From a virus (taxonomy: Duplodnaviria > Caudoviricetes), in the IMG/VR virus record IMGVR_UViG_3300036945_000596, positions 1 through 44,508 of that record: 44,508 bases of DNA, one strand, 5' to 3'. A model generated the notes under the pieces. The model had not been told where the DNA came from, did not search any database, and worked only from the letters and a program-made list of their open reading frames with translations. Shown one piece after another: positions 1 to 44,508 of this stretch; the stretch's first letter is position 1; every line of letters begins with the position of its first letter. The position numbers were made by a program, and so were the translations under genes.

Positions 1-2
1 TG

Positions 3-239
3 CTATCGGTTGACGGACACGCGCACAGTGCGCTCGACGGCCTGGCCACGACGCCGGCCGGTGGCGATGTGCGCCACGCAGGACTTGCTGACGTCGAACT
101 TGAGCGCCACCTCGGCGTAGCTCAGCCCAGCCTCCAGCAGTGCCAGGACCTGATCGACTTCATGGTCCAGGAGTTTGGCGCGTGGGTGGCTCTCGCCGAT
201 GCGCCTGCCGTTTTCGTTCAGTGCGACCAGTTTCTGCAT
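3..239 (-). CDS. Small helix-turn-helix DNA-binding protein; candidate late-gene activator
   Basis: ATG at 239 with AAGAAAGGG upstream. GESHPRAKL...GLSYAEVALKFDVSKSCVAHIATG is an HTH of the kind found at the C-terminus of phage HNH proteins. Confidence 0.7.
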   Translation of the reverse strand: MQKLVALNENGRRIGESHPRAKLLDHEVDQVLALLEAGLSYAEVALKFDVSKSCVAHIATGRRRGQAVERTVRVSVNR

Positions 240-344
240 GACCAGCCCTTTCTTGCAAAGTTTTGCACGTTCACCGCGTGCTCGGTGTTCCAGGGTCGAA
301 CGTGTAATCAAATGTTCATTCAGCACGTAATTGCCCCCGCTTCA

Positions 345-452
345 GTGCAACACTGCAACTCCCCCATAGGGTGGAGTTGCATTGCATTGCACTTTTTGAA
401 GCTGCGCAACACTGCAACAAATTGCAAGTTGCACAAAAAGTTGCAGTGTTGC
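345..452. repeat. Cluster of GCAACACTGCAAC direct/inverted repeats; putative replication origin
   Basis: 13-mer at 347-359 and 406-418, inverted copy at 440-452, hairpin TGCAACTCC/GGAGTTGCA at 354-381. Relatively AT-rich intergenic DNA just downstream of the primase gene. Confidence 0.6.
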
Positions 453-480
453 ATCGGTGAATGTGTTTTGTTTTGCACGT

Positions 481-2484
481 TCAGCAAACAGCAATGCAGC
501 CATCGTCTGCGATCCAATACGGCGAGTCATCGCCCGAGCACAGTGATTCGAGCGCCTTGCGAGCTCGCATCTTGCGTGTGTCCCTCTTGCCATCGGTCGG
601 CGGCTCCATGCGTTTGACGGCCTCGGCGAGCACAGGGCCAACCTCGATGCCCTCAGTCTGCGCGGTGGCGAACTCTTGGATCACATCGTTGACCACCTTC
701 TCGACCACACCCAACTTGCGCACGGCACCTGCCCCGATCACTGGCATCGCGGCCTCGATCACCACGCAGCTCGTGATGGGCTCCAGGTCTTCGTCGACAC
801 CGATCTTCACCACCTCAAGATCAAAGCCCCATTCGAGCTCGTCCTCGCCGTCCTTCTGTTTGGACAGGCGCAGCGCACGCCCTGTCGGTGTGCGCACCAC
901 CTCGAGCTCAGCGTCAGCTGCAGCGCGCAGGCCTGACCAGCCCCTGGCACCCTTGGTTGGGTCCTTGCCCGCGTGGTGCACCAGCACGACCACAGCGCCC
1001 GTGGCGCGGTGGATGCCCTTGCAGTGAGCCAGGGCCTTGCCCATGTCCTCGCCTGCGTTCTCGTTGGCACCTGGTGTGGTCTGGGCGAACGTGTCGACGA
1101 TGACCACGTCAGCGCCACCGCTGGCCTTGATGGCCTTGGCCACGTCCAGGGCGTCCTCTTTCAAGATCAGGTTGGGCGCGGCGTGGATGACACCGATGTC
1201 GAGCTCGGCCAGATCCACCTGGTGCTGGATGGCGTAGGCCTGCATGCGGTTGCGAAAGCCACCAGCGCCCTCGGCGGCGATGTACACCACCCTGCCCTGC
1301 TTGACCTTCTTGCCACGCCACGGCAGCCCTCGAGCGATCGCGCCGGCCATGTCCAGGGCCATGAAGCTCTTGCCCGCGCCACTGGCACCGAACAGCACCA
1401 CGAGCTCAGCCTGGGGCAGGACGTGCTTGATGATCCAAGTCGGTGCTGGCCTGTTGGCGAACTCGTCGGCGGCCAGGACCTGAAAGCGCAACGGCTTTTC
1501 CTCGGCCGGCAGCGGGTCCAGCTGCTCGAAGTCGCTGTCGTCGTCGATCAGGGCCTCGAACTCTTCCATGCTGGCCGGGCCATTGAGGCGGATCTTTGCC
1601 CCGTGCTCGTTGGCCAGGTGCACCAGGCTGCGACCAGTCACCTGGGAGCCGTTGCCCTTGCCAAACGAGCGCCACCGCTCTTCGTTGTAATCGCGGTTGG
1701 TGTACTTGCTGCTGTGGCCGCTCCACTCTTCCCAAATCTCAAAGCCGTCACCCTGCGTCTCGCAGTGGATGGCCATGCCGACCATCACCCAATCGTCGTA
1801 GTGCAGATCCGTAGGCAGCGCCGCCAGGCACTCCTCGATCTGCGCCATGGTCAGGCCCGCAGGCTCACCGCTGGTGCCGGTCTCGAGAGGCTCGCTGCTG
1901 CGTGCGAAGCGCTCGCGGTGCAGCTGCTCCACCACCTCGGGTAGTGGGGCCACGACGTCGGTGTTGCCCAGCAGCTCGGTGATGTCCAGCGTGTTGCCGG
2001 TGAACGTCACGAAGCCGCGCGTGCTGAAGCACTCCATGCCGAAGTCGACGTTGCGGATGGCTTTGCCGTTGCCCAGGTTGCCCTGGAAGAAGATGCGGAT
2101 GCCCTGGCCACTGGGGCTGAACTCGGCGTAGGAGTCGGCCACCAAGGCCTCGACCTGGGGATGGATCTTGCCGTCGGTGATGCAGTTGTCGAAGTCAAGC
2201 GCGCAGATGCCAAACTGCTGCAGAGCTGCGAAGCCCACGCCGTCGTACCCTCGGCGCGCTGCTGCAGCCTTGGCCGCGTCAAACGCGACCAAATTGGCAA
2301 TGTCCTTGGGTCCGCCTTGTTCACCGTGACGTTTGCCACCGTTGGCGTAGTAGGGAACCTTGCGGGGCTTGCCCCCGCCAGGGTTGTCTTCAAAGCGCCA
2401 GATGACCCATGCAGGCAGGTCACGGATGGCAGCTGGTGCCTCGACGTCTCTGAGGTGTGGAGTGATGCGGTGCACGTTGGTCAT
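481..2484 (-). CDS. Primase-polymerase (AEP) / PriCT-2 / RepA-like AAA helicase fusion
   Basis: N-terminal KVPY, LDFD, EFSPSGQGIR motifs. YDDWVMVGMAIH...WEEWS (PriCT-2). Walker A GASGAGKS, VYIAAEG, VIVDT, LVHHAGK, RGWS. Confidence 0.9.
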   Translation of the reverse strand: MTNVHRITPHLRDVEAPAAIRDLPAWVIWRFEDNPGGGKPRKVPYYANGGKRHGEQGGPKDIANLVAFDAAKAAAARRGYDGVGFAALQQFGICALDFDNCITDGKIHPQVEALVADSYAEFSPSGQGIRIFFQGNLGNGKAIRNVDFGMECFSTRGFVTFTGNTLDITELLGNTDVVAPLPEVVEQLHRERFARSSEPLETGTSGEPAGLTMAQIEECLAALPTDLHYDDWVMVGMAIHCETQGDGFEIWEEWSGHSSKYTNRDYNEERWRSFGKGNGSQVTGRSLVHLANEHGAKIRLNGPASMEEFEALIDDDSDFEQLDPLPAEEKPLRFQVLAADEFANRPAPTWIIKHVLPQAELVVLFGASGAGKSFMALDMAGAIARGLPWRGKKVKQGRVVYIAAEGAGGFRNRMQAYAIQHQVDLAELDIGVIHAAPNLILKEDALDVAKAIKASGGADVVIVDTFAQTTPGANENAGEDMGKALAHCKGIHRATGAVVVLVHHAGKDPTKGARGWSGLRAAADAELEVVRTPTGRALRLSKQKDGEDELEWGFDLEVVKIGVDEDLEPITSCVVIEAAMPVIGAGAVRKLGVVEKVVNDVIQEFATAQTEGIEVGPVLAEAVKRMEPPTDGKRDTRKMRARKALESLCSGDDSPYWIADDGCIAVC

Positions 2485-2513
2485 GTGCGCCCCGCTGTAG
2501 AAGGTTCAAACAT
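2481..2513 (-). CDS. 10-aa leader peptide MFEPSTAGRT translationally coupled to the primase
   Basis: ATG at 2513; its TGA overlaps the primase ATG (ATGA). The start codon overlaps the downstream antisense target. Confidence 0.45.
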   Translation of the reverse strand: MFEPSTAGRT

Positions 2514-2529
2514 TGGCGGCTTTCAAAAG

Positions 2530-2601
2530 CGCCATGGGTGGAGGTTCCGTGAAAGTCGCCAAACCCCCCGTTGTCCACGGGCGGAACCCCCACCCATGGC
2601 G
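2530..2601 (-). ncRNA. Structured RNA resembling P4 CI / P1 C4 antisense RNAs
   Basis: 20-bp stem 2582-2601/2530-2549 (the one mismatch is a G-U pair on the minus strand), inner hairpin CCCGU-GGACA-ACGGG. Loop and bulge are complementary to flanking sequences on both sides. Confidence 0.6.
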
Positions 2602-2626
2602 GGACAAATCGGTTTGGCTAGTCAGG

Positions 2627-2642
2627 ACTTTAGCAGAACGTA
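2627..2642 (-). promoter_or_regulatory. Extended -10 promoter (TG-C-TAAAGT) for the leader RNA/primase, overlapping a degenerate operator
   Basis: Minus-strand TGCTAAAGT at 2635-2627; TAGCA-GA-ACGTA at 2631-2642. Confidence 0.45.
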
Positions 2643-2647
2643 AAACT

Positions 2648-2821
2648 TCACACCTGGCGCGCATACTTGCGCAAGAACAGGCCAGTGAGGACAACCTCGC
2701 CGCGAGCCCTGGCCATCTCTGTGTACTCGCAGACCCACTCGGTGCGCTCACGTCGCACCAGGATCACGATGTTGCCGCTGGGCAGCATCACCCGCATGCC
2801 AATGGCCAGCACTTCAATCAT
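2648..2821 (-). CDS. Hypothetical protein
   Basis: Short ORF (MIEVLAIGMRVMLPSG...) overlapping the end of the upstream small ORF; start uncertain (2821 or 2830). Confidence 0.55.
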   Translation of the reverse strand: MIEVLAIGMRVMLPSGNIVILVRRERTEWVCEYTEMARARGEVVLTGLFLRKYARQV

Positions 2822-2915
2822 CGCGGTCATCCCTGGCCATCTGCATCAGCGCAGCGGTGGCGAAGCCCGCGAGGTAGCACACCCAGCACAGGATCACGAC
2901 TTGCCACCAGCTCAT
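2814..2915 (-). CDS. 33-aa membrane peptide
   Basis: MSWWQVVILCWVCYLAGFATAALMQMARDDRDD; ATGA overlap with the Cro-like gene stop. Confidence 0.55.
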   Translation of the reverse strand: MSWWQVVILCWVCYLAGFATAALMQMARDDRDD

Positions 2916-3241
2916 AGGGTCAACTCCAGTTGTCGGGCATCAACGATGGGGAACTCCGAGACGATGGCCTGGCCCTTGAGGCACTTCTGCGCGTACTCAC
3001 ACTGCAGGCAGGCCTCGGACAGATCGGTGCGGTAGATCCTGGGCAGCCGGCCCTTGCTGGCCTTGTGCATCTCGGCAGTGGAGCGCTCGATGGCACCGGC
3101 ACGCTCAGCGCTGGCCGTGCGGTGGCCGCCTGCGTACTGGTAGAGCATGCCTCGCGTGGTGCCCACACGCTCTGCCAGGAGCTCTTGTTCGTCGACCGTG
3201 GCGGCGGCCATCCAGGCCTTCATGGAAGTGATGGTTTTCAT
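2912..3241 (-). CDS. Cro-like HTH regulator
   Basis: QELLAERVGTTRGMLYQYAGGHR...A.AIE...I.RTDL (Cro/YdaS-like), C-terminal CxxCxxxxxC; divergent from the CI-like gene. Confidence 0.75.
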   Translation of the reverse strand: MKTITSMKAWMAAATVDEQELLAERVGTTRGMLYQYAGGHRTASAERAGAIERSTAEMHKASKGRLPRIYRTDLSEACLQCEYAQKCLKGQAIVSEFPIVDARQLELTL

Positions 3242-3248
3242 GGCCGGG

Positions 3249-3300
3249 AGTTTAGCAGGCGGTAAAGGTATTGCAGCAAGCTGCGCGCGTTTGCTACCCT
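3249..3300. promoter_or_regulatory. Divergent promoter/operator region of the genetic switch
   Basis: Minus-strand TG-C-TAAACT (3257-3249), plus-strand TG-C-TACCCT (3292-3300), operator-like TAGCA-GG-CGGTA (3253-3264) and half-site TGCTA (3292-3296). Confidence 0.55.
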
Positions 3301-3308
3301 GCCTGGTC

Positions 3309-3722
3309 ATGAGATCCGTCTACGACCAACGCCGGGAAAACCTGCGCAAGCTGATCACCGAGTGGGGTGGCCCCACATCGATGGCCAAGAAGCTAGGCCA
3401 CAGCAATGGCTCCTACGTGGCCCAGCTGGGCGGGCCCAATCCCTCACGCGAGATCAGCGAGAAAGTGGCCAGGGATATGGAGGCCAAGCTCGGCCTGCCG
3501 ATCGCCTGGCTCGACCAGGAGCACACCAGCAACGGCCGCCAGCTGGATCAGGAGACGCTGTCGGCCTGCGTGCGTGCCGTGGCGGCCGCAATCCGTGACG
3601 CAGGTCTCAAGCCTGATCCCGATGCTTATGCGAATCTGGTGAGCCTGGTCTATGAGCACGCCAAGCTCACGGGCCGGGTTGACGAGCCATTCATCCACAA
3701 ATTACTGGGACTGATCCGATGA
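3309..3722 (+). CDS. CI-like repressor (N-terminal XRE HTH, no recognisable S24 peptidase domain)
   Basis: RRENLRKLI..WGGPTSMAKKLG.SNGSYVAQL....REISEKVARDMEAKLGLPIAWLD is a typical phage repressor N-domain; divergent from the Cro-like gene. Confidence 0.8.
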   Translation: MRSVYDQRRENLRKLITEWGGPTSMAKKLGHSNGSYVAQLGGPNPSREISEKVARDMEAKLGLPIAWLDQEHTSNGRQLDQETLSACVRAVAAAIRDAGLKPDPDAYANLVSLVYEHAKLTGRVDEPFIHKLLGLIR

Positions 3723-3883
3723 GCGACGAACAGATCAAGCAGCGCATCGCCTACCTGGTGGAACACGGGGGGCTGTACGACGATCCGATCGAGGACCTGC
3801 GCAGTAAGGTGCGGGTGTTGTTCTACATGTGCAGCGCGGCGTGCGTCTGCGGGGTGGTGGGATTGATCTTGTTGCTGCGCTAA
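3719..3883 (+). CDS. 54-aa protein with C-terminal transmembrane segment, co-transcribed with the repressor
   Basis: MSDEQIKQRIAYLVEHGGLYDDPIEDLRSKVRVLFYMCSAACVCGVVGLILLLR; ATGA overlap with the repressor stop. Confidence 0.6.
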   Translation: MSDEQIKQRIAYLVEHGGLYDDPIEDLRSKVRVLFYMCSAACVCGVVGLILLLR

Positions 3884-3901
3884 TCTGCGTGGTTGCTGAG
3901 T

Positions 3902-3933
3902 AAAGCCCCTGTTGTGAGCAGGGGCTTTATTTT
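3902..3933 (+). terminator. Rho-independent terminator ending the repressor operon
   Basis: AAAGCCCCTG-ttgtgag-CAGGGGCTTT followed by ATTTT. Confidence 0.75.
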
Positions 3934-3961
3934 GAGCCGGTGTTTTAGCATCTGCTACAAT
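3932..3961 (+). promoter_or_regulatory. Early sigma70-like promoter with overlapping operator
   Basis: TTGAGC-18 bp-TACAAT; TAGCA-TC-TGCTA at 3946-3957. Confidence 0.65.
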
Positions 3962-3993
3962 TCCTCATCGCAACAAATTCACCGGAGCTCAAC

Positions 3994-4332
3994 ATGCAAG
4001 TCCACTTCGATACCTACAAAGTCACAGGCCAGATCACCACCAAGCGTGGCGAGCCCTTCGACCTGCACAGCGTCGAGATCACCATCGGCAAGGACCGCCG
4101 CGAAGTCGCCTGTGGCGCGGTGTACAACGGCTGGATCAAGATCTTCGATCTGGCCGTGCGTTTTTCCCACGGCTCCAAAATGTGGCCCGGCAGCGCCACC
4201 TACTGGATCGAGAGCGGCAACGTGAACAACCTGAGCCCCAACATCGACAAGCGCGGCCACTTCATCCTCGCAGGCTTCATGGCCGACTACGAAAACCGTG
4301 CCGTGCGCAGCCAGCACAACGCCGTCGCTTAA
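3994..4332 (+). CDS. Hypothetical early protein
   Basis: 112-aa ORF with GGAG RBS, downstream of the promoter. Confidence 0.7.
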   Translation: MQVHFDTYKVTGQITTKRGEPFDLHSVEITIGKDRREVACGAVYNGWIKIFDLAVRFSHGSKMWPGSATYWIESGNVNNLSPNIDKRGHFILAGFMADYENRAVRSQHNAVA

Positions 4333-4373
4333 CCCCTTAACCACCCGTGGCATCACGTTTTAAGGAGCCCACC

Positions 4374-4511
4374 ATGAAATACATCTACATCGTCATCGAC
4401 TCGCAAGGCCTGATCCTCGGTGCGTTCAGCAAGCAGAAAGCAGCCCAAGCCGCCGCCGACGCCCACAGCTACTTTTGCCGCATCTCTTGCGAACCCATCA
4501 TCACCAAGTAA
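4374..4511 (+). CDS. 45-aa hypothetical early protein
   Basis: MKYIYIVIDSQGLILGAFSKQKAAQAAADAHSYFCRISCEPIITK, strong TAAGGAG RBS. Confidence 0.65.
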   Translation: MKYIYIVIDSQGLILGAFSKQKAAQAAADAHSYFCRISCEPIITK

Positions 4512-4521
4512 GGAGCCCACC

Positions 4522-4830
4522 ATGACAACACGCCAAAAACTGATCGACCACCTAGCCAACCTAAAGCTCGCACGCGACGAGGCCTTTGCTACAGGTGACT
4601 GGGAGCACGTCGACTATCTGGGGCTGTGCATCGACGACACCCAAGACGCCCTCACAGCGCAAAATCTTATCGAGGCCATCAAGGCCAAGCCTGGCCACCA
4701 AGTTTTCCAAGGCAGCACTGGCGGCGCGGTGATCGTCGCCATCACCCGCGCCAACAGCGTCGCCCAGCGCAGCGTGTGGCTGGGTCGTCGCAGCACCATC
4801 GAAAACCTGCAGGCCATCTTGGCCGCCTGA
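4522..4830 (+). CDS. Hypothetical early protein
   Basis: MTTRQKLIDHLAN..., TAAGGAG RBS. Confidence 0.7.
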   Translation: MTTRQKLIDHLANLKLARDEAFATGDWEHVDYLGLCIDDTQDALTAQNLIEAIKAKPGHQVFQGSTGGAVIVAITRANSVAQRSVWLGRRSTIENLQAILAA

Positions 4831-4842
4831 GAGGAGCCCACC

Positions 4843-5073
4843 ATGACCACCCTCTCCTTCACCTACCAGGCCCTGCCCGGCACGATCGAAACCCAGGGCA
4901 CCGACGTGTTCGTGCGTTGGGGCGGTGCCTCCTTCCAAAAGGAAGCCGCCGTCGGCCCCCTGGCCATCGCCATCGACCAGGCGATCGCCGCCCAGGCCGA
5001 GCGCGACCGCAACACCCGCACCCACTACGCCAGCATGAGCCGCGCCGCTCGCCGCCGTTTTCTTGACGACTGA
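4843..5073 (+). CDS. Hypothetical early protein
   Basis: 76 aa, GAGGAG RBS. Confidence 0.7.
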   Translation: MTTLSFTYQALPGTIETQGTDVFVRWGGASFQKEAAVGPLAIAIDQAIAAQAERDRNTRTHYASMSRAARRRFLDD

Positions 5074-5086
5074 AAGGACCTGAACC

Positions 5087-5176
5087 ATGAAACGCGAAAC
5101 CCTCTACGACATCGCCACCGCCGTGGTCATCGGCATCGGCCTGGCCGCCGTCCTGGTTTACGGCTGGCCGCTGTGA
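5087..5176 (+). CDS. 29-aa membrane peptide
   Basis: MKRETLYDIATAVVIGIGLAAVLVYGWPL, GAAAGGA RBS. Confidence 0.6.
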   Translation: MKRETLYDIATAVVIGIGLAAVLVYGWPL

Positions 5177-5201
5177 CCGCCAGAAAAGATTTCCCCAAAG
5201 C

Positions 5202-5224
5202 TGTAGCAGACGCTACAATATAAT
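5202..5224 (+). promoter_or_regulatory. Operator plus -10 elements ahead of the replication operon
   Basis: TGTAGC-AGAC-GCTACA palindrome (5202-5217), TACAAT (5214-5219), TATAAT (5219-5224). Confidence 0.65.
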
Positions 5225-5256
5225 TTTTCAACAGCTAAACCCGAAAGGAAGCAACC

Positions 5257-5697
5257 ATGAGTATCGAACAAGCCCTCGCCGAGAACACGGCAGCCATCAA
5301 CGCCCTGATCGGCGTCTGGTCCAAGCTCAACGCCCAGGCCAATCACATCGACGTGACCGCCCCTGGCGACACCGTCGTCGCTGCTGGCAAGACTGTCGCC
5401 GCCAAGCCCGAGAAGGCTGTCGCCAAGCAGGAGCCCAAGCCCGACCCAAAGCGCGAGAGTGCTGCGGAACCTTCCGCACCGGAAGCGCCCGCTGCACAGA
5501 CTGCCTCCTCGAGCGAGCCCGTCGACTATCCAACCCTGCAAAAGGCGGTGTTTGCCCTGGCCGGCAAGAGCCGTGAAGCAGCTGCTGCTGTGGCCGCCAG
5601 CATGGGCGTGAAGACGTTCAAGGAGCTTGACCAGTCCAAGTGGGCCGACGCCCTGGTCGCGGTCAACGCCAAGCTGGCCGAGCTCGAGGCTGCGTAA
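5257..5697 (+). CDS. Conserved phage protein upstream of DUF2800
   Basis: MSIEQAL.ENT N-terminus, Ala/Pro/Lys linker, C-terminal helical domain (MGVKTFKELDQSKW); usual synteny in APSE/BPP-1-like replication modules. Confidence 0.75.
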   Translation: MSIEQALAENTAAINALIGVWSKLNAQANHIDVTAPGDTVVAAGKTVAAKPEKAVAKQEPKPDPKRESAAEPSAPEAPAAQTASSSEPVDYPTLQKAVFALAGKSREAAAAVAASMGVKTFKELDQSKWADALVAVNAKLAELEAA

Positions 5698-7011
5698 ATG
5701 ACCGCCGCCCACAGCTACTGGTCCGCCAGCAAGTTCGAGAGCCTGATGCTTTGCCCCGGCAAGATCGTGCTCGAGGACGGCGCGCCAGACAACACCAACG
5801 CCTACGCTGCCGAGGGCACCGCCGCGCACCAGGTGCTGACCTGGGCGCTGCAGGAGGAGCGCCCTGCGTCTGCTTACATCGGCCGTTTGATCCACCTGGA
5901 CAGCCGAGGCAAGGTCTGCGGCCCAGACATCAACGTGCTTGAATTCTCCTTCGAGGTGGACCAGGACATGGCCGATCACGTCCAGACGTGCATCGACTAC
6001 TGCCTGGATCTCAAGGGCGACGACGGCGTGCTGTTCGCCGACATCCGCGTGAACTACTCCAGCTACCTGGACGTAGAGCACGACACCGCCTGGGGCACCG
6101 CCGACGTGATCATCGCCCGTGGCGATGAGCTGATCGTCGTCGACTTCAAGTACGGCCGTGGGGTCGAGGTCGACGCCGAGAAGAACCCGCAGATGTCGCT
6201 GTACGGCCTCGGCGCGCTGCAGGCATACCAGGGCCTGGTCGCTGACTTCGAGCGCGTGCGCCTGGCCATCAGCCAGCCCCGCGTGAAGCGCGCGCCCAGC
6301 GAGTGGGACTGCACCGTCGAGGCGCTCGAGACCTGGGGCCGGTCGACTGCACGCAGTGCGGTGGTTTCCTGCAAGCTCGCTGCCGAGTTCAAGAACGACA
6401 CGCCGGTCGAGCCCGAGCTGTGGGAGCAAACCTACCTGCGCCCCGCCGAGAAGGCCTGCAAGTTCTGCAAGGCCAAGGCCACCTGCCCTGCCCTGCGCGA
6501 CGAGGTGGCCGAGACCCTGGGAACAAGCGCTGCCAGCGTGGACGAGTTCATGGACCAGGAGATTGACCAGCCCACCAGCGCGAGCCCTGAGACCTGGCTG
6601 TCTGCGTGCTTGGACAAGGTCGACCTGATCGAGGACTGGTGCAAGGCGATCCGTGCCGAGGTCGAGCGCCGTCTGGTGGCCGGTGCCTCAGTGCCTGGCT
6701 ACAAACTGGTGCAAGGCAAGAAAGGCAACCGCGCCTGGGACAAGCCTGCCGAGGTCGAGGCCCTGCTCAAAACGATGCGCTTGAAGGAAGCCGAGATGTA
6801 CGACTTCAAGCTGATCAGCCCCACCACCGCCGAGAAGCTGGCCAAGGCCGGCACGATCGGCCCACGCCAGTGGCCCAAGGTGCTGGAGAAGATCACCCAA
6901 TCCGAGGGCAAGCCACATGTGGCCCCCTTAACCGATTCACGTCCGGCCCTGGTGGTCACGCCGGTCGTTGATGACTTCACCGACGTGACCACCGCTGACG
7001 ATCTCGCTTAA
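5698..7011 (+). CDS. DUF2800 Cas4-like PD-(D/E)XK nuclease
   Basis: HS..SAS...CPG, AAEGTAAH, WGTAD, VVDFKYGRG, NPQMSLYGLGA, CKFCKAKATCP, GYKLVQG. Confidence 0.9.
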   Translation: MTAAHSYWSASKFESLMLCPGKIVLEDGAPDNTNAYAAEGTAAHQVLTWALQEERPASAYIGRLIHLDSRGKVCGPDINVLEFSFEVDQDMADHVQTCIDYCLDLKGDDGVLFADIRVNYSSYLDVEHDTAWGTADVIIARGDELIVVDFKYGRGVEVDAEKNPQMSLYGLGALQAYQGLVADFERVRLAISQPRVKRAPSEWDCTVEALETWGRSTARSAVVSCKLAAEFKNDTPVEPELWEQTYLRPAEKACKFCKAKATCPALRDEVAETLGTSAASVDEFMDQEIDQPTSASPETWLSACLDKVDLIEDWCKAIRAEVERRLVAGASVPGYKLVQGKKGNRAWDKPAEVEALLKTMRLKEAEMYDFKLISPTTAEKLAKAGTIGPRQWPKVLEKITQSEGKPHVAPLTDSRPALVVTPVVDDFTDVTTADDLA

Positions 7012-7038
7012 TTTTTCTTCACTTCATAGGACCATTCC

Positions 7039-7617
7039 ATGTCTACACAATCCAAACCCATCGGCCGCATCCTGATCAAAAACGTGCGCCTGGCATTCCC
7101 CAACCTGTTCGAGCCCACCACCGTGGCTGGCGAAGGCAAGCCCCGCTACAGCGCCACGCTGCTGATCCCTGCTGACCACCCACAGATCGCTGAGATCCGC
7201 GCCGCCCAGGACGCGATCGCCAAAGAGAAGTGGCGCGACAAGGCCGCCGCCATCGTGCGTGGCCTGGACAAGCAGGACAAGCTGGCGCTGCACGACGGCG
7301 ACACCAAAAGCAAGTACGACGGTTTCCCTGGCAACTTCTTCGTGAGCGCTGCCGCCCAGGAAAACGCAGCACCGACCGTGATCGACCGCGATCGCAGCCC
7401 GCTGTCTGCCAAGTCTGGCCGCCCCTACGCTGGCTGCTTCGTGAACGCCTCGATCGAGCTGTGGGCGCAGGACAACAGCTACGGCCAGCGCGTGAACGCC
7501 CAGCTGCGTGGCATCCAGTTCTACGCCGACGGCGACTCGTTCAGCGCAGGCCGCCCAGCCGATGCTGACGAGTTCGAGGAAGTCACCGAAGGCGCAGGTG
7601 CCGACGACTTCGCCTGA
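7039..7617 (+). CDS. Single-stranded DNA-binding protein (DUF2815 / T7 gp2.5-like)
   Basis: VRLAFPNLFEP, LHDGD, YAGCFVN, LRGIQF..DGD, acidic tail ending DDFA. Confidence 0.9.
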   Translation: MSTQSKPIGRILIKNVRLAFPNLFEPTTVAGEGKPRYSATLLIPADHPQIAEIRAAQDAIAKEKWRDKAAAIVRGLDKQDKLALHDGDTKSKYDGFPGNFFVSAAAQENAAPTVIDRDRSPLSAKSGRPYAGCFVNASIELWAQDNSYGQRVNAQLRGIQFYADGDSFSAGRPADADEFEEVTEGAGADDFA

Positions 7618-7620
7618 ACG

Positions 7621-7647
7621 AAAAAAGGCCCGCTGTGAGGCGGGCCT
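7621..7647 (-). terminator. Hairpin whose U-tract is on the minus strand
   Basis: AGGCCCGC-tgtgag-GCGGGCCT preceded by AAAAA on the plus strand. Confidence 0.5.
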
Positions 7648-7671
7648 AAAACCTTCAAGGAGAAAGCAACT

Positions 7672-7700
7672 TGCCCCGCGATTATAGCGGGGCAGTTTTT
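7672..7700 (+). terminator. Terminator-like hairpin between SSB and DNA polymerase
   Basis: TGCCCCGC-gattata-GCGGGGCA followed by GTTTTT. Confidence 0.55.
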
Positions 7701-7745
7701 GATGGGGCCTGGCCACCGGTCTCCATCAAAAACTGAAAGACCAAC

Positions 7746-9830
7746 ATGACCACCCTCTGGTTTGACTGCGAGACATTTTCCGAGTGCGACCTCAAGACTG
7801 CCGGCACGCACCGCTACGCCGAGCACGAGTCGACCCGCATCACCGTCGCTCAATGGGCGATCGACGACGGCGAGCCGGTGGTGGCCGACTGCACAAACAT
7901 CGACTGGAAAGTCACGGCCGTTCCCCTCTTCGACGCTCTGCGCGACCCCACCGTCACCGTCGTGGCGCACAACAGCATGTTCGACCGCACCCTGCTGCGT
8001 CACTGCTGGGGCATCGACGTGCCCGTGGAGCGCTGGCAAGACACGATGATCCAGGCCATGTCACACGGCCTGCCTGGCAGCCTGGATAAGATCGGGCAGA
8101 TCGTTGGCCTCGAAGAAGACAAGGCCAAAGACAAGCGCGGCCGCGAGCTGATCCAGCTCTTTTGCAAGCCGCGACCAAAGAACAGCATTTTGCGAAGGGC
8201 CACCCGTGAAACACACCCCGAACAGTGGGCCGAATTCCTCGAGTACAGCCGACAAGACATCGTCGCCATGCGCGCCATCGGCAAGCGCCTGCCCTCCTGG
8301 AACTATCGCGCCGGCCACCCCGAGCTTGCCGTCTGGCACCTTGATCAGCGCATCAACGATCGCGGAGTGGCGGTCGACCTGGAACTCGCGGAAGCCGCCA
8401 TCGACGCTGTTGCTCGAGAGCAGAAGCGACTGAAGGCCGACGTCGTCGAGCAGACCAACGGCCTGGTGACCAGCGCCAGCAAGCGCGACCAGCTGCTCGC
8501 GTTCATCTGCGCCGAGCACGGCGTCGACCTGCCAGACATGAAGGCCGACACGCTGCGCCGCCGGGTGGAAGATCCCGACCTGCCCGAGGGCGTGCGCCTG
8601 CTGCTGTCGATCCGCCTGGAGGCCACCAAGACCAGCACCGCCAAGTACAAGGCCCTGGTCAACGCCTCGAGCGACGACGGCCGCCTGCGCAACACGCTGC
8701 AGTTCGCTGGCGCGCAGCGCACGGCGCGCTGGGCCGGTCGCATCTTCCAGCCCCAGAACATGCCCAGGCCCGACATGAAGCAGCCCGAGATCGACGAGGG
8801 CATCGAGGCCTTGAAGCAAGGATGCGCCGAGCTCTTCTTCAACAACACCATGCGCCTGACCGCCAACACCGTGCGCGGCTGCATCGTGGCGCCACCCGGC
8901 AAGAAGCTCGTGATCGCCGACCTGTCCAACATTGAGGGCCGGGGTCTCGCGTTCCTGGCCGGCGAGCGCTGGAAGCTCAAAGCCTTTGCCGACTTCGACG
9001 CAGGCATCGGCGAAGACTTGTACAAGGTGGCCTACGGTCGTTCGTTCAACATCGACCCGAAGGAAGCCACCGGCCAGAAGCGCCAGATCGGCAAAGTGAT
9101 GGAGCTGGGCCTGGGCTACGAGGGCGGCGTCGCTGCGTTCTTGACCTTCGCCGCCGTCTACAACATGGACCTCGAGGACCTGGCCAAGGCGGTGTGGGCC
9201 ACGGCCTCACGCGAGGCGCTCGAGAACGCGCAGGGCATGTGGACCTGGGCGCAGAAAAAGAAGCGCACCCTGGGCCTGCCGATGGATGTCTACGTGGCGT
9301 GCGAAGTGCTCAAGCGCGCCTGGCGTGACGCGCACGCCGCGACCTCTGCGCTGTGGGCTGCTGCGGGTGAGGCCGTGCGCCTGGCCATCAAGAACCCTGG
9401 CGAGTCGTTCCCGATCGGCCAGCACCTGAAGGCGCGCCGCGATGGTGCCTGGCTGCGCATCCGCCTGCCCTCGGGCCGATACCTTTGCTACATCAACCCC
9501 AGCGTCGACGACGACGGCCAGATCACCTACTTCGGCGTCAACCAGTACACGCGCCAGTGGGGCCGCATCAAGACCTACGGCGGCAAGCTGATCGAGAACG
9601 CCACCCAGGCCTTCGCCCGCGACATCCTGGCCTACAACATGCCCGCGATCGAAGCCACGGGCTACGAGATCGTGCTGTCGGTGCACGACGAACTGCTGAC
9701 CGAGACGCCCGACCGCGAAGAGTTCAACGCCGACAAACTCGGCAACATGATGGCCACCGCGCCGGCCTGGGCAAAAGGAATTCCCCTGGCGGCAGCAGGG
9801 TTTGAAACGTACCGATACAGAAAGGACTGA
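7746..9830 (+). CDS. Family A DNA polymerase with 3'-5' exonuclease
   Basis: Exo motifs FDCET, AHNSMFDR, YSRQDI; polymerase motifs ADLSNIEGR, RQIGKVMELGLGY, SVHDE. Confidence 0.95.
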   Translation: MTTLWFDCETFSECDLKTAGTHRYAEHESTRITVAQWAIDDGEPVVADCTNIDWKVTAVPLFDALRDPTVTVVAHNSMFDRTLLRHCWGIDVPVERWQDTMIQAMSHGLPGSLDKIGQIVGLEEDKAKDKRGRELIQLFCKPRPKNSILRRATRETHPEQWAEFLEYSRQDIVAMRAIGKRLPSWNYRAGHPELAVWHLDQRINDRGVAVDLELAEAAIDAVAREQKRLKADVVEQTNGLVTSASKRDQLLAFICAEHGVDLPDMKADTLRRRVEDPDLPEGVRLLLSIRLEATKTSTAKYKALVNASSDDGRLRNTLQFAGAQRTARWAGRIFQPQNMPRPDMKQPEIDEGIEALKQGCAELFFNNTMRLTANTVRGCIVAPPGKKLVIADLSNIEGRGLAFLAGERWKLKAFADFDAGIGEDLYKVAYGRSFNIDPKEATGQKRQIGKVMELGLGYEGGVAAFLTFAAVYNMDLEDLAKAVWATASREALENAQGMWTWAQKKKRTLGLPMDVYVACEVLKRAWRDAHAATSALWAAAGEAVRLAIKNPGESFPIGQHLKARRDGAWLRIRLPSGRYLCYINPSVDDDGQITYFGVNQYTRQWGRIKTYGGKLIENATQAFARDILAYNMPAIEATGYEIVLSVHDELLTETPDREEFNADKLGNMMATAPAWAKGIPLAAAGFETYRYRKD

Positions 9831-9832
9831 TT

Positions 9833-9848
9833 TAGCACATGCTACAAT
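9833..9848 (+). promoter_or_regulatory. Operator overlapping a -10 element
   Basis: TAGCA-CA-TGCTA (9833-9844), TACAAT (9843-9848). Confidence 0.65.
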
Positions 9849-9882
9849 TCCCATCTCGCCAACCAACTGTGAAAGGACTCAC

Positions 9883-10050
9883 ATGAATGTCACCGCTCTG
9901 CGCTACGTGCGCCAGCTCTTCAACGTGGACTATGTGCCAGCGCGCACCAACCGCCACAACCAGCGTCAGTGGGTGCGCAGCATCCGCATGCTTGGTGACA
10001 AGTGGCTGCTGGCCGCCCCTGTCGAACGTCGCACACCATTCTCGAAATAA
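9883..10050 (+). CDS. Small basic hypothetical protein
   Basis: MNVTALRYVRQLF...RHNQRQWVRSIRMLGDKWLLA, GAAAGGA RBS. Confidence 0.7.
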   Translation: MNVTALRYVRQLFNVDYVPARTNRHNQRQWVRSIRMLGDKWLLAAPVERRTPFSK

Positions 10051-10067
10051 CCTCAAGGAAGAACAAA

Positions 10068-10424
10068 ATGAAAGACATCCAACTCAAGGAACTCCAGCGC
10101 GCCATCAAGTTCATCGACGCCCTGGGCTGCAGCTTCAAGATCATCACACCCGACGGCGAGGAGTTCGGCGTCCTCGAGGTGAAGGCGACCAAGGATCGCA
10201 AGCGCGCTCCCCTGCGGTACGCCTACGGCGAGATCGCCAAGTTCTACAAACCCCAGCTCAACCTGGCCGCAGAGATCGGTGACGTGCAAGAGGTCGCCAT
10301 CGGTAAGTTCAGCTGCGAAGACATCCGCAGCGGGGTTTGCAGCGTGCTGTCCAAAGAGTGGGGCAAGGACACCTACACCACCAACATGACCGGCGTCAGC
10401 GTCGAAGTGTTGCGCATTGCGTAA
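10068..10424 (+). CDS. Hypothetical protein
   Basis: MKDIQLKELQRAIK..., AAGGA RBS. Confidence 0.7.
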   Translation: MKDIQLKELQRAIKFIDALGCSFKIITPDGEEFGVLEVKATKDRKRAPLRYAYGEIAKFYKPQLNLAAEIGDVQEVAIGKFSCEDIRSGVCSVLSKEWGKDTYTTNMTGVSVEVLRIA

Positions 10425-10435
10425 GGGGCACTGGC

Positions 10436-10636
10436 ATGAACTGCTGCGACTACGACTGCAACCAGGGCGACAACTGCCCAGCCCGTGTGGCCAAGATTAA
10501 AAGCCGCGATCACGCGCCCGCCGCCCTGCCCCACTCGCCCTGGCGCGCTTACCTCAAGCACCTGGCCAAGTGGATGCTGATCTGCATCGCGGCGGTGTTC
10601 GCTGCCGCCCTTGCCGTGGGAGTCAGCCATGCTTGA
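10436..10636 (+). CDS. Small Cys-rich membrane-anchored protein
   Basis: MNCCDYDCNQGDNCPAR plus C-terminal hydrophobic helix. Confidence 0.65.
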   Translation: MNCCDYDCNQGDNCPARVAKIKSRDHAPAALPHSPWRAYLKHLAKWMLICIAAVFAAALAVGVSHA

Positions 10637-10943
10637 ACGCGACATCGAGGACTACCTGACCAAGCGGGTCAAGGCAATGGGGGGTGAGGTGCGCAAGGTC
10701 CAGTGGATCGGCCGCAACTCAGCACCCGATCGCCTGGTGATGCTGCCCGTTTGGGAGCCGTCACCGGGCAACCGTTACGCTCGCACCTTCTGGGTCGAGC
10801 TCAAGAACCCCAAGACCGTCGTCACCTTTCCCGCAGACGCACGCGAGCGCGCCCAGCACCGTGAGCACGAACGCATGCGAGCCTTGGGCCAGCGCGTCGA
10901 AGTGATCGGCACCCTCTACCAGGTGGAGGAGCTGCTGTCATGA
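10629..10943 (+). CDS. VRR-NUC domain nuclease (putative resolvase)
   Basis: ERDIE..L..RVK.MGG..RK, APDRLV, WVELK, Q.REH..M..LG..VEVI. Confidence 0.9.
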   Translation: MLERDIEDYLTKRVKAMGGEVRKVQWIGRNSAPDRLVMLPVWEPSPGNRYARTFWVELKNPKTVVTFPADARERAQHREHERMRALGQRVEVIGTLYQVEELLS

Positions 10944-11437
10944 CATTGATTGAACGAGTCACCACGCACGTCATCGAAGACGGCGAGTGCTGGAACTGGA
11001 CCGGCGCGCTGCAGAGCTGCGGGTCCACGCCCACGATGCGCTGGCAGGACAAGATCCAGGCCGTGCGCAGGTTGATCCTGCTCGAGCGCGGCCATGCCCC
11101 CAACAAAATGGTGGCGACCTACACCTGCGGCAACTCGGCCTGCGTGCACCCTGACCACGTCGCCTGGGCCAAGCGCCAGGTCGTGCAGCGACGCACCACC
11201 CTCGAGCAGGGCCACCAGCACGACATGCTCCGTCGCAAGAAGCTGGCCGACAACGCCCGCCAGCGCGGCAAGCTGACGCTGGAGCTCGCCGAGCAGGTGC
11301 GCCAGGCCGAGGGCAACCAGTACGAGATCGCCGCGCGCTTTGGCGTCAGCCAGGCCACCGTGAGCTCGATCAAGCTGGGCAAGACCTGGCGCACCTACGG
11401 GGCCAACCCGTTCGCAGGACTGGGGGCGCGGCCATGA
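10940..11437 (+). CDS. Degenerate His-Me/HNH zinc-loop protein with C-terminal HTH
   Basis: CWNWTG, YTCGNSACVHPDHV, KLT...QYEIAARFGVSQATVSSIKLGKTW. Confidence 0.75.
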   Translation: MTLIERVTTHVIEDGECWNWTGALQSCGSTPTMRWQDKIQAVRRLILLERGHAPNKMVATYTCGNSACVHPDHVAWAKRQVVQRRTTLEQGHQHDMLRRKKLADNARQRGKLTLELAEQVRQAEGNQYEIAARFGVSQATVSSIKLGKTWRTYGANPFAGLGARP

Positions 11438-11604
11438 AGTCCAGCAAAAACAGCCCCGGCCGCCCAGCCCTGGTGCCGGGTGAGATCCGACACAAGACCT
11501 CGGTCAGCTTGACGCGCGAGCAGCAGATCCAGTTCCGCCGAATGGGCGGCAGCCGGTGGTTGCAGCAGCTGCTGACCCAGGCGCTGAAAGAGCGCGATGC
11601 GTAA
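11434..11604 (+). CDS. 56-aa ribbon-helix-helix-like DNA-binding protein
   Basis: PGRP...TSVSLTREQ..F.RMGGSRWLQQLL; ATGA-coupled upstream, overlaps the helicase start. Confidence 0.6.
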   Translation: MKSSKNSPGRPALVPGEIRHKTSVSLTREQQIQFRRMGGSRWLQQLLTQALKERDA

Positions 11605-12991
11605 GTCCTACACACCCCGCCCCTTCGCCGGCCTGGCCATGGCCCACATGTCGCTCGTGCAGCGCTGCGCCCTCTGGGCCAAGCCCGGCATGGGCAAGAC
11701 CGTGATCACGATGACGTTCTTGGACCACCTGCACAACGTGGTGGGCGAGGACGCGCCGACCCTGGTGCTGGCCCCGCTGCGCGTGGCACGCGACACCTGG
11801 GCCAACGAGGCCAGCAAGTGGCAGCACCTGTCAGACATGGAGGTCGTGCCCGTGGTCGGCGACGTGAAGCAGCGCACAGCTGCCCTGCGCCGCCCTGCTC
11901 AGGTCTACACCACCAACTACGACAACCTGGTCTGGCTGCGCCAGCACTTCAAGGACTCCGGCAAGGCCTGGCCCTTCCGCACCGTGGTGGCCGACGAGAG
12001 CACCAAGCTCAAGGGCTTCAGGCTGCGCCAGGGTGGCGTGCGTGCGCAGGCCCTGGCCGGCGTGGCACACAAGGACGTTCAGCGCTGGATGAACCTGACG
12101 GGCACGCCAGCCAGCAACGGCCTCGAGGATCTGTGGGGCCAGACCTGGTTCCTGGACGCAGGCGTGCGCCTGGGCCGCACGTTCTCGGCATTCCGTGAGC
12201 GCTGGTTCGTGCCGATGAAGACCGGCAACAGCCAGTTCCACCAGTGGCGCGCAGCCGAGCACGCCGCCGACGACATCCACGCACGTTTGTCTGACATCTG
12301 TCTGACGCTGGACCCCAAGGACTGGTTCGACTTGAAGGACCCGATCGTGAACGTGGTCGAGGTCGAGCTGCCGGCCACCGCCAGGATCAAGTACCGCGAG
12401 ATGGAACGCGAGCTCTTCACCATGATCGACACGCACGAGGTCGAGGCCATGGTCGCTGCAGCCAAGTACGGCAAGTGCCTGCAGATGGCCGCCGGTGCCG
12501 TGTTCCTCGAGGACGGCGTCACCTGGGTGAAGGTCCACGATGAGAAGCTGGACGCCTTGCAGGAGCTCGTGGAGGCCACCGGCGACGATCCCCTGCTGGT
12601 GTCCTACCACTACACCCACGAGCTCGAGCGCATCGTCCAGCGCTTCCCTGACGCCCTGGACCTGTCGAACAAGGGCCACATGGCCCTGGCCATGGCGGGC
12701 AGGGGCAAGCTCTGGTTGGGCCACCCGGCCAGCATGGGCCACGGTGTCGACGGTTTGCAGGAGCACTGCAACACCGTGGTGTTCTTCGCGCAGGACCCCA
12801 ACCTCGAGTACCACGACCAGATCCTTGAACGGGTGGGACCGATGCGACAATTCCAGGCAGGCAAGGATCGCCCTGTGTTCCTGCATTACCTGGTGGCCAG
12901 GGGCACGATCGACGAGCTCGAGATGAGCCGCAGACAAACCAAGCGCAGCGTGCAAGACGCGCTGATGGATTACATGAAAGGCAAACGATGA
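11597..12991 (+). CDS. SNF2-like superfamily 2 helicase
   Basis: PGMGKT, LAPLRVA, TNYD, ADEST, LTGTP, GHGVDGLQ, QILERVG..RQ. Confidence 0.93.
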   Translation: MRKSYTPRPFAGLAMAHMSLVQRCALWAKPGMGKTVITMTFLDHLHNVVGEDAPTLVLAPLRVARDTWANEASKWQHLSDMEVVPVVGDVKQRTAALRRPAQVYTTNYDNLVWLRQHFKDSGKAWPFRTVVADESTKLKGFRLRQGGVRAQALAGVAHKDVQRWMNLTGTPASNGLEDLWGQTWFLDAGVRLGRTFSAFRERWFVPMKTGNSQFHQWRAAEHAADDIHARLSDICLTLDPKDWFDLKDPIVNVVEVELPATARIKYREMERELFTMIDTHEVEAMVAAAKYGKCLQMAAGAVFLEDGVTWVKVHDEKLDALQELVEATGDDPLLVSYHYTHELERIVQRFPDALDLSNKGHMALAMAGRGKLWLGHPASMGHGVDGLQEHCNTVVFFAQDPNLEYHDQILERVGPMRQFQAGKDRPVFLHYLVARGTIDELEMSRRQTKRSVQDALMDYMKGKR

Positions 12992-13374
12992 TTCAGAAAC
13001 TTTGCAGCACCTGCCTGCACATGGCCACCTCCACGCGCGAGGCCCCGTGCAAGGATTGTTTGCGCTTCAACGAGACAAACCCGATCGACGCCTGGACGCC
13101 TCGCCCCGGCGCAGTCATCGAGGTCACGAGGCGCATCGATGCGTCAAACCCGGCCAGCCCGCTCGACGTCCAGGTGGCTGGCGGCCACTACAAGAACAAA
13201 GCAATCCAGCCGGTCGAGTACATCCACGCCAACAAGTTGAACTTCCTCGAGGGCTGCATCGTCAAGCGCATCACCCGCTGGCGCGACAAGCCGGCCGAGT
13301 CCCGCTTCCAGGACCTGGAGAAGATCAAGCACGAGGTCGACCTGCTGATCGAGATGGAGAAGCGGCATGGATGA
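12988..13374 (+). CDS. DUF3310 domain protein
   Basis: QVAGGHYK...IQPVEYI...FLEGCIVK...R...DLEK..H. Confidence 0.85.
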   Translation: MIQKLCSTCLHMATSTREAPCKDCLRFNETNPIDAWTPRPGAVIEVTRRIDASNPASPLDVQVAGGHYKNKAIQPVEYIHANKLNFLEGCIVKRITRWRDKPAESRFQDLEKIKHEVDLLIEMEKRHG

Positions 13375-13558
13375 GATCGACCTGGCCCAGGAGCGCGACT
13401 ACCTGGCCACCCAGAACTCGATGCGGATGAAGAAACCCGAGGGCCCGATGGCCACCGGGCGCTGCCTGTATTGCGACGAGATCCTGGACGACCAGCGCCG
13501 CTGGTGCGATGCCGAGCACCGCGAGCAGTGGGAAAAGGAGGCACGCCGTGGCCGCTGA
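13367..13558 (+). CDS. Small Zn-binding protein (DksA/TraR-like architecture)
   Basis: MDEIDLAQE...GRCLYCDE....RRWCDAEH. Confidence 0.65.
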   Translation: MDEIDLAQERDYLATQNSMRMKKPEGPMATGRCLYCDEILDDQRRWCDAEHREQWEKEARRGR

Positions 13559-13742
13559 GATGACCTTCCTGGCCGAGCTGCCCGCAGGCTACGACGAGCG
13601 CACCCGCATGGCCTTGAACGTCTGCAACGAGGTGATCGTGATGCACCCCGAGCACCCGCCCTTGCTGCTACAGCCGACGGGTCAGTGGGTTGCAATCCAG
13701 CCCCAGCCCGTGCATCGTGCACAGAGTTCTAGCACCTGCTAG
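13548..13742 (+). CDS. Hypothetical protein
   Basis: GTG after GGAGG RBS (alternative ATG at 13560); IVMHPEHPPL. Confidence 0.55.
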   Translation: MAAEMTFLAELPAGYDERTRMALNVCNEVIVMHPEHPPLLLQPTGQWVAIQPQPVHRAQSSSTC

Positions 13743-13745
13743 AAC
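13726..13745. promoter_or_regulatory. Extended operator palindrome
   Basis: GTTCTAGCA-CC-TGCTAGAAC. Confidence 0.65.
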
Positions 13746-13794
13746 GACGCAGAGCACGATGTCCCCCTAGTGCTCTGGTGGCTTTACAAATTTG

Positions 13795-13822
13795 TAAGGT
13801 CACAATATACATTATGCGTCCC
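13795..13822 (-). other. dif-like XerCD recombination site; putative attP
   Basis: Minus strand GGGACGCATAA-TGTATA-TTGTGACCTTA versus E. coli dif GGTGCGCATAA-TGTATA-TTATGTTAAAT: XerC arm 9/11, core 6/6, XerD arm 4/11. Confidence 0.75.
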
Positions 13823-13832
13823 AAAACGGGGG

Positions 13833-13875
13833 TTGACGGTATAGCGTCTGCTAAAGGAAACTGTAGCGCATGCTT
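13833..13875 (+). promoter_or_regulatory. Putative promoter of the DUF3653 gene with operators
   Basis: TTGACG (13833-13838), TAGCG-TC-TGCTA (13842-13853), near-match TAGCG-CA-TGCTT (13864-13875) over the start codon. Confidence 0.55.
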
Positions 13876-14280
13876 GAGATCAACGCCCTGCCTGGCCGCC
13901 ACCTGCGTGCCCTGATCGAACTCATCGGCCAGCCTCGGGTCGAGCGCGAGCTCAACGTCCACCGCACCACGATCCGGCGCTGGCTCGCCGGCCAGGTGCA
14001 GATCCCAGGCCACCAGCACCAGGCCATCCGCATGCTGCTGGGGGACCTGCCTGGGACCTGCGGAAAGTGGACCGGGTGGCGCTTCCATGACGGGCAGCTG
14101 ATCGCCCCAGGCGGCGATCACTTTCGATCGGGCGACGTGCTCTCGCTCATCATCCTGCGCCAGCAGCTCACGGCCCAGCGCCGGGAGATCGAGGCACTCA
14201 AAGTCCGCCTGGCCATCACCGAGGAAGCAGAGCGGCACCACGCAGGTGCCGCCAACGAGGACCTGCGGGCCCGCGCTTAG
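13870..14280 (+). CDS. HTH-DUF3653 protein; XafT-like Xer recombination activation factor (putative)
   Basis: N-terminal HTH (VERELNVHRTTIRRW..G..IP), GDLP....WTGWRFHDGQLIAPGG..F (DUF3653-like), then a coiled coil; adjacent to the dif-like site. Confidence 0.75.
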   Translation: MLEINALPGRHLRALIELIGQPRVERELNVHRTTIRRWLAGQVQIPGHQHQAIRMLLGDLPGTCGKWTGWRFHDGQLIAPGGDHFRSGDVLSLIILRQQLTAQRREIEALKVRLAITEEAERHHAGAANEDLRARA

Positions 14281-14705
14281 TTCATGCCCGAGGAGTAGAC
14301 GTTGATCGTGCCACTGGTCACAAGCGTCGTGCCCCCGGCGTCAGAGTAGATCTGCACCGACACCACCGCCGTCTTGCTGGTTCCGGCCGTGGCCGACCAG
14401 GTGAAGGAGCGCGTGCTGGAGAGCTGGTAAAGCGTGCCGCTGGTGAGCCCCGTGTCCCAGGCCGCGCCCGAGGTCAGCGTGAGTTTGATCCAGTACCCGT
14501 TGCCGATGCCCGTGGTCGCGGGCTCGTACCACCGCGTGGGACCAGCGGACTGGTTGCCCACGTACGTAATTGCGCCACCGCTGGTGAACAGGATGGCGGC
14601 CGATGCGTTGATGAACGGCTTGACGTCGCGCACCGCCATCGCGTCGAGCGGGTTCTGTATCCCCAACTTGATGTCGAATCCCAGAGGGCGCGCAGCGAAC
14701 GTCAC
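14277..14705 (-). CDS. Hypothetical beta-rich, probably virion-associated protein
   Basis: Thr/Ser/Gly-rich 142 aa; last gene of the late strand, coupled to the upstream gene. Confidence 0.65.
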   Translation of the reverse strand: MTFAARPLGFDIKLGIQNPLDAMAVRDVKPFINASAAILFTSGGAITYVGNQSAGPTRWYEPATTGIGNGYWIKLTLTSGAAWDTGLTSGTLYQLSSTRSFTWSATAGTSKTAVVSVQIYSDAGGTTLVTSGTINVYSSGMN

Positions 14706-15085
14706 TTGAAATCCTTGGACAGGCTGACGTACCAGAAGCCGGTCGCGGCACGGTAGGTGGCCACCAGCAGGTCAACCGAGTTGGCCGCCGTGGAGAGCAC
14801 GCCAGCGGTGCCGCCCTGCCACTTGAAACTGGTGGGCCAGGTCATCGTGCGCGAGCCGGTCGCGTCCTGGGTGATGAACCAGTTGAGGGTCTGCCCGTCT
14901 TTCAGGTTGCTGAAGGTGGGCGCAGTCGTGACGTTGGCGGTGAAGGTAGTCGTGAAGACGTTGGACAGCGCGCAGTTGACGGCCATGGCCGTGGCGCTGA
15001 AGGTCACAGCCACCGGGGGCGTGTGGGCGTTGCTGGGAACGCCAGCGGAGAAGTCGGTCATTGAACCGGGTACACGGGTGGTCAT
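14702..15085 (-). CDS. Tail-fibre-tip-like beta-domain protein
   Basis: GQTLNWFITQDATGSRTMTWPTSFKW.GG....LST.AN.VDLL pattern typical of phage fibre C-terminal domains; AAAGGGAG RBS. Confidence 0.7.
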   Translation of the reverse strand: MTTRVPGSMTDFSAGVPSNAHTPPVAVTFSATAMAVNCALSNVFTTTFTANVTTAPTFSNLKDGQTLNWFITQDATGSRTMTWPTSFKWQGGTAGVLSTAANSVDLLVATYRAATGFWYVSLSKDFK

Positions 15086-15118
15086 CTACTCCCTTTCGAT
15101 GATGGGCTGCCCATATTG

Positions 15119-15652
15119 TCAGGCGGCCTCGTCGGAGACGGACACGCCCGACAGAAACAGCGCGCGCTCGTCCTTGCGCCGGCGCACCAGGCCTGGCAGC
15201 TCACGCCCTCCCCCTTTGGTCCAGGCCATGAACGCATCGGCTGCGCCTTCCCAGTCGCCGCGATTGGCTTTCATGCGGATCGTGGAGCGCTGCAGGTTGC
15301 CTAGCCCAAAGTTGAAGGAAATACTGACCAGAGCGTCGAAGCTGCCTTGACGGCCAACCACACCGGGAACAAGTCGAAGAACACCACGTTCAAAACTTGC
15401 GACGTCCTGCGCGAATAGTTCGTTGATCTCTTCCTTGCTCCAGACACGGTTGTCCTCCGGTTTCAGTGGGTACTCTTTGCGGATCATCGCCGCAGGCTTC
15501 TCTTCGGTGCGCGCCATCGGCAGGCGGATCTGCTCCTGGTACAGGACGTGGCCGTAGCCCACCGTCCAGATGTGCGCGGGGCACAGGTAGGGTCGGTTCC
15601 TGCACCCCTCGTAGCGGTGCATCAGGTCGCTGCCCGCTTTGCCCAACTTCAT
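15119..15652 (-). CDS. Endolysin, GH24 lysozyme
   Basis: YEGCRNRPYLCPAHIWTVGYGH (E-x8-C-x5-T), FDALVS..FNFG.G, LPGLVRRR..E..LFL. Confidence 0.93.
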   Translation of the reverse strand: MKLGKAGSDLMHRYEGCRNRPYLCPAHIWTVGYGHVLYQEQIRLPMARTEEKPAAMIRKEYPLKPEDNRVWSKEEINELFAQDVASFERGVLRLVPGVVGRQGSFDALVSISFNFGLGNLQRSTIRMKANRGDWEGAADAFMAWTKGGGRELPGLVRRRKDERALFLSGVSVSDEAA

Positions 15653-16155
15653 TTTTTGGCCCAGTTGCGCGAGCCGAACCAGAACCCGATGATGCCACCG
15701 AGCATGGCCATCTCGTCAGAGCTGAAAATGATGTCGGCGTACTTGATCAGGTCGTCGACGTTTTGCACCAGGCCTGGGTGCATGAACAGGTAGGCGGTGA
15801 GCGCGGCGTTAATGGCCACCAGCTCGCCCACAAAGATGTAGGTCACGGTCGGGCGCACGGTGCCGACGTAGCTCGACACCCAGGTGGACGCCTTCTCGAG
15901 CACCGACTTGTCGTGGTCGTAGGCGGCCACGGTCATCTGCGCTTCGGTCTGCATGGCGATCTGGTCGGTGCGGATCTCCTCGACCTTGACCTGGGCAGCA
16001 AAGCCCTGCGCTGCGAGCGCGAGCTCACGCTCGGTCTGCACGGCGGCGAGTGCCAGCTCATGTTTTTGGTCGGCCCTGTTCTGGAAGAACTCCAGGAGCT
16101 TGGGCAGGCCGGAGATCAACAGACCTCCAAGAGTTGAGAACAGTGACAGCATCAA
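15649..16155 (-). CDS. Holin-like multi-pass membrane protein
   Basis: N-terminal hydrophobic segment, DQKHELAL, VRPTVTY, two further TMs, IIGFWFGSR; directly upstream of the lysin. Confidence 0.7.
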   Translation of the reverse strand: MMLSLFSTLGGLLISGLPKLLEFFQNRADQKHELALAAVQTERELALAAQGFAAQVKVEEIRTDQIAMQTEAQMTVAAYDHDKSVLEKASTWVSSYVGTVRPTVTYIFVGELVAINAALTAYLFMHPGLVQNVDDLIKYADIIFSSDEMAMLGGIIGFWFGSRNWAKK

Positions 16156-16769
16156 TTTCCCCTTTTGGTTAACATGGCGCTGGCGATCTCCAGCATGAAT
16201 TTTATTTGCTCAAGGTTCTGCGGCTGCTCTGCCCAGCCCACAGTGATCTGCCCGACAAAACGATGGCTGTCTGGCGGGACGCTGACTCGGCAGGTGAACC
16301 CCACACCCTTCTCGATGTACCAAAGCCCCACCTCAGACTGAGCGAAACGGTATTCCCCGCAGGGGGTGTCGTTGGTCATCAGTTTGATGACATCGGCGTT
16401 GTTGGCTGAGTTCTGACTGAACAGCCCCACATCGATGTCCTCGATGCTCTTGTCCCTGCCATCCTTGGTGTACGCCTTGTACAACACGCGACTGTTGAAC
16501 AAAGGGTTGACCTTGAAGATGGCGACCACTGTCGCGCCGGTCTTTTTGAACAGCATTCCACTGGCGTCATCTGCACGACCGGTGTTGATCTCTGGCAGCT
16601 TCTTGGACTCCTTGTAGGCGTCCCGCATGAACTCTTGGTTCTGCCACATGAAGTAACCAGCAAAAGCCACAATGCCCATGGTGAGGATGGCAAACAGCTT
16701 GAACGGCGAGTCCACATACCCGAGCACCTTGTCCAGGGTTGTGTTGGCGTTCAGCTTCTCGTCGCTCAT
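16152..16769 (-). CDS. Single-TM protein with large soluble C-terminal domain (T4 T/T5-holin-like topology)
   Basis: One N-terminal TM, then an alpha/beta domain (PCG...FTCRVSVPP....VGQITVGW) in the lysis cassette. Confidence 0.6.
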   Translation of the reverse strand: MSDEKLNANTTLDKVLGYVDSPFKLFAILTMGIVAFAGYFMWQNQEFMRDAYKESKKLPEINTGRADDASGMLFKKTGATVVAIFKVNPLFNSRVLYKAYTKDGRDKSIEDIDVGLFSQNSANNADVIKLMTNDTPCGEYRFAQSEVGLWYIEKGVGFTCRVSVPPDSHRFVGQITVGWAEQPQNLEQIKFMLEIASAMLTKRGN

Positions 16770-17212
16770 CGCAAATACTGCATGTACAAGACAATGCCGT
16801 AGATAAGCAGTGCAGCCAGCACAACGGTGGCCATGCCGATGACGATGTATTCGGTAATCCTTGCGGCGCGTTCTTTGCGTTTTAGAACTTCACGGGCGGC
16901 TGCTTCTTTGGCTTCCCTGCGCTTACGCGCCGCAGCGGCTTGGAACTTTACCCAGTCATCCCACATACCTGGGCGGCCGGCGTAGACCATGCGCTCGCGC
17001 AGTTCTTCTTCCTGCTGCTTGAGCTGCTCCAGCGCCATGAACTCTTCCATGTCGCTGCCGCCACCCTTTTTCGTGGCCTTCTCTTGGATCGATGCTTTGT
17101 TGTCAAAGTAATCAAACACCCGCGACCCGAGCTGGTGCAACTCCTTGCCGTTGGCCAGAGCACCTTTGATTACCGCGAACGCGGCATTGGCGGCGGCGAG
17201 TTCGGCCAGCAT
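16766..17212 (-). CDS. Hypothetical membrane-anchored coiled-coil protein
   Basis: MLAELAAANAAF...charged helices and C-terminal TM. Confidence 0.7.
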   Translation of the reverse strand: MLAELAAANAAFAVIKGALANGKELHQLGSRVFDYFDNKASIQEKATKKGGGSDMEEFMALEQLKQQEEELRERMVYAGRPGMWDDWVKFQAAAARKRREAKEAAAREVLKRKERAARITEYIVIGMATVVLAALLIYGIVLYMQYLR

Positions 17213-17215
17213 GGT

Positions 17216-17464
17216 TTACTTGAACCCGTGGTTCTTCAGGAAGTCGAGGAACACGTAGCCCAGCCCGATGACGGCGGACCAGACCAGGCCTGCAAGGGTC
17301 TTCTCGATCACGGCCTGGCGCAGCTTGATTGACTGCGCTTCCTTCTGGATTGCAAGTCGCACCCACTGCTGCTCTTCTTCGGTCAGGATCGGGGCGGGCT
17401 CTGACGCCTTGATGGCGGCCGCCACATCGGCGACGAATTGGGTGCGTTCTTCAGGCGTCATCAT
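17216..17464 (-). CDS. Small membrane protein at the head of the lysis cassette
   Basis: MMTPEERTQF...KLRQAVIEKTLAGLVWSAVIGLGYVF; follows a late promoter. Confidence 0.7.
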   Translation of the reverse strand: MMTPEERTQFVADVAAAIKASEPAPILTEEEQQWVRLAIQKEAQSIKLRQAVIEKTLAGLVWSAVIGLGYVFLDFLKNHGFK

Positions 17465-17496
17465 GGTCGGGGCTGTGAGTGGTTGAGCGTTGCCGC

Positions 17497-17528
17497 ATGG
17501 TAGTGGGCAGTGCTTGGGACACGGACAC
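17497..17528 (-). promoter_or_regulatory. Late promoter (lysis cassette)
   Basis: GTGTCCGTG-17 bp-TACCAT. Confidence 0.7.
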
Positions 17529-17535
17529 AGCAGGC

Positions 17536-17562
17536 AAAGAAAAGCCCGCACGAGGCGGGCCT
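17536..17562 (-). terminator. Rho-independent terminator after the tail fibre operon
   Basis: Minus strand GCCCGC-ctcgt-GCGGGC-TTTTCTTT. Confidence 0.75.
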
Positions 17563-17584
17563 TGAGGTGAGCGCTTTGCGCGCT

Positions 17585-17818
17585 TTACTGGGGCATCGCG
17601 GCCTTGATTGCGTCCGCATCAACGGCGGCGTCAATCGCAGCCTGCATCGCCGTGTACTTGTCGCGGATCGCCTGGCGTTGGGCCTCGGCTTCCTGCGCGG
17701 ATGCACCTGGGATCTGCTTGGCGATGATCTCGTCGAAGGGTTTGAACTCTTCAGCACGCGCAGCACGGCGCGCTTCGTGGGCGATGCCCTTGGCTTTGTC
17801 GACGTTGATGGTGATCAT
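17585..17818 (-). CDS. Tail fibre assembly/chaperone-like protein
   Basis: MITINVDKAK.IAH..RRAARA.EF.P.D...AEAQRQAIRD; downstream of the fibre gene. Confidence 0.7.
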   Translation of the reverse strand: MITINVDKAKGIAHEARRAARAEEFKPFDEIIAKQIPGASAQEAEAQRQAIRDKYTAMQAAIDAAVDADAIKAAMPQ

Positions 17819-18054
17819 GCTGTGTACTCCCAGGCTGCGCGGAACGTGCGATCTTCTGGGATGTCAGAGACATCCACGATCTTGAAGGGCTTGCCAGCAG
17901 GCACATCTTTGGCTGCGATCCACGCGATGAACTCGTCGTCGGTTTCGTCGCGGGTAACAGTTTCAGACTCCTGCACTTGGCGGCGAGCCTCTGGCGCAGG
18001 AATGATGACGGCAACGCCGCCATCGTCAGTGGGGTAAATGATGCGTTTGTTCAT
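17815..18054 (-). CDS. Tail fibre-associated small protein
   Basis: IIYPTDDGGVAVIIP...KDVPAGKPFKIVD..DIP.DRTFRAAW. Confidence 0.75.
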   Translation of the reverse strand: MNKRIIYPTDDGGVAVIIPAPEARRQVQESETVTRDETDDEFIAWIAAKDVPAGKPFKIVDVSDIPEDRTFRAAWEYTA

Positions 18055-18063
18055 GGTGTTCTT

Positions 18064-20442
18064 TCAGCGGAAGATGGACAGTGACACATACTTTGGGTCA
18101 AAAAAACCACCGGCTTCGGGACTACAAGAAAATCTAAACGCTGTTGTTGTCGGCGCTTGCTCCGTCAGTCCAGAAGAAAACATGTTGATCGCGGCAGCAT
18201 TGCCAACGCCATAGGAAGGTGAAATGCTGGCGTTGACTTCGTAATTCGCATCAGGCATCGCGGTTGTTAAGTTGACCGTGTAATCACCAGTGCCGTTGTC
18301 CGTGATGCTGGTGACGTTTCCACTCGCACGAATAGCTACAGTGCCAGTGCCGTTGAAGTTTACCCAGGCCCGGCATTTGTATTCGTTGTAGAGCGTGGTC
18401 CCACCGGGAATGACGGAGGACTGTTGGCCGTCCGTTGCAATCTTGAATGCATTTTTCCAAGTGACCGTGCCGCCAGATGTGACACCACTCGCCAGTTGCC
18501 AGATGTGGTTGTCCTCGTCCATGTAGTAACGAGTCATGCCCATGAAACTATTCTGAGCAATCCAGTTTGACCCGTTAAAGAACGCGCCGCGAACCATGCC
18601 GCCCTGATAGTTGGACAGGTGGTAAAAGTTCAGGAAGGAAACCTGCGCAGCTGTGTACGACCAAGCGCTGGGAACAATGCCAATCCCGATCCGACCAGCA
18701 GAGTCGATCTGAGCGCGTTCTACGCCGTTTGTGTAAAACTTCACAGGGTTTGCGCCGTATGCAAAAACAGCCAAACCGCCACCAGAACCGCCTGAAATCG
18801 GCGCATCGTCACCAACATAAAAAGAAGGCGATCCGGCTCTGTATCCGCGCAAAAACCCGCCTTGCGCAGTACCGTCAAGTGTTGAAGTTCTTACTTCACG
18901 GGTTGCTTGAGTAGCGTCACCAACCTGCAAAGCCACCCCTGGCGCACCCGGGGTATCCCAGGACAATGCACCACTGGACAGCTTCGCAGGCGTTACGGTT
19001 GCATCGCTCGGCACACCAACGGCCATCGGCTGCGTCCACACCACCTCGATGTTGTTTGTGCCCGATGGAGGCGCAGCGCTGAACGTCAGCGTCGTGCCGG
19101 CCAGCGAGTAAATGTTTTTCTGCTGGTACACACCGCCCACAAACACGTAGGTGTTGTTCACCGAACCAGGGCTGCCGGACAACGTGAACGCTGTGGTCGA
19201 TCCGTTGCCAGTGAAGCGATCCACCACGACGTTGGTCGAGCCCAAACCGCTGGTCACGGCCAGCCATTGACTCGTCTCAAAGTCAGCGACAAACGTGGTG
19301 CTGGTGTATTGAGAGCCGATCGTGGCGCTGGTCGTGCCGTTGATCGTGTCGCTGCCAGAGCGCGCGATGGTGACCTGGTTGGTGTCGCCGGTCCACTTCA
19401 CAATGGCGACCTTGAAGCCGTCCACCTGCGTGCTAATCAAGGGCAGCGTGATCGTCACTGCGCCACCGGTCGTGGTAACGCGGATCAGATCGCCAGCGTC
19501 GCCAGCCACCACGGTGTAGTTGGCGCTCTTGTCCTGCACGGCCGAGTACATACCCGAGGCGACAGATGCCGCCGCAGCTGCGGCAGATGCGGCAGCAGCA
19601 GCAGCCTGGCTGGGCGCAGCGATGATCGCGGCCATGTTGCTGGCCGCGCTGTTCACGGAGGCGATGTTCGCCGACACGGTGTCGATGTCTGCGCCGTTGG
19701 CAGCCACCGCGTTGATGTTGGTGGCATTGCCAGCGACAGCAGTGATGTTTGAGGAATTACCTGCCACCGCATTGATGTTGGTCGCATTGCCGGCCACGCT
19801 CGTCACGTTCGCAGAGATCCCAGCCACCGTGTTCACGTTGGCGATGTTGCTGCCGACGGCGTTCACGTTGGTGATCGCGCCGGCCACGGTGTTGATCTCA
19901 GACACCGGCTCGTTCAGGTCGTCGGCCACCGTGATGATGTCAGCGATGTTGGCGGCGACGATGTCCAGGTTGTCGGCGCTGTCGGCGATGCGCTGCAGGT
20001 CGTCGACCAATGCCTCGGCCGACTCGGAGCTGGTGGTCGGCAGCTTTGCAGCGCGGTCGATTTCCTCTTTGAGCTGCTGGATCTGCATCGTGGTGCGGTC
20101 CAGCTGGTTCTCGAGCGCGAGCGGGCTGAAGTTGCCACCGCTGGGGATGTCCAGGCCCTGGTCGTAATCGAGGTCGCCCACGATCGCAAGCACGCTGCCC
20201 ACTGGCAAAGGGCTTCCGCTGATCGGGTACGTCACCGTGCCGCCGGGGCTGGTTTCCTGGTTGGAGTTCAGCGCGACGGTAAAGTCGGTGCCGAGCGCCA
20301 GCACGGTCTCAGCGCCGGTGCTGTCGGCGATCGTGACGGCGACGTCACTGGCCGCAAACACTTTGAACGTGAAAGGCCAAGCGGTCTGGGAGCCGGTGCC
20401 GAGAAGCGGCCCGGCCTTGCGGGCGGTGTTTGGGATGGTCAT
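18064..20442 (-). CDS. Tail fibre protein
   Basis: T7 gp17-like N-terminal anchor (FTFKVF...LENQLDR.TMQIQQL), 10-aa repeat shaft, beta domains, C-terminal RAWVNFNG...NVTSITDNGTGDYTVN. Confidence 0.9.
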   Translation of the reverse strand: MTIPNTARKAGPLLGTGSQTAWPFTFKVFAASDVAVTIADSTGAETVLALGTDFTVALNSNQETSPGGTVTYPISGSPLPVGSVLAIVGDLDYDQGLDIPSGGNFSPLALENQLDRTTMQIQQLKEEIDRAAKLPTTSSESAEALVDDLQRIADSADNLDIVAANIADIITVADDLNEPVSEINTVAGAITNVNAVGSNIANVNTVAGISANVTSVAGNATNINAVAGNSSNITAVAGNATNINAVAANGADIDTVSANIASVNSAASNMAAIIAAPSQAAAAAASAAAAAASVASGMYSAVQDKSANYTVVAGDAGDLIRVTTTGGAVTITLPLISTQVDGFKVAIVKWTGDTNQVTIARSGSDTINGTTSATIGSQYTSTTFVADFETSQWLAVTSGLGSTNVVVDRFTGNGSTTAFTLSGSPGSVNNTYVFVGGVYQQKNIYSLAGTTLTFSAAPPSGTNNIEVVWTQPMAVGVPSDATVTPAKLSSGALSWDTPGAPGVALQVGDATQATREVRTSTLDGTAQGGFLRGYRAGSPSFYVGDDAPISGGSGGGLAVFAYGANPVKFYTNGVERAQIDSAGRIGIGIVPSAWSYTAAQVSFLNFYHLSNYQGGMVRGAFFNGSNWIAQNSFMGMTRYYMDEDNHIWQLASGVTSGGTVTWKNAFKIATDGQQSSVIPGGTTLYNEYKCRAWVNFNGTGTVAIRASGNVTSITDNGTGDYTVNLTTAMPDANYEVNASISPSYGVGNAAAINMFSSGLTEQAPTTTAFRFSCSPEAGGFFDPKYVSLSIFR
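19627..19896 (-). repeat. About nine 10-aa repeats (INxVAGNxxN) in the fibre shaft
   Basis: INTVAGAITN VNAVGSNIAN VNTVAGISAN VTSVAGNATN INAVAGNSSN ITAVAGNATN INAVAANGAD... Confidence 0.8.
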
Positions 20443-20469
20443 TGCGCGGGGCTCCTGCGATTACCGGGG

Positions 20470-20501
20470 ATGGTAGGTGCAGGGGCCCCGCTCATGGACA
20501 C
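20470..20501 (-). promoter_or_regulatory. Late promoter (tail fibre operon)
   Basis: GTGTCCATG-17 bp-TACCAT. Confidence 0.7.
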
Positions 20502-20502
20502 A

Positions 20503-23500
20503 TCAGCGCTGCTTGCTCTCGGGGCTGGCGGTGCCGGTCACCAGGCCTCGAGCCAGATCCACGGGGCCTGTCGGCTCGATGCTGCCGCCGGCCATGCCGG
20601 CCAGGTAGCCGATAGGTCGGGCGACACCGTAGATCGGCAAGCCGGTGATCATCGTTGCAGCAGCTGCCACATCGCGCACAGCCTTCTGCTTGTTGCCGTC
20701 CTCGACGATCGCCTTGTACACGCTCGAGGGTGCGCTAACGGTTGACTCGATCAGACTGATCGCAGGCGACAGCGAGAACTTGTCGTCGGCCGGGTTGTCG
20801 TTGAACCGGTTGATCACGAGCTGAGCAGCCTGGCCCACGATCGGAATCTGGGCGGTGAGGCCTCGCAGCGTTCCCAGGCCGAACACGGCCAGCAGCCAGT
20901 CGTCCAGCCAGCCGTCTTTGTCCTCGTCCTCGGGGCCGCCACGGAAGACCTGGGCGATCGCTTCGGCCACCCAGATCGGGGCGAGCAAACCGGCGATGGC
21001 CACATACAGCACCTTGCCTGCGCCCTTCCTCAAGCCCACCTCGTCGGCGATCTGCTTGACGGCGGTCGCGTTGGTGTTGGCCATCATGTTGAAGTAGCTC
21101 ACGAACTGCGTGAACAGTCGTGCGTACCCTGGACCAGACTCGAACCGGCTGATGTCCTCCGGCAGTGTGGTGCCCTGGGTCTGGCGGATCACGCCGTCTG
21201 CAAAGCGCACGGCGTCGTTGTGCTCCATCTTCTGCTCGATCGCCTGGTTGTAGGCGGCCGTCCAGATGATCGGGCTCATGGTGTTGTCGACGGCGGACTG
21301 CATGAAATACGCATGGCGCTGGGTCCAGGCCTGGCCGCGCTCGAGCAGTGTCGGGTCGATCAAGATCTCCTCGATCGCGTCGTTCATCGCCCCGACCTCA
21401 TTGAGCATGCGGTCCTTCATGTAGGGCGAGCTGTCGGCGACGGTGGTCTTCATCGCCTTGGGGTCGGCCATGAACCGGGCGGTGGCGCTCATGATCAAAC
21501 CAGGTTTGACCTTGACGCCAGCCATGGTGAAGCCGGTGATCTGCTGCACGGTGTTCGACAGGTTGGCGAACATCAGCGCCATGCCCGCACGCGAGCGCGC
21601 AGCGGACAGGAAGCGCGACAGCTTGCGGTCGCCGACCACCGGGGTCTCGACCACCTGGCGCGCCGAGCGGTTCAACCAGGGGATCAGCATGCCCTCGTAG
21701 GCACCGGGGTCGATGCGGTCCAGGGCGTAGCTCACGCGCTTATTGGTCAGCAGGCGGCGCACGTCGGTGACCGCACCCTGCATGTGCGAGAACAGCAGCA
21801 CCTTGTCCATGTGCTGGCCAAGCGCGCGCAGGTCCAGCAGCAGGGGCTGGTTGTACTCGACGCGGGACTTGGTGAAGCCCGACGGCGCAGCCGGGAAGGC
21901 GTAGGCCATCGACTCGTTCTCGCCCTCGGCCAGCTCGCGCAGCTTGGCGTCTTTGACCAGGCGGCTGTCGGTCTGGGCGGGCAGATAGCCGCCGCGCCAC
22001 ACGTTGCCGAACGGGTCGACGAACTCGTTGGCGGTGACCTCGGCGAAGTAGCGGCCAAACACCTTGCGGTGGGTCTCTTGCGCCAGGGGCTTCATTTCCT
22101 CGAGCAGATCCCACACGCCCTGGGCAAACTGGAAGTGCGCCGGGTTGAGCGTGCCCTCGCTGGCCAGGCGCTGGATGAAGTTGTCCCACTTGGTGGTGTC
22201 GAGGTTGCCCTCGGCGTCCTGCGTGGCCCAGCCCCGACCGAGCAAGAGCTTGCGCTTGTTGCTGTCGTTGCCGGTGTGCAGGATCGCGTGCAGCAGTTCA
22301 GCAGCGCCCGAGTCGCGGGCGTTGCCGAACGTGTAGCCGAGCTCGGGGGCCTCAACCGGACCTGCGGGCAGGTACGGGGCGACGTTCTTTAGCAGCTCGG
22401 TAAACTTCTTGCGGTAGGCCACCTTGTCGGTGCGGTAGCGGTCGGCGGCGTCCTTGACGGGCTGGAACACCAGGCGCAGGAACGGGCCGCCGAACTTGCC
22501 GTCCAGGCGCTCGGACCACTGCTCGACGCGGGACAGGATCGCCTTGGCAAACTGCAGCTTGATGCCGCGCTCTTGGCTGTCGGTGATCGCGCCCTTCTCG
22601 CCGGGGATCGTGTCGGGGATACCGATCTCGCCCATGCGCTCGACCAGCTGGTCGGCGGCCTCCTCGATGTCGATCATGTTGCCGTCGACTTCCATCTGGC
22701 GGCTGGACTTGGCCAGCGACCACATGGCGCGCAGCTCGTCGTTCAAGCCGCGCAGCTCCTCCATGGTCATCTCGCCCAGGGGCTTGGCGTTCAGCAGCGC
22801 GCCCTGCACGCTCGGCTGCAGCGCGGCGTACATGACCGGGTCGTTCTTGGCCACGGTCTCCATGTAGGCGAGCGCAGTCTTCTCGAGCCGGGGGGCGACG
22901 TCGTACGCGCCCAGGATGGCGCGCATCGCGTTGACCACGTCAGGATCACGGCCACGCTCGACGACTTTCTCGTCGTTGCCCTTGGTCACGCGCTTGAAGA
23001 ACTCGAGGATCTTCTTCACCTCGAGCTGGGCGTCCTGCAGTGCCTTGACGGCTGCGTTGTTGAGCACCTGGTCGCGCTTGGCCTGCACGGCCTCCTCGGT
23101 CTTACCCTTGGATGTGGCGTCCTGCCAGGCCTTGCCTGCGCGGGCCTCGGCACTGCGGTGCTGCCAGGCGGCGTTCTTCAGGTCCTTGATCCGGCGGCGC
23201 GCGGCCAGGTTGGCAGCGAACTGCTTGGCTGCGTTGGTGATCGCGTTGACGGTGATGGCGCGGCCGTTGCTGGCGGTGCGGCCAGTGTCCTGGCGCGGGT
23301 TCAGCATCTCGGCCTGGCTCTTGAGCTCGGTGGCCAGGCTGCGGGCGCGGGCCTCGTTGTGCACCGCCTCGTTGGCGGCGGCCTCCAGGGCCTCGGGCGT
23401 GGCGAGCTCGCCGTGGCGCTCGAGCATGCGCTGGTCGGTCATGCCTTCGATCACAGAGCCGATCGGCTCCGCGTCGAGGATGGCGCGCACCAGCTTGTCG

Positions 23501-26500
23501 CCCGACTCGAAGCCGAACATGTCGGCCACCATGTCAGGGTGCAGGCCTTCCTTGCCGGTCATGCCACGCAGGCCGGTGAGGTCTGGGCGTGCCAGCATGG
23601 TCTCGGGGTACATCTCGGCCAGGGCCGTCGTCAGTAGGCGGTAGCCCTTCTCTGCTTTCACGACGTCGCCGGTGGCGGGGTCTGTGGTCTCGCCCTTCTT
23701 GAGCCAGTTCATGGCCTTGTAGAGCGGTTGCTGCTCGACCTCGGCGCGCACCTCGGCCTCGACCTCTTTGCGCAGCGTCTTGGCCTCTTTCTCCAGGGCC
23801 TTGAGCACTTTGCCACGGGCGCGCACGGTCCACTTCAGGTCGCGCAGCGAGCGCGCCTGCAAGGCCTCGATCGCCTCGTTGGTGGCGTCGAAGTCGGGCA
23901 TCATGCCGGCCGCCTCTTCGGCCTGGGCGATCTGCTCGTCGGTGGCGATCAGGCGACCGAACACCTGGCGCACTTCGTCGTTGACCTTCAGGTTGCGCTG
24001 GCGCATGAACTCGGTCAGCGACTTGTAGACGTTGACCATCCAGGAGCGGAAGCGCCGGAACAGCGGCTGCAGCTCGGGGCTGGGGGCCTTGCCCTCGAAC
24101 AGGTACTGCTCGAAGGACTCGGCCCAGCGCTCGTGGTAGGGGCGCTTCTCGTCCAGGGTGTAGTTGTTCCAGGTGGCCAGGTCCGGCACGCCGAACCACT
24201 TGAGCGTGGCGGCCATGTCGTCCTTGATCTGCTGGGGCGCGTTGCCCTGGCTGGCCAGGTCGGCCATCACCTCAAGGAAGAAGTGCCCGCTCTCGTGCAG
24301 GAACGTCGACAGGTCGGCGTTCTCGTTCAGGGTCAGCAGCAGCTGGCTGGGGCTGAACGTGCCACGGGGGCCTTGCTGGTAGATGTTGGGGTTGGCCGGG
24401 TTGAACGCGCCGAAGTTCTCGACCGACTTGATCTGTGTCGGGTCGAGCACGACAAACACGTCGGAGGGCTCGCTCGCGTAGGTGCTGTTGCCCCCGCCAT
24501 CGTCGATCACGTTGCGGATGACAGTGCCGTCGTTGCCGCTGTTGCGCGCTTCGCGCACGGCGTCGTCGGTGGTCTCCCAGTGGTCCGCCGCTCCTTCAAC
24601 AGAAGCGCCCTTCTTGCCGGAAATGAGCGCTTGCGCCTCTTCGTAGTCGTCGAAGTACGCACGGCCGTCTTCGGAGTAAATCGTTTCGCCGTTGGCGTCG
24701 ATGGCACTGTACTGGCCAGGGCGCTCGCCGTTCCACAGCGCGCCCTCAAAATCCGTCTCGTAAGGGTTGCGGATGTTGACGAACACGGGGTACAGGCCGG
24801 ACACGCGGTCGGCGTTTTCACCGGTCTGGTCGCGGGCGATGTCTTTGGCGCGGCCGCGCTTGACGTAGCTCGCAGCCATGGCGCGGTTGGGTGTCGTGAA
24901 GATGCCCAGGTCGCCACGCTTGGTGCCGCCAGGGGCGTTGAACTCGGTGAACCCGCCAGCGTCGGTGCCGTGGTAGACCACCAGGGGCTCGCCGTTTTCG
25001 TCGACAGCTTTGGACACCGAGTTGGTGGTGTCATTCCACACGCCGCCTTGCATGCCTGCGAAGGCTTCCCAGTCACCGAACCAGGCCTTGAACTCAGGCG
25101 TGCGGACTAGGGCGTAGAGCTCGGGGGTGAGGTTGCTAGGCTGGCCGTTGGGGGCCAGCAGCGGGCCGTCCTGGTTTAGGACGCCGTCGTTTTGCCCAGC
25201 ACTTCCTGTGCTATCGCCAGGTCCTCGTTGTCCTCGTTGAACTCCTGCTGCGCCGACAGCGGCCTGAAGCTCGGCGTCGACGGCTGCACTGGCGGCGGCG
25301 ATGTCGGCGTCGGAGATGCCTTGGCTGCGGGCGAGCTTGGCTGCTGCGTTTGCATAGTCGGGAGCTTCGTCGTCTTCGTAGCCATCGGTTGCCTCATCGG
25401 ATGTTTTTGCGGCATCGTACAGGCGCTTCTCAGGATACCAGAGCAGCGCTTGCAGATCCGACATTGTAAGTGCTGGATATGTTTTTTGGAGTTCGGCCAA
25501 TACCTGGCCAAACACCTTGCGGATGTTGCCCCGCTCAGGCGGGCCAGACGGGGCTTCTTTTTGCCCGTCCAGGTATTTTGTTAAAGCGTTGCCCGCCTTG
25601 CGCAGCTCGTCACCGACCGAGACGCGCTCCTGGCCTTTCTTGGGCTCGCCCAGCAGCTCGGTAAAGCGCGCCTGCACTGTCTCGTCAGCGACACCAATGA
25701 CGGCCATGGCCTCGCGGTTTACTGGTTTCTGCGACGCCTTCCAGATGGCCTGGCCCACCGCGTCGACATCGCCGACGGTGAGCTTGCGCTTGATGATCGC
25801 CTCGAACGCCTTTTTGTCGGCGGGTGTCAGCGACTGGATCAAGCCCTTGAGCAGCGTGCGCTTGGCCTTGACCTGCTCGGGGTTGGTCTCGACCAGGGTG
25901 CCGGTCCAGCGACCCCAGGTGCGCATCAGCCAGCGGTCCATGGTGAGCTGCTCGAAACGCCCGTACAGGTTCATGAAGAACCCGTTGCCGATCTTGGGGC
26001 CCAGGGCGGCTGCGCCGTAGACCTGCGTGGTCAGGTTCTCGCCGCTGACTTTCATGCCGGTGAAGGCTTCGACCTCCTTGACCGTCTGGGTCGTGGTCAT
26101 GAACCGTTCGACCACTTCAAACCCGTGCTTGTCGATCAGGGTGTTGTACAGCTGCAGCGTCTTGTTGATCGCCTTGGCGGCCGTGCCGATACCGATGTCA
26201 GTGGGCATCCGCCCGGCGATCTTGTATTGCTGGTAAGCGGCTTCTGCCAGCTCGAAGTTCTTGTCGACCTTGAGACCGTTGGAGGTCACGGCCATCGCCC
26301 ACACGAACGCGAACTTGGCCTGCGGGTCGGTGGCGATCTCGGGGTGGATCAGGGACACCAGGCGCAGCGCCTTGGTCACTTTCTCGTTGTACCAGCCGAC
26401 GGCGTTGGCGTTGGTGCGCAGCGCAGTCAGGCCGTCGGCCAGGGCGACGCGCACCAGGTACTGCTCGGTGCCTTGGCTGAACTCGTCGAGCTTGACCTTG

Positions 26501-28830
26501 GCGGCCTTGGCGGCAGCGACCACGCGCGCCTGGATGGACAGCTTGAAGTCGCGGTTGTTGGGGAACGACTGGGTGGCGGCGAACTCAAACGCCGCCTCGA
26601 CGTTCGACACCTCGTCAATAGAGGTCGGCACCGCTTTGCCTTTTTCCTGGACGCCTCGCTGCTCGAGCGCCTGCCCAGGCGGGTTGCTTTGGTCGATGAC
26701 CACCAAGGCTGGTAGCGACTGCGCACCCGACGCGATAAGCGCGTCGAACCGGTGGCCGCCTTCAAGCACGTACATGCCTTGGGCGTCCTGCACGACGATC
26801 AGTGGCGTGATCTCGCCTGATGCTTGGATTTCCTCCGCCAGGCGGCGCGTGCGCCCGTCCAGCGTGTCCATGCTGATTTCGCTGACGTACCCCGGATCAA
26901 AAGCCGACATCGGCACTTCGCGCACGCCGGGCAGCACGGTGAAATTGTCCAAGCTGGAGCGGATCGACTCGCGATTCGGTATGCCCTCGCGCACCACGCG
27001 GCCGTCGACCGTGTCCCCGGGCGTGACCGTGCGCAGTGTTTCGCTGCCCGTGTTCAGCACACCGCCCTGCCCCACCGGCTGCGCTGCGACTTTCAACGCA
27101 TACCGGTCGTAGAGCTCCTGCGGTGTCATTCCGACACGCGCAGCCATGGTGCTGAAGAAGTTGGCCTGCAGCGTGGCGTAGGCCTCGTTCACGTCGGGCG
27201 TGAATCGGCCGGCGGTGTTGAGCTGGTCCAGGACCGTGGTCTTGACCGTCTCGCTGCTTTGCTGCCAGGCGGCGGTGTCGGCAGCTTGCTGCAGCACGCG
27301 GTCGGCTTCTTGCTGCAGGTACTGCTCGGTGAGCTGCGCCTCGACACGCGAGGCAGCGTTGGGGCGCATGCGCGCGTTGTCGTTCAGGATCTGCTCGAGC
27401 TCGGTGCCTGGGGCGACGGTGAGCACGTCGGCCATTGGGATGGCCACGGTGCTGTTTGTCTCGAGCGCTGCGGGCAGGGCCTCGCGCACGGACTCGGGCA
27501 GCTGGGCCAGCAGTTCCTGCGGCAGCTGGTTCAGCACCTCGGCGTCGACGTAGATCTCTTTCTTCGCGCCCTCGTTCGCGTCGACCACGTTCTGAACGTG
27601 GGTGCGGAACTGCTCGGGGCTGCGCTGGCGCAGCATCGAGGCGGCGGCCAGTTGCATCTGGCTTTCCAGCAAGTCCTGGTCGAACTTGAGGCTGGTGTCG
27701 CTCGCCTTCTCGACGATCTTGTTGATGCCCTTGATCGTGGTGGTCTGCACGCCCACGCCGACCAGGGTGGCGATGAACGTCTGATAGGCAGCCTCGGGGC
27801 GCTCCTGGATGAACTCGCCCAGCGTCTTGTCTGGGTTCAGGTTCATCCACTGGTTGAAGTCCTGAGCCAGGGTCGTGACCTGCTCGGTCCAGCCTTCGCT
27901 GATCGCCTGCTTGCCTAGTAGTTTCAGCAGGCCGGTGTTGGCTGCGATGTCGCCGAACAGCTTGGTCGCGGGGATCTTCTCGAACACGTACTCGAACGCA
28001 GCCTCGGGGATGGCGTACACGCCAGCCTGCAGTTGGTTGCGGCCCTTCTCGCGGGCTTCGTTGAACGCAGCAGCGCCGACGCCACCGGCCATCAGGCCAG
28101 CAACGGTGGATGCTGCCTGGCTGGCCGTGGCGTAGAGCCCGCGATACAGGCCAACAGGCAGCAGTGCCAGGTTCGTGCCGGCCGACTGCAGGCCGGACTT
28201 CACAGCCTCGCCCGTGCTGCTCTCAGGCTGGAAGCCGTAGCGGTCCATCACGCCCTGCAGTTGCTTGGCGGTGCCGCGTGCTGCGGATGCCCCGCTGTTC
28301 CAGCCGATCAGGTCGTTGACCACACCGGCGGCGTCGAAGGCCATCTTGCCGATGCCGACCGTGGCACCCAGGCCAACGGTCTTGGTTGCGTCGACAGCGT
28401 CACTGGGCAGGCCGCCCTTGCCGTCTGCACCCATGACGTAGCGCACGCCCTTGCCGACCGAACGCTCGAGGTTCTTCAGCGTGTCCAGGTCATCGACCGA
28501 GGTCGTGGCGAATGTGGGGTCGGTGATCTGGCGATACAGCACCGGAGAGTCCTGGGCCATGCCGATCAGGTCGATGGCGCGGGCGCGCTCTTTGACGCGC
28601 AGCTCGTCCAGGTTGCGCTCGACCACGCGCAGGGGGACGCCCGAGGTCTGCGACACGCGCAGGCGCTCGGCGGCCAGGTCGGGGTCGTCGCGCAGTGCGG
28701 TCTCGAGCACGGTGCGGGCGCGGTTTTGCTGCAGGCTTTGCTGCTGCTGCGCCAGGGGCATGTACGGGTTGTCCTGCTCTTCAGTGGCCTGGGGGGCGCG
28801 GGCTTGCGCCAGGCTCAAGTAGTCCGTCAT
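20503..28830 (-). CDS. Giant internal virion (ejection) protein, polyvalent: ParB-like, HhH-glycosylase-like, ART-like and HEXXH modules
   Basis: 2775 aa, third ejection-protein position before the tail fibre. Motifs VLEGGHR; GWY...GPKIG...TMDRW...LQALLW; VYHGT...DPTQIKS; TFLHESGHFF. Confidence 0.85.
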   Translation of the reverse strand: MTDYLSLAQARAPQATEEQDNPYMPLAQQQQSLQQNRARTVLETALRDDPDLAAERLRVSQTSGVPLRVVERNLDELRVKERARAIDLIGMAQDSPVLYRQITDPTFATTSVDDLDTLKNLERSVGKGVRYVMGADGKGGLPSDAVDATKTVGLGATVGIGKMAFDAAGVVNDLIGWNSGASAARGTAKQLQGVMDRYGFQPESSTGEAVKSGLQSAGTNLALLPVGLYRGLYATASQAASTVAGLMAGGVGAAAFNEAREKGRNQLQAGVYAIPEAAFEYVFEKIPATKLFGDIAANTGLLKLLGKQAISEGWTEQVTTLAQDFNQWMNLNPDKTLGEFIQERPEAAYQTFIATLVGVGVQTTTIKGINKIVEKASDTSLKFDQDLLESQMQLAAASMLRQRSPEQFRTHVQNVVDANEGAKKEIYVDAEVLNQLPQELLAQLPESVREALPAALETNSTVAIPMADVLTVAPGTELEQILNDNARMRPNAASRVEAQLTEQYLQQEADRVLQQAADTAAWQQSSETVKTTVLDQLNTAGRFTPDVNEAYATLQANFFSTMAARVGMTPQELYDRYALKVAAQPVGQGGVLNTGSETLRTVTPGDTVDGRVVREGIPNRESIRSSLDNFTVLPGVREVPMSAFDPGYVSEISMDTLDGRTRRLAEEIQASGEITPLIVVQDAQGMYVLEGGHRFDALIASGAQSLPALVVIDQSNPPGQALEQRGVQEKGKAVPTSIDEVSNVEAAFEFAATQSFPNNRDFKLSIQARVVAAAKAAKVKLDEFSQGTEQYLVRVALADGLTALRTNANAVGWYNEKVTKALRLVSLIHPEIATDPQAKFAFVWAMAVTSNGLKVDKNFELAEAAYQQYKIAGRMPTDIGIGTAAKAINKTLQLYNTLIDKHGFEVVERFMTTTQTVKEVEAFTGMKVSGENLTTQVYGAAALGPKIGNGFFMNLYGRFEQLTMDRWLMRTWGRWTGTLVETNPEQVKAKRTLLKGLIQSLTPADKKAFEAIIKRKLTVGDVDAVGQAIWKASQKPVNREAMAVIGVADETVQARFTELLGEPKKGQERVSVGDELRKAGNALTKYLDGQKEAPSGPPERGNIRKVFGQVLAELQKTYPALTMSDLQALLWYPEKRLYDAAKTSDEATDGYEDDEAPDYANAAAKLARSQGISDADIAAASAAVDAELQAAVGAAGVQRGQRGPGDSTGSAGQNDGVLNQDGPLLAPNGQPSNLTPELYALVRTPEFKAWFGDWEAFAGMQGGVWNDTTNSVSKAVDENGEPLVVYHGTDAGGFTEFNAPGGTKRGDLGIFTTPNRAMAASYVKRGRAKDIARDQTGENADRVSGLYPVFVNIRNPYETDFEGALWNGERPGQYSAIDANGETIYSEDGRAYFDDYEEAQALISGKKGASVEGAADHWETTDDAVREARNSGNDGTVIRNVIDDGGGNSTYASEPSDVFVVLDPTQIKSVENFGAFNPANPNIYQQGPRGTFSPSQLLLTLNENADLSTFLHESGHFFLEVMADLASQGNAPQQIKDDMAATLKWFGVPDLATWNNYTLDEKRPYHERWAESFEQYLFEGKAPSPELQPLFRRFRSWMVNVYKSLTEFMRQRNLKVNDEVRQVFGRLIATDEQIAQAEEAAGMMPDFDATNEAIEALQARSLRDLKWTVRARGKVLKALEKEAKTLRKEVEAEVRAEVEQQPLYKAMNWLKKGETTDPATGDVVKAEKGYRLLTTALAEMYPETMLARPDLTGLRGMTGKEGLHPDMVADMFGFESGDKLVRAILDAEPIGSVIEGMTDQRMLERHGELATPEALEAAANEAVHNEARARSLATELKSQAEMLNPRQDTGRTASNGRAITVNAITNAAKQFAANLAARRRIKDLKNAAWQHRSAEARAGKAWQDATSKGKTEEAVQAKRDQVLNNAAVKALQDAQLEVKKILEFFKRVTKGNDEKVVERGRDPDVVNAMRAILGAYDVAPRLEKTALAYMETVAKNDPVMYAALQPSVQGALLNAKPLGEMTMEELRGLNDELRAMWSLAKSSRQMEVDGNMIDIEEAADQLVERMGEIGIPDTIPGEKGAITDSQERGIKLQFAKAILSRVEQWSERLDGKFGGPFLRLVFQPVKDAADRYRTDKVAYRKKFTELLKNVAPYLPAGPVEAPELGYTFGNARDSGAAELLHAILHTGNDSNKRKLLLGRGWATQDAEGNLDTTKWDNFIQRLASEGTLNPAHFQFAQGVWDLLEEMKPLAQETHRKVFGRYFAEVTANEFVDPFGNVWRGGYLPAQTDSRLVKDAKLRELAEGENESMAYAFPAAPSGFTKSRVEYNQPLLLDLRALGQHMDKVLLFSHMQGAVTDVRRLLTNKRVSYALDRIDPGAYEGMLIPWLNRSARQVVETPVVGDRKLSRFLSAARSRAGMALMFANLSNTVQQITGFTMAGVKVKPGLIMSATARFMADPKAMKTTVADSSPYMKDRMLNEVGAMNDAIEEILIDPTLLERGQAWTQRHAYFMQSAVDNTMSPIIWTAAYNQAIEQKMEHNDAVRFADGVIRQTQGTTLPEDISRFESGPGYARLFTQFVSYFNMMANTNATAVKQIADEVGLRKGAGKVLYVAIAGLLAPIWVAEAIAQVFRGGPEDEDKDGWLDDWLLAVFGLGTLRGLTAQIPIVGQAAQLVINRFNDNPADDKFSLSPAISLIESTVSAPSSVYKAIVEDGNKQKAVRDVAAAATMITGLPIYGVARPIGYLAGMAGGSIEPTGPVDLARGLVTGTASPESKQR

Positions 28831-30452
28831 TTAGCAGGGCCTTTCTGTTTGCCGGCGAGGTACATCTCGACGATGGCTTGTTCTGTGGGGGCTTGGCCGG
28901 TGGCCTGCAGCGCCTTGACGATCTGGCGGCGGTCCATCATTGGGACCGACGACACCGGCACGTTCTTGCCGTTGACGCGCACGTACGCCTTGCTCATTTC
29001 TTCGGGGGTCACGAGCGCCAGCGGTTTCTGCGGGTCGGTGCCCCACTCGTCCACGTACACCTTGTCCATCACGACGCGGTCGACGATGCCTTGCTTCTCG
29101 TCGGCGGTGAGATCCTTGCCGCCCTTGGCAGCGGACGCAGCGCGCACGCGGCGGTCGATCTCGTTGGTGAGGTTGACGGCGGCCTCGGGCTGCTTCTTCT
29201 TGTCGATGCCCAAACCGGTGATTGCCGCGTTGATGCGCGCCTCGTCGGTCAGCATGCTGTCTTGCTTGACGCCGCCCTTGCTGGCGGTGGTCTGGATGTC
29301 GAGCAAGGTCTCCATCTCGGTCTTGCCGATCTTCTCTGTCAGAGCGCGCAGGTCGACCTTCTCGCCACGGGCGAGCTTCTCGCGCACGTCGATGTAGGTC
29401 AGCATGTCCGTCTTGACCGGCGTGCCTGCGGCCAGGCGCTCGGCGCGTGTACGCTGCGACTCTTGCAGCTGCGCGCGCTCGCGGCCGTTCATGCCCGACA
29501 GGATCGCCTCGGGGATCTTCTGTCCCTTGGCAAACAGCTGCCAGGCCTGGTCGGAGAACTTGGCCTCTTGCTCCTGCTCGGCCTGCTTGACCAGGGCGTA
29601 GTTGTTGCGCACCTGGGTGAGCGTCTTCTCGCGACGCTGCGGGTCGGTGATTTTGGCGGCCTCGGCCAGCTGCTCGCTCAGGGGCTTGCCCGCCATGGCG
29701 GCGGCCGTCTGCGTGGCGAACTGGTTGTCGAGCTCGCCCTTGAGCACCTGCTCGACGCGGGCCTGGTTCTGAAAATTGACCTCGGCCTTGTTGGCGTCGT
29801 AGTAGGCCTGCGCTGCGGTTGCGTTGGTTTCGGCCAGTTTGCTGATCTGCGCCAGGTGCATCGACGACAGGTTCTTGCCTGCCTCGGCCTGCACTTGCTC
29901 GGTGGTCCAGCCCTTGCGCGCGCCCAGCACGGCGGCCTTCTCGCGGATCTGCGTGGCCGTGCTTGCGACGTCGCCCGAGGTCACGCCGAACTGGATCGTG
30001 GTGGCCACGTCGGCGCTGTAGGTCTCGTCGGCGTGGCGCTCTTTCTCGGCCATGCTGAACGTCTGCACGTTGCCCAGGGCTTGCGTTTGCTTGGCCACCA
30101 GGCTGCGCGATGCGATCGCTTTGGCGCGAGGCGTGAGCTCTTTGCCTGCGGTTTCCGCTGCGCTCTTCCACCACTCTTCAGCGGCGGGCGCGTATCCGTC
30201 GGCGTTGGCCCCTCGGTATTTGTTGCGGTTTTCGCTGTCCCACTTCAACCAGTCGCTGGTGATCTTAGCCTCGGTGTCGCTGGCCTTGGCCTGCGCGTCG
30301 CGCAGGTCCATGCGGTCGGCGACCTCGGCCACCTGGCCCAGGCCTTGTGCCAAAGCGCGGGCACCCGAGCTGACGTCGGGTGCTTGTTGGAGAACCGGGC
30401 GCAGCGCCTCGGTGCGGACTTGGCGATCGCCGTAGACAGGAACGGTCGCCAT
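28827..30452 (-). CDS. Internal virion (ejection) protein
   Basis: 541-aa helical Ala/Gln-rich protein in the T7 gp15-equivalent position. Confidence 0.75.
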   Translation of the reverse strand: MATVPVYGDRQVRTEALRPVLQQAPDVSSGARALAQGLGQVAEVADRMDLRDAQAKASDTEAKITSDWLKWDSENRNKYRGANADGYAPAAEEWWKSAAETAGKELTPRAKAIASRSLVAKQTQALGNVQTFSMAEKERHADETYSADVATTIQFGVTSGDVASTATQIREKAAVLGARKGWTTEQVQAEAGKNLSSMHLAQISKLAETNATAAQAYYDANKAEVNFQNQARVEQVLKGELDNQFATQTAAAMAGKPLSEQLAEAAKITDPQRREKTLTQVRNNYALVKQAEQEQEAKFSDQAWQLFAKGQKIPEAILSGMNGRERAQLQESQRTRAERLAAGTPVKTDMLTYIDVREKLARGEKVDLRALTEKIGKTEMETLLDIQTTASKGGVKQDSMLTDEARINAAITGLGIDKKKQPEAAVNLTNEIDRRVRAASAAKGGKDLTADEKQGIVDRVVMDKVYVDEWGTDPQKPLALVTPEEMSKAYVRVNGKNVPVSSVPMMDRRQIVKALQATGQAPTEQAIVEMYLAGKQKGPAK

Positions 30453-31046
30453 TTAGCGCCCCTTTGTGTATGTGTACCACTTGTCGGACACCTGGCCCGC
30501 ACCGCCCAGCAGCGACCCGGCAGCGCCGTACATGCTGTTGAGCGCATCGGCCTTGCCCTGCGCGAGGGCCTGCTGGCCACGGGCCTGGATGCTCCAGGCT
30601 TCACGGCGCGCGTTGGTGCGGGTGGTGGCGACGTCGGACTGGGTGAAAAAATCGGTCTGGTCTTGCAGGTCGGCGGCAGTGCCGTAGCCGATGTCCAGGC
30701 CCTTGCTGGCCAGGCTCACGCGCTGCGACGACTTCAGGGCGGCACCCTTGCGCTGGATCGCGGTGGCCTCTTCCTCGCCACGGCGCAGGGCGTCCTGCGC
30801 AGCGACATCGGCCATCTGTGCGTTGTTCTTGGCGGTCTGCTTGGCGACCTGGCTTTGCTGGTACATGGAGCCGGCCGACAGCACGGTGCCGCCGACGCTT
30901 GCGCCCAGGGCCAGTGCTTGCATCGCGCTGAGACCCGCTGTCGTCGCGGTTGCCCCGGCAACGCCAGCCACGGTGGCCCCCGCGCCGATGGACCCTGCCG
31001 TCGTGGCAGCGGTGGCCAGGGCGGCGAGTGTTACTGGTTCACACAT
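30453..31046 (-). CDS. Internal virion protein (T7 gp14-equivalent)
   Basis: MCEPVTL start, Ala/Gly hydrophobic N-terminus, A.KGLDI..GTA. Confidence 0.8.
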   Translation of the reverse strand: MCEPVTLAALATAATTAGSIGAGATVAGVAGATATTAGLSAMQALALGASVGGTVLSAGSMYQQSQVAKQTAKNNAQMADVAAQDALRRGEEEATAIQRKGAALKSSQRVSLASKGLDIGYGTAADLQDQTDFFTQSDVATTRTNARREAWSIQARGQQALAQGKADALNSMYGAAGSLLGGAGQVSDKWYTYTKGR

Positions 31047-31048
31047 GA

Positions 31049-31510
31049 TTAGGCTCGCATTTCAAACGGGTGGAACGGCTCGCCCAGTGCGCCGTAGGGT
31101 TGGGCGGCGTGCAGCGTGAAACCCAGGCGACGCAACCACCGCACGCTCGTGGTGTTCTTCGCGTGTACGAAGTTCACCAGGTGCGGGAAGGCGTTTAGCA
31201 TTTTGGCAATGTACTCGGGCGTCCTGCGGACAAGGACACGGGAGTGCCGGTCGAGCACGGGGGTGCCGAGCATCCAGGGCGAGCCGATGCCCGACATCAC
31301 GCTGATCGGGGCCACACCAATGATGGCGGCCAGCTCGCCGTCGACCAGGCCTGTCCAGCACAGCATCGAGCGGTTGGCGCTCGAGATGATGCCCGCAGCG
31401 ATGTCTGGTCGCCCGTAGGCACGGCACTCGGCCAGGTCGGAGGGGCGCAGGTTGGCGGCCAGCTCGGCAGCGTCACCCGGCTGGGTGGGCCGGATCAGGA
31501 CATCAGCCAC
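31049..31510 (-). CDS. T7 gp13-like / GNAT-fold virion assembly protein
   Basis: NLRPSDLAEC, PWMLGT, LVNFVHAKN..SVRWLRRLGF. Confidence 0.85.
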   Translation of the reverse strand: MADVLIRPTQPGDAAELAANLRPSDLAECRAYGRPDIAAGIISSANRSMLCWTGLVDGELAAIIGVAPISVMSGIGSPWMLGTPVLDRHSRVLVRRTPEYIAKMLNAFPHLVNFVHAKNTTSVRWLRRLGFTLHAAQPYGALGEPFHPFEMRA

Positions 31511-33998
31511 CGGTTTGGACTTCGAGCACCATCGACAGCACGTTCAGCGGCAGCGGCAGATCCTGGCGCACGCAGATCGCGGCGTCGGAGTTCCAGCTGG
31601 GGTCCACGCTGAGCGAGAGCTCGCCGTCGCGCAGCGCGGGCGGGGAGCCGTAGGGGTCGGTGATCGCGCGCGCAGGGTACTCGCGCAGGCGGTCGAACGA
31701 CGGGCCAGCCTTCACGATGCTGGACTGGCTCACGCGCAGGTGCACCTTGTTGACGTTCTTCATCGTGCCCTGCCCTGCGGCCTGGGCACCCTCGATCGCC
31801 AGGGGCAGCGTGCGCAGATCCGCCGTGATCGGCAGGCCGACGCTCACCTTGCTGGCGGCGTTGGGCAAAGTGATCGCGCCACCGGTCACGGTCTGGCGTG
31901 GCACCACCGCGCCGTCTGCCAGGGCGTCGACCTCCTTACCCTCGAGGTGCCACAGCCCGCTCAGCGAGCTGATGGGCGTGCCGCTGTACGACAAGCCGGC
32001 GTCGACGAAGAACGCATCGGCCTGGTTGACCAGCAGCCGGGTGCGCAAGCGCTCGATGTAGCGGACTTGACGCGAGTTGACCGTGCGCTTGACCACCACG
32101 TAGAGCACGTCCTCGTTGCCTTCAGAGACGACGGTCGCCGACTCGAACGCGCCGTCGGTGTCGTGCGCGTGCCAACCATAGACCTGCTGGTCAGGAACGT
32201 AGGTCATGCCCAGGATCGTGCCGTCATCGCGCACGGCCCAGAGGATGGACTCGGGCGCGCGACTGTAGGCCAGGTCGCGCACGCTGTAGCCGTTGAACCG
32301 GTGCGGGGCCATGATCGCGGCGTCCACGGTGCGGTAGCTGTTGGCCTCCCAGCTGTAGCTCAGCTCGCGGATGCGCGAGCCCTGGGCCTGCACGTAGAGC
32401 ACAGAGCCTGTGGTCACCACTGGCTGCACGTTGCTCGCGCCGGCGTAACCCTGGGGCTTGATCGACAGCGAGGTCGGGGTGATGGCAGGCGCGCCGTCGG
32501 CGTAGAGGCGAAACTCGCCGCCAGCGGTCAAAGCGATCAGGTCGGCCAACGCGACCAGGTGGCGAATCTGGTTGTATTGGCTCGAGGCGACGTTGAGCTC
32601 CATCGCGTCGGCGTCGCGCGTGGGGACGGAGCTCGTTAGGTTTGTGCTGGTGCCCGTGCGGGTGGCCCACATCACCTGGGGTTTGTCGTCCGTGCCGGCG
32701 AACCAGCGGCGCTGCTCGTGGTAGACGGTGGCCGACGGGTAGTCACCCTCGCCCGAGTTCAGCGCGATGATGTCCTCGGGCGGCGACTGCGTGGTGTCTG
32801 CGATCACGTTGTCGTCGGTCAGCGACAGCGAAGGAACGGAGGCCGTGCCGGTCGACGAAGACTTCGGCCCGGTGTGCTTGTAGTTGAAAGTGAACTTGGT
32901 CGTGCTTGTAACAGTGATCTGCCACACGCCGTTGAATATGTTGACCCCGACGCCTGTGATGAAGATCAACTGACCTGTCGTGAAGCCGTGCGCGGCAGAA
33001 GTGGTGACCTCGACCTTGTTGTACCTGTTTGTCCGGTAAACCAGGTCCGTGCTCTGGATGTTGGAGATCGTCTTGGTCACGCCGGTCTGGGGCTGCACCT
33101 GGCCGATGTAGCCGAAGATGCCGCCTCGCAGCTTGTAAATGTTGTAACGGCTGCAGCCATCCACGGGCGACCAGGTGATGGTGTTGAAATTGCCCGCCAG
33201 GGTCAGGTTGTTGTTGGCGCTGGCGACGGCGCTGGCCAGCGACTCGGTGACGCCGTCAGCCTGCACCGCCGTGACCACGTACTTGGCGATGGTCAGGTTG
33301 GTGCTGACGGCCACGGTGGGCGTGGCAGTCACGCCGGTAGGCGCAGCCGACGACGGCGCAAAGGAGACAGTCGATAGCGTCCAAGAAACCTCACTGACGC
33401 GCGCGAGCTCGCGCGTGGCGTAGGCCGGGTGCGCGATCGTGATGATGTCGGCGGACTGCGCGTAGTGCAGGTCGAACAGGTCGGCCTCGTCGTAGGGACT
33501 GGTCAGGGTAAAAACGCGGGCCGTGGTGGCACCGGACGCCGTCGTGTTGGCACCCCACAGGTCTTTGGTCGTGAACGTGTCGGCGTCGACCACCGTCACC
33601 TTGTGGTAGCGGGTGCCGATGAAAACCCAGTCGCCGGTGGTGTAGCCGTGGGCTGCGGTCGTGTTGACCGTGGAGCCTGCGATCGAGCTGATGGCGACGG
33701 TGTCCTCGAGCAGCGTGCCGCCGTCGATGTGCACGCGGATGTAGAGGTGGCCAAACTCGAGCACTGCGGTTTGCGTTGAGCTGAACACGAAGGGGACCAG
33801 GCGCACCTGCTTGGTGCTGTCCTTGGCTTCGTTGACAAACTCAAAGCCGGTGCGGCGCACGGCGGGGCCGTGGGGCAACGTGATGAAGTTGCGGCACAGG
33901 GACAGGCCGGTCTGGTACTTCACCAGGTCGAGGCGGCCAGCCAGTTCGGGCGTGATCTCGCCCCCGGCGAACGATCGGAGCAGGTGCTTGGTGCTCAT
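31503..33998 (-). CDS. Tail tubular protein B (nozzle)
   Basis: SFAGGEITPEL.GR.D...Y, G...RRTG, YAQSAD, YPS....EQR..FAG, GWH.H, RYIERL, FFVD.GL.Y.G. Confidence 0.9.
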   Translation of the reverse strand: MSTKHLLRSFAGGEITPELAGRLDLVKYQTGLSLCRNFITLPHGPAVRRTGFEFVNEAKDSTKQVRLVPFVFSSTQTAVLEFGHLYIRVHIDGGTLLEDTVAISSIAGSTVNTTAAHGYTTGDWVFIGTRYHKVTVVDADTFTTKDLWGANTTASGATTARVFTLTSPYDEADLFDLHYAQSADIITIAHPAYATRELARVSEVSWTLSTVSFAPSSAAPTGVTATPTVAVSTNLTIAKYVVTAVQADGVTESLASAVASANNNLTLAGNFNTITWSPVDGCSRYNIYKLRGGIFGYIGQVQPQTGVTKTISNIQSTDLVYRTNRYNKVEVTTSAAHGFTTGQLIFITGVGVNIFNGVWQITVTSTTKFTFNYKHTGPKSSSTGTASVPSLSLTDDNVIADTTQSPPEDIIALNSGEGDYPSATVYHEQRRWFAGTDDKPQVMWATRTGTSTNLTSSVPTRDADAMELNVASSQYNQIRHLVALADLIALTAGGEFRLYADGAPAITPTSLSIKPQGYAGASNVQPVVTTGSVLYVQAQGSRIRELSYSWEANSYRTVDAAIMAPHRFNGYSVRDLAYSRAPESILWAVRDDGTILGMTYVPDQQVYGWHAHDTDGAFESATVVSEGNEDVLYVVVKRTVNSRQVRYIERLRTRLLVNQADAFFVDAGLSYSGTPISSLSGLWHLEGKEVDALADGAVVPRQTVTGGAITLPNAASKVSVGLPITADLRTLPLAIEGAQAAGQGTMKNVNKVHLRVSQSSIVKAGPSFDRLREYPARAITDPYGSPPALRDGELSLSVDPSWNSDAAICVRQDLPLPLNVLSMVLEVQTGG

Positions 33999-34627
33999 GC
34001 GCGGATGGCGACGATCGTCGACTGGGGGGTGGTCTCGGCGCTCGAGGCGTTGGCGCTGGCAGCAGCCGACAACTCGGCGGCGTTGAATGCGCGCTGACGC
34101 ATCGCGTCGCCCACTCGCGCGCCTTCGTTGCCTTTGATCACCGGACCGGCCAGGTAGGCGGCCAGCAAGAAGCTCAGGGCGCTGGTGAAACTGGGCGTGA
34201 ACTTGTTGGTGTCGCTTACGTCGCGGGTGTACACCAGGACCGCGTCGGGCTCGTTGGTAAAGACGACATCGCCTTCTACGTCGAAGGCAGCGCTGTCACG
34301 ATCGTCGGTGTGCGCGGAGACAATGTCCTGCGTGAACACGGTCACGGTGACGTTGGGGCGCAAAACCCGCAGGGGGCGCTGGCAGTCGGAGGGCTTGACG
34401 TAGGCGTAGGCCCAGGCGTTGCTCAGGTTGGTGGTTTGCGCGAGCAGGACCCGGTTGAGCGCGAAGGCCCAGTTGCCGGGCTCGAGAAGTTCGGTGCGCG
34501 CCATGTCGTAGAAGTCGGCGCAGTAGCCTGCCTCGACGCTGCCGTCAGGCGGGCTGATGCTCGAGACGCGGGCCTCGGAGCCGATATGGCTCAAGGCCAT
34601 GTTGCAGATCTGGACGACTGAGGCCAT
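33995..34627 (-). CDS. Tail tubular protein A (adaptor)
   Basis: S.V.ICNMAL..IG, W.FA, YAY.KPSDC, F..AL...LA. Confidence 0.88.
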   Translation of the reverse strand: MASVVQICNMALSHIGSEARVSSISPPDGSVEAGYCADFYDMARTELLEPGNWAFALNRVLLAQTTNLSNAWAYAYVKPSDCQRPLRVLRPNVTVTVFTQDIVSAHTDDRDSAAFDVEGDVVFTNEPDAVLVYTRDVSDTNKFTPSFTSALSFLLAAYLAGPVIKGNEGARVGDAMRQRAFNAAELSAAASANASSAETTPQSTIVAIRA

Positions 34628-34646
34628 GGGGATTCTCCTGGCCGTC

Positions 34647-34678
34647 AGTGTAGGAGCGGGGTCTCAGTACACGGACAC
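34647..34678 (-). promoter_or_regulatory. Late promoter (tail/ejection operon)
   Basis: GTGTCCGTG-17 bp-TACACT. Confidence 0.7.
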
Positions 34679-34768
34679 TCAGCGGCGCATCCGGCGGCGG
34701 TAGGTCACGATCCACTGCCTGGCCGCCCGGGCGCGTGCGTTGGCTTTCGACCAGAAGAGCAGCAGCAT
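34679..34768 (-). CDS. 29-aa Arg-rich peptide
   Basis: MLLLFWSKANARARAARQWIVTYRRRMRR; TAATG coupling and AAGGAGG RBS. Confidence 0.5.
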   Translation of the reverse strand: MLLLFWSKANARARAARQWIVTYRRRMRR

Positions 34769-34941
34769 TACTCGGCCTCCTTGACCAACGTGCGCGTTGA
34801 GACGCAGTCATGTGGTTCGGCTTGGTACTGCTCGGCGGTCGCCTGCTCGTCCCAGTCCGTGCCATCCTCGTTCAGAACCTGCCACTGCTTGCCGCAATTG
34901 TTGCAGGAGATGTGCGCGATGTTTTGGTCAAAGTTTTCCAT
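34768..34941 (-). CDS. 57-aa acidic protein with CxxC...HxC
   Basis: MENFDQNIAHISCNNCGKQW...PHDCVSTRTLVKEAE; TAATG coupling to the upstream gene. Confidence 0.6.
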   Translation of the reverse strand: MENFDQNIAHISCNNCGKQWQVLNEDGTDWDEQATAEQYQAEPHDCVSTRTLVKEAE

Positions 34942-37439
34942 TAGCCTGCATCCACATGAGCGTCGAGGTTGAAAGAGCCTTGGGCATTCGCGCCGTTTAT
35001 AAAGACAATACGAGCGTAGCGGTAGGACAGGTGAACTGTAATGACCGACAAGACGTTGGCGGTCGTAGAGGCAAGTACAGCATCACGAAAAACCGTACCG
35101 TCTCGGCTAATCTGGATTTTGAAGCCGTTGGTTGCGCTTGGCTGGTCAGAGAACGCCAGAGCCGTAATGGTCTGGTAGATGTTCATCGTGTCGCCATAGT
35201 CCAGCGTCACACTAGTAAACGTGGCGTTTGCCGCCAATGCCGTTGAAGACAGTTGGTACTGAATGTTGACTGGGTAAGAGTACGGGTTCGACAACGCGCC
35301 GCCGTTGTACGTCAGGAATGACGACAAGCGGAAGTTGGTCTGCGCTGTTGGGCCATTTACAAAACGCAAGCGGTAGTAGCGCGTCGAGATTGGCACAGAA
35401 AACTGTTGCCAGTGGGCGTTTGATGGGATTGCTACAGCCAAAGCGTGATACCACACAGTAGGTGCTGTGGAAGTGGTCTCAGTGCCAAGGTCAAGATACA
35501 ACTGACCGGGCGTCAAACCAGCGGTATGGTTTACGCCAATGACGAGCTGTGCGTTCAACACAATGTTACTTGTGGTGCTCTGCGCAATGTTTTGTGCTGT
35601 GCCTGTGAAGACTGCGTTTGCCGCCAAGTTGGTGCTTGACTGTAGTGCGTAGATATTTTGCGATTGCGGGACTACGCCGCCAGATACACCGACAGAGCCA
35701 CCAAGCACGTTTACCGGAACGGCAGCGGCGGCGGCTCCTGTATTTTGCACCTCCACTCGCTCACGCACATAGTCAAAGATGCGGACAAACGAGATACGTG
35801 CATCGGTCCTTTTGATGACTGTGCCGCCGCAGTTGGTTAACGCCAAAGACCCCGGCAGGGTTGTGCTGCCGATTGGTTGCAAGCGAAGGGTTGTAGTGTT
35901 GGCTTCAACAACTTTGTACGAACCATCAACAGCAAGATCAGCGCCAGTTGCGTTGTCGCGCACACCGTAGACGTTTACATAATCGCCGATGGACCAAGTC
36001 CAGCTGACATTACCGATCAGGCGCAGCTCAGGGCCGTAGCCATTGGAAATAATCTCAGCAGACTGAGCCACTGTGGTGGTAAATGCGCCGGGGACGTTTG
36101 CGCCCTGTACGCGAGCCACCATGCCGCCGTAGCTCGTGGCTGTTGCAGAGGCACTAAATGACGCGGTGAATTGCGTTGAACTAATGACAGAAGCAACTTG
36201 AATTGTGCCAGTTGTTGCGTTAACAAAATTAGACTGGTCACGAATACCGTAGATGACAATAAAATCACCCGTGGTCAACCCATGCGCTGCTGCCGTAGTA
36301 ATTGTCGCTACAGCAGAGCCAGCTTTCACCGCCGACACGATCTTTGCATTCGGAACCGTCAAGCCTGCGTTGTTCGTAAAGCGGAACCGCAGCTTGTACT
36401 GCTTTGTTGAGTCCGGCACGACCTGCGTCTTTAACAAGCGAACCGTTGGCGCTCCGGTTGAATCAATTGCTACGTCTTGCCATTGCACTCGGTCAGCTTG
36501 AGCAATGAACCGGAATTCGCTTGAAGGCCAAAATGCGTATGTGTAGGCCGCAACCGCAGACTGGGCACTGACAGTTGAGGCAATGCCTATCGCATGGCTA
36601 GTTGCAACGGTTCCTGACGGAAGCACATCACCGCCAGCACCACGCACATATGCCGAGGCGTTGGTTGTAGATGTGTTTTCAAATATTTCCGATACGCCGT
36701 TTGGGGCATATCCCATCGCAGAGCGAAAATAGACTTTGCCTTGGTTTGTGTATGGGCCAACAGTCAGGGATGGGATTGTTCCGCTCACTTGAGTGGTGCA
36801 AGCAAAAGCCGTCCCGCTGTTGATGAACGCAACAACCAGCGATGCGTAGTTGAGGCGGCTGTCACTGGTTACACCATAGATGCCGATACGCGCACCCGGC
36901 ACCAGTCCGTGCGGCGTCGATGTGGTAATTGTCAGCGTAGTTGTCGCCTGTTGAATACTGGCGATAGTCAACTCAGCGCGAGGAGTCAAAGGCGTTTCGG
37001 TGCTGACCAGCTCCATTGCCAGCTCTTGGCCGATAACGCGCTGGGACATGTGCAGGCCAACAGCCGTTTCGCAAGGGAAGTCGTATGTGCCGATTGTCTC
37101 CAGCGTGGTAACGCTGTCCGCAGTCAGAGGGTCTTTGCTGATGACCAAGTACGAAGCAGATGCTGCGTTGCCATCGAGCTGCACAATGTCGCCGCTGCCA
37201 GTGGTCAGGTTCCAGTTGACGCCCGGCGTGAATGTCTCAAACGACTCGCGGAACTTGCCCGTGATGTTGGCCGGGACGACGGGAAGACCAGCGCCTTCTG
37301 CGGCCAGAGTGGCCTGGCCATCTGCGCCGTGCGCGAGCTTGACGATCTGGTAGTGCCGACCGGCGACCTCGTCCGTTGCGACGGCAGGATCTTCGACCGA
37401 GCCGGGGGCCACGGTGATGTTGTCGGCCATGTCAGGCAC
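34941..37439 (-). CDS. Large beta-rich virion appendage protein (head fibre / second adhesin, putative)
   Basis: 832 aa, Thr/Ser/Ala-rich, repeated TTxxxHGLxxG domains, lower GC; lies between the capsid and tail genes. Confidence 0.7.
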   Translation of the reverse strand: MPDMADNITVAPGSVEDPAVATDEVAGRHYQIVKLAHGADGQATLAAEGAGLPVVPANITGKFRESFETFTPGVNWNLTTGSGDIVQLDGNAASASYLVISKDPLTADSVTTLETIGTYDFPCETAVGLHMSQRVIGQELAMELVSTETPLTPRAELTIASIQQATTTLTITTSTPHGLVPGARIGIYGVTSDSRLNYASLVVAFINSGTAFACTTQVSGTIPSLTVGPYTNQGKVYFRSAMGYAPNGVSEIFENTSTTNASAYVRGAGGDVLPSGTVATSHAIGIASTVSAQSAVAAYTYAFWPSSEFRFIAQADRVQWQDVAIDSTGAPTVRLLKTQVVPDSTKQYKLRFRFTNNAGLTVPNAKIVSAVKAGSAVATITTAAAHGLTTGDFIVIYGIRDQSNFVNATTGTIQVASVISSTQFTASFSASATATSYGGMVARVQGANVPGAFTTTVAQSAEIISNGYGPELRLIGNVSWTWSIGDYVNVYGVRDNATGADLAVDGSYKVVEANTTTLRLQPIGSTTLPGSLALTNCGGTVIKRTDARISFVRIFDYVRERVEVQNTGAAAAAVPVNVLGGSVGVSGGVVPQSQNIYALQSSTNLAANAVFTGTAQNIAQSTTSNIVLNAQLVIGVNHTAGLTPGQLYLDLGTETTSTAPTVWYHALAVAIPSNAHWQQFSVPISTRYYRLRFVNGPTAQTNFRLSSFLTYNGGALSNPYSYPVNIQYQLSSTALAANATFTSVTLDYGDTMNIYQTITALAFSDQPSATNGFKIQISRDGTVFRDAVLASTTANVLSVITVHLSYRYARIVFINGANAQGSFNLDAHVDAG

Positions 37440-37441
37440 CT

Positions 37442-37798
37442 TTACACAGACTTGCGGCCCGACAAGACGACCTTGAGATTGGTGGTGCCGTCACCGCCGA
37501 ACACGCGGGGTTTGAGGTAGACAGGCAGCTCAGTGATTGCTTTGAGCGCGCCGGTCGTAAGGGTAAGCAAGTTGCCCTGCACATCGGTCAGGGCATGAAA
37601 TGTTTCGCCGTCGTTGGAGCCGCCAATCGTGACGGAGGCACCGCCGAAGGTGCCGGCCACCTGGATGGACCGGTCAGAGTAAACAGCGAGCCGCACGGGC
37701 TCGCCATCGTCATCAGCAGACAACCCGGCCCAGGTCGTGACCGCCACATCGAGACTGGTCTCGAAGGGGAAGGTCGTGACGGAGGGCCGGGTTGGCAT
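37442..37798 (-). CDS. Small beta-sandwich virion protein
   Basis: SIQVAGTFGGASVTIGGSNDG..F..L; located in the capsid cluster. Confidence 0.7.
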   Translation of the reverse strand: MPTRPSVTTFPFETSLDVAVTTWAGLSADDDGEPVRLAVYSDRSIQVAGTFGGASVTIGGSNDGETFHALTDVQGNLLTLTTGALKAITELPVYLKPRVFGGDGTTNLKVVLSGRKSV

Positions 37799-37804
37799 GG
37801 CTTA

Positions 37805-38014
37805 TCAGGCGATGTCGGTGGATGCTGCGGCCGGGGCCTTGGCGATTTCCGACAGAGTCTTCGGCACAGCTTTGGCGGGTGCCTTGGCAGGTGCCTTGAA
37901 CTCCTCGACTGCGACAAACCAAGAGCCCTTGGTGCCCGAAGGCACCTCGAACTCCTGGTCCTCGCGGATGCGAGCGCCACCGAAGAAGCCGGCTTGGAGG
38001 GCTTTAACCTTCAT
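37805..38014 (-). CDS. Small capsid-cluster protein
   Basis: MKVKALQAGFFGGARI...EFEV.....GSWF plus Ala/Lys/Pro tail. Confidence 0.7.
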   Translation of the reverse strand: MKVKALQAGFFGGARIREDQEFEVPSGTKGSWFVAVEEFKAPAKAPAKAVPKTLSEIAKAPAAASTDIA

Positions 38015-38032
38015 CGCTCAGTCTCTTCGGGC

Positions 38033-38479
38033 TTAGGCCTGGGCTGGAGCGGCGAAGGCCTTCCAGCTTGGCTCCAGAGGCGTCATGCCTGCGTTGACCT
38101 TGCCGGCGGTCAGCGCAGCAGTGCCGACGTTCTGCAAGATGCCCAGGTAGCGCTCGTACTGGCCTTTGGGCAACTTCACGTTGACCACGGTGTAGCCTGC
38201 GACCAGGGTGGCCTTGGGCACAGCGGCCGACTTGTAGTGCACGGTGGCGCTGCCGTCGACAGCGATCGCTGCCTGGGCATCGGAGACCAGCTGGAACTCC
38301 ACGGTGGCAGAGCCAGCGGAGGTGATAGCTGTGTCAACGGTCACGAACAGGTCGATGCCGTCCACTTCGTTGATGCCGTCGGTGCCGAGGTCGATCACGT
38401 CGCCAACCAAGGCCAGGCCGGTGGCTGCGGTGCTGAGCGCGGTGGCGTCAGCAAATTCAGAGCGTTCGTCGAGAATCAT
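38033..38479 (-). CDS. Capsid cement/decoration protein (Bbp16-like)
   Basis: MILD...F, VIDLG, RYL, LTAGKVNA; directly after the major capsid gene. Confidence 0.85.
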   Translation of the reverse strand: MILDERSEFADATALSTAATGLALVGDVIDLGTDGINEVDGIDLFVTVDTAITSAGSATVEFQLVSDAQAAIAVDGSATVHYKSAAVPKATLVAGYTVVNVKLPKGQYERYLGILQNVGTAALTAGKVNAGMTPLEPSWKAFAAPAQA

Positions 38480-38518
38480 GGAAATTTCCTTTCAAATGGG
38501 TTTTGCAGTAAGCAAGGC

Positions 38519-38534
38519 GGGGACCGAAGTCCCC
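38519..38534 (-). other. C(UUCG)G hairpin after the capsid gene (mRNA stabiliser or weak terminator)
   Basis: GGGGAC-TTCG-GTCCCC without a clear U-tract. Confidence 0.5.
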
Positions 38535-38542
38535 TACCCCAC

Positions 38543-39535
38543 TCAGACCACGCGGGCTTCGTTGTTCACCAAGGCGTCGGTGCGACGGACTGGGATGTCG
38601 TCGAACGTCATCACGCGCTTACCTTCCACGGTTTCCCAGGACAGGTTGCTGGCAGTCTTCTCCAAGATGCCGATGCGCAGCTTCTCGCGGATGGTGCGGT
38701 TGACGTACCAGCAGGCGCGGCCCTTGCCGAAGCTAGGGATGCGCTCAGAAGCCTGGATCATCCAGTTGATCAGGTTCTTGGTGTTGGCCACGGTGTCGAG
38801 GTCAGAGACGTCGATGTTGGGGATGCGCACGAAATAGCGCCAGTCGCGGATCGTCAGACCCATGTCGTGGCGGTAGTGCGTGCGATAGCCTTCCATACGG
38901 CCGCCGGCACCGTCGACGTTCTCGATGGTGACCTGGCCCTTGTCGGTCATCTGCAGGCCAGCTCGGCTGCCCTTGGGGTAGATGCCGAAGCCAGTCTGAG
39001 GACCCCACACGCACAGCCAGATGGATGTGTTGTCGGAGCCAGTGCCGCCAGCGTCGATGATGTTCGTGCTGTTGGATGCAGACTTGCTGTTGAAGCGAGG
39101 AGCCAAGCCGGTGAAGGCTTCGGGTTCGCTGCCTTCGTTGCCGTAGAACAACGTGCTGGCCATCTCCTGGCTCATGCCTTCGATGTGGGCAGCGTCTTCG
39201 CTCAAGCGGAAGGCGGCGGTGTTGCCGTTCAAGTCGGCCAGGGCCTTGTCGATCTCGGCGTAGGCTTCCAGCATGCCGCACGAATCGGTCACCTGAGCGG
39301 TGGTCGACTTGGTGGGCTGCACGCCACCGTACAGCTTGCGCCAGGTGGGAGTGGGCAGACCGGTGCGAACGGTGGTCTTGTTGCCGGTGGGCAGGTTACC
39401 TTCGATGAAGGTCATGTCCTGCAGGACGTCGTTGGTCTGCGCGAGCAGCTCAACGATGGTTGCGATGGAGCCATCGGGATCGGTGCGTTTTGCAACGTCC
39501 AACAGCGTGGGGTTGTTTGCGGCGAGAGTAGCCAT
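38543..39535 (-). CDS. Major capsid protein (Bbp17 / epsilon15-like)
   Basis: TLLD.AKR.DPDG, RTGLP...WR..Y.GV, FYG.....PE.FTGL..RF, RDWRY.VRI.NID, F..IPVRR.DA. Confidence 0.93.
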   Translation of the reverse strand: MATLAANNPTLLDVAKRTDPDGSIATIVELLAQTNDVLQDMTFIEGNLPTGNKTTVRTGLPTPTWRKLYGGVQPTKSTTAQVTDSCGMLEAYAEIDKALADLNGNTAAFRLSEDAAHIEGMSQEMASTLFYGNEGSEPEAFTGLAPRFNSKSASNSTNIIDAGGTGSDNTSIWLCVWGPQTGFGIYPKGSRAGLQMTDKGQVTIENVDGAGGRMEGYRTHYRHDMGLTIRDWRYFVRIPNIDVSDLDTVANTKNLINWMIQASERIPSFGKGRACWYVNRTIREKLRIGILEKTASNLSWETVEGKRVMTFDDIPVRRTDALVNNEARVV

Positions 39536-39548
39536 GGGGTTTTACCTT

Positions 39549-40151
39549 TCAGTTCAAGTTGGGGAACATTTTCTTCGCGGGGTCCGTGTCGGCACCTTTG
39601 GCGGAGCCGGCCACGAACCTGTCTTCACTGATAGCTTTGCCAGCTTTCACGAAGGCCTTGATCACTTCGGGGTGGTTGCCCAGTCCCGAGGCGTTCAACA
39701 CATCCCGAAGTTCAGGCGTGCCGAATGCGTCAAGCGCCTTGCGCGCGATGCCAAGGTTCTCTTCGAGTTTGTCGCCGCCGATGTCTTTGTCGGCTTTGAC
39801 GCTCTCGACCCAGGACTCCACCAGTCTGGTGTGCGCTTCAACTTGGCGCTGGGCTTGCTTTGCAGCAATGTCAGCGAGTTTTTGCGCAGCGGCCTGGTCG
39901 AGCTTGAGCTCCTTGGCGATCGTCGTGAACTCGTCGGCCGAGGCCTTGTCGAGTTCGATGCCCTCTGGCATCTGCAGCTCGTAGGACTCTGGCACCTGGG
40001 GCTCGGGAGCCTTGGTGGCGTCGGTCTTCGGATCTGCAGCGGCTGCGGGCGGTGTGCTCGCGGTCGTGCTGTCGGGCGCTGTCGTGCTATCAGTCTTCGG
40101 GTCCCCAGCGTCGTTGGAAGGTGTGCTGGTCACCGCAGTGGTGTCGGTCAT
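39549..40151 (-). CDS. Capsid scaffolding protein
   Basis: Low-complexity N-terminus, VPESY, GLGNHPE.IK.F...GK.ISED, ends MFPNLN; precedes the capsid gene. Confidence 0.85.
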   Translation of the reverse strand: MTDTTAVTSTPSNDAGDPKTDSTTAPDSTTASTPPAAAADPKTDATKAPEPQVPESYELQMPEGIELDKASADEFTTIAKELKLDQAAAQKLADIAAKQAQRQVEAHTRLVESWVESVKADKDIGGDKLEENLGIARKALDAFGTPELRDVLNASGLGNHPEVIKAFVKAGKAISEDRFVAGSAKGADTDPAKKMFPNLN

Positions 40152-40459
40152 CGTTGGCCTTGCTTCAATACTTTGAAATATCCCTCGGGCGACGCTTCGA
40201 GTAATTCCGCAGTGAGCCACAAGCCGATCTGTCGCTTGCCTTCATTGAAAGCCATCACTGACCCTGAATGATTGAAGGAGCTTCGGAAAATGCCTGTTTC
40301 GCTCAGCACGCGGTCTGCGATGCGGCGGCCTTGGGGGTGTGCCAATAACCAGCGGAGATCGTCTTCCTCGCGCCGACGGTGTTCACGCGCCTTGGCCTCT
40401 TCGGCTTCGGCGTCGTGCTCCTGGCGACGCAAGTCTGTCGGGTCTTCCTGTCTAGTCAT
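40148..40459 (-). CDS. Bbp19-like protein
   Basis: DLRWLL..PQGRR...R.L...G, MAFNEGKRQIGL. Confidence 0.85.
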   Translation of the reverse strand: MTRQEDPTDLRRQEHDAEAEEAKAREHRRREEDDLRWLLAHPQGRRIADRVLSETGIFRSSFNHSGSVMAFNEGKRQIGLWLTAELLEASPEGYFKVLKQGQR

Positions 40460-40465
40460 GCGCGC

Positions 40466-40497
40466 ACTGTAGTGGGCGCGTTTGACCTCACGGATAC
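40466..40497 (-). promoter_or_regulatory. Late promoter (scaffold/capsid operon)
   Basis: GTATCCGTG-17 bp-TACAGT. Confidence 0.7.
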
Positions 40498-40499
40498 GA

Positions 40500-41063
40500 T
40501 CAGATAGCAGAAGCGATTTCTTTGACGGTCAGCAGCAGCGAAGGCGACACGGGCTTGCCGGTTTCTGCGGCGTGGTACGCGATGGTGATGTCGGCTGTCT
40601 CACCGGCCCACATGATCTGCACGTAATCGCCTGCACTCAGTGCCAGCCAGAAGTTCTGCGAGGGGATCAGCGCTCCGGGAGATCCGCCGTGCGAGGAAGG
40701 CACGCTGTAAATGAACCGGCTGTTGGGGATGTCGGCACCGTTAAGCCGGCCCCACAGTTCAAACCTGTGGGCTTGACTGTCGGCGTTGTGGATGTGCGTC
40801 GACAGCTGGAACTCGTAAAGCCCGGCGCGATCGACGTAGATCTTGGAGTTGTCAACCCGGCTCACGCCCCGACTTAAAGCCTGGGTGCCGAACGTCATGG
40901 CCACCGCGCCAGAGCCGTCGGTCTGCGTGCTGATGTCGAAAAACAAACCCAAGCGCGGAGCCCGAGCAAAAAAGAACTCGCTGCCGTCTGGATCGCGCAC
41001 CCCGACGATGTCGTCGGTCGCGTCGTCGTACAGGAACGCGGAACCGTGGCGGAGTTTGGCCAT
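40500..41063 (-). CDS. C1q/TNF-like (BclA C-terminal-like) jelly-roll protein, putative virion decoration
   Basis: IYVDRAGLYEFQLS...LALSAGDYVQIMW pattern; lies between portal and Bbp19-like genes. Confidence 0.65.
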   Translation of the reverse strand: MAKLRHGSAFLYDDATDDIVGVRDPDGSEFFFARAPRLGLFFDISTQTDGSGAVAMTFGTQALSRGVSRVDNSKIYVDRAGLYEFQLSTHIHNADSQAHRFELWGRLNGADIPNSRFIYSVPSSHGGSPGALIPSQNFWLALSAGDYVQIMWAGETADITIAYHAAETGKPVSPSLLLTVKEIASAI

Positions 41064-41064
41064 G

Positions 41065-42753
41065 TCAGCTCATCGGCGCTGGGCTTACGTTGCTGTAACC
41101 CTGCAGCGAGGTGAGCACGTCCTGCAGATTGCCGGTGTCGATCTCGCTTGCAGTCTTCGCAGAGTCGACCACCTGCGGTGCGGTGGCAGCGGCCTGCTGC
41201 GCTTGCATGGCAGCAGCACGCTGCTGGCGCAGGGCTGCGACCGTGTCGTCGGGCACGATGATCTTCGGGTTGACGCCGTAGGCGTCGCCGTAGTCGTCGA
41301 CCACCTGGTCGAAGTCGATCTTGTCCAGGACCTCGGGCTTGATGGCGGCCATGTTGCCGATGGTGCCGAGCAGTCGGTCCATGCCCTGGGTGGCGACGGC
41401 GCGCTGTGCCTGGGCCAGCACGCTGATGAACTCGACGCTGAGCTCCATGCCCTCGAGCTCGGGTGGAGCCTCGGGCAGGATGCCGGCCTCGCGTGCGTAC
41501 TCGAACGTGATGTCGATCAGCGGGGACAGCAGCTCGTTGTGCAGACGCTCGAGCACGGGGCCCAGCATCAGCAGCTTCTCTTCGTGGCGCTCGGCGACCT
41601 CGGTGGCCGTGATGCCAGAGCGGTTGTCGTTGGCCAGCATCAGGAACAGGTCGGCGTAGTAGGCGCTGCGGATGCGCTCGCGCACGTCCTGGATGTCCAG
41701 CATCAGGTGCTGCAGGTTCAGGTTGACCTCGTAGGCCGACTTCACGCCGCCTTGCTGGCCAACGCTGTCGACGTAGAACACGCCGCCAGGCAGGCGAGCC
41801 TTGTGGGCTTCCTTGTACTTGGAGGGCACTTGCAGGGGTGGGTTGACCTGGTAGTCAATCGCCTGGCCCTTGCGCAGCTGCTGGTGCTGCAACTGCTTCA
41901 CATCGCCCAGGCACTCCATGCCGGGGCTGGTGCCGTAGACGTCGTTGCCTGTGACCACCCAGCGGGGGGCGAGGGCTGGGAATCGGTTGAAGCCCGACTC
42001 GGACAGGAACTTGTCGAAGTTGTCCTGGCCGGGCTCGATGTAGTAGCTGGCAAAGCGCTTGTTTGCGCCGTCGAGCTTGCGCACGTCGCGCTCACGGCGG
42101 GGCTCGACCAGGTGCACCACGTCGACCCAGGCGTCGTAAGAGCCCTTGTCGAACAGGTTGCGCACGGTGGTCGACAGGTTCTCCTTGCCGAACTGCATGG
42201 CCATCTGCTCGACGGTCATCTGGAACTCGCGCGCCAGCGTGTTGACGTTGCCCTTGGCGTCGGTGGCCAGGGCGTACTCGCCCACGGTCAGCGGGTAGTG
42301 GTGGACGACGTTGTCGAAGTCGGGCAGCAGCACGGACGTGCCGGTGCCGAACAGGCCCAGCTCTTCGTACAGCGAGTGCAGCGAGCGGTAGGTGTTGCTG
42401 GCAGCAAAGATCCCGCGCAGCAGGGACGCCACGTCGTGCAGCCAGGCCTTGACCGGGCCGGACTCCATGAGGTCCTTGTCTTTGATCTCGAGGCGGAACC
42501 ACGGACGCGCGGGGCTCGTGATGCCCGACATCAGGCCAGCGGCCAGCGTGCGAGCACCGAACACGGCGGTGTTGTCCAGGATGTGGTTGGCGCGCTTGTC
42601 GCCCTTGTTTCGGTCAGACGCGACAAAGCGCCCGGCGCGGGGCTGCTGGTAGTCGCTGATCTCACGCCAATGCGTGATCCAGCTCGAGCGCTCAGTCCAC
42701 AGCGCGCTCTTGCGCGCCAGGATGCGTTGTCGTCGGTTGACCGCCTGTTCCAT
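41065..42753 (-). CDS. Portal protein (head-tail connector, Bbp21-like)
   Basis: LAAGLMSGITSPARPWF, PRW.V...DVYG.SPG, TATEV.ERHEEK..MLGPVLERL. Confidence 0.93.
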   Translation of the reverse strand: MEQAVNRRQRILARKSALWTERSSWITHWREISDYQQPRAGRFVASDRNKGDKRANHILDNTAVFGARTLAAGLMSGITSPARPWFRLEIKDKDLMESGPVKAWLHDVASLLRGIFAASNTYRSLHSLYEELGLFGTGTSVLLPDFDNVVHHYPLTVGEYALATDAKGNVNTLAREFQMTVEQMAMQFGKENLSTTVRNLFDKGSYDAWVDVVHLVEPRRERDVRKLDGANKRFASYYIEPGQDNFDKFLSESGFNRFPALAPRWVVTGNDVYGTSPGMECLGDVKQLQHQQLRKGQAIDYQVNPPLQVPSKYKEAHKARLPGGVFYVDSVGQQGGVKSAYEVNLNLQHLMLDIQDVRERIRSAYYADLFLMLANDNRSGITATEVAERHEEKLLMLGPVLERLHNELLSPLIDITFEYAREAGILPEAPPELEGMELSVEFISVLAQAQRAVATQGMDRLLGTIGNMAAIKPEVLDKIDFDQVVDDYGDAYGVNPKIIVPDDTVAALRQQRAAAMQAQQAAATAPQVVDSAKTASEIDTGNLQDVLTSLQGYSNVSPAPMS

Positions 42754-42941
42754 TACTGGCCGAGGAGCGTGGCGCGACCAGTGGGCGCAGCAGCAGCACC
42801 GGAGGGACCGGTCAGCAGCGAGGGCGTGGCCATGCCGCCACGATTGCGCCGGGACTTGTTGGCCAGGTTGGCGCTGTCAGGCTGCTTGACGTCCTGAACA
42901 GGTGGAGGTGGTGGCGGAATATCTGGCGATGACATGCACAT
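42753..42941 (-). CDS. Small virion protein upstream of the portal
   Basis: MCMSSPDIPPPPPP...SLLTGPSG...TLLGQ; GGAG RBS; TAATG coupling to the portal. Confidence 0.75.
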   Translation of the reverse strand: MCMSSPDIPPPPPPVQDVKQPDSANLANKSRRNRGGMATPSLLTGPSGAAAAPTGRATLLGQ

Positions 42942-42965
42942 GAGGGTCTCCTGGGAGTTGCGGGC

Positions 42966-42997
42966 ATTGTGCTGCGCGCTCTTTGGAACACGGACAC
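42966..42997 (-). promoter_or_regulatory. Late promoter (portal operon)
   Basis: GTGTCCGTG-17 bp-CACAAT. Confidence 0.65.
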
Positions 42998-43005
42998 CCC
43001 AGCGA

Positions 43006-44508
43006 TCACATGCGTGCGTAGGGGTCGTAGTCCAGCGAGTTCTGTGGCGTGGCCTCGCGGTCCAGGTAGCGCATATGCGGGACCTTCGGCGTCTCCATGT
43101 TGGCCAGCACCAAAGCGCTTGCACGGTCGGGCGATCGGCCCACGCGCTTGACGATGTCCTCGCGCGACTCGACCTTGATGGTCATGCCCGACAGCTCCCA
43201 GCGTGGGGCGCACAGCTCCTTGAGCAGCTCAGGATCTGGCGGCAGGCAGATGCCGTTCTCGCACTCGGGGTCCAGGTCCTCGCGCATCACCCACCACAGC
43301 TGGCTGCGCAGGTTCATGAACGACAGCCGGCCCGACTTGTCGAAGCGCGTGGCCTTCTCGCTCACGTTCACGCCGTACACCGGCTGGCTGGCCTCGTTAA
43401 GCACGTCGTAGGGGCTCGCCCCCACGCCGATCACGTCCAGGTGGATGGGTGCATGGTCGCGGTGCTCGGCGATCACCAGGCCGGCGACGGTGCGCCCGCT
43501 CGGCGTGTCCTTGCCTGCGTGCATCTGCAGCCGGTCGAACCAGTGCTCGGTGTCCTCGGTCTTGTAGCGCTTGGCGATGACCGTGTTGTCCTTGCCGCCT
43601 CGGGCCACGTCGACGCCCAGGCTCATCAGCTCGCCCTTGCGTGCGCGCTCCTTCCAGCGCTCCTGTGCGATCTCGACCCAGCGCGTGGGGATCACCTGCC
43701 AGGGGTCGTCCTCGATGCCCGCCTGGAAGTCGCCCAGCAGCATCTGGCTGCGCAGCGGCTCGGGCAGCGCTTGCAGCTGCGCCATGTAGCCAGTGGACAC
43801 CAGGAACGGGTTGTCGGTGATGCGTGAGGGCACGAAGGTGCGCGACTCGGGGCGCACGATCTCCTCGGGCCGGTAGCGGGCGGGGTCGAAGTTGTAGGTG
43901 CGCTGGCCAGCGACCAGCACGAACGGCCGTGGGTCGTTGTCCACGATCCAGATGTCCTTGCCCGACTCGGGGTCCACGTACACGTAGCGCAGCTCGCCCG
44001 GTGCGGTCGGGTACAGCGCGTGCTTCTTGTCCAGCCAGGGCGCGAAGAAGTCGATCACCCACCGGCCCTCGGCGCTGGTCGGCGGGTTGAAGGTCAGCAG
44101 CGTGCGCGTGCGCTGGCCAGGCCGTGTGGTTCGCACCCAGCCCTTGACGAAGCGCACCTGCTGCTCGAGGAAGTTGGCCGCCTCGTCTATGACCAGCAGG
44201 TCCTTGGGTCGGCCCTGGTACTTGGTTTCGTCGCCCAGGTTGGGCATCGAGTTGAATTCGATCTGCCGATCGTCGTCGTCGCGGTACACGGGCGGGTTGC
44301 CGTTGATCAGCTGCCGGCTGCCCAGTATCTCGGCCAGGCGGTCGATGATGCCCTTGAGCTGCGGGCCCTCGCGGCGAAACACCTGGGTGCGGTAGTGCTG
44401 TGTGAGCGACAGGCCCACGGCCAGGTCGGTCTTGCCGCCACCGGCAGCGCCACCAAAGCCGATCACGTCGGCCGAGCTGTTGTAGGCCATGGTCTGTGGA
44501 CCAGGCAG
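43006..44508 (-). CDS. terL: Terminase large subunit (5' end probably beyond the window)
   Basis: Frame open to the edge (LPGPQT-MAY...). Walker A GGAAGGGKT, Walker B LLVIDEA, TFNPP, nuclease GVDVARGG.D, SPDRA. Confidence 0.92.
   Translation of the reverse strand: MPGPQTMAYNSSADVIGFGGAAGGGKTDLAVGLSLTQHYRTQVFRREGPQLKGIIDRLAEILGSRQLINGNPPVYRDDDDRQIEFNSMPNLGDETKYQGRPKDLLVIDEAANFLEQQVRFVKGWVRTTRPGQRTRTLLTFNPPTSAEGRWVIDFFAPWLDKKHALYPTAPGELRYVYVDPESGKDIWIVDNDPRPFVLVAGQRTYNFDPARYRPEEIVRPESRTFVPSRITDNPFLVSTGYMAQLQALPEPLRSQMLLGDFQAGIEDDPWQVIPTRWVEIAQERWKERARKGELMSLGVDVARGGKDNTVIAKRYKTEDTEHWFDRLQMHAGKDTPSGRTVAGLVIAEHRDHAPIHLDVIGVGASPYDVLNEASQPVYGVNVSEKATRFDKSGRLSFMNLRSQLWWVMREDLDPECENGICLPPDPELLKELCAPRWELSGMTIKVESREDIVKRVGRSPDRASALVLANMETPKVPHMRYLDREATPQNSLDYDPYARM

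Follow-up and report, generated by a model that had tools for sequence, protein, structure and literature searches.

The window, by which we mean the whole stretch of DNA that was analysed (44,508 nt, positions 1 to 44,508 of the Caudoviricetes record IMGVR_UViG_3300036945_000596), carries a compact group of genes and sites at the end of its early arm. An SNF2 helicase gene, a DUF3310 gene and a DksA-like gene (11597..13558, plus strand) mark the slot in which BPP-1-like phages hold their integrase. They are followed by a dif-like site on the minus strand (13795..13822) with a conserved, putatively accessory region on its XerD side (13710..13798), a predicted promoter (13833..13862, plus strand) and a gene for a 136-aa XafT-like protein (13870..14280, plus strand).

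Judged by its gene content, the window is a near-complete BPP-1-like podovirus of ~45 kb. It encodes portal, GP7 capsid, Bbp16, Bbp19 and T7-like tail proteins as well as a replication set of DNA polymerase A, DUF2800, SSB, primase and the SNF2 helicase. The record is linear in topology with a completeness rating of 100%, and its ends, mapped on the closest relative, enclose an unsequenced gap of ~670 bp. The closest named helicase is that of BPP-1 with 52% identity (48% for BcepC6B), so the window represents a separate lineage among BPP-1-like podoviruses. In the virion arm, a 2775-aa protein (20503-28830, minus strand) contains LPD22 and ART-PolyVal (phage polyvalent ADP-ribosyltransferase) domains and a middle part that varies across relatives. 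An HNH endonuclease gene in the early arm (10940-11437, plus strand) is found in some relatives only.

An earlier note on this DNA had reported a CI/Cro switch, and we indeed find a divergent repressor pair: a predicted CI-like repressor of 137 aa (3309..3722, plus strand; phrog_12107, E 2.6e-14), conserved in 5/5 relatives, and a Cro-like HTH gene (2912..3241, minus strand; phrog_35, E 2.5e-4).

The dif-like site, the XafT-like gene and their control

The dif-like site, a predicted attP and cassette entry point, consists of a XerC arm (13822-13812), the spacer TGTATA (13811-13806) and a XerD arm (13805-13795). It agrees with E. coli dif at 19/28 positions, and the reference sequence used agrees with the table in PMC2731167. 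The matches are spread unevenly: 9/11 in the XerC arm, 6/6 in the spacer and 4/11 in the XerD arm (positions 1, 2, 4 and 5). The next-best dif match in the window reaches 16/28, and the site is the sole one of its kind there. In 200 dinucleotide shuffles 19/28 was reached once, and no exact run exceeded 11 nt compared to 15 observed. Re-reading and shuffles thus uphold the earlier description of a dif-like 28-mer with a 15-nt exact run of E. coli dif, a good XerC arm and a degenerate XerD arm. Across six genomes, 13/14 pattern hits fall inside this junction region.

We scanned viral sequences with a pattern running from the spacer onward, with no XerC arm in it. All 44 loci found (44/44) have a XerC-like arm and a neighbouring helicase; a DUF3653-type gene lies nearby in 36, while 6 are cut within 1.2 kb and 2 are without the gene. 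The site classes used below come from our own patterns, with 3/103 site calls dropped by eye before counting.

The core of the XerC arm and the spacer hardly vary among 45 distinct TGTATA-type 28-mers, and the XerD arm is free except for G5. G5 is present in 41/45 variants; the 18 variants that lack T1 all have G5, and the 4 that lack G5 all begin with TT. According to Miele et al. (PMC9226527), XafT requires G5 or T1 in the XerD arm, and TT offsets the loss of G5. All 45 variants have T1 or G5, positions that played no part in site calling, although the variants share descent and are not 45 independent tests of the rule; the window site has both. These natural variants thereby repeat a rule found by saturation mutagenesis of the TLC attP.

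The main spacer is TGTATA in 40/45 variants, whereas the spacers of class-B sites take 13 forms. TGTATA is the dif centre in 6/10 beta-proteobacterial rows of the table in PMC2731167, as far as that table was available. The dif sites of Rhodoferax and Polaromonas (Comamonadaceae) have the same spacer as the phage and different XerC arms. Rubrivivax and Limnohabitans, suggested as hosts by labels of MAG entries, were set aside as too weak; the Rubrivivax label sits on a 3.4-kb contig.

The XafT-like gene, a predicted Xer activation factor, starts 47 bp from the site and combines an HTH, DUF3653 and a long C-terminal helix, with WTGWRFHDGQLIAPGG at residues 67-82. The HTH and the DUF3653-like motif had been proposed from the letters alone, with an HMM search as the suggested check; the search of 13870-14280 gave a PF12375 match of 28 bits (cut-off 22.4, E 2.5e-6), and the position was confirmed. 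The HTH is weak by Pfam in the window protein, and HTH_23 is detected in 29/106 homologues. In the predicted structure (pLDDT 91), helices at residues 3-56 form the HTH, a small beta unit (71-78) carries the WxGWRF motif, and a long helix of 49 residues spans 87-135. We found 345 homologues, and PF12375 is present at E <= 0.01 in 90/106 of those aligned. The two proteins returned by a fold search (E 8e-11 and 8e-7) are uncharacterised and belong to uncultured tailed phages; the PDB gave weak HTH matches only. In PHROGs the gene matches a family that bears the label 'tail assembly protein' (E 8.6e-6), and tblastn found no match to the gene in annotated phages or plasmids.

Many homologues (for example P0082 and P0119) have a proline-rich N-terminal extension of ~55 aa. 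It is out of frame in several loci, possibly through a frameshift or as a separate ORF, and in the extension loci L075, L078, L045, L072, L116, L044, L046 and L115 the site lies ~190-220 bp from the matched gene start. In four other loci (L002, L020, L099 and L198) the site and the XafT-like gene are separated by an ORF in which HNH-like motifs were recognised by eye. The two of these ORFs that were scanned have no Pfam match, and in L002, L020 and L099 the spacer differs from TGTATA.

XafT is described as an HTH plus DUF3653 protein that binds and activates XerD (PMC6744903). Neither PF12375 nor a profile found a match in the pTLC record, which also showed no attP, and XafT is likened here by its described architecture. 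DUF3653 alone does not prove an Xer-activator role, since PSB15, a DUF3653 protein of Xanthomonas inoviruses, is described as binding a packaging hairpin and as dispensable for integration (bioRxiv 10.1101/2024.03.19.585677). One could therefore imagine a true attP used by a XerC-first route without an activator, the DUF3653 protein being a palindrome-binding regulator or a PSB15- or XafV-like protein; XafV is reported to aid only XerC-initiated reactions (bioRxiv 10.64898/2026.06.12.731946). Such a route would suit the strong inverted repeat that follows the spacer (z <= -2 in 25/38 variants), and also the three loci that keep an intact site beside a gene that is truncated or lost (L186 and L172, the latter equal to L159 and L070) or undetected (L132). 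Nonetheless the XerC arm lies outside the inverted repeat, so no hairpin attP of the CTX type is formed. The CTX-type arrangement, a hairpin that pairs two inverted dif-like sites, is also ruled out by the single site of the window and the direct orientation of the extra sites in relatives. Inovirus packaging, the step in which a PSB15-like protein would act, does not occur in a podovirus, which has a terminase and a portal. Finally, HTH and DUF3653 in one chain beside attP is the layout of XafT, while the Xanthomonas phages, as far as they are described, have separate ORFs. Given these points, we regard the XerC-first route as highly unlikely and favour a XafT-like activator. For L186, L172 and L132, lysogeny has possibly been lost, or the factor is supplied in trans.

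The promoter of the XafT-like gene was read by eye and from upstream conservation, with a -35 element TTGACG (13833-13838) and a weak -10 candidate (13857-13862). Between the two lies a 16-bp operator-like palindrome (13840..13855), 17 bp from the XerC arm, and a weaker copy covers the start codon of the gene (13862-13877). Further copies are found between the CI- and Cro-like genes (3251-3266) and in three intergenic gaps of the early arm, at 3944, 5202 and 9831 (3944..9846). The operator pattern was built from the window, so its enrichment there (5 compared to 0.02 in shuffles) is circular. Independent support comes from the recurrence of the palindrome in five relatives and from its fixed distance to the sites: a copy lies within 50 bp on the XerC side in 61/61 TGTATA-type sites (53 of them at exactly 17 bp) compared to 0/39 other sites. 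The CI-like protein is predicted to bind these operators and thereby repress the XafT-like gene in a lysogen. An operator in this promoter fits the description of TLC, in which XafT is detected before integration and not after, its expression being shut down (PMC9226527), and it offers a possible answer to how Xaf expression is turned off post-integration.

On the other side of the site, the accessory region contains a GTGCA-N3-TGCAC box (13710-13722), an operator-like palindrome (13728-13743), a degenerate second box with an inverted repeat (13752-13777) and a palindrome that overlaps the outer XerD arm (13782-13798). The GTGCA-N3-TGCAC box is found at fixed offsets in site classes A and B alike. 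We considered a structured RNA in this region and rejected it: RNAalifold gave the terminal palindrome only, the hairpin registers shift among phages, and the repeats resolve into DNA palindromes common to operators and boxes.

The integrase slot and the search for integrated copies

The earlier note had also seen no recombinase gene in the window. This holds: a profile scan of the 53 ORFs found no integrase family, and PF00239 is absent from 5/5 genomes (the window and four relatives). PF00589 is absent from 5/5 relatives that are at least 90% complete, two of them with terminal repeats. As positive controls, the PF00589 and PF00239 searches succeeded in 14/14 and 13/14 control genomes. An integrase beyond the window ends, which the note had named as a weak point, was looked for in the ~670-bp gap as it appears in four relatives. 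The gap holds nothing but the first few codons of terL and an ORF of 154-184 aa that we take to be terS.

In BPP-1, xis and the integrase directly follow the helicase and bbp48, and in BcepC6B the integrase lies between the helicase and the convergent lysis genes. We surveyed this slot in 53 loci sampled by helicase, so the DUF3653 gene did not drive the selection. Among viral loci with a helicase identity of at least 60% and at least 1.5 kb of downstream sequence, 22/25 have the site. Two of the three site-less loci (L177 and L180) encode a PF00589 integrase (E 9e-18), with ORFs of equal length, position and score, and have neither the site nor the XafT-like gene. The third site-less locus is L211. 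The helicase of L177 is 90-92% identical to those of three site-bearing phages, and L177 nests among site-bearing phages in a quick-method tree (SH-aLRT 100 for the 5-row clade). At helicase identities of 55% or less, the 22 loci, scanned by their ORFs, include 2 with an integrase and 1 with the gene and no detected site, and most others have neither. The swap seen in L177 among close kin indicates that a dif module and an integrase module exchange in one slot. As read from these loci, this exchange is the strongest argument that the dif module would do the job of the integrase.

The gap before the tyrosine integrase of L177 (2995-3314) contains six copies of GTGCATC on either strand, out of 8 in the whole 8.2-kb locus. 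The box next to the dif-like sites has GTGCATC as its half-motif, and an accessory factor may be common to both modules. In one distant relative, a LodA-like lysine oxidase gene (L203:9506-11419) adjoins the integrase; it is probably host DNA flanking a prophage.

With no integrase, a dif copy in the integrase slot and a XafT-like gene, the phage likely borrows XerC and XerD of its host. We consider it probable that in this phage the integrase is replaced by a TLC-type lysogeny module, made up of the HTH-DUF3653 gene and a dif-like site that also acquires and exchanges cassettes. After infection, when CI is absent, the XafT-like gene would be expressed and XerC would bind the good arm. The factor would recruit XerD to the poor arm and activate it without FtsK. 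After crossover in the TGTATA spacer, the poor arm would lie at the left junction, and the right junction would be a functional dif. CI would subsequently occupy the operator of the promoter, and FtsK would fail to excise the prophage owing to its poor arm. Upon loss of CI, the factor would be expressed again and the prophage excised.

Such integrated copies were searched for in several collections, mostly of free virus contigs. A GTDB scan (alignment A1 and two short peptide patterns) found no full-length relative, and two weak partial matches in actinobacterial records were set aside as unrelated HTH matches. The right-junction pattern had 0 matches in viral contigs, TGTATA with a canonical XerD arm was absent from 207 redundant locus records, and no host-phage junction was seen in the viral scans or in 31 metagenome loci. 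Among the matches listed (120 proteins in each of two homologue searches) there is no contig of more than 47 kb. Likewise, among the matches listed for contigs of 4 sequencing runs over 11500-16500, none has a joint at the site, and one contig, from the likely source run, spans it intact. A loose end at 13821 (X2), tried as a host junction, continues as phage-type promoter sequence with no host arm. The TLC-type attP/Xaf route proposed earlier is thus partly supported, by the features of the module, the slot swap, the XerD-arm rule and the operator, while the related prophages split at this site that it implies were found in these collections neither at dif nor at any non-dif site.

The missing host-phage junction in the collections searched would be expected if Xer acts on the site and the phage never integrates, the site serving cassette shuffling only or multimer resolution like cer of ColE1. 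The conserved accessory region of ~100 bp indeed recalls plasmid resolution sites, and the arrays described below are common (19/56). We nonetheless judge a purely non-integrating role unlikely. The module is swapped one-for-one with a tyrosine integrase in a close relative, and its main spacer keeps the dif sequence, in contrast to the drifting spacers of class B. The degenerate XerD arm obeys the attP rule and not the dif consensus, and the 53 ORFs scanned contain no partition family. Next to lysogeny, which we prefer as the main role, the site may have an added role as a cassette platform; as a main role this seems less likely.

Cassette arrays in relatives

Among 56 relatives with distinct upstream sequence, 19 carry two to three direct dif-like sites of class A or B that flank variable genes. 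In another 29 loci, the window included, a single TGTATA-type site stands without any class-B site; the remaining 8 are truncated or show other classes only. The extra sites are all in direct orientation and delimit units of 287-1510 bp; units of class A2 bring their own operator, promoter and XerC arm. By this comparison, the window is the empty form of the site. In the filled alleles, 0.2-2.5 kb separate the XafT-like gene from the primary site.

A close empty partner was available for 5/10 loci with more than one TGTATA-type site. In these pairs the XerC side is 93-100% identical as far as the spacer, the 40 bp that follow are 10-33% identical, and in 4 of the 5 filled loci identity resumes at 86-100% past the last spacer. 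Three loci (L127, L130 and L154) share 2 kb of identical sequence on the XerD side, with 36-47% identity past the XerC arm. The same cargo is also found in different site contexts, for example in L018 and L073 (78%) and in L088, L025 and L081 (73%); L085 and L113 carry one and the same insert.

Class-B sites have arms exactly 6 bp apart and near-consensus XerD arms, in which T1, T2, G5, T6, T7 and A9 are kept in 71-100% of 21 sites. In 19/21 class-B sites compared to 10/57 TGTATA-type sites, an ORF of at least 50 aa starts with an ATG in the XerC or XerC-like arm, and the class-B arm consequently also encodes Met-Arg-Thr. A third class, with a degenerate XerC arm and a near-canonical XerD arm, follows some A2 sites at a distance of 79 or 112 bp and also occurs between some cargo genes (in L003, L018, L044, L046, L115, L076, L088 and others).

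From the slots, 43 ORFs were scanned, of which 12 match Pfam above the cut-off, 2 are sub-threshold and 29 have no match. The Pfam cargo comprises Mom (3), DNA methyltransferases (4), the CBASS inhibitor Acb3 (1), Vut_1 (2), SLOG (1) and an exoribonuclease (1); PHROGs further identifies another methyltransferase and a queuine tRNA-ribosyltransferase-like protein. Several of these genes are predicted to counter bacterial defences. The Acb3 homologue lies at L023:8236-9090 (E 6e-70). In two loci (L018:8577-9769 and L073:4464-5668) the Vut_1 transporter is paired with the queuine tRNA-ribosyltransferase-like gene, a pair that possibly serves deazaguanine DNA modification.

The arrays are likely integron-like, with movement by XerCD suggested by the breakpoints. 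The filled layout matches two routes alike, by which cassettes would arrive at attP as small circles or by joint excision from an array at dif. Alternatively, phages would swap cassettes through Xer at sites with matching spacers.

As for the cassettes alone, the extra sites could instead be promoter and translation-start repeats shuffled by homologous recombination, and not Xer sites. A repeat of ~45 bp with operator and promoter does accompany each TGTATA-type site, the ATG of most class-B sites opens an ORF with the arm doubling as its first codons, and standard excision would be blocked by the usual mismatch between neighbouring class-B spacers. Such repeats are harder to reconcile with the sharp loss of identity between filled and empty alleles at the spacer, or with the 6-bp arm spacing, XerD-consensus positions and accessory box that class B has in common with class A. 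Moreover, unrelated genes would not need identical first three codons. We therefore think this explanation rather doubtful and continue to favour Xer-mediated exchange of cassettes.

To the fullest version of this reading, a phage-borne integron in a widespread clade of uncultured podoviruses, we give an even chance. XerCD activated by the XafT-like protein would integrate the phage at dif and would also load, drop and swap counter-defence cassettes (Mom, methyltransferases, Acb3), with spacers as addresses and the XerC arm giving the start codon. In practice, the arrays form a findable hotspot for new anti-defence genes.

Comparison with known Xer systems

Xer hijacking has been described for filamentous phages, satellites, double-jelly-roll phages and islands. 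In the literature searched, with most subscription papers outside its scope, we found no report of a tailed Xer-exploiting phage or of a phage-borne dif cassette array. The DUF3653 survey in the supplement of PMC6744903 (250 genome hits) may already include tailed prophages at dif. New here, at the level of sequence comparison, are direct arrays of dif-like sites flanking variable genes in relatives of a tailed phage. If our reading is true, a tailed phage that lacks an integrase need not be lytic, and elements of this kind, located at the replication terminus, would escape prophage finders.

The TLC-phi satellite of Vibrio cholerae likewise has no integrase and is described with an attP that has a good XerC arm, a 6-bp dif spacer and a degenerate XerD arm with T1/G5 (PMC6744903, PMC9226527). 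Its HTH-DUF3653 gene adjoins attP as it does here, and post-integration silence is expected in both. Only the window combines the module with a 45-kb tailed phage that has its own DNA polymerase, a CI/Cro pair with operators, and a 100-bp accessory region, and with arrays in relatives. The window module matches the TLC attP and XafT on every testable sequence feature, with XerD binding and integration as predictions.

The dif-type double-jelly-roll vibriophages and CTX-I inoviruses have P15/XafT, a repressor and a dif-like attP (PMC12715192). In the available text of that study, dif-type and integrase-type modules alternate in one family of double-jelly-roll dsDNA phages, as here, and variable cargo adjoins the xafT homologue, as in this clade. 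These phages are non-tailed, however, and their variable region is placed between xafT and the lysis genes with no internal dif-like boundaries described; tailed phages are treated there as integrase-encoding.

BPP-1 (Bordetella, Rauchvirus) and BcepC6B (Burkholderia, Ryyoungvirus) have gene order and families in common with the window (Bbp16, Bbp19, GP7 capsid, portal, polA, DUF2800 and SNF2 helicase). Both hold their own tyrosine integrase in the slot and have no PF12375 match, whereas the window has a dif-like site and a DUF3653 gene.

The pdif sites of Acinetobacter plasmids mostly alternate in orientation. As here, accessory genes of pdif modules lie between XerC/XerD sites with variable spacers (PMC9455709, PMC7399989). 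The arrays described above differ in being phage-borne, with all-direct sites, a candidate phage activator, repressor operators and start codons in the XerC arm. Integron arrays are made of tandem single-gene units, some of them promoterless, downstream of a primary-site promoter, and their cargo includes defence-related genes. The phage arrays resemble them in these features and differ in having no IntI and no attC hairpin, with double-stranded dif-like sites for host recombinases instead.
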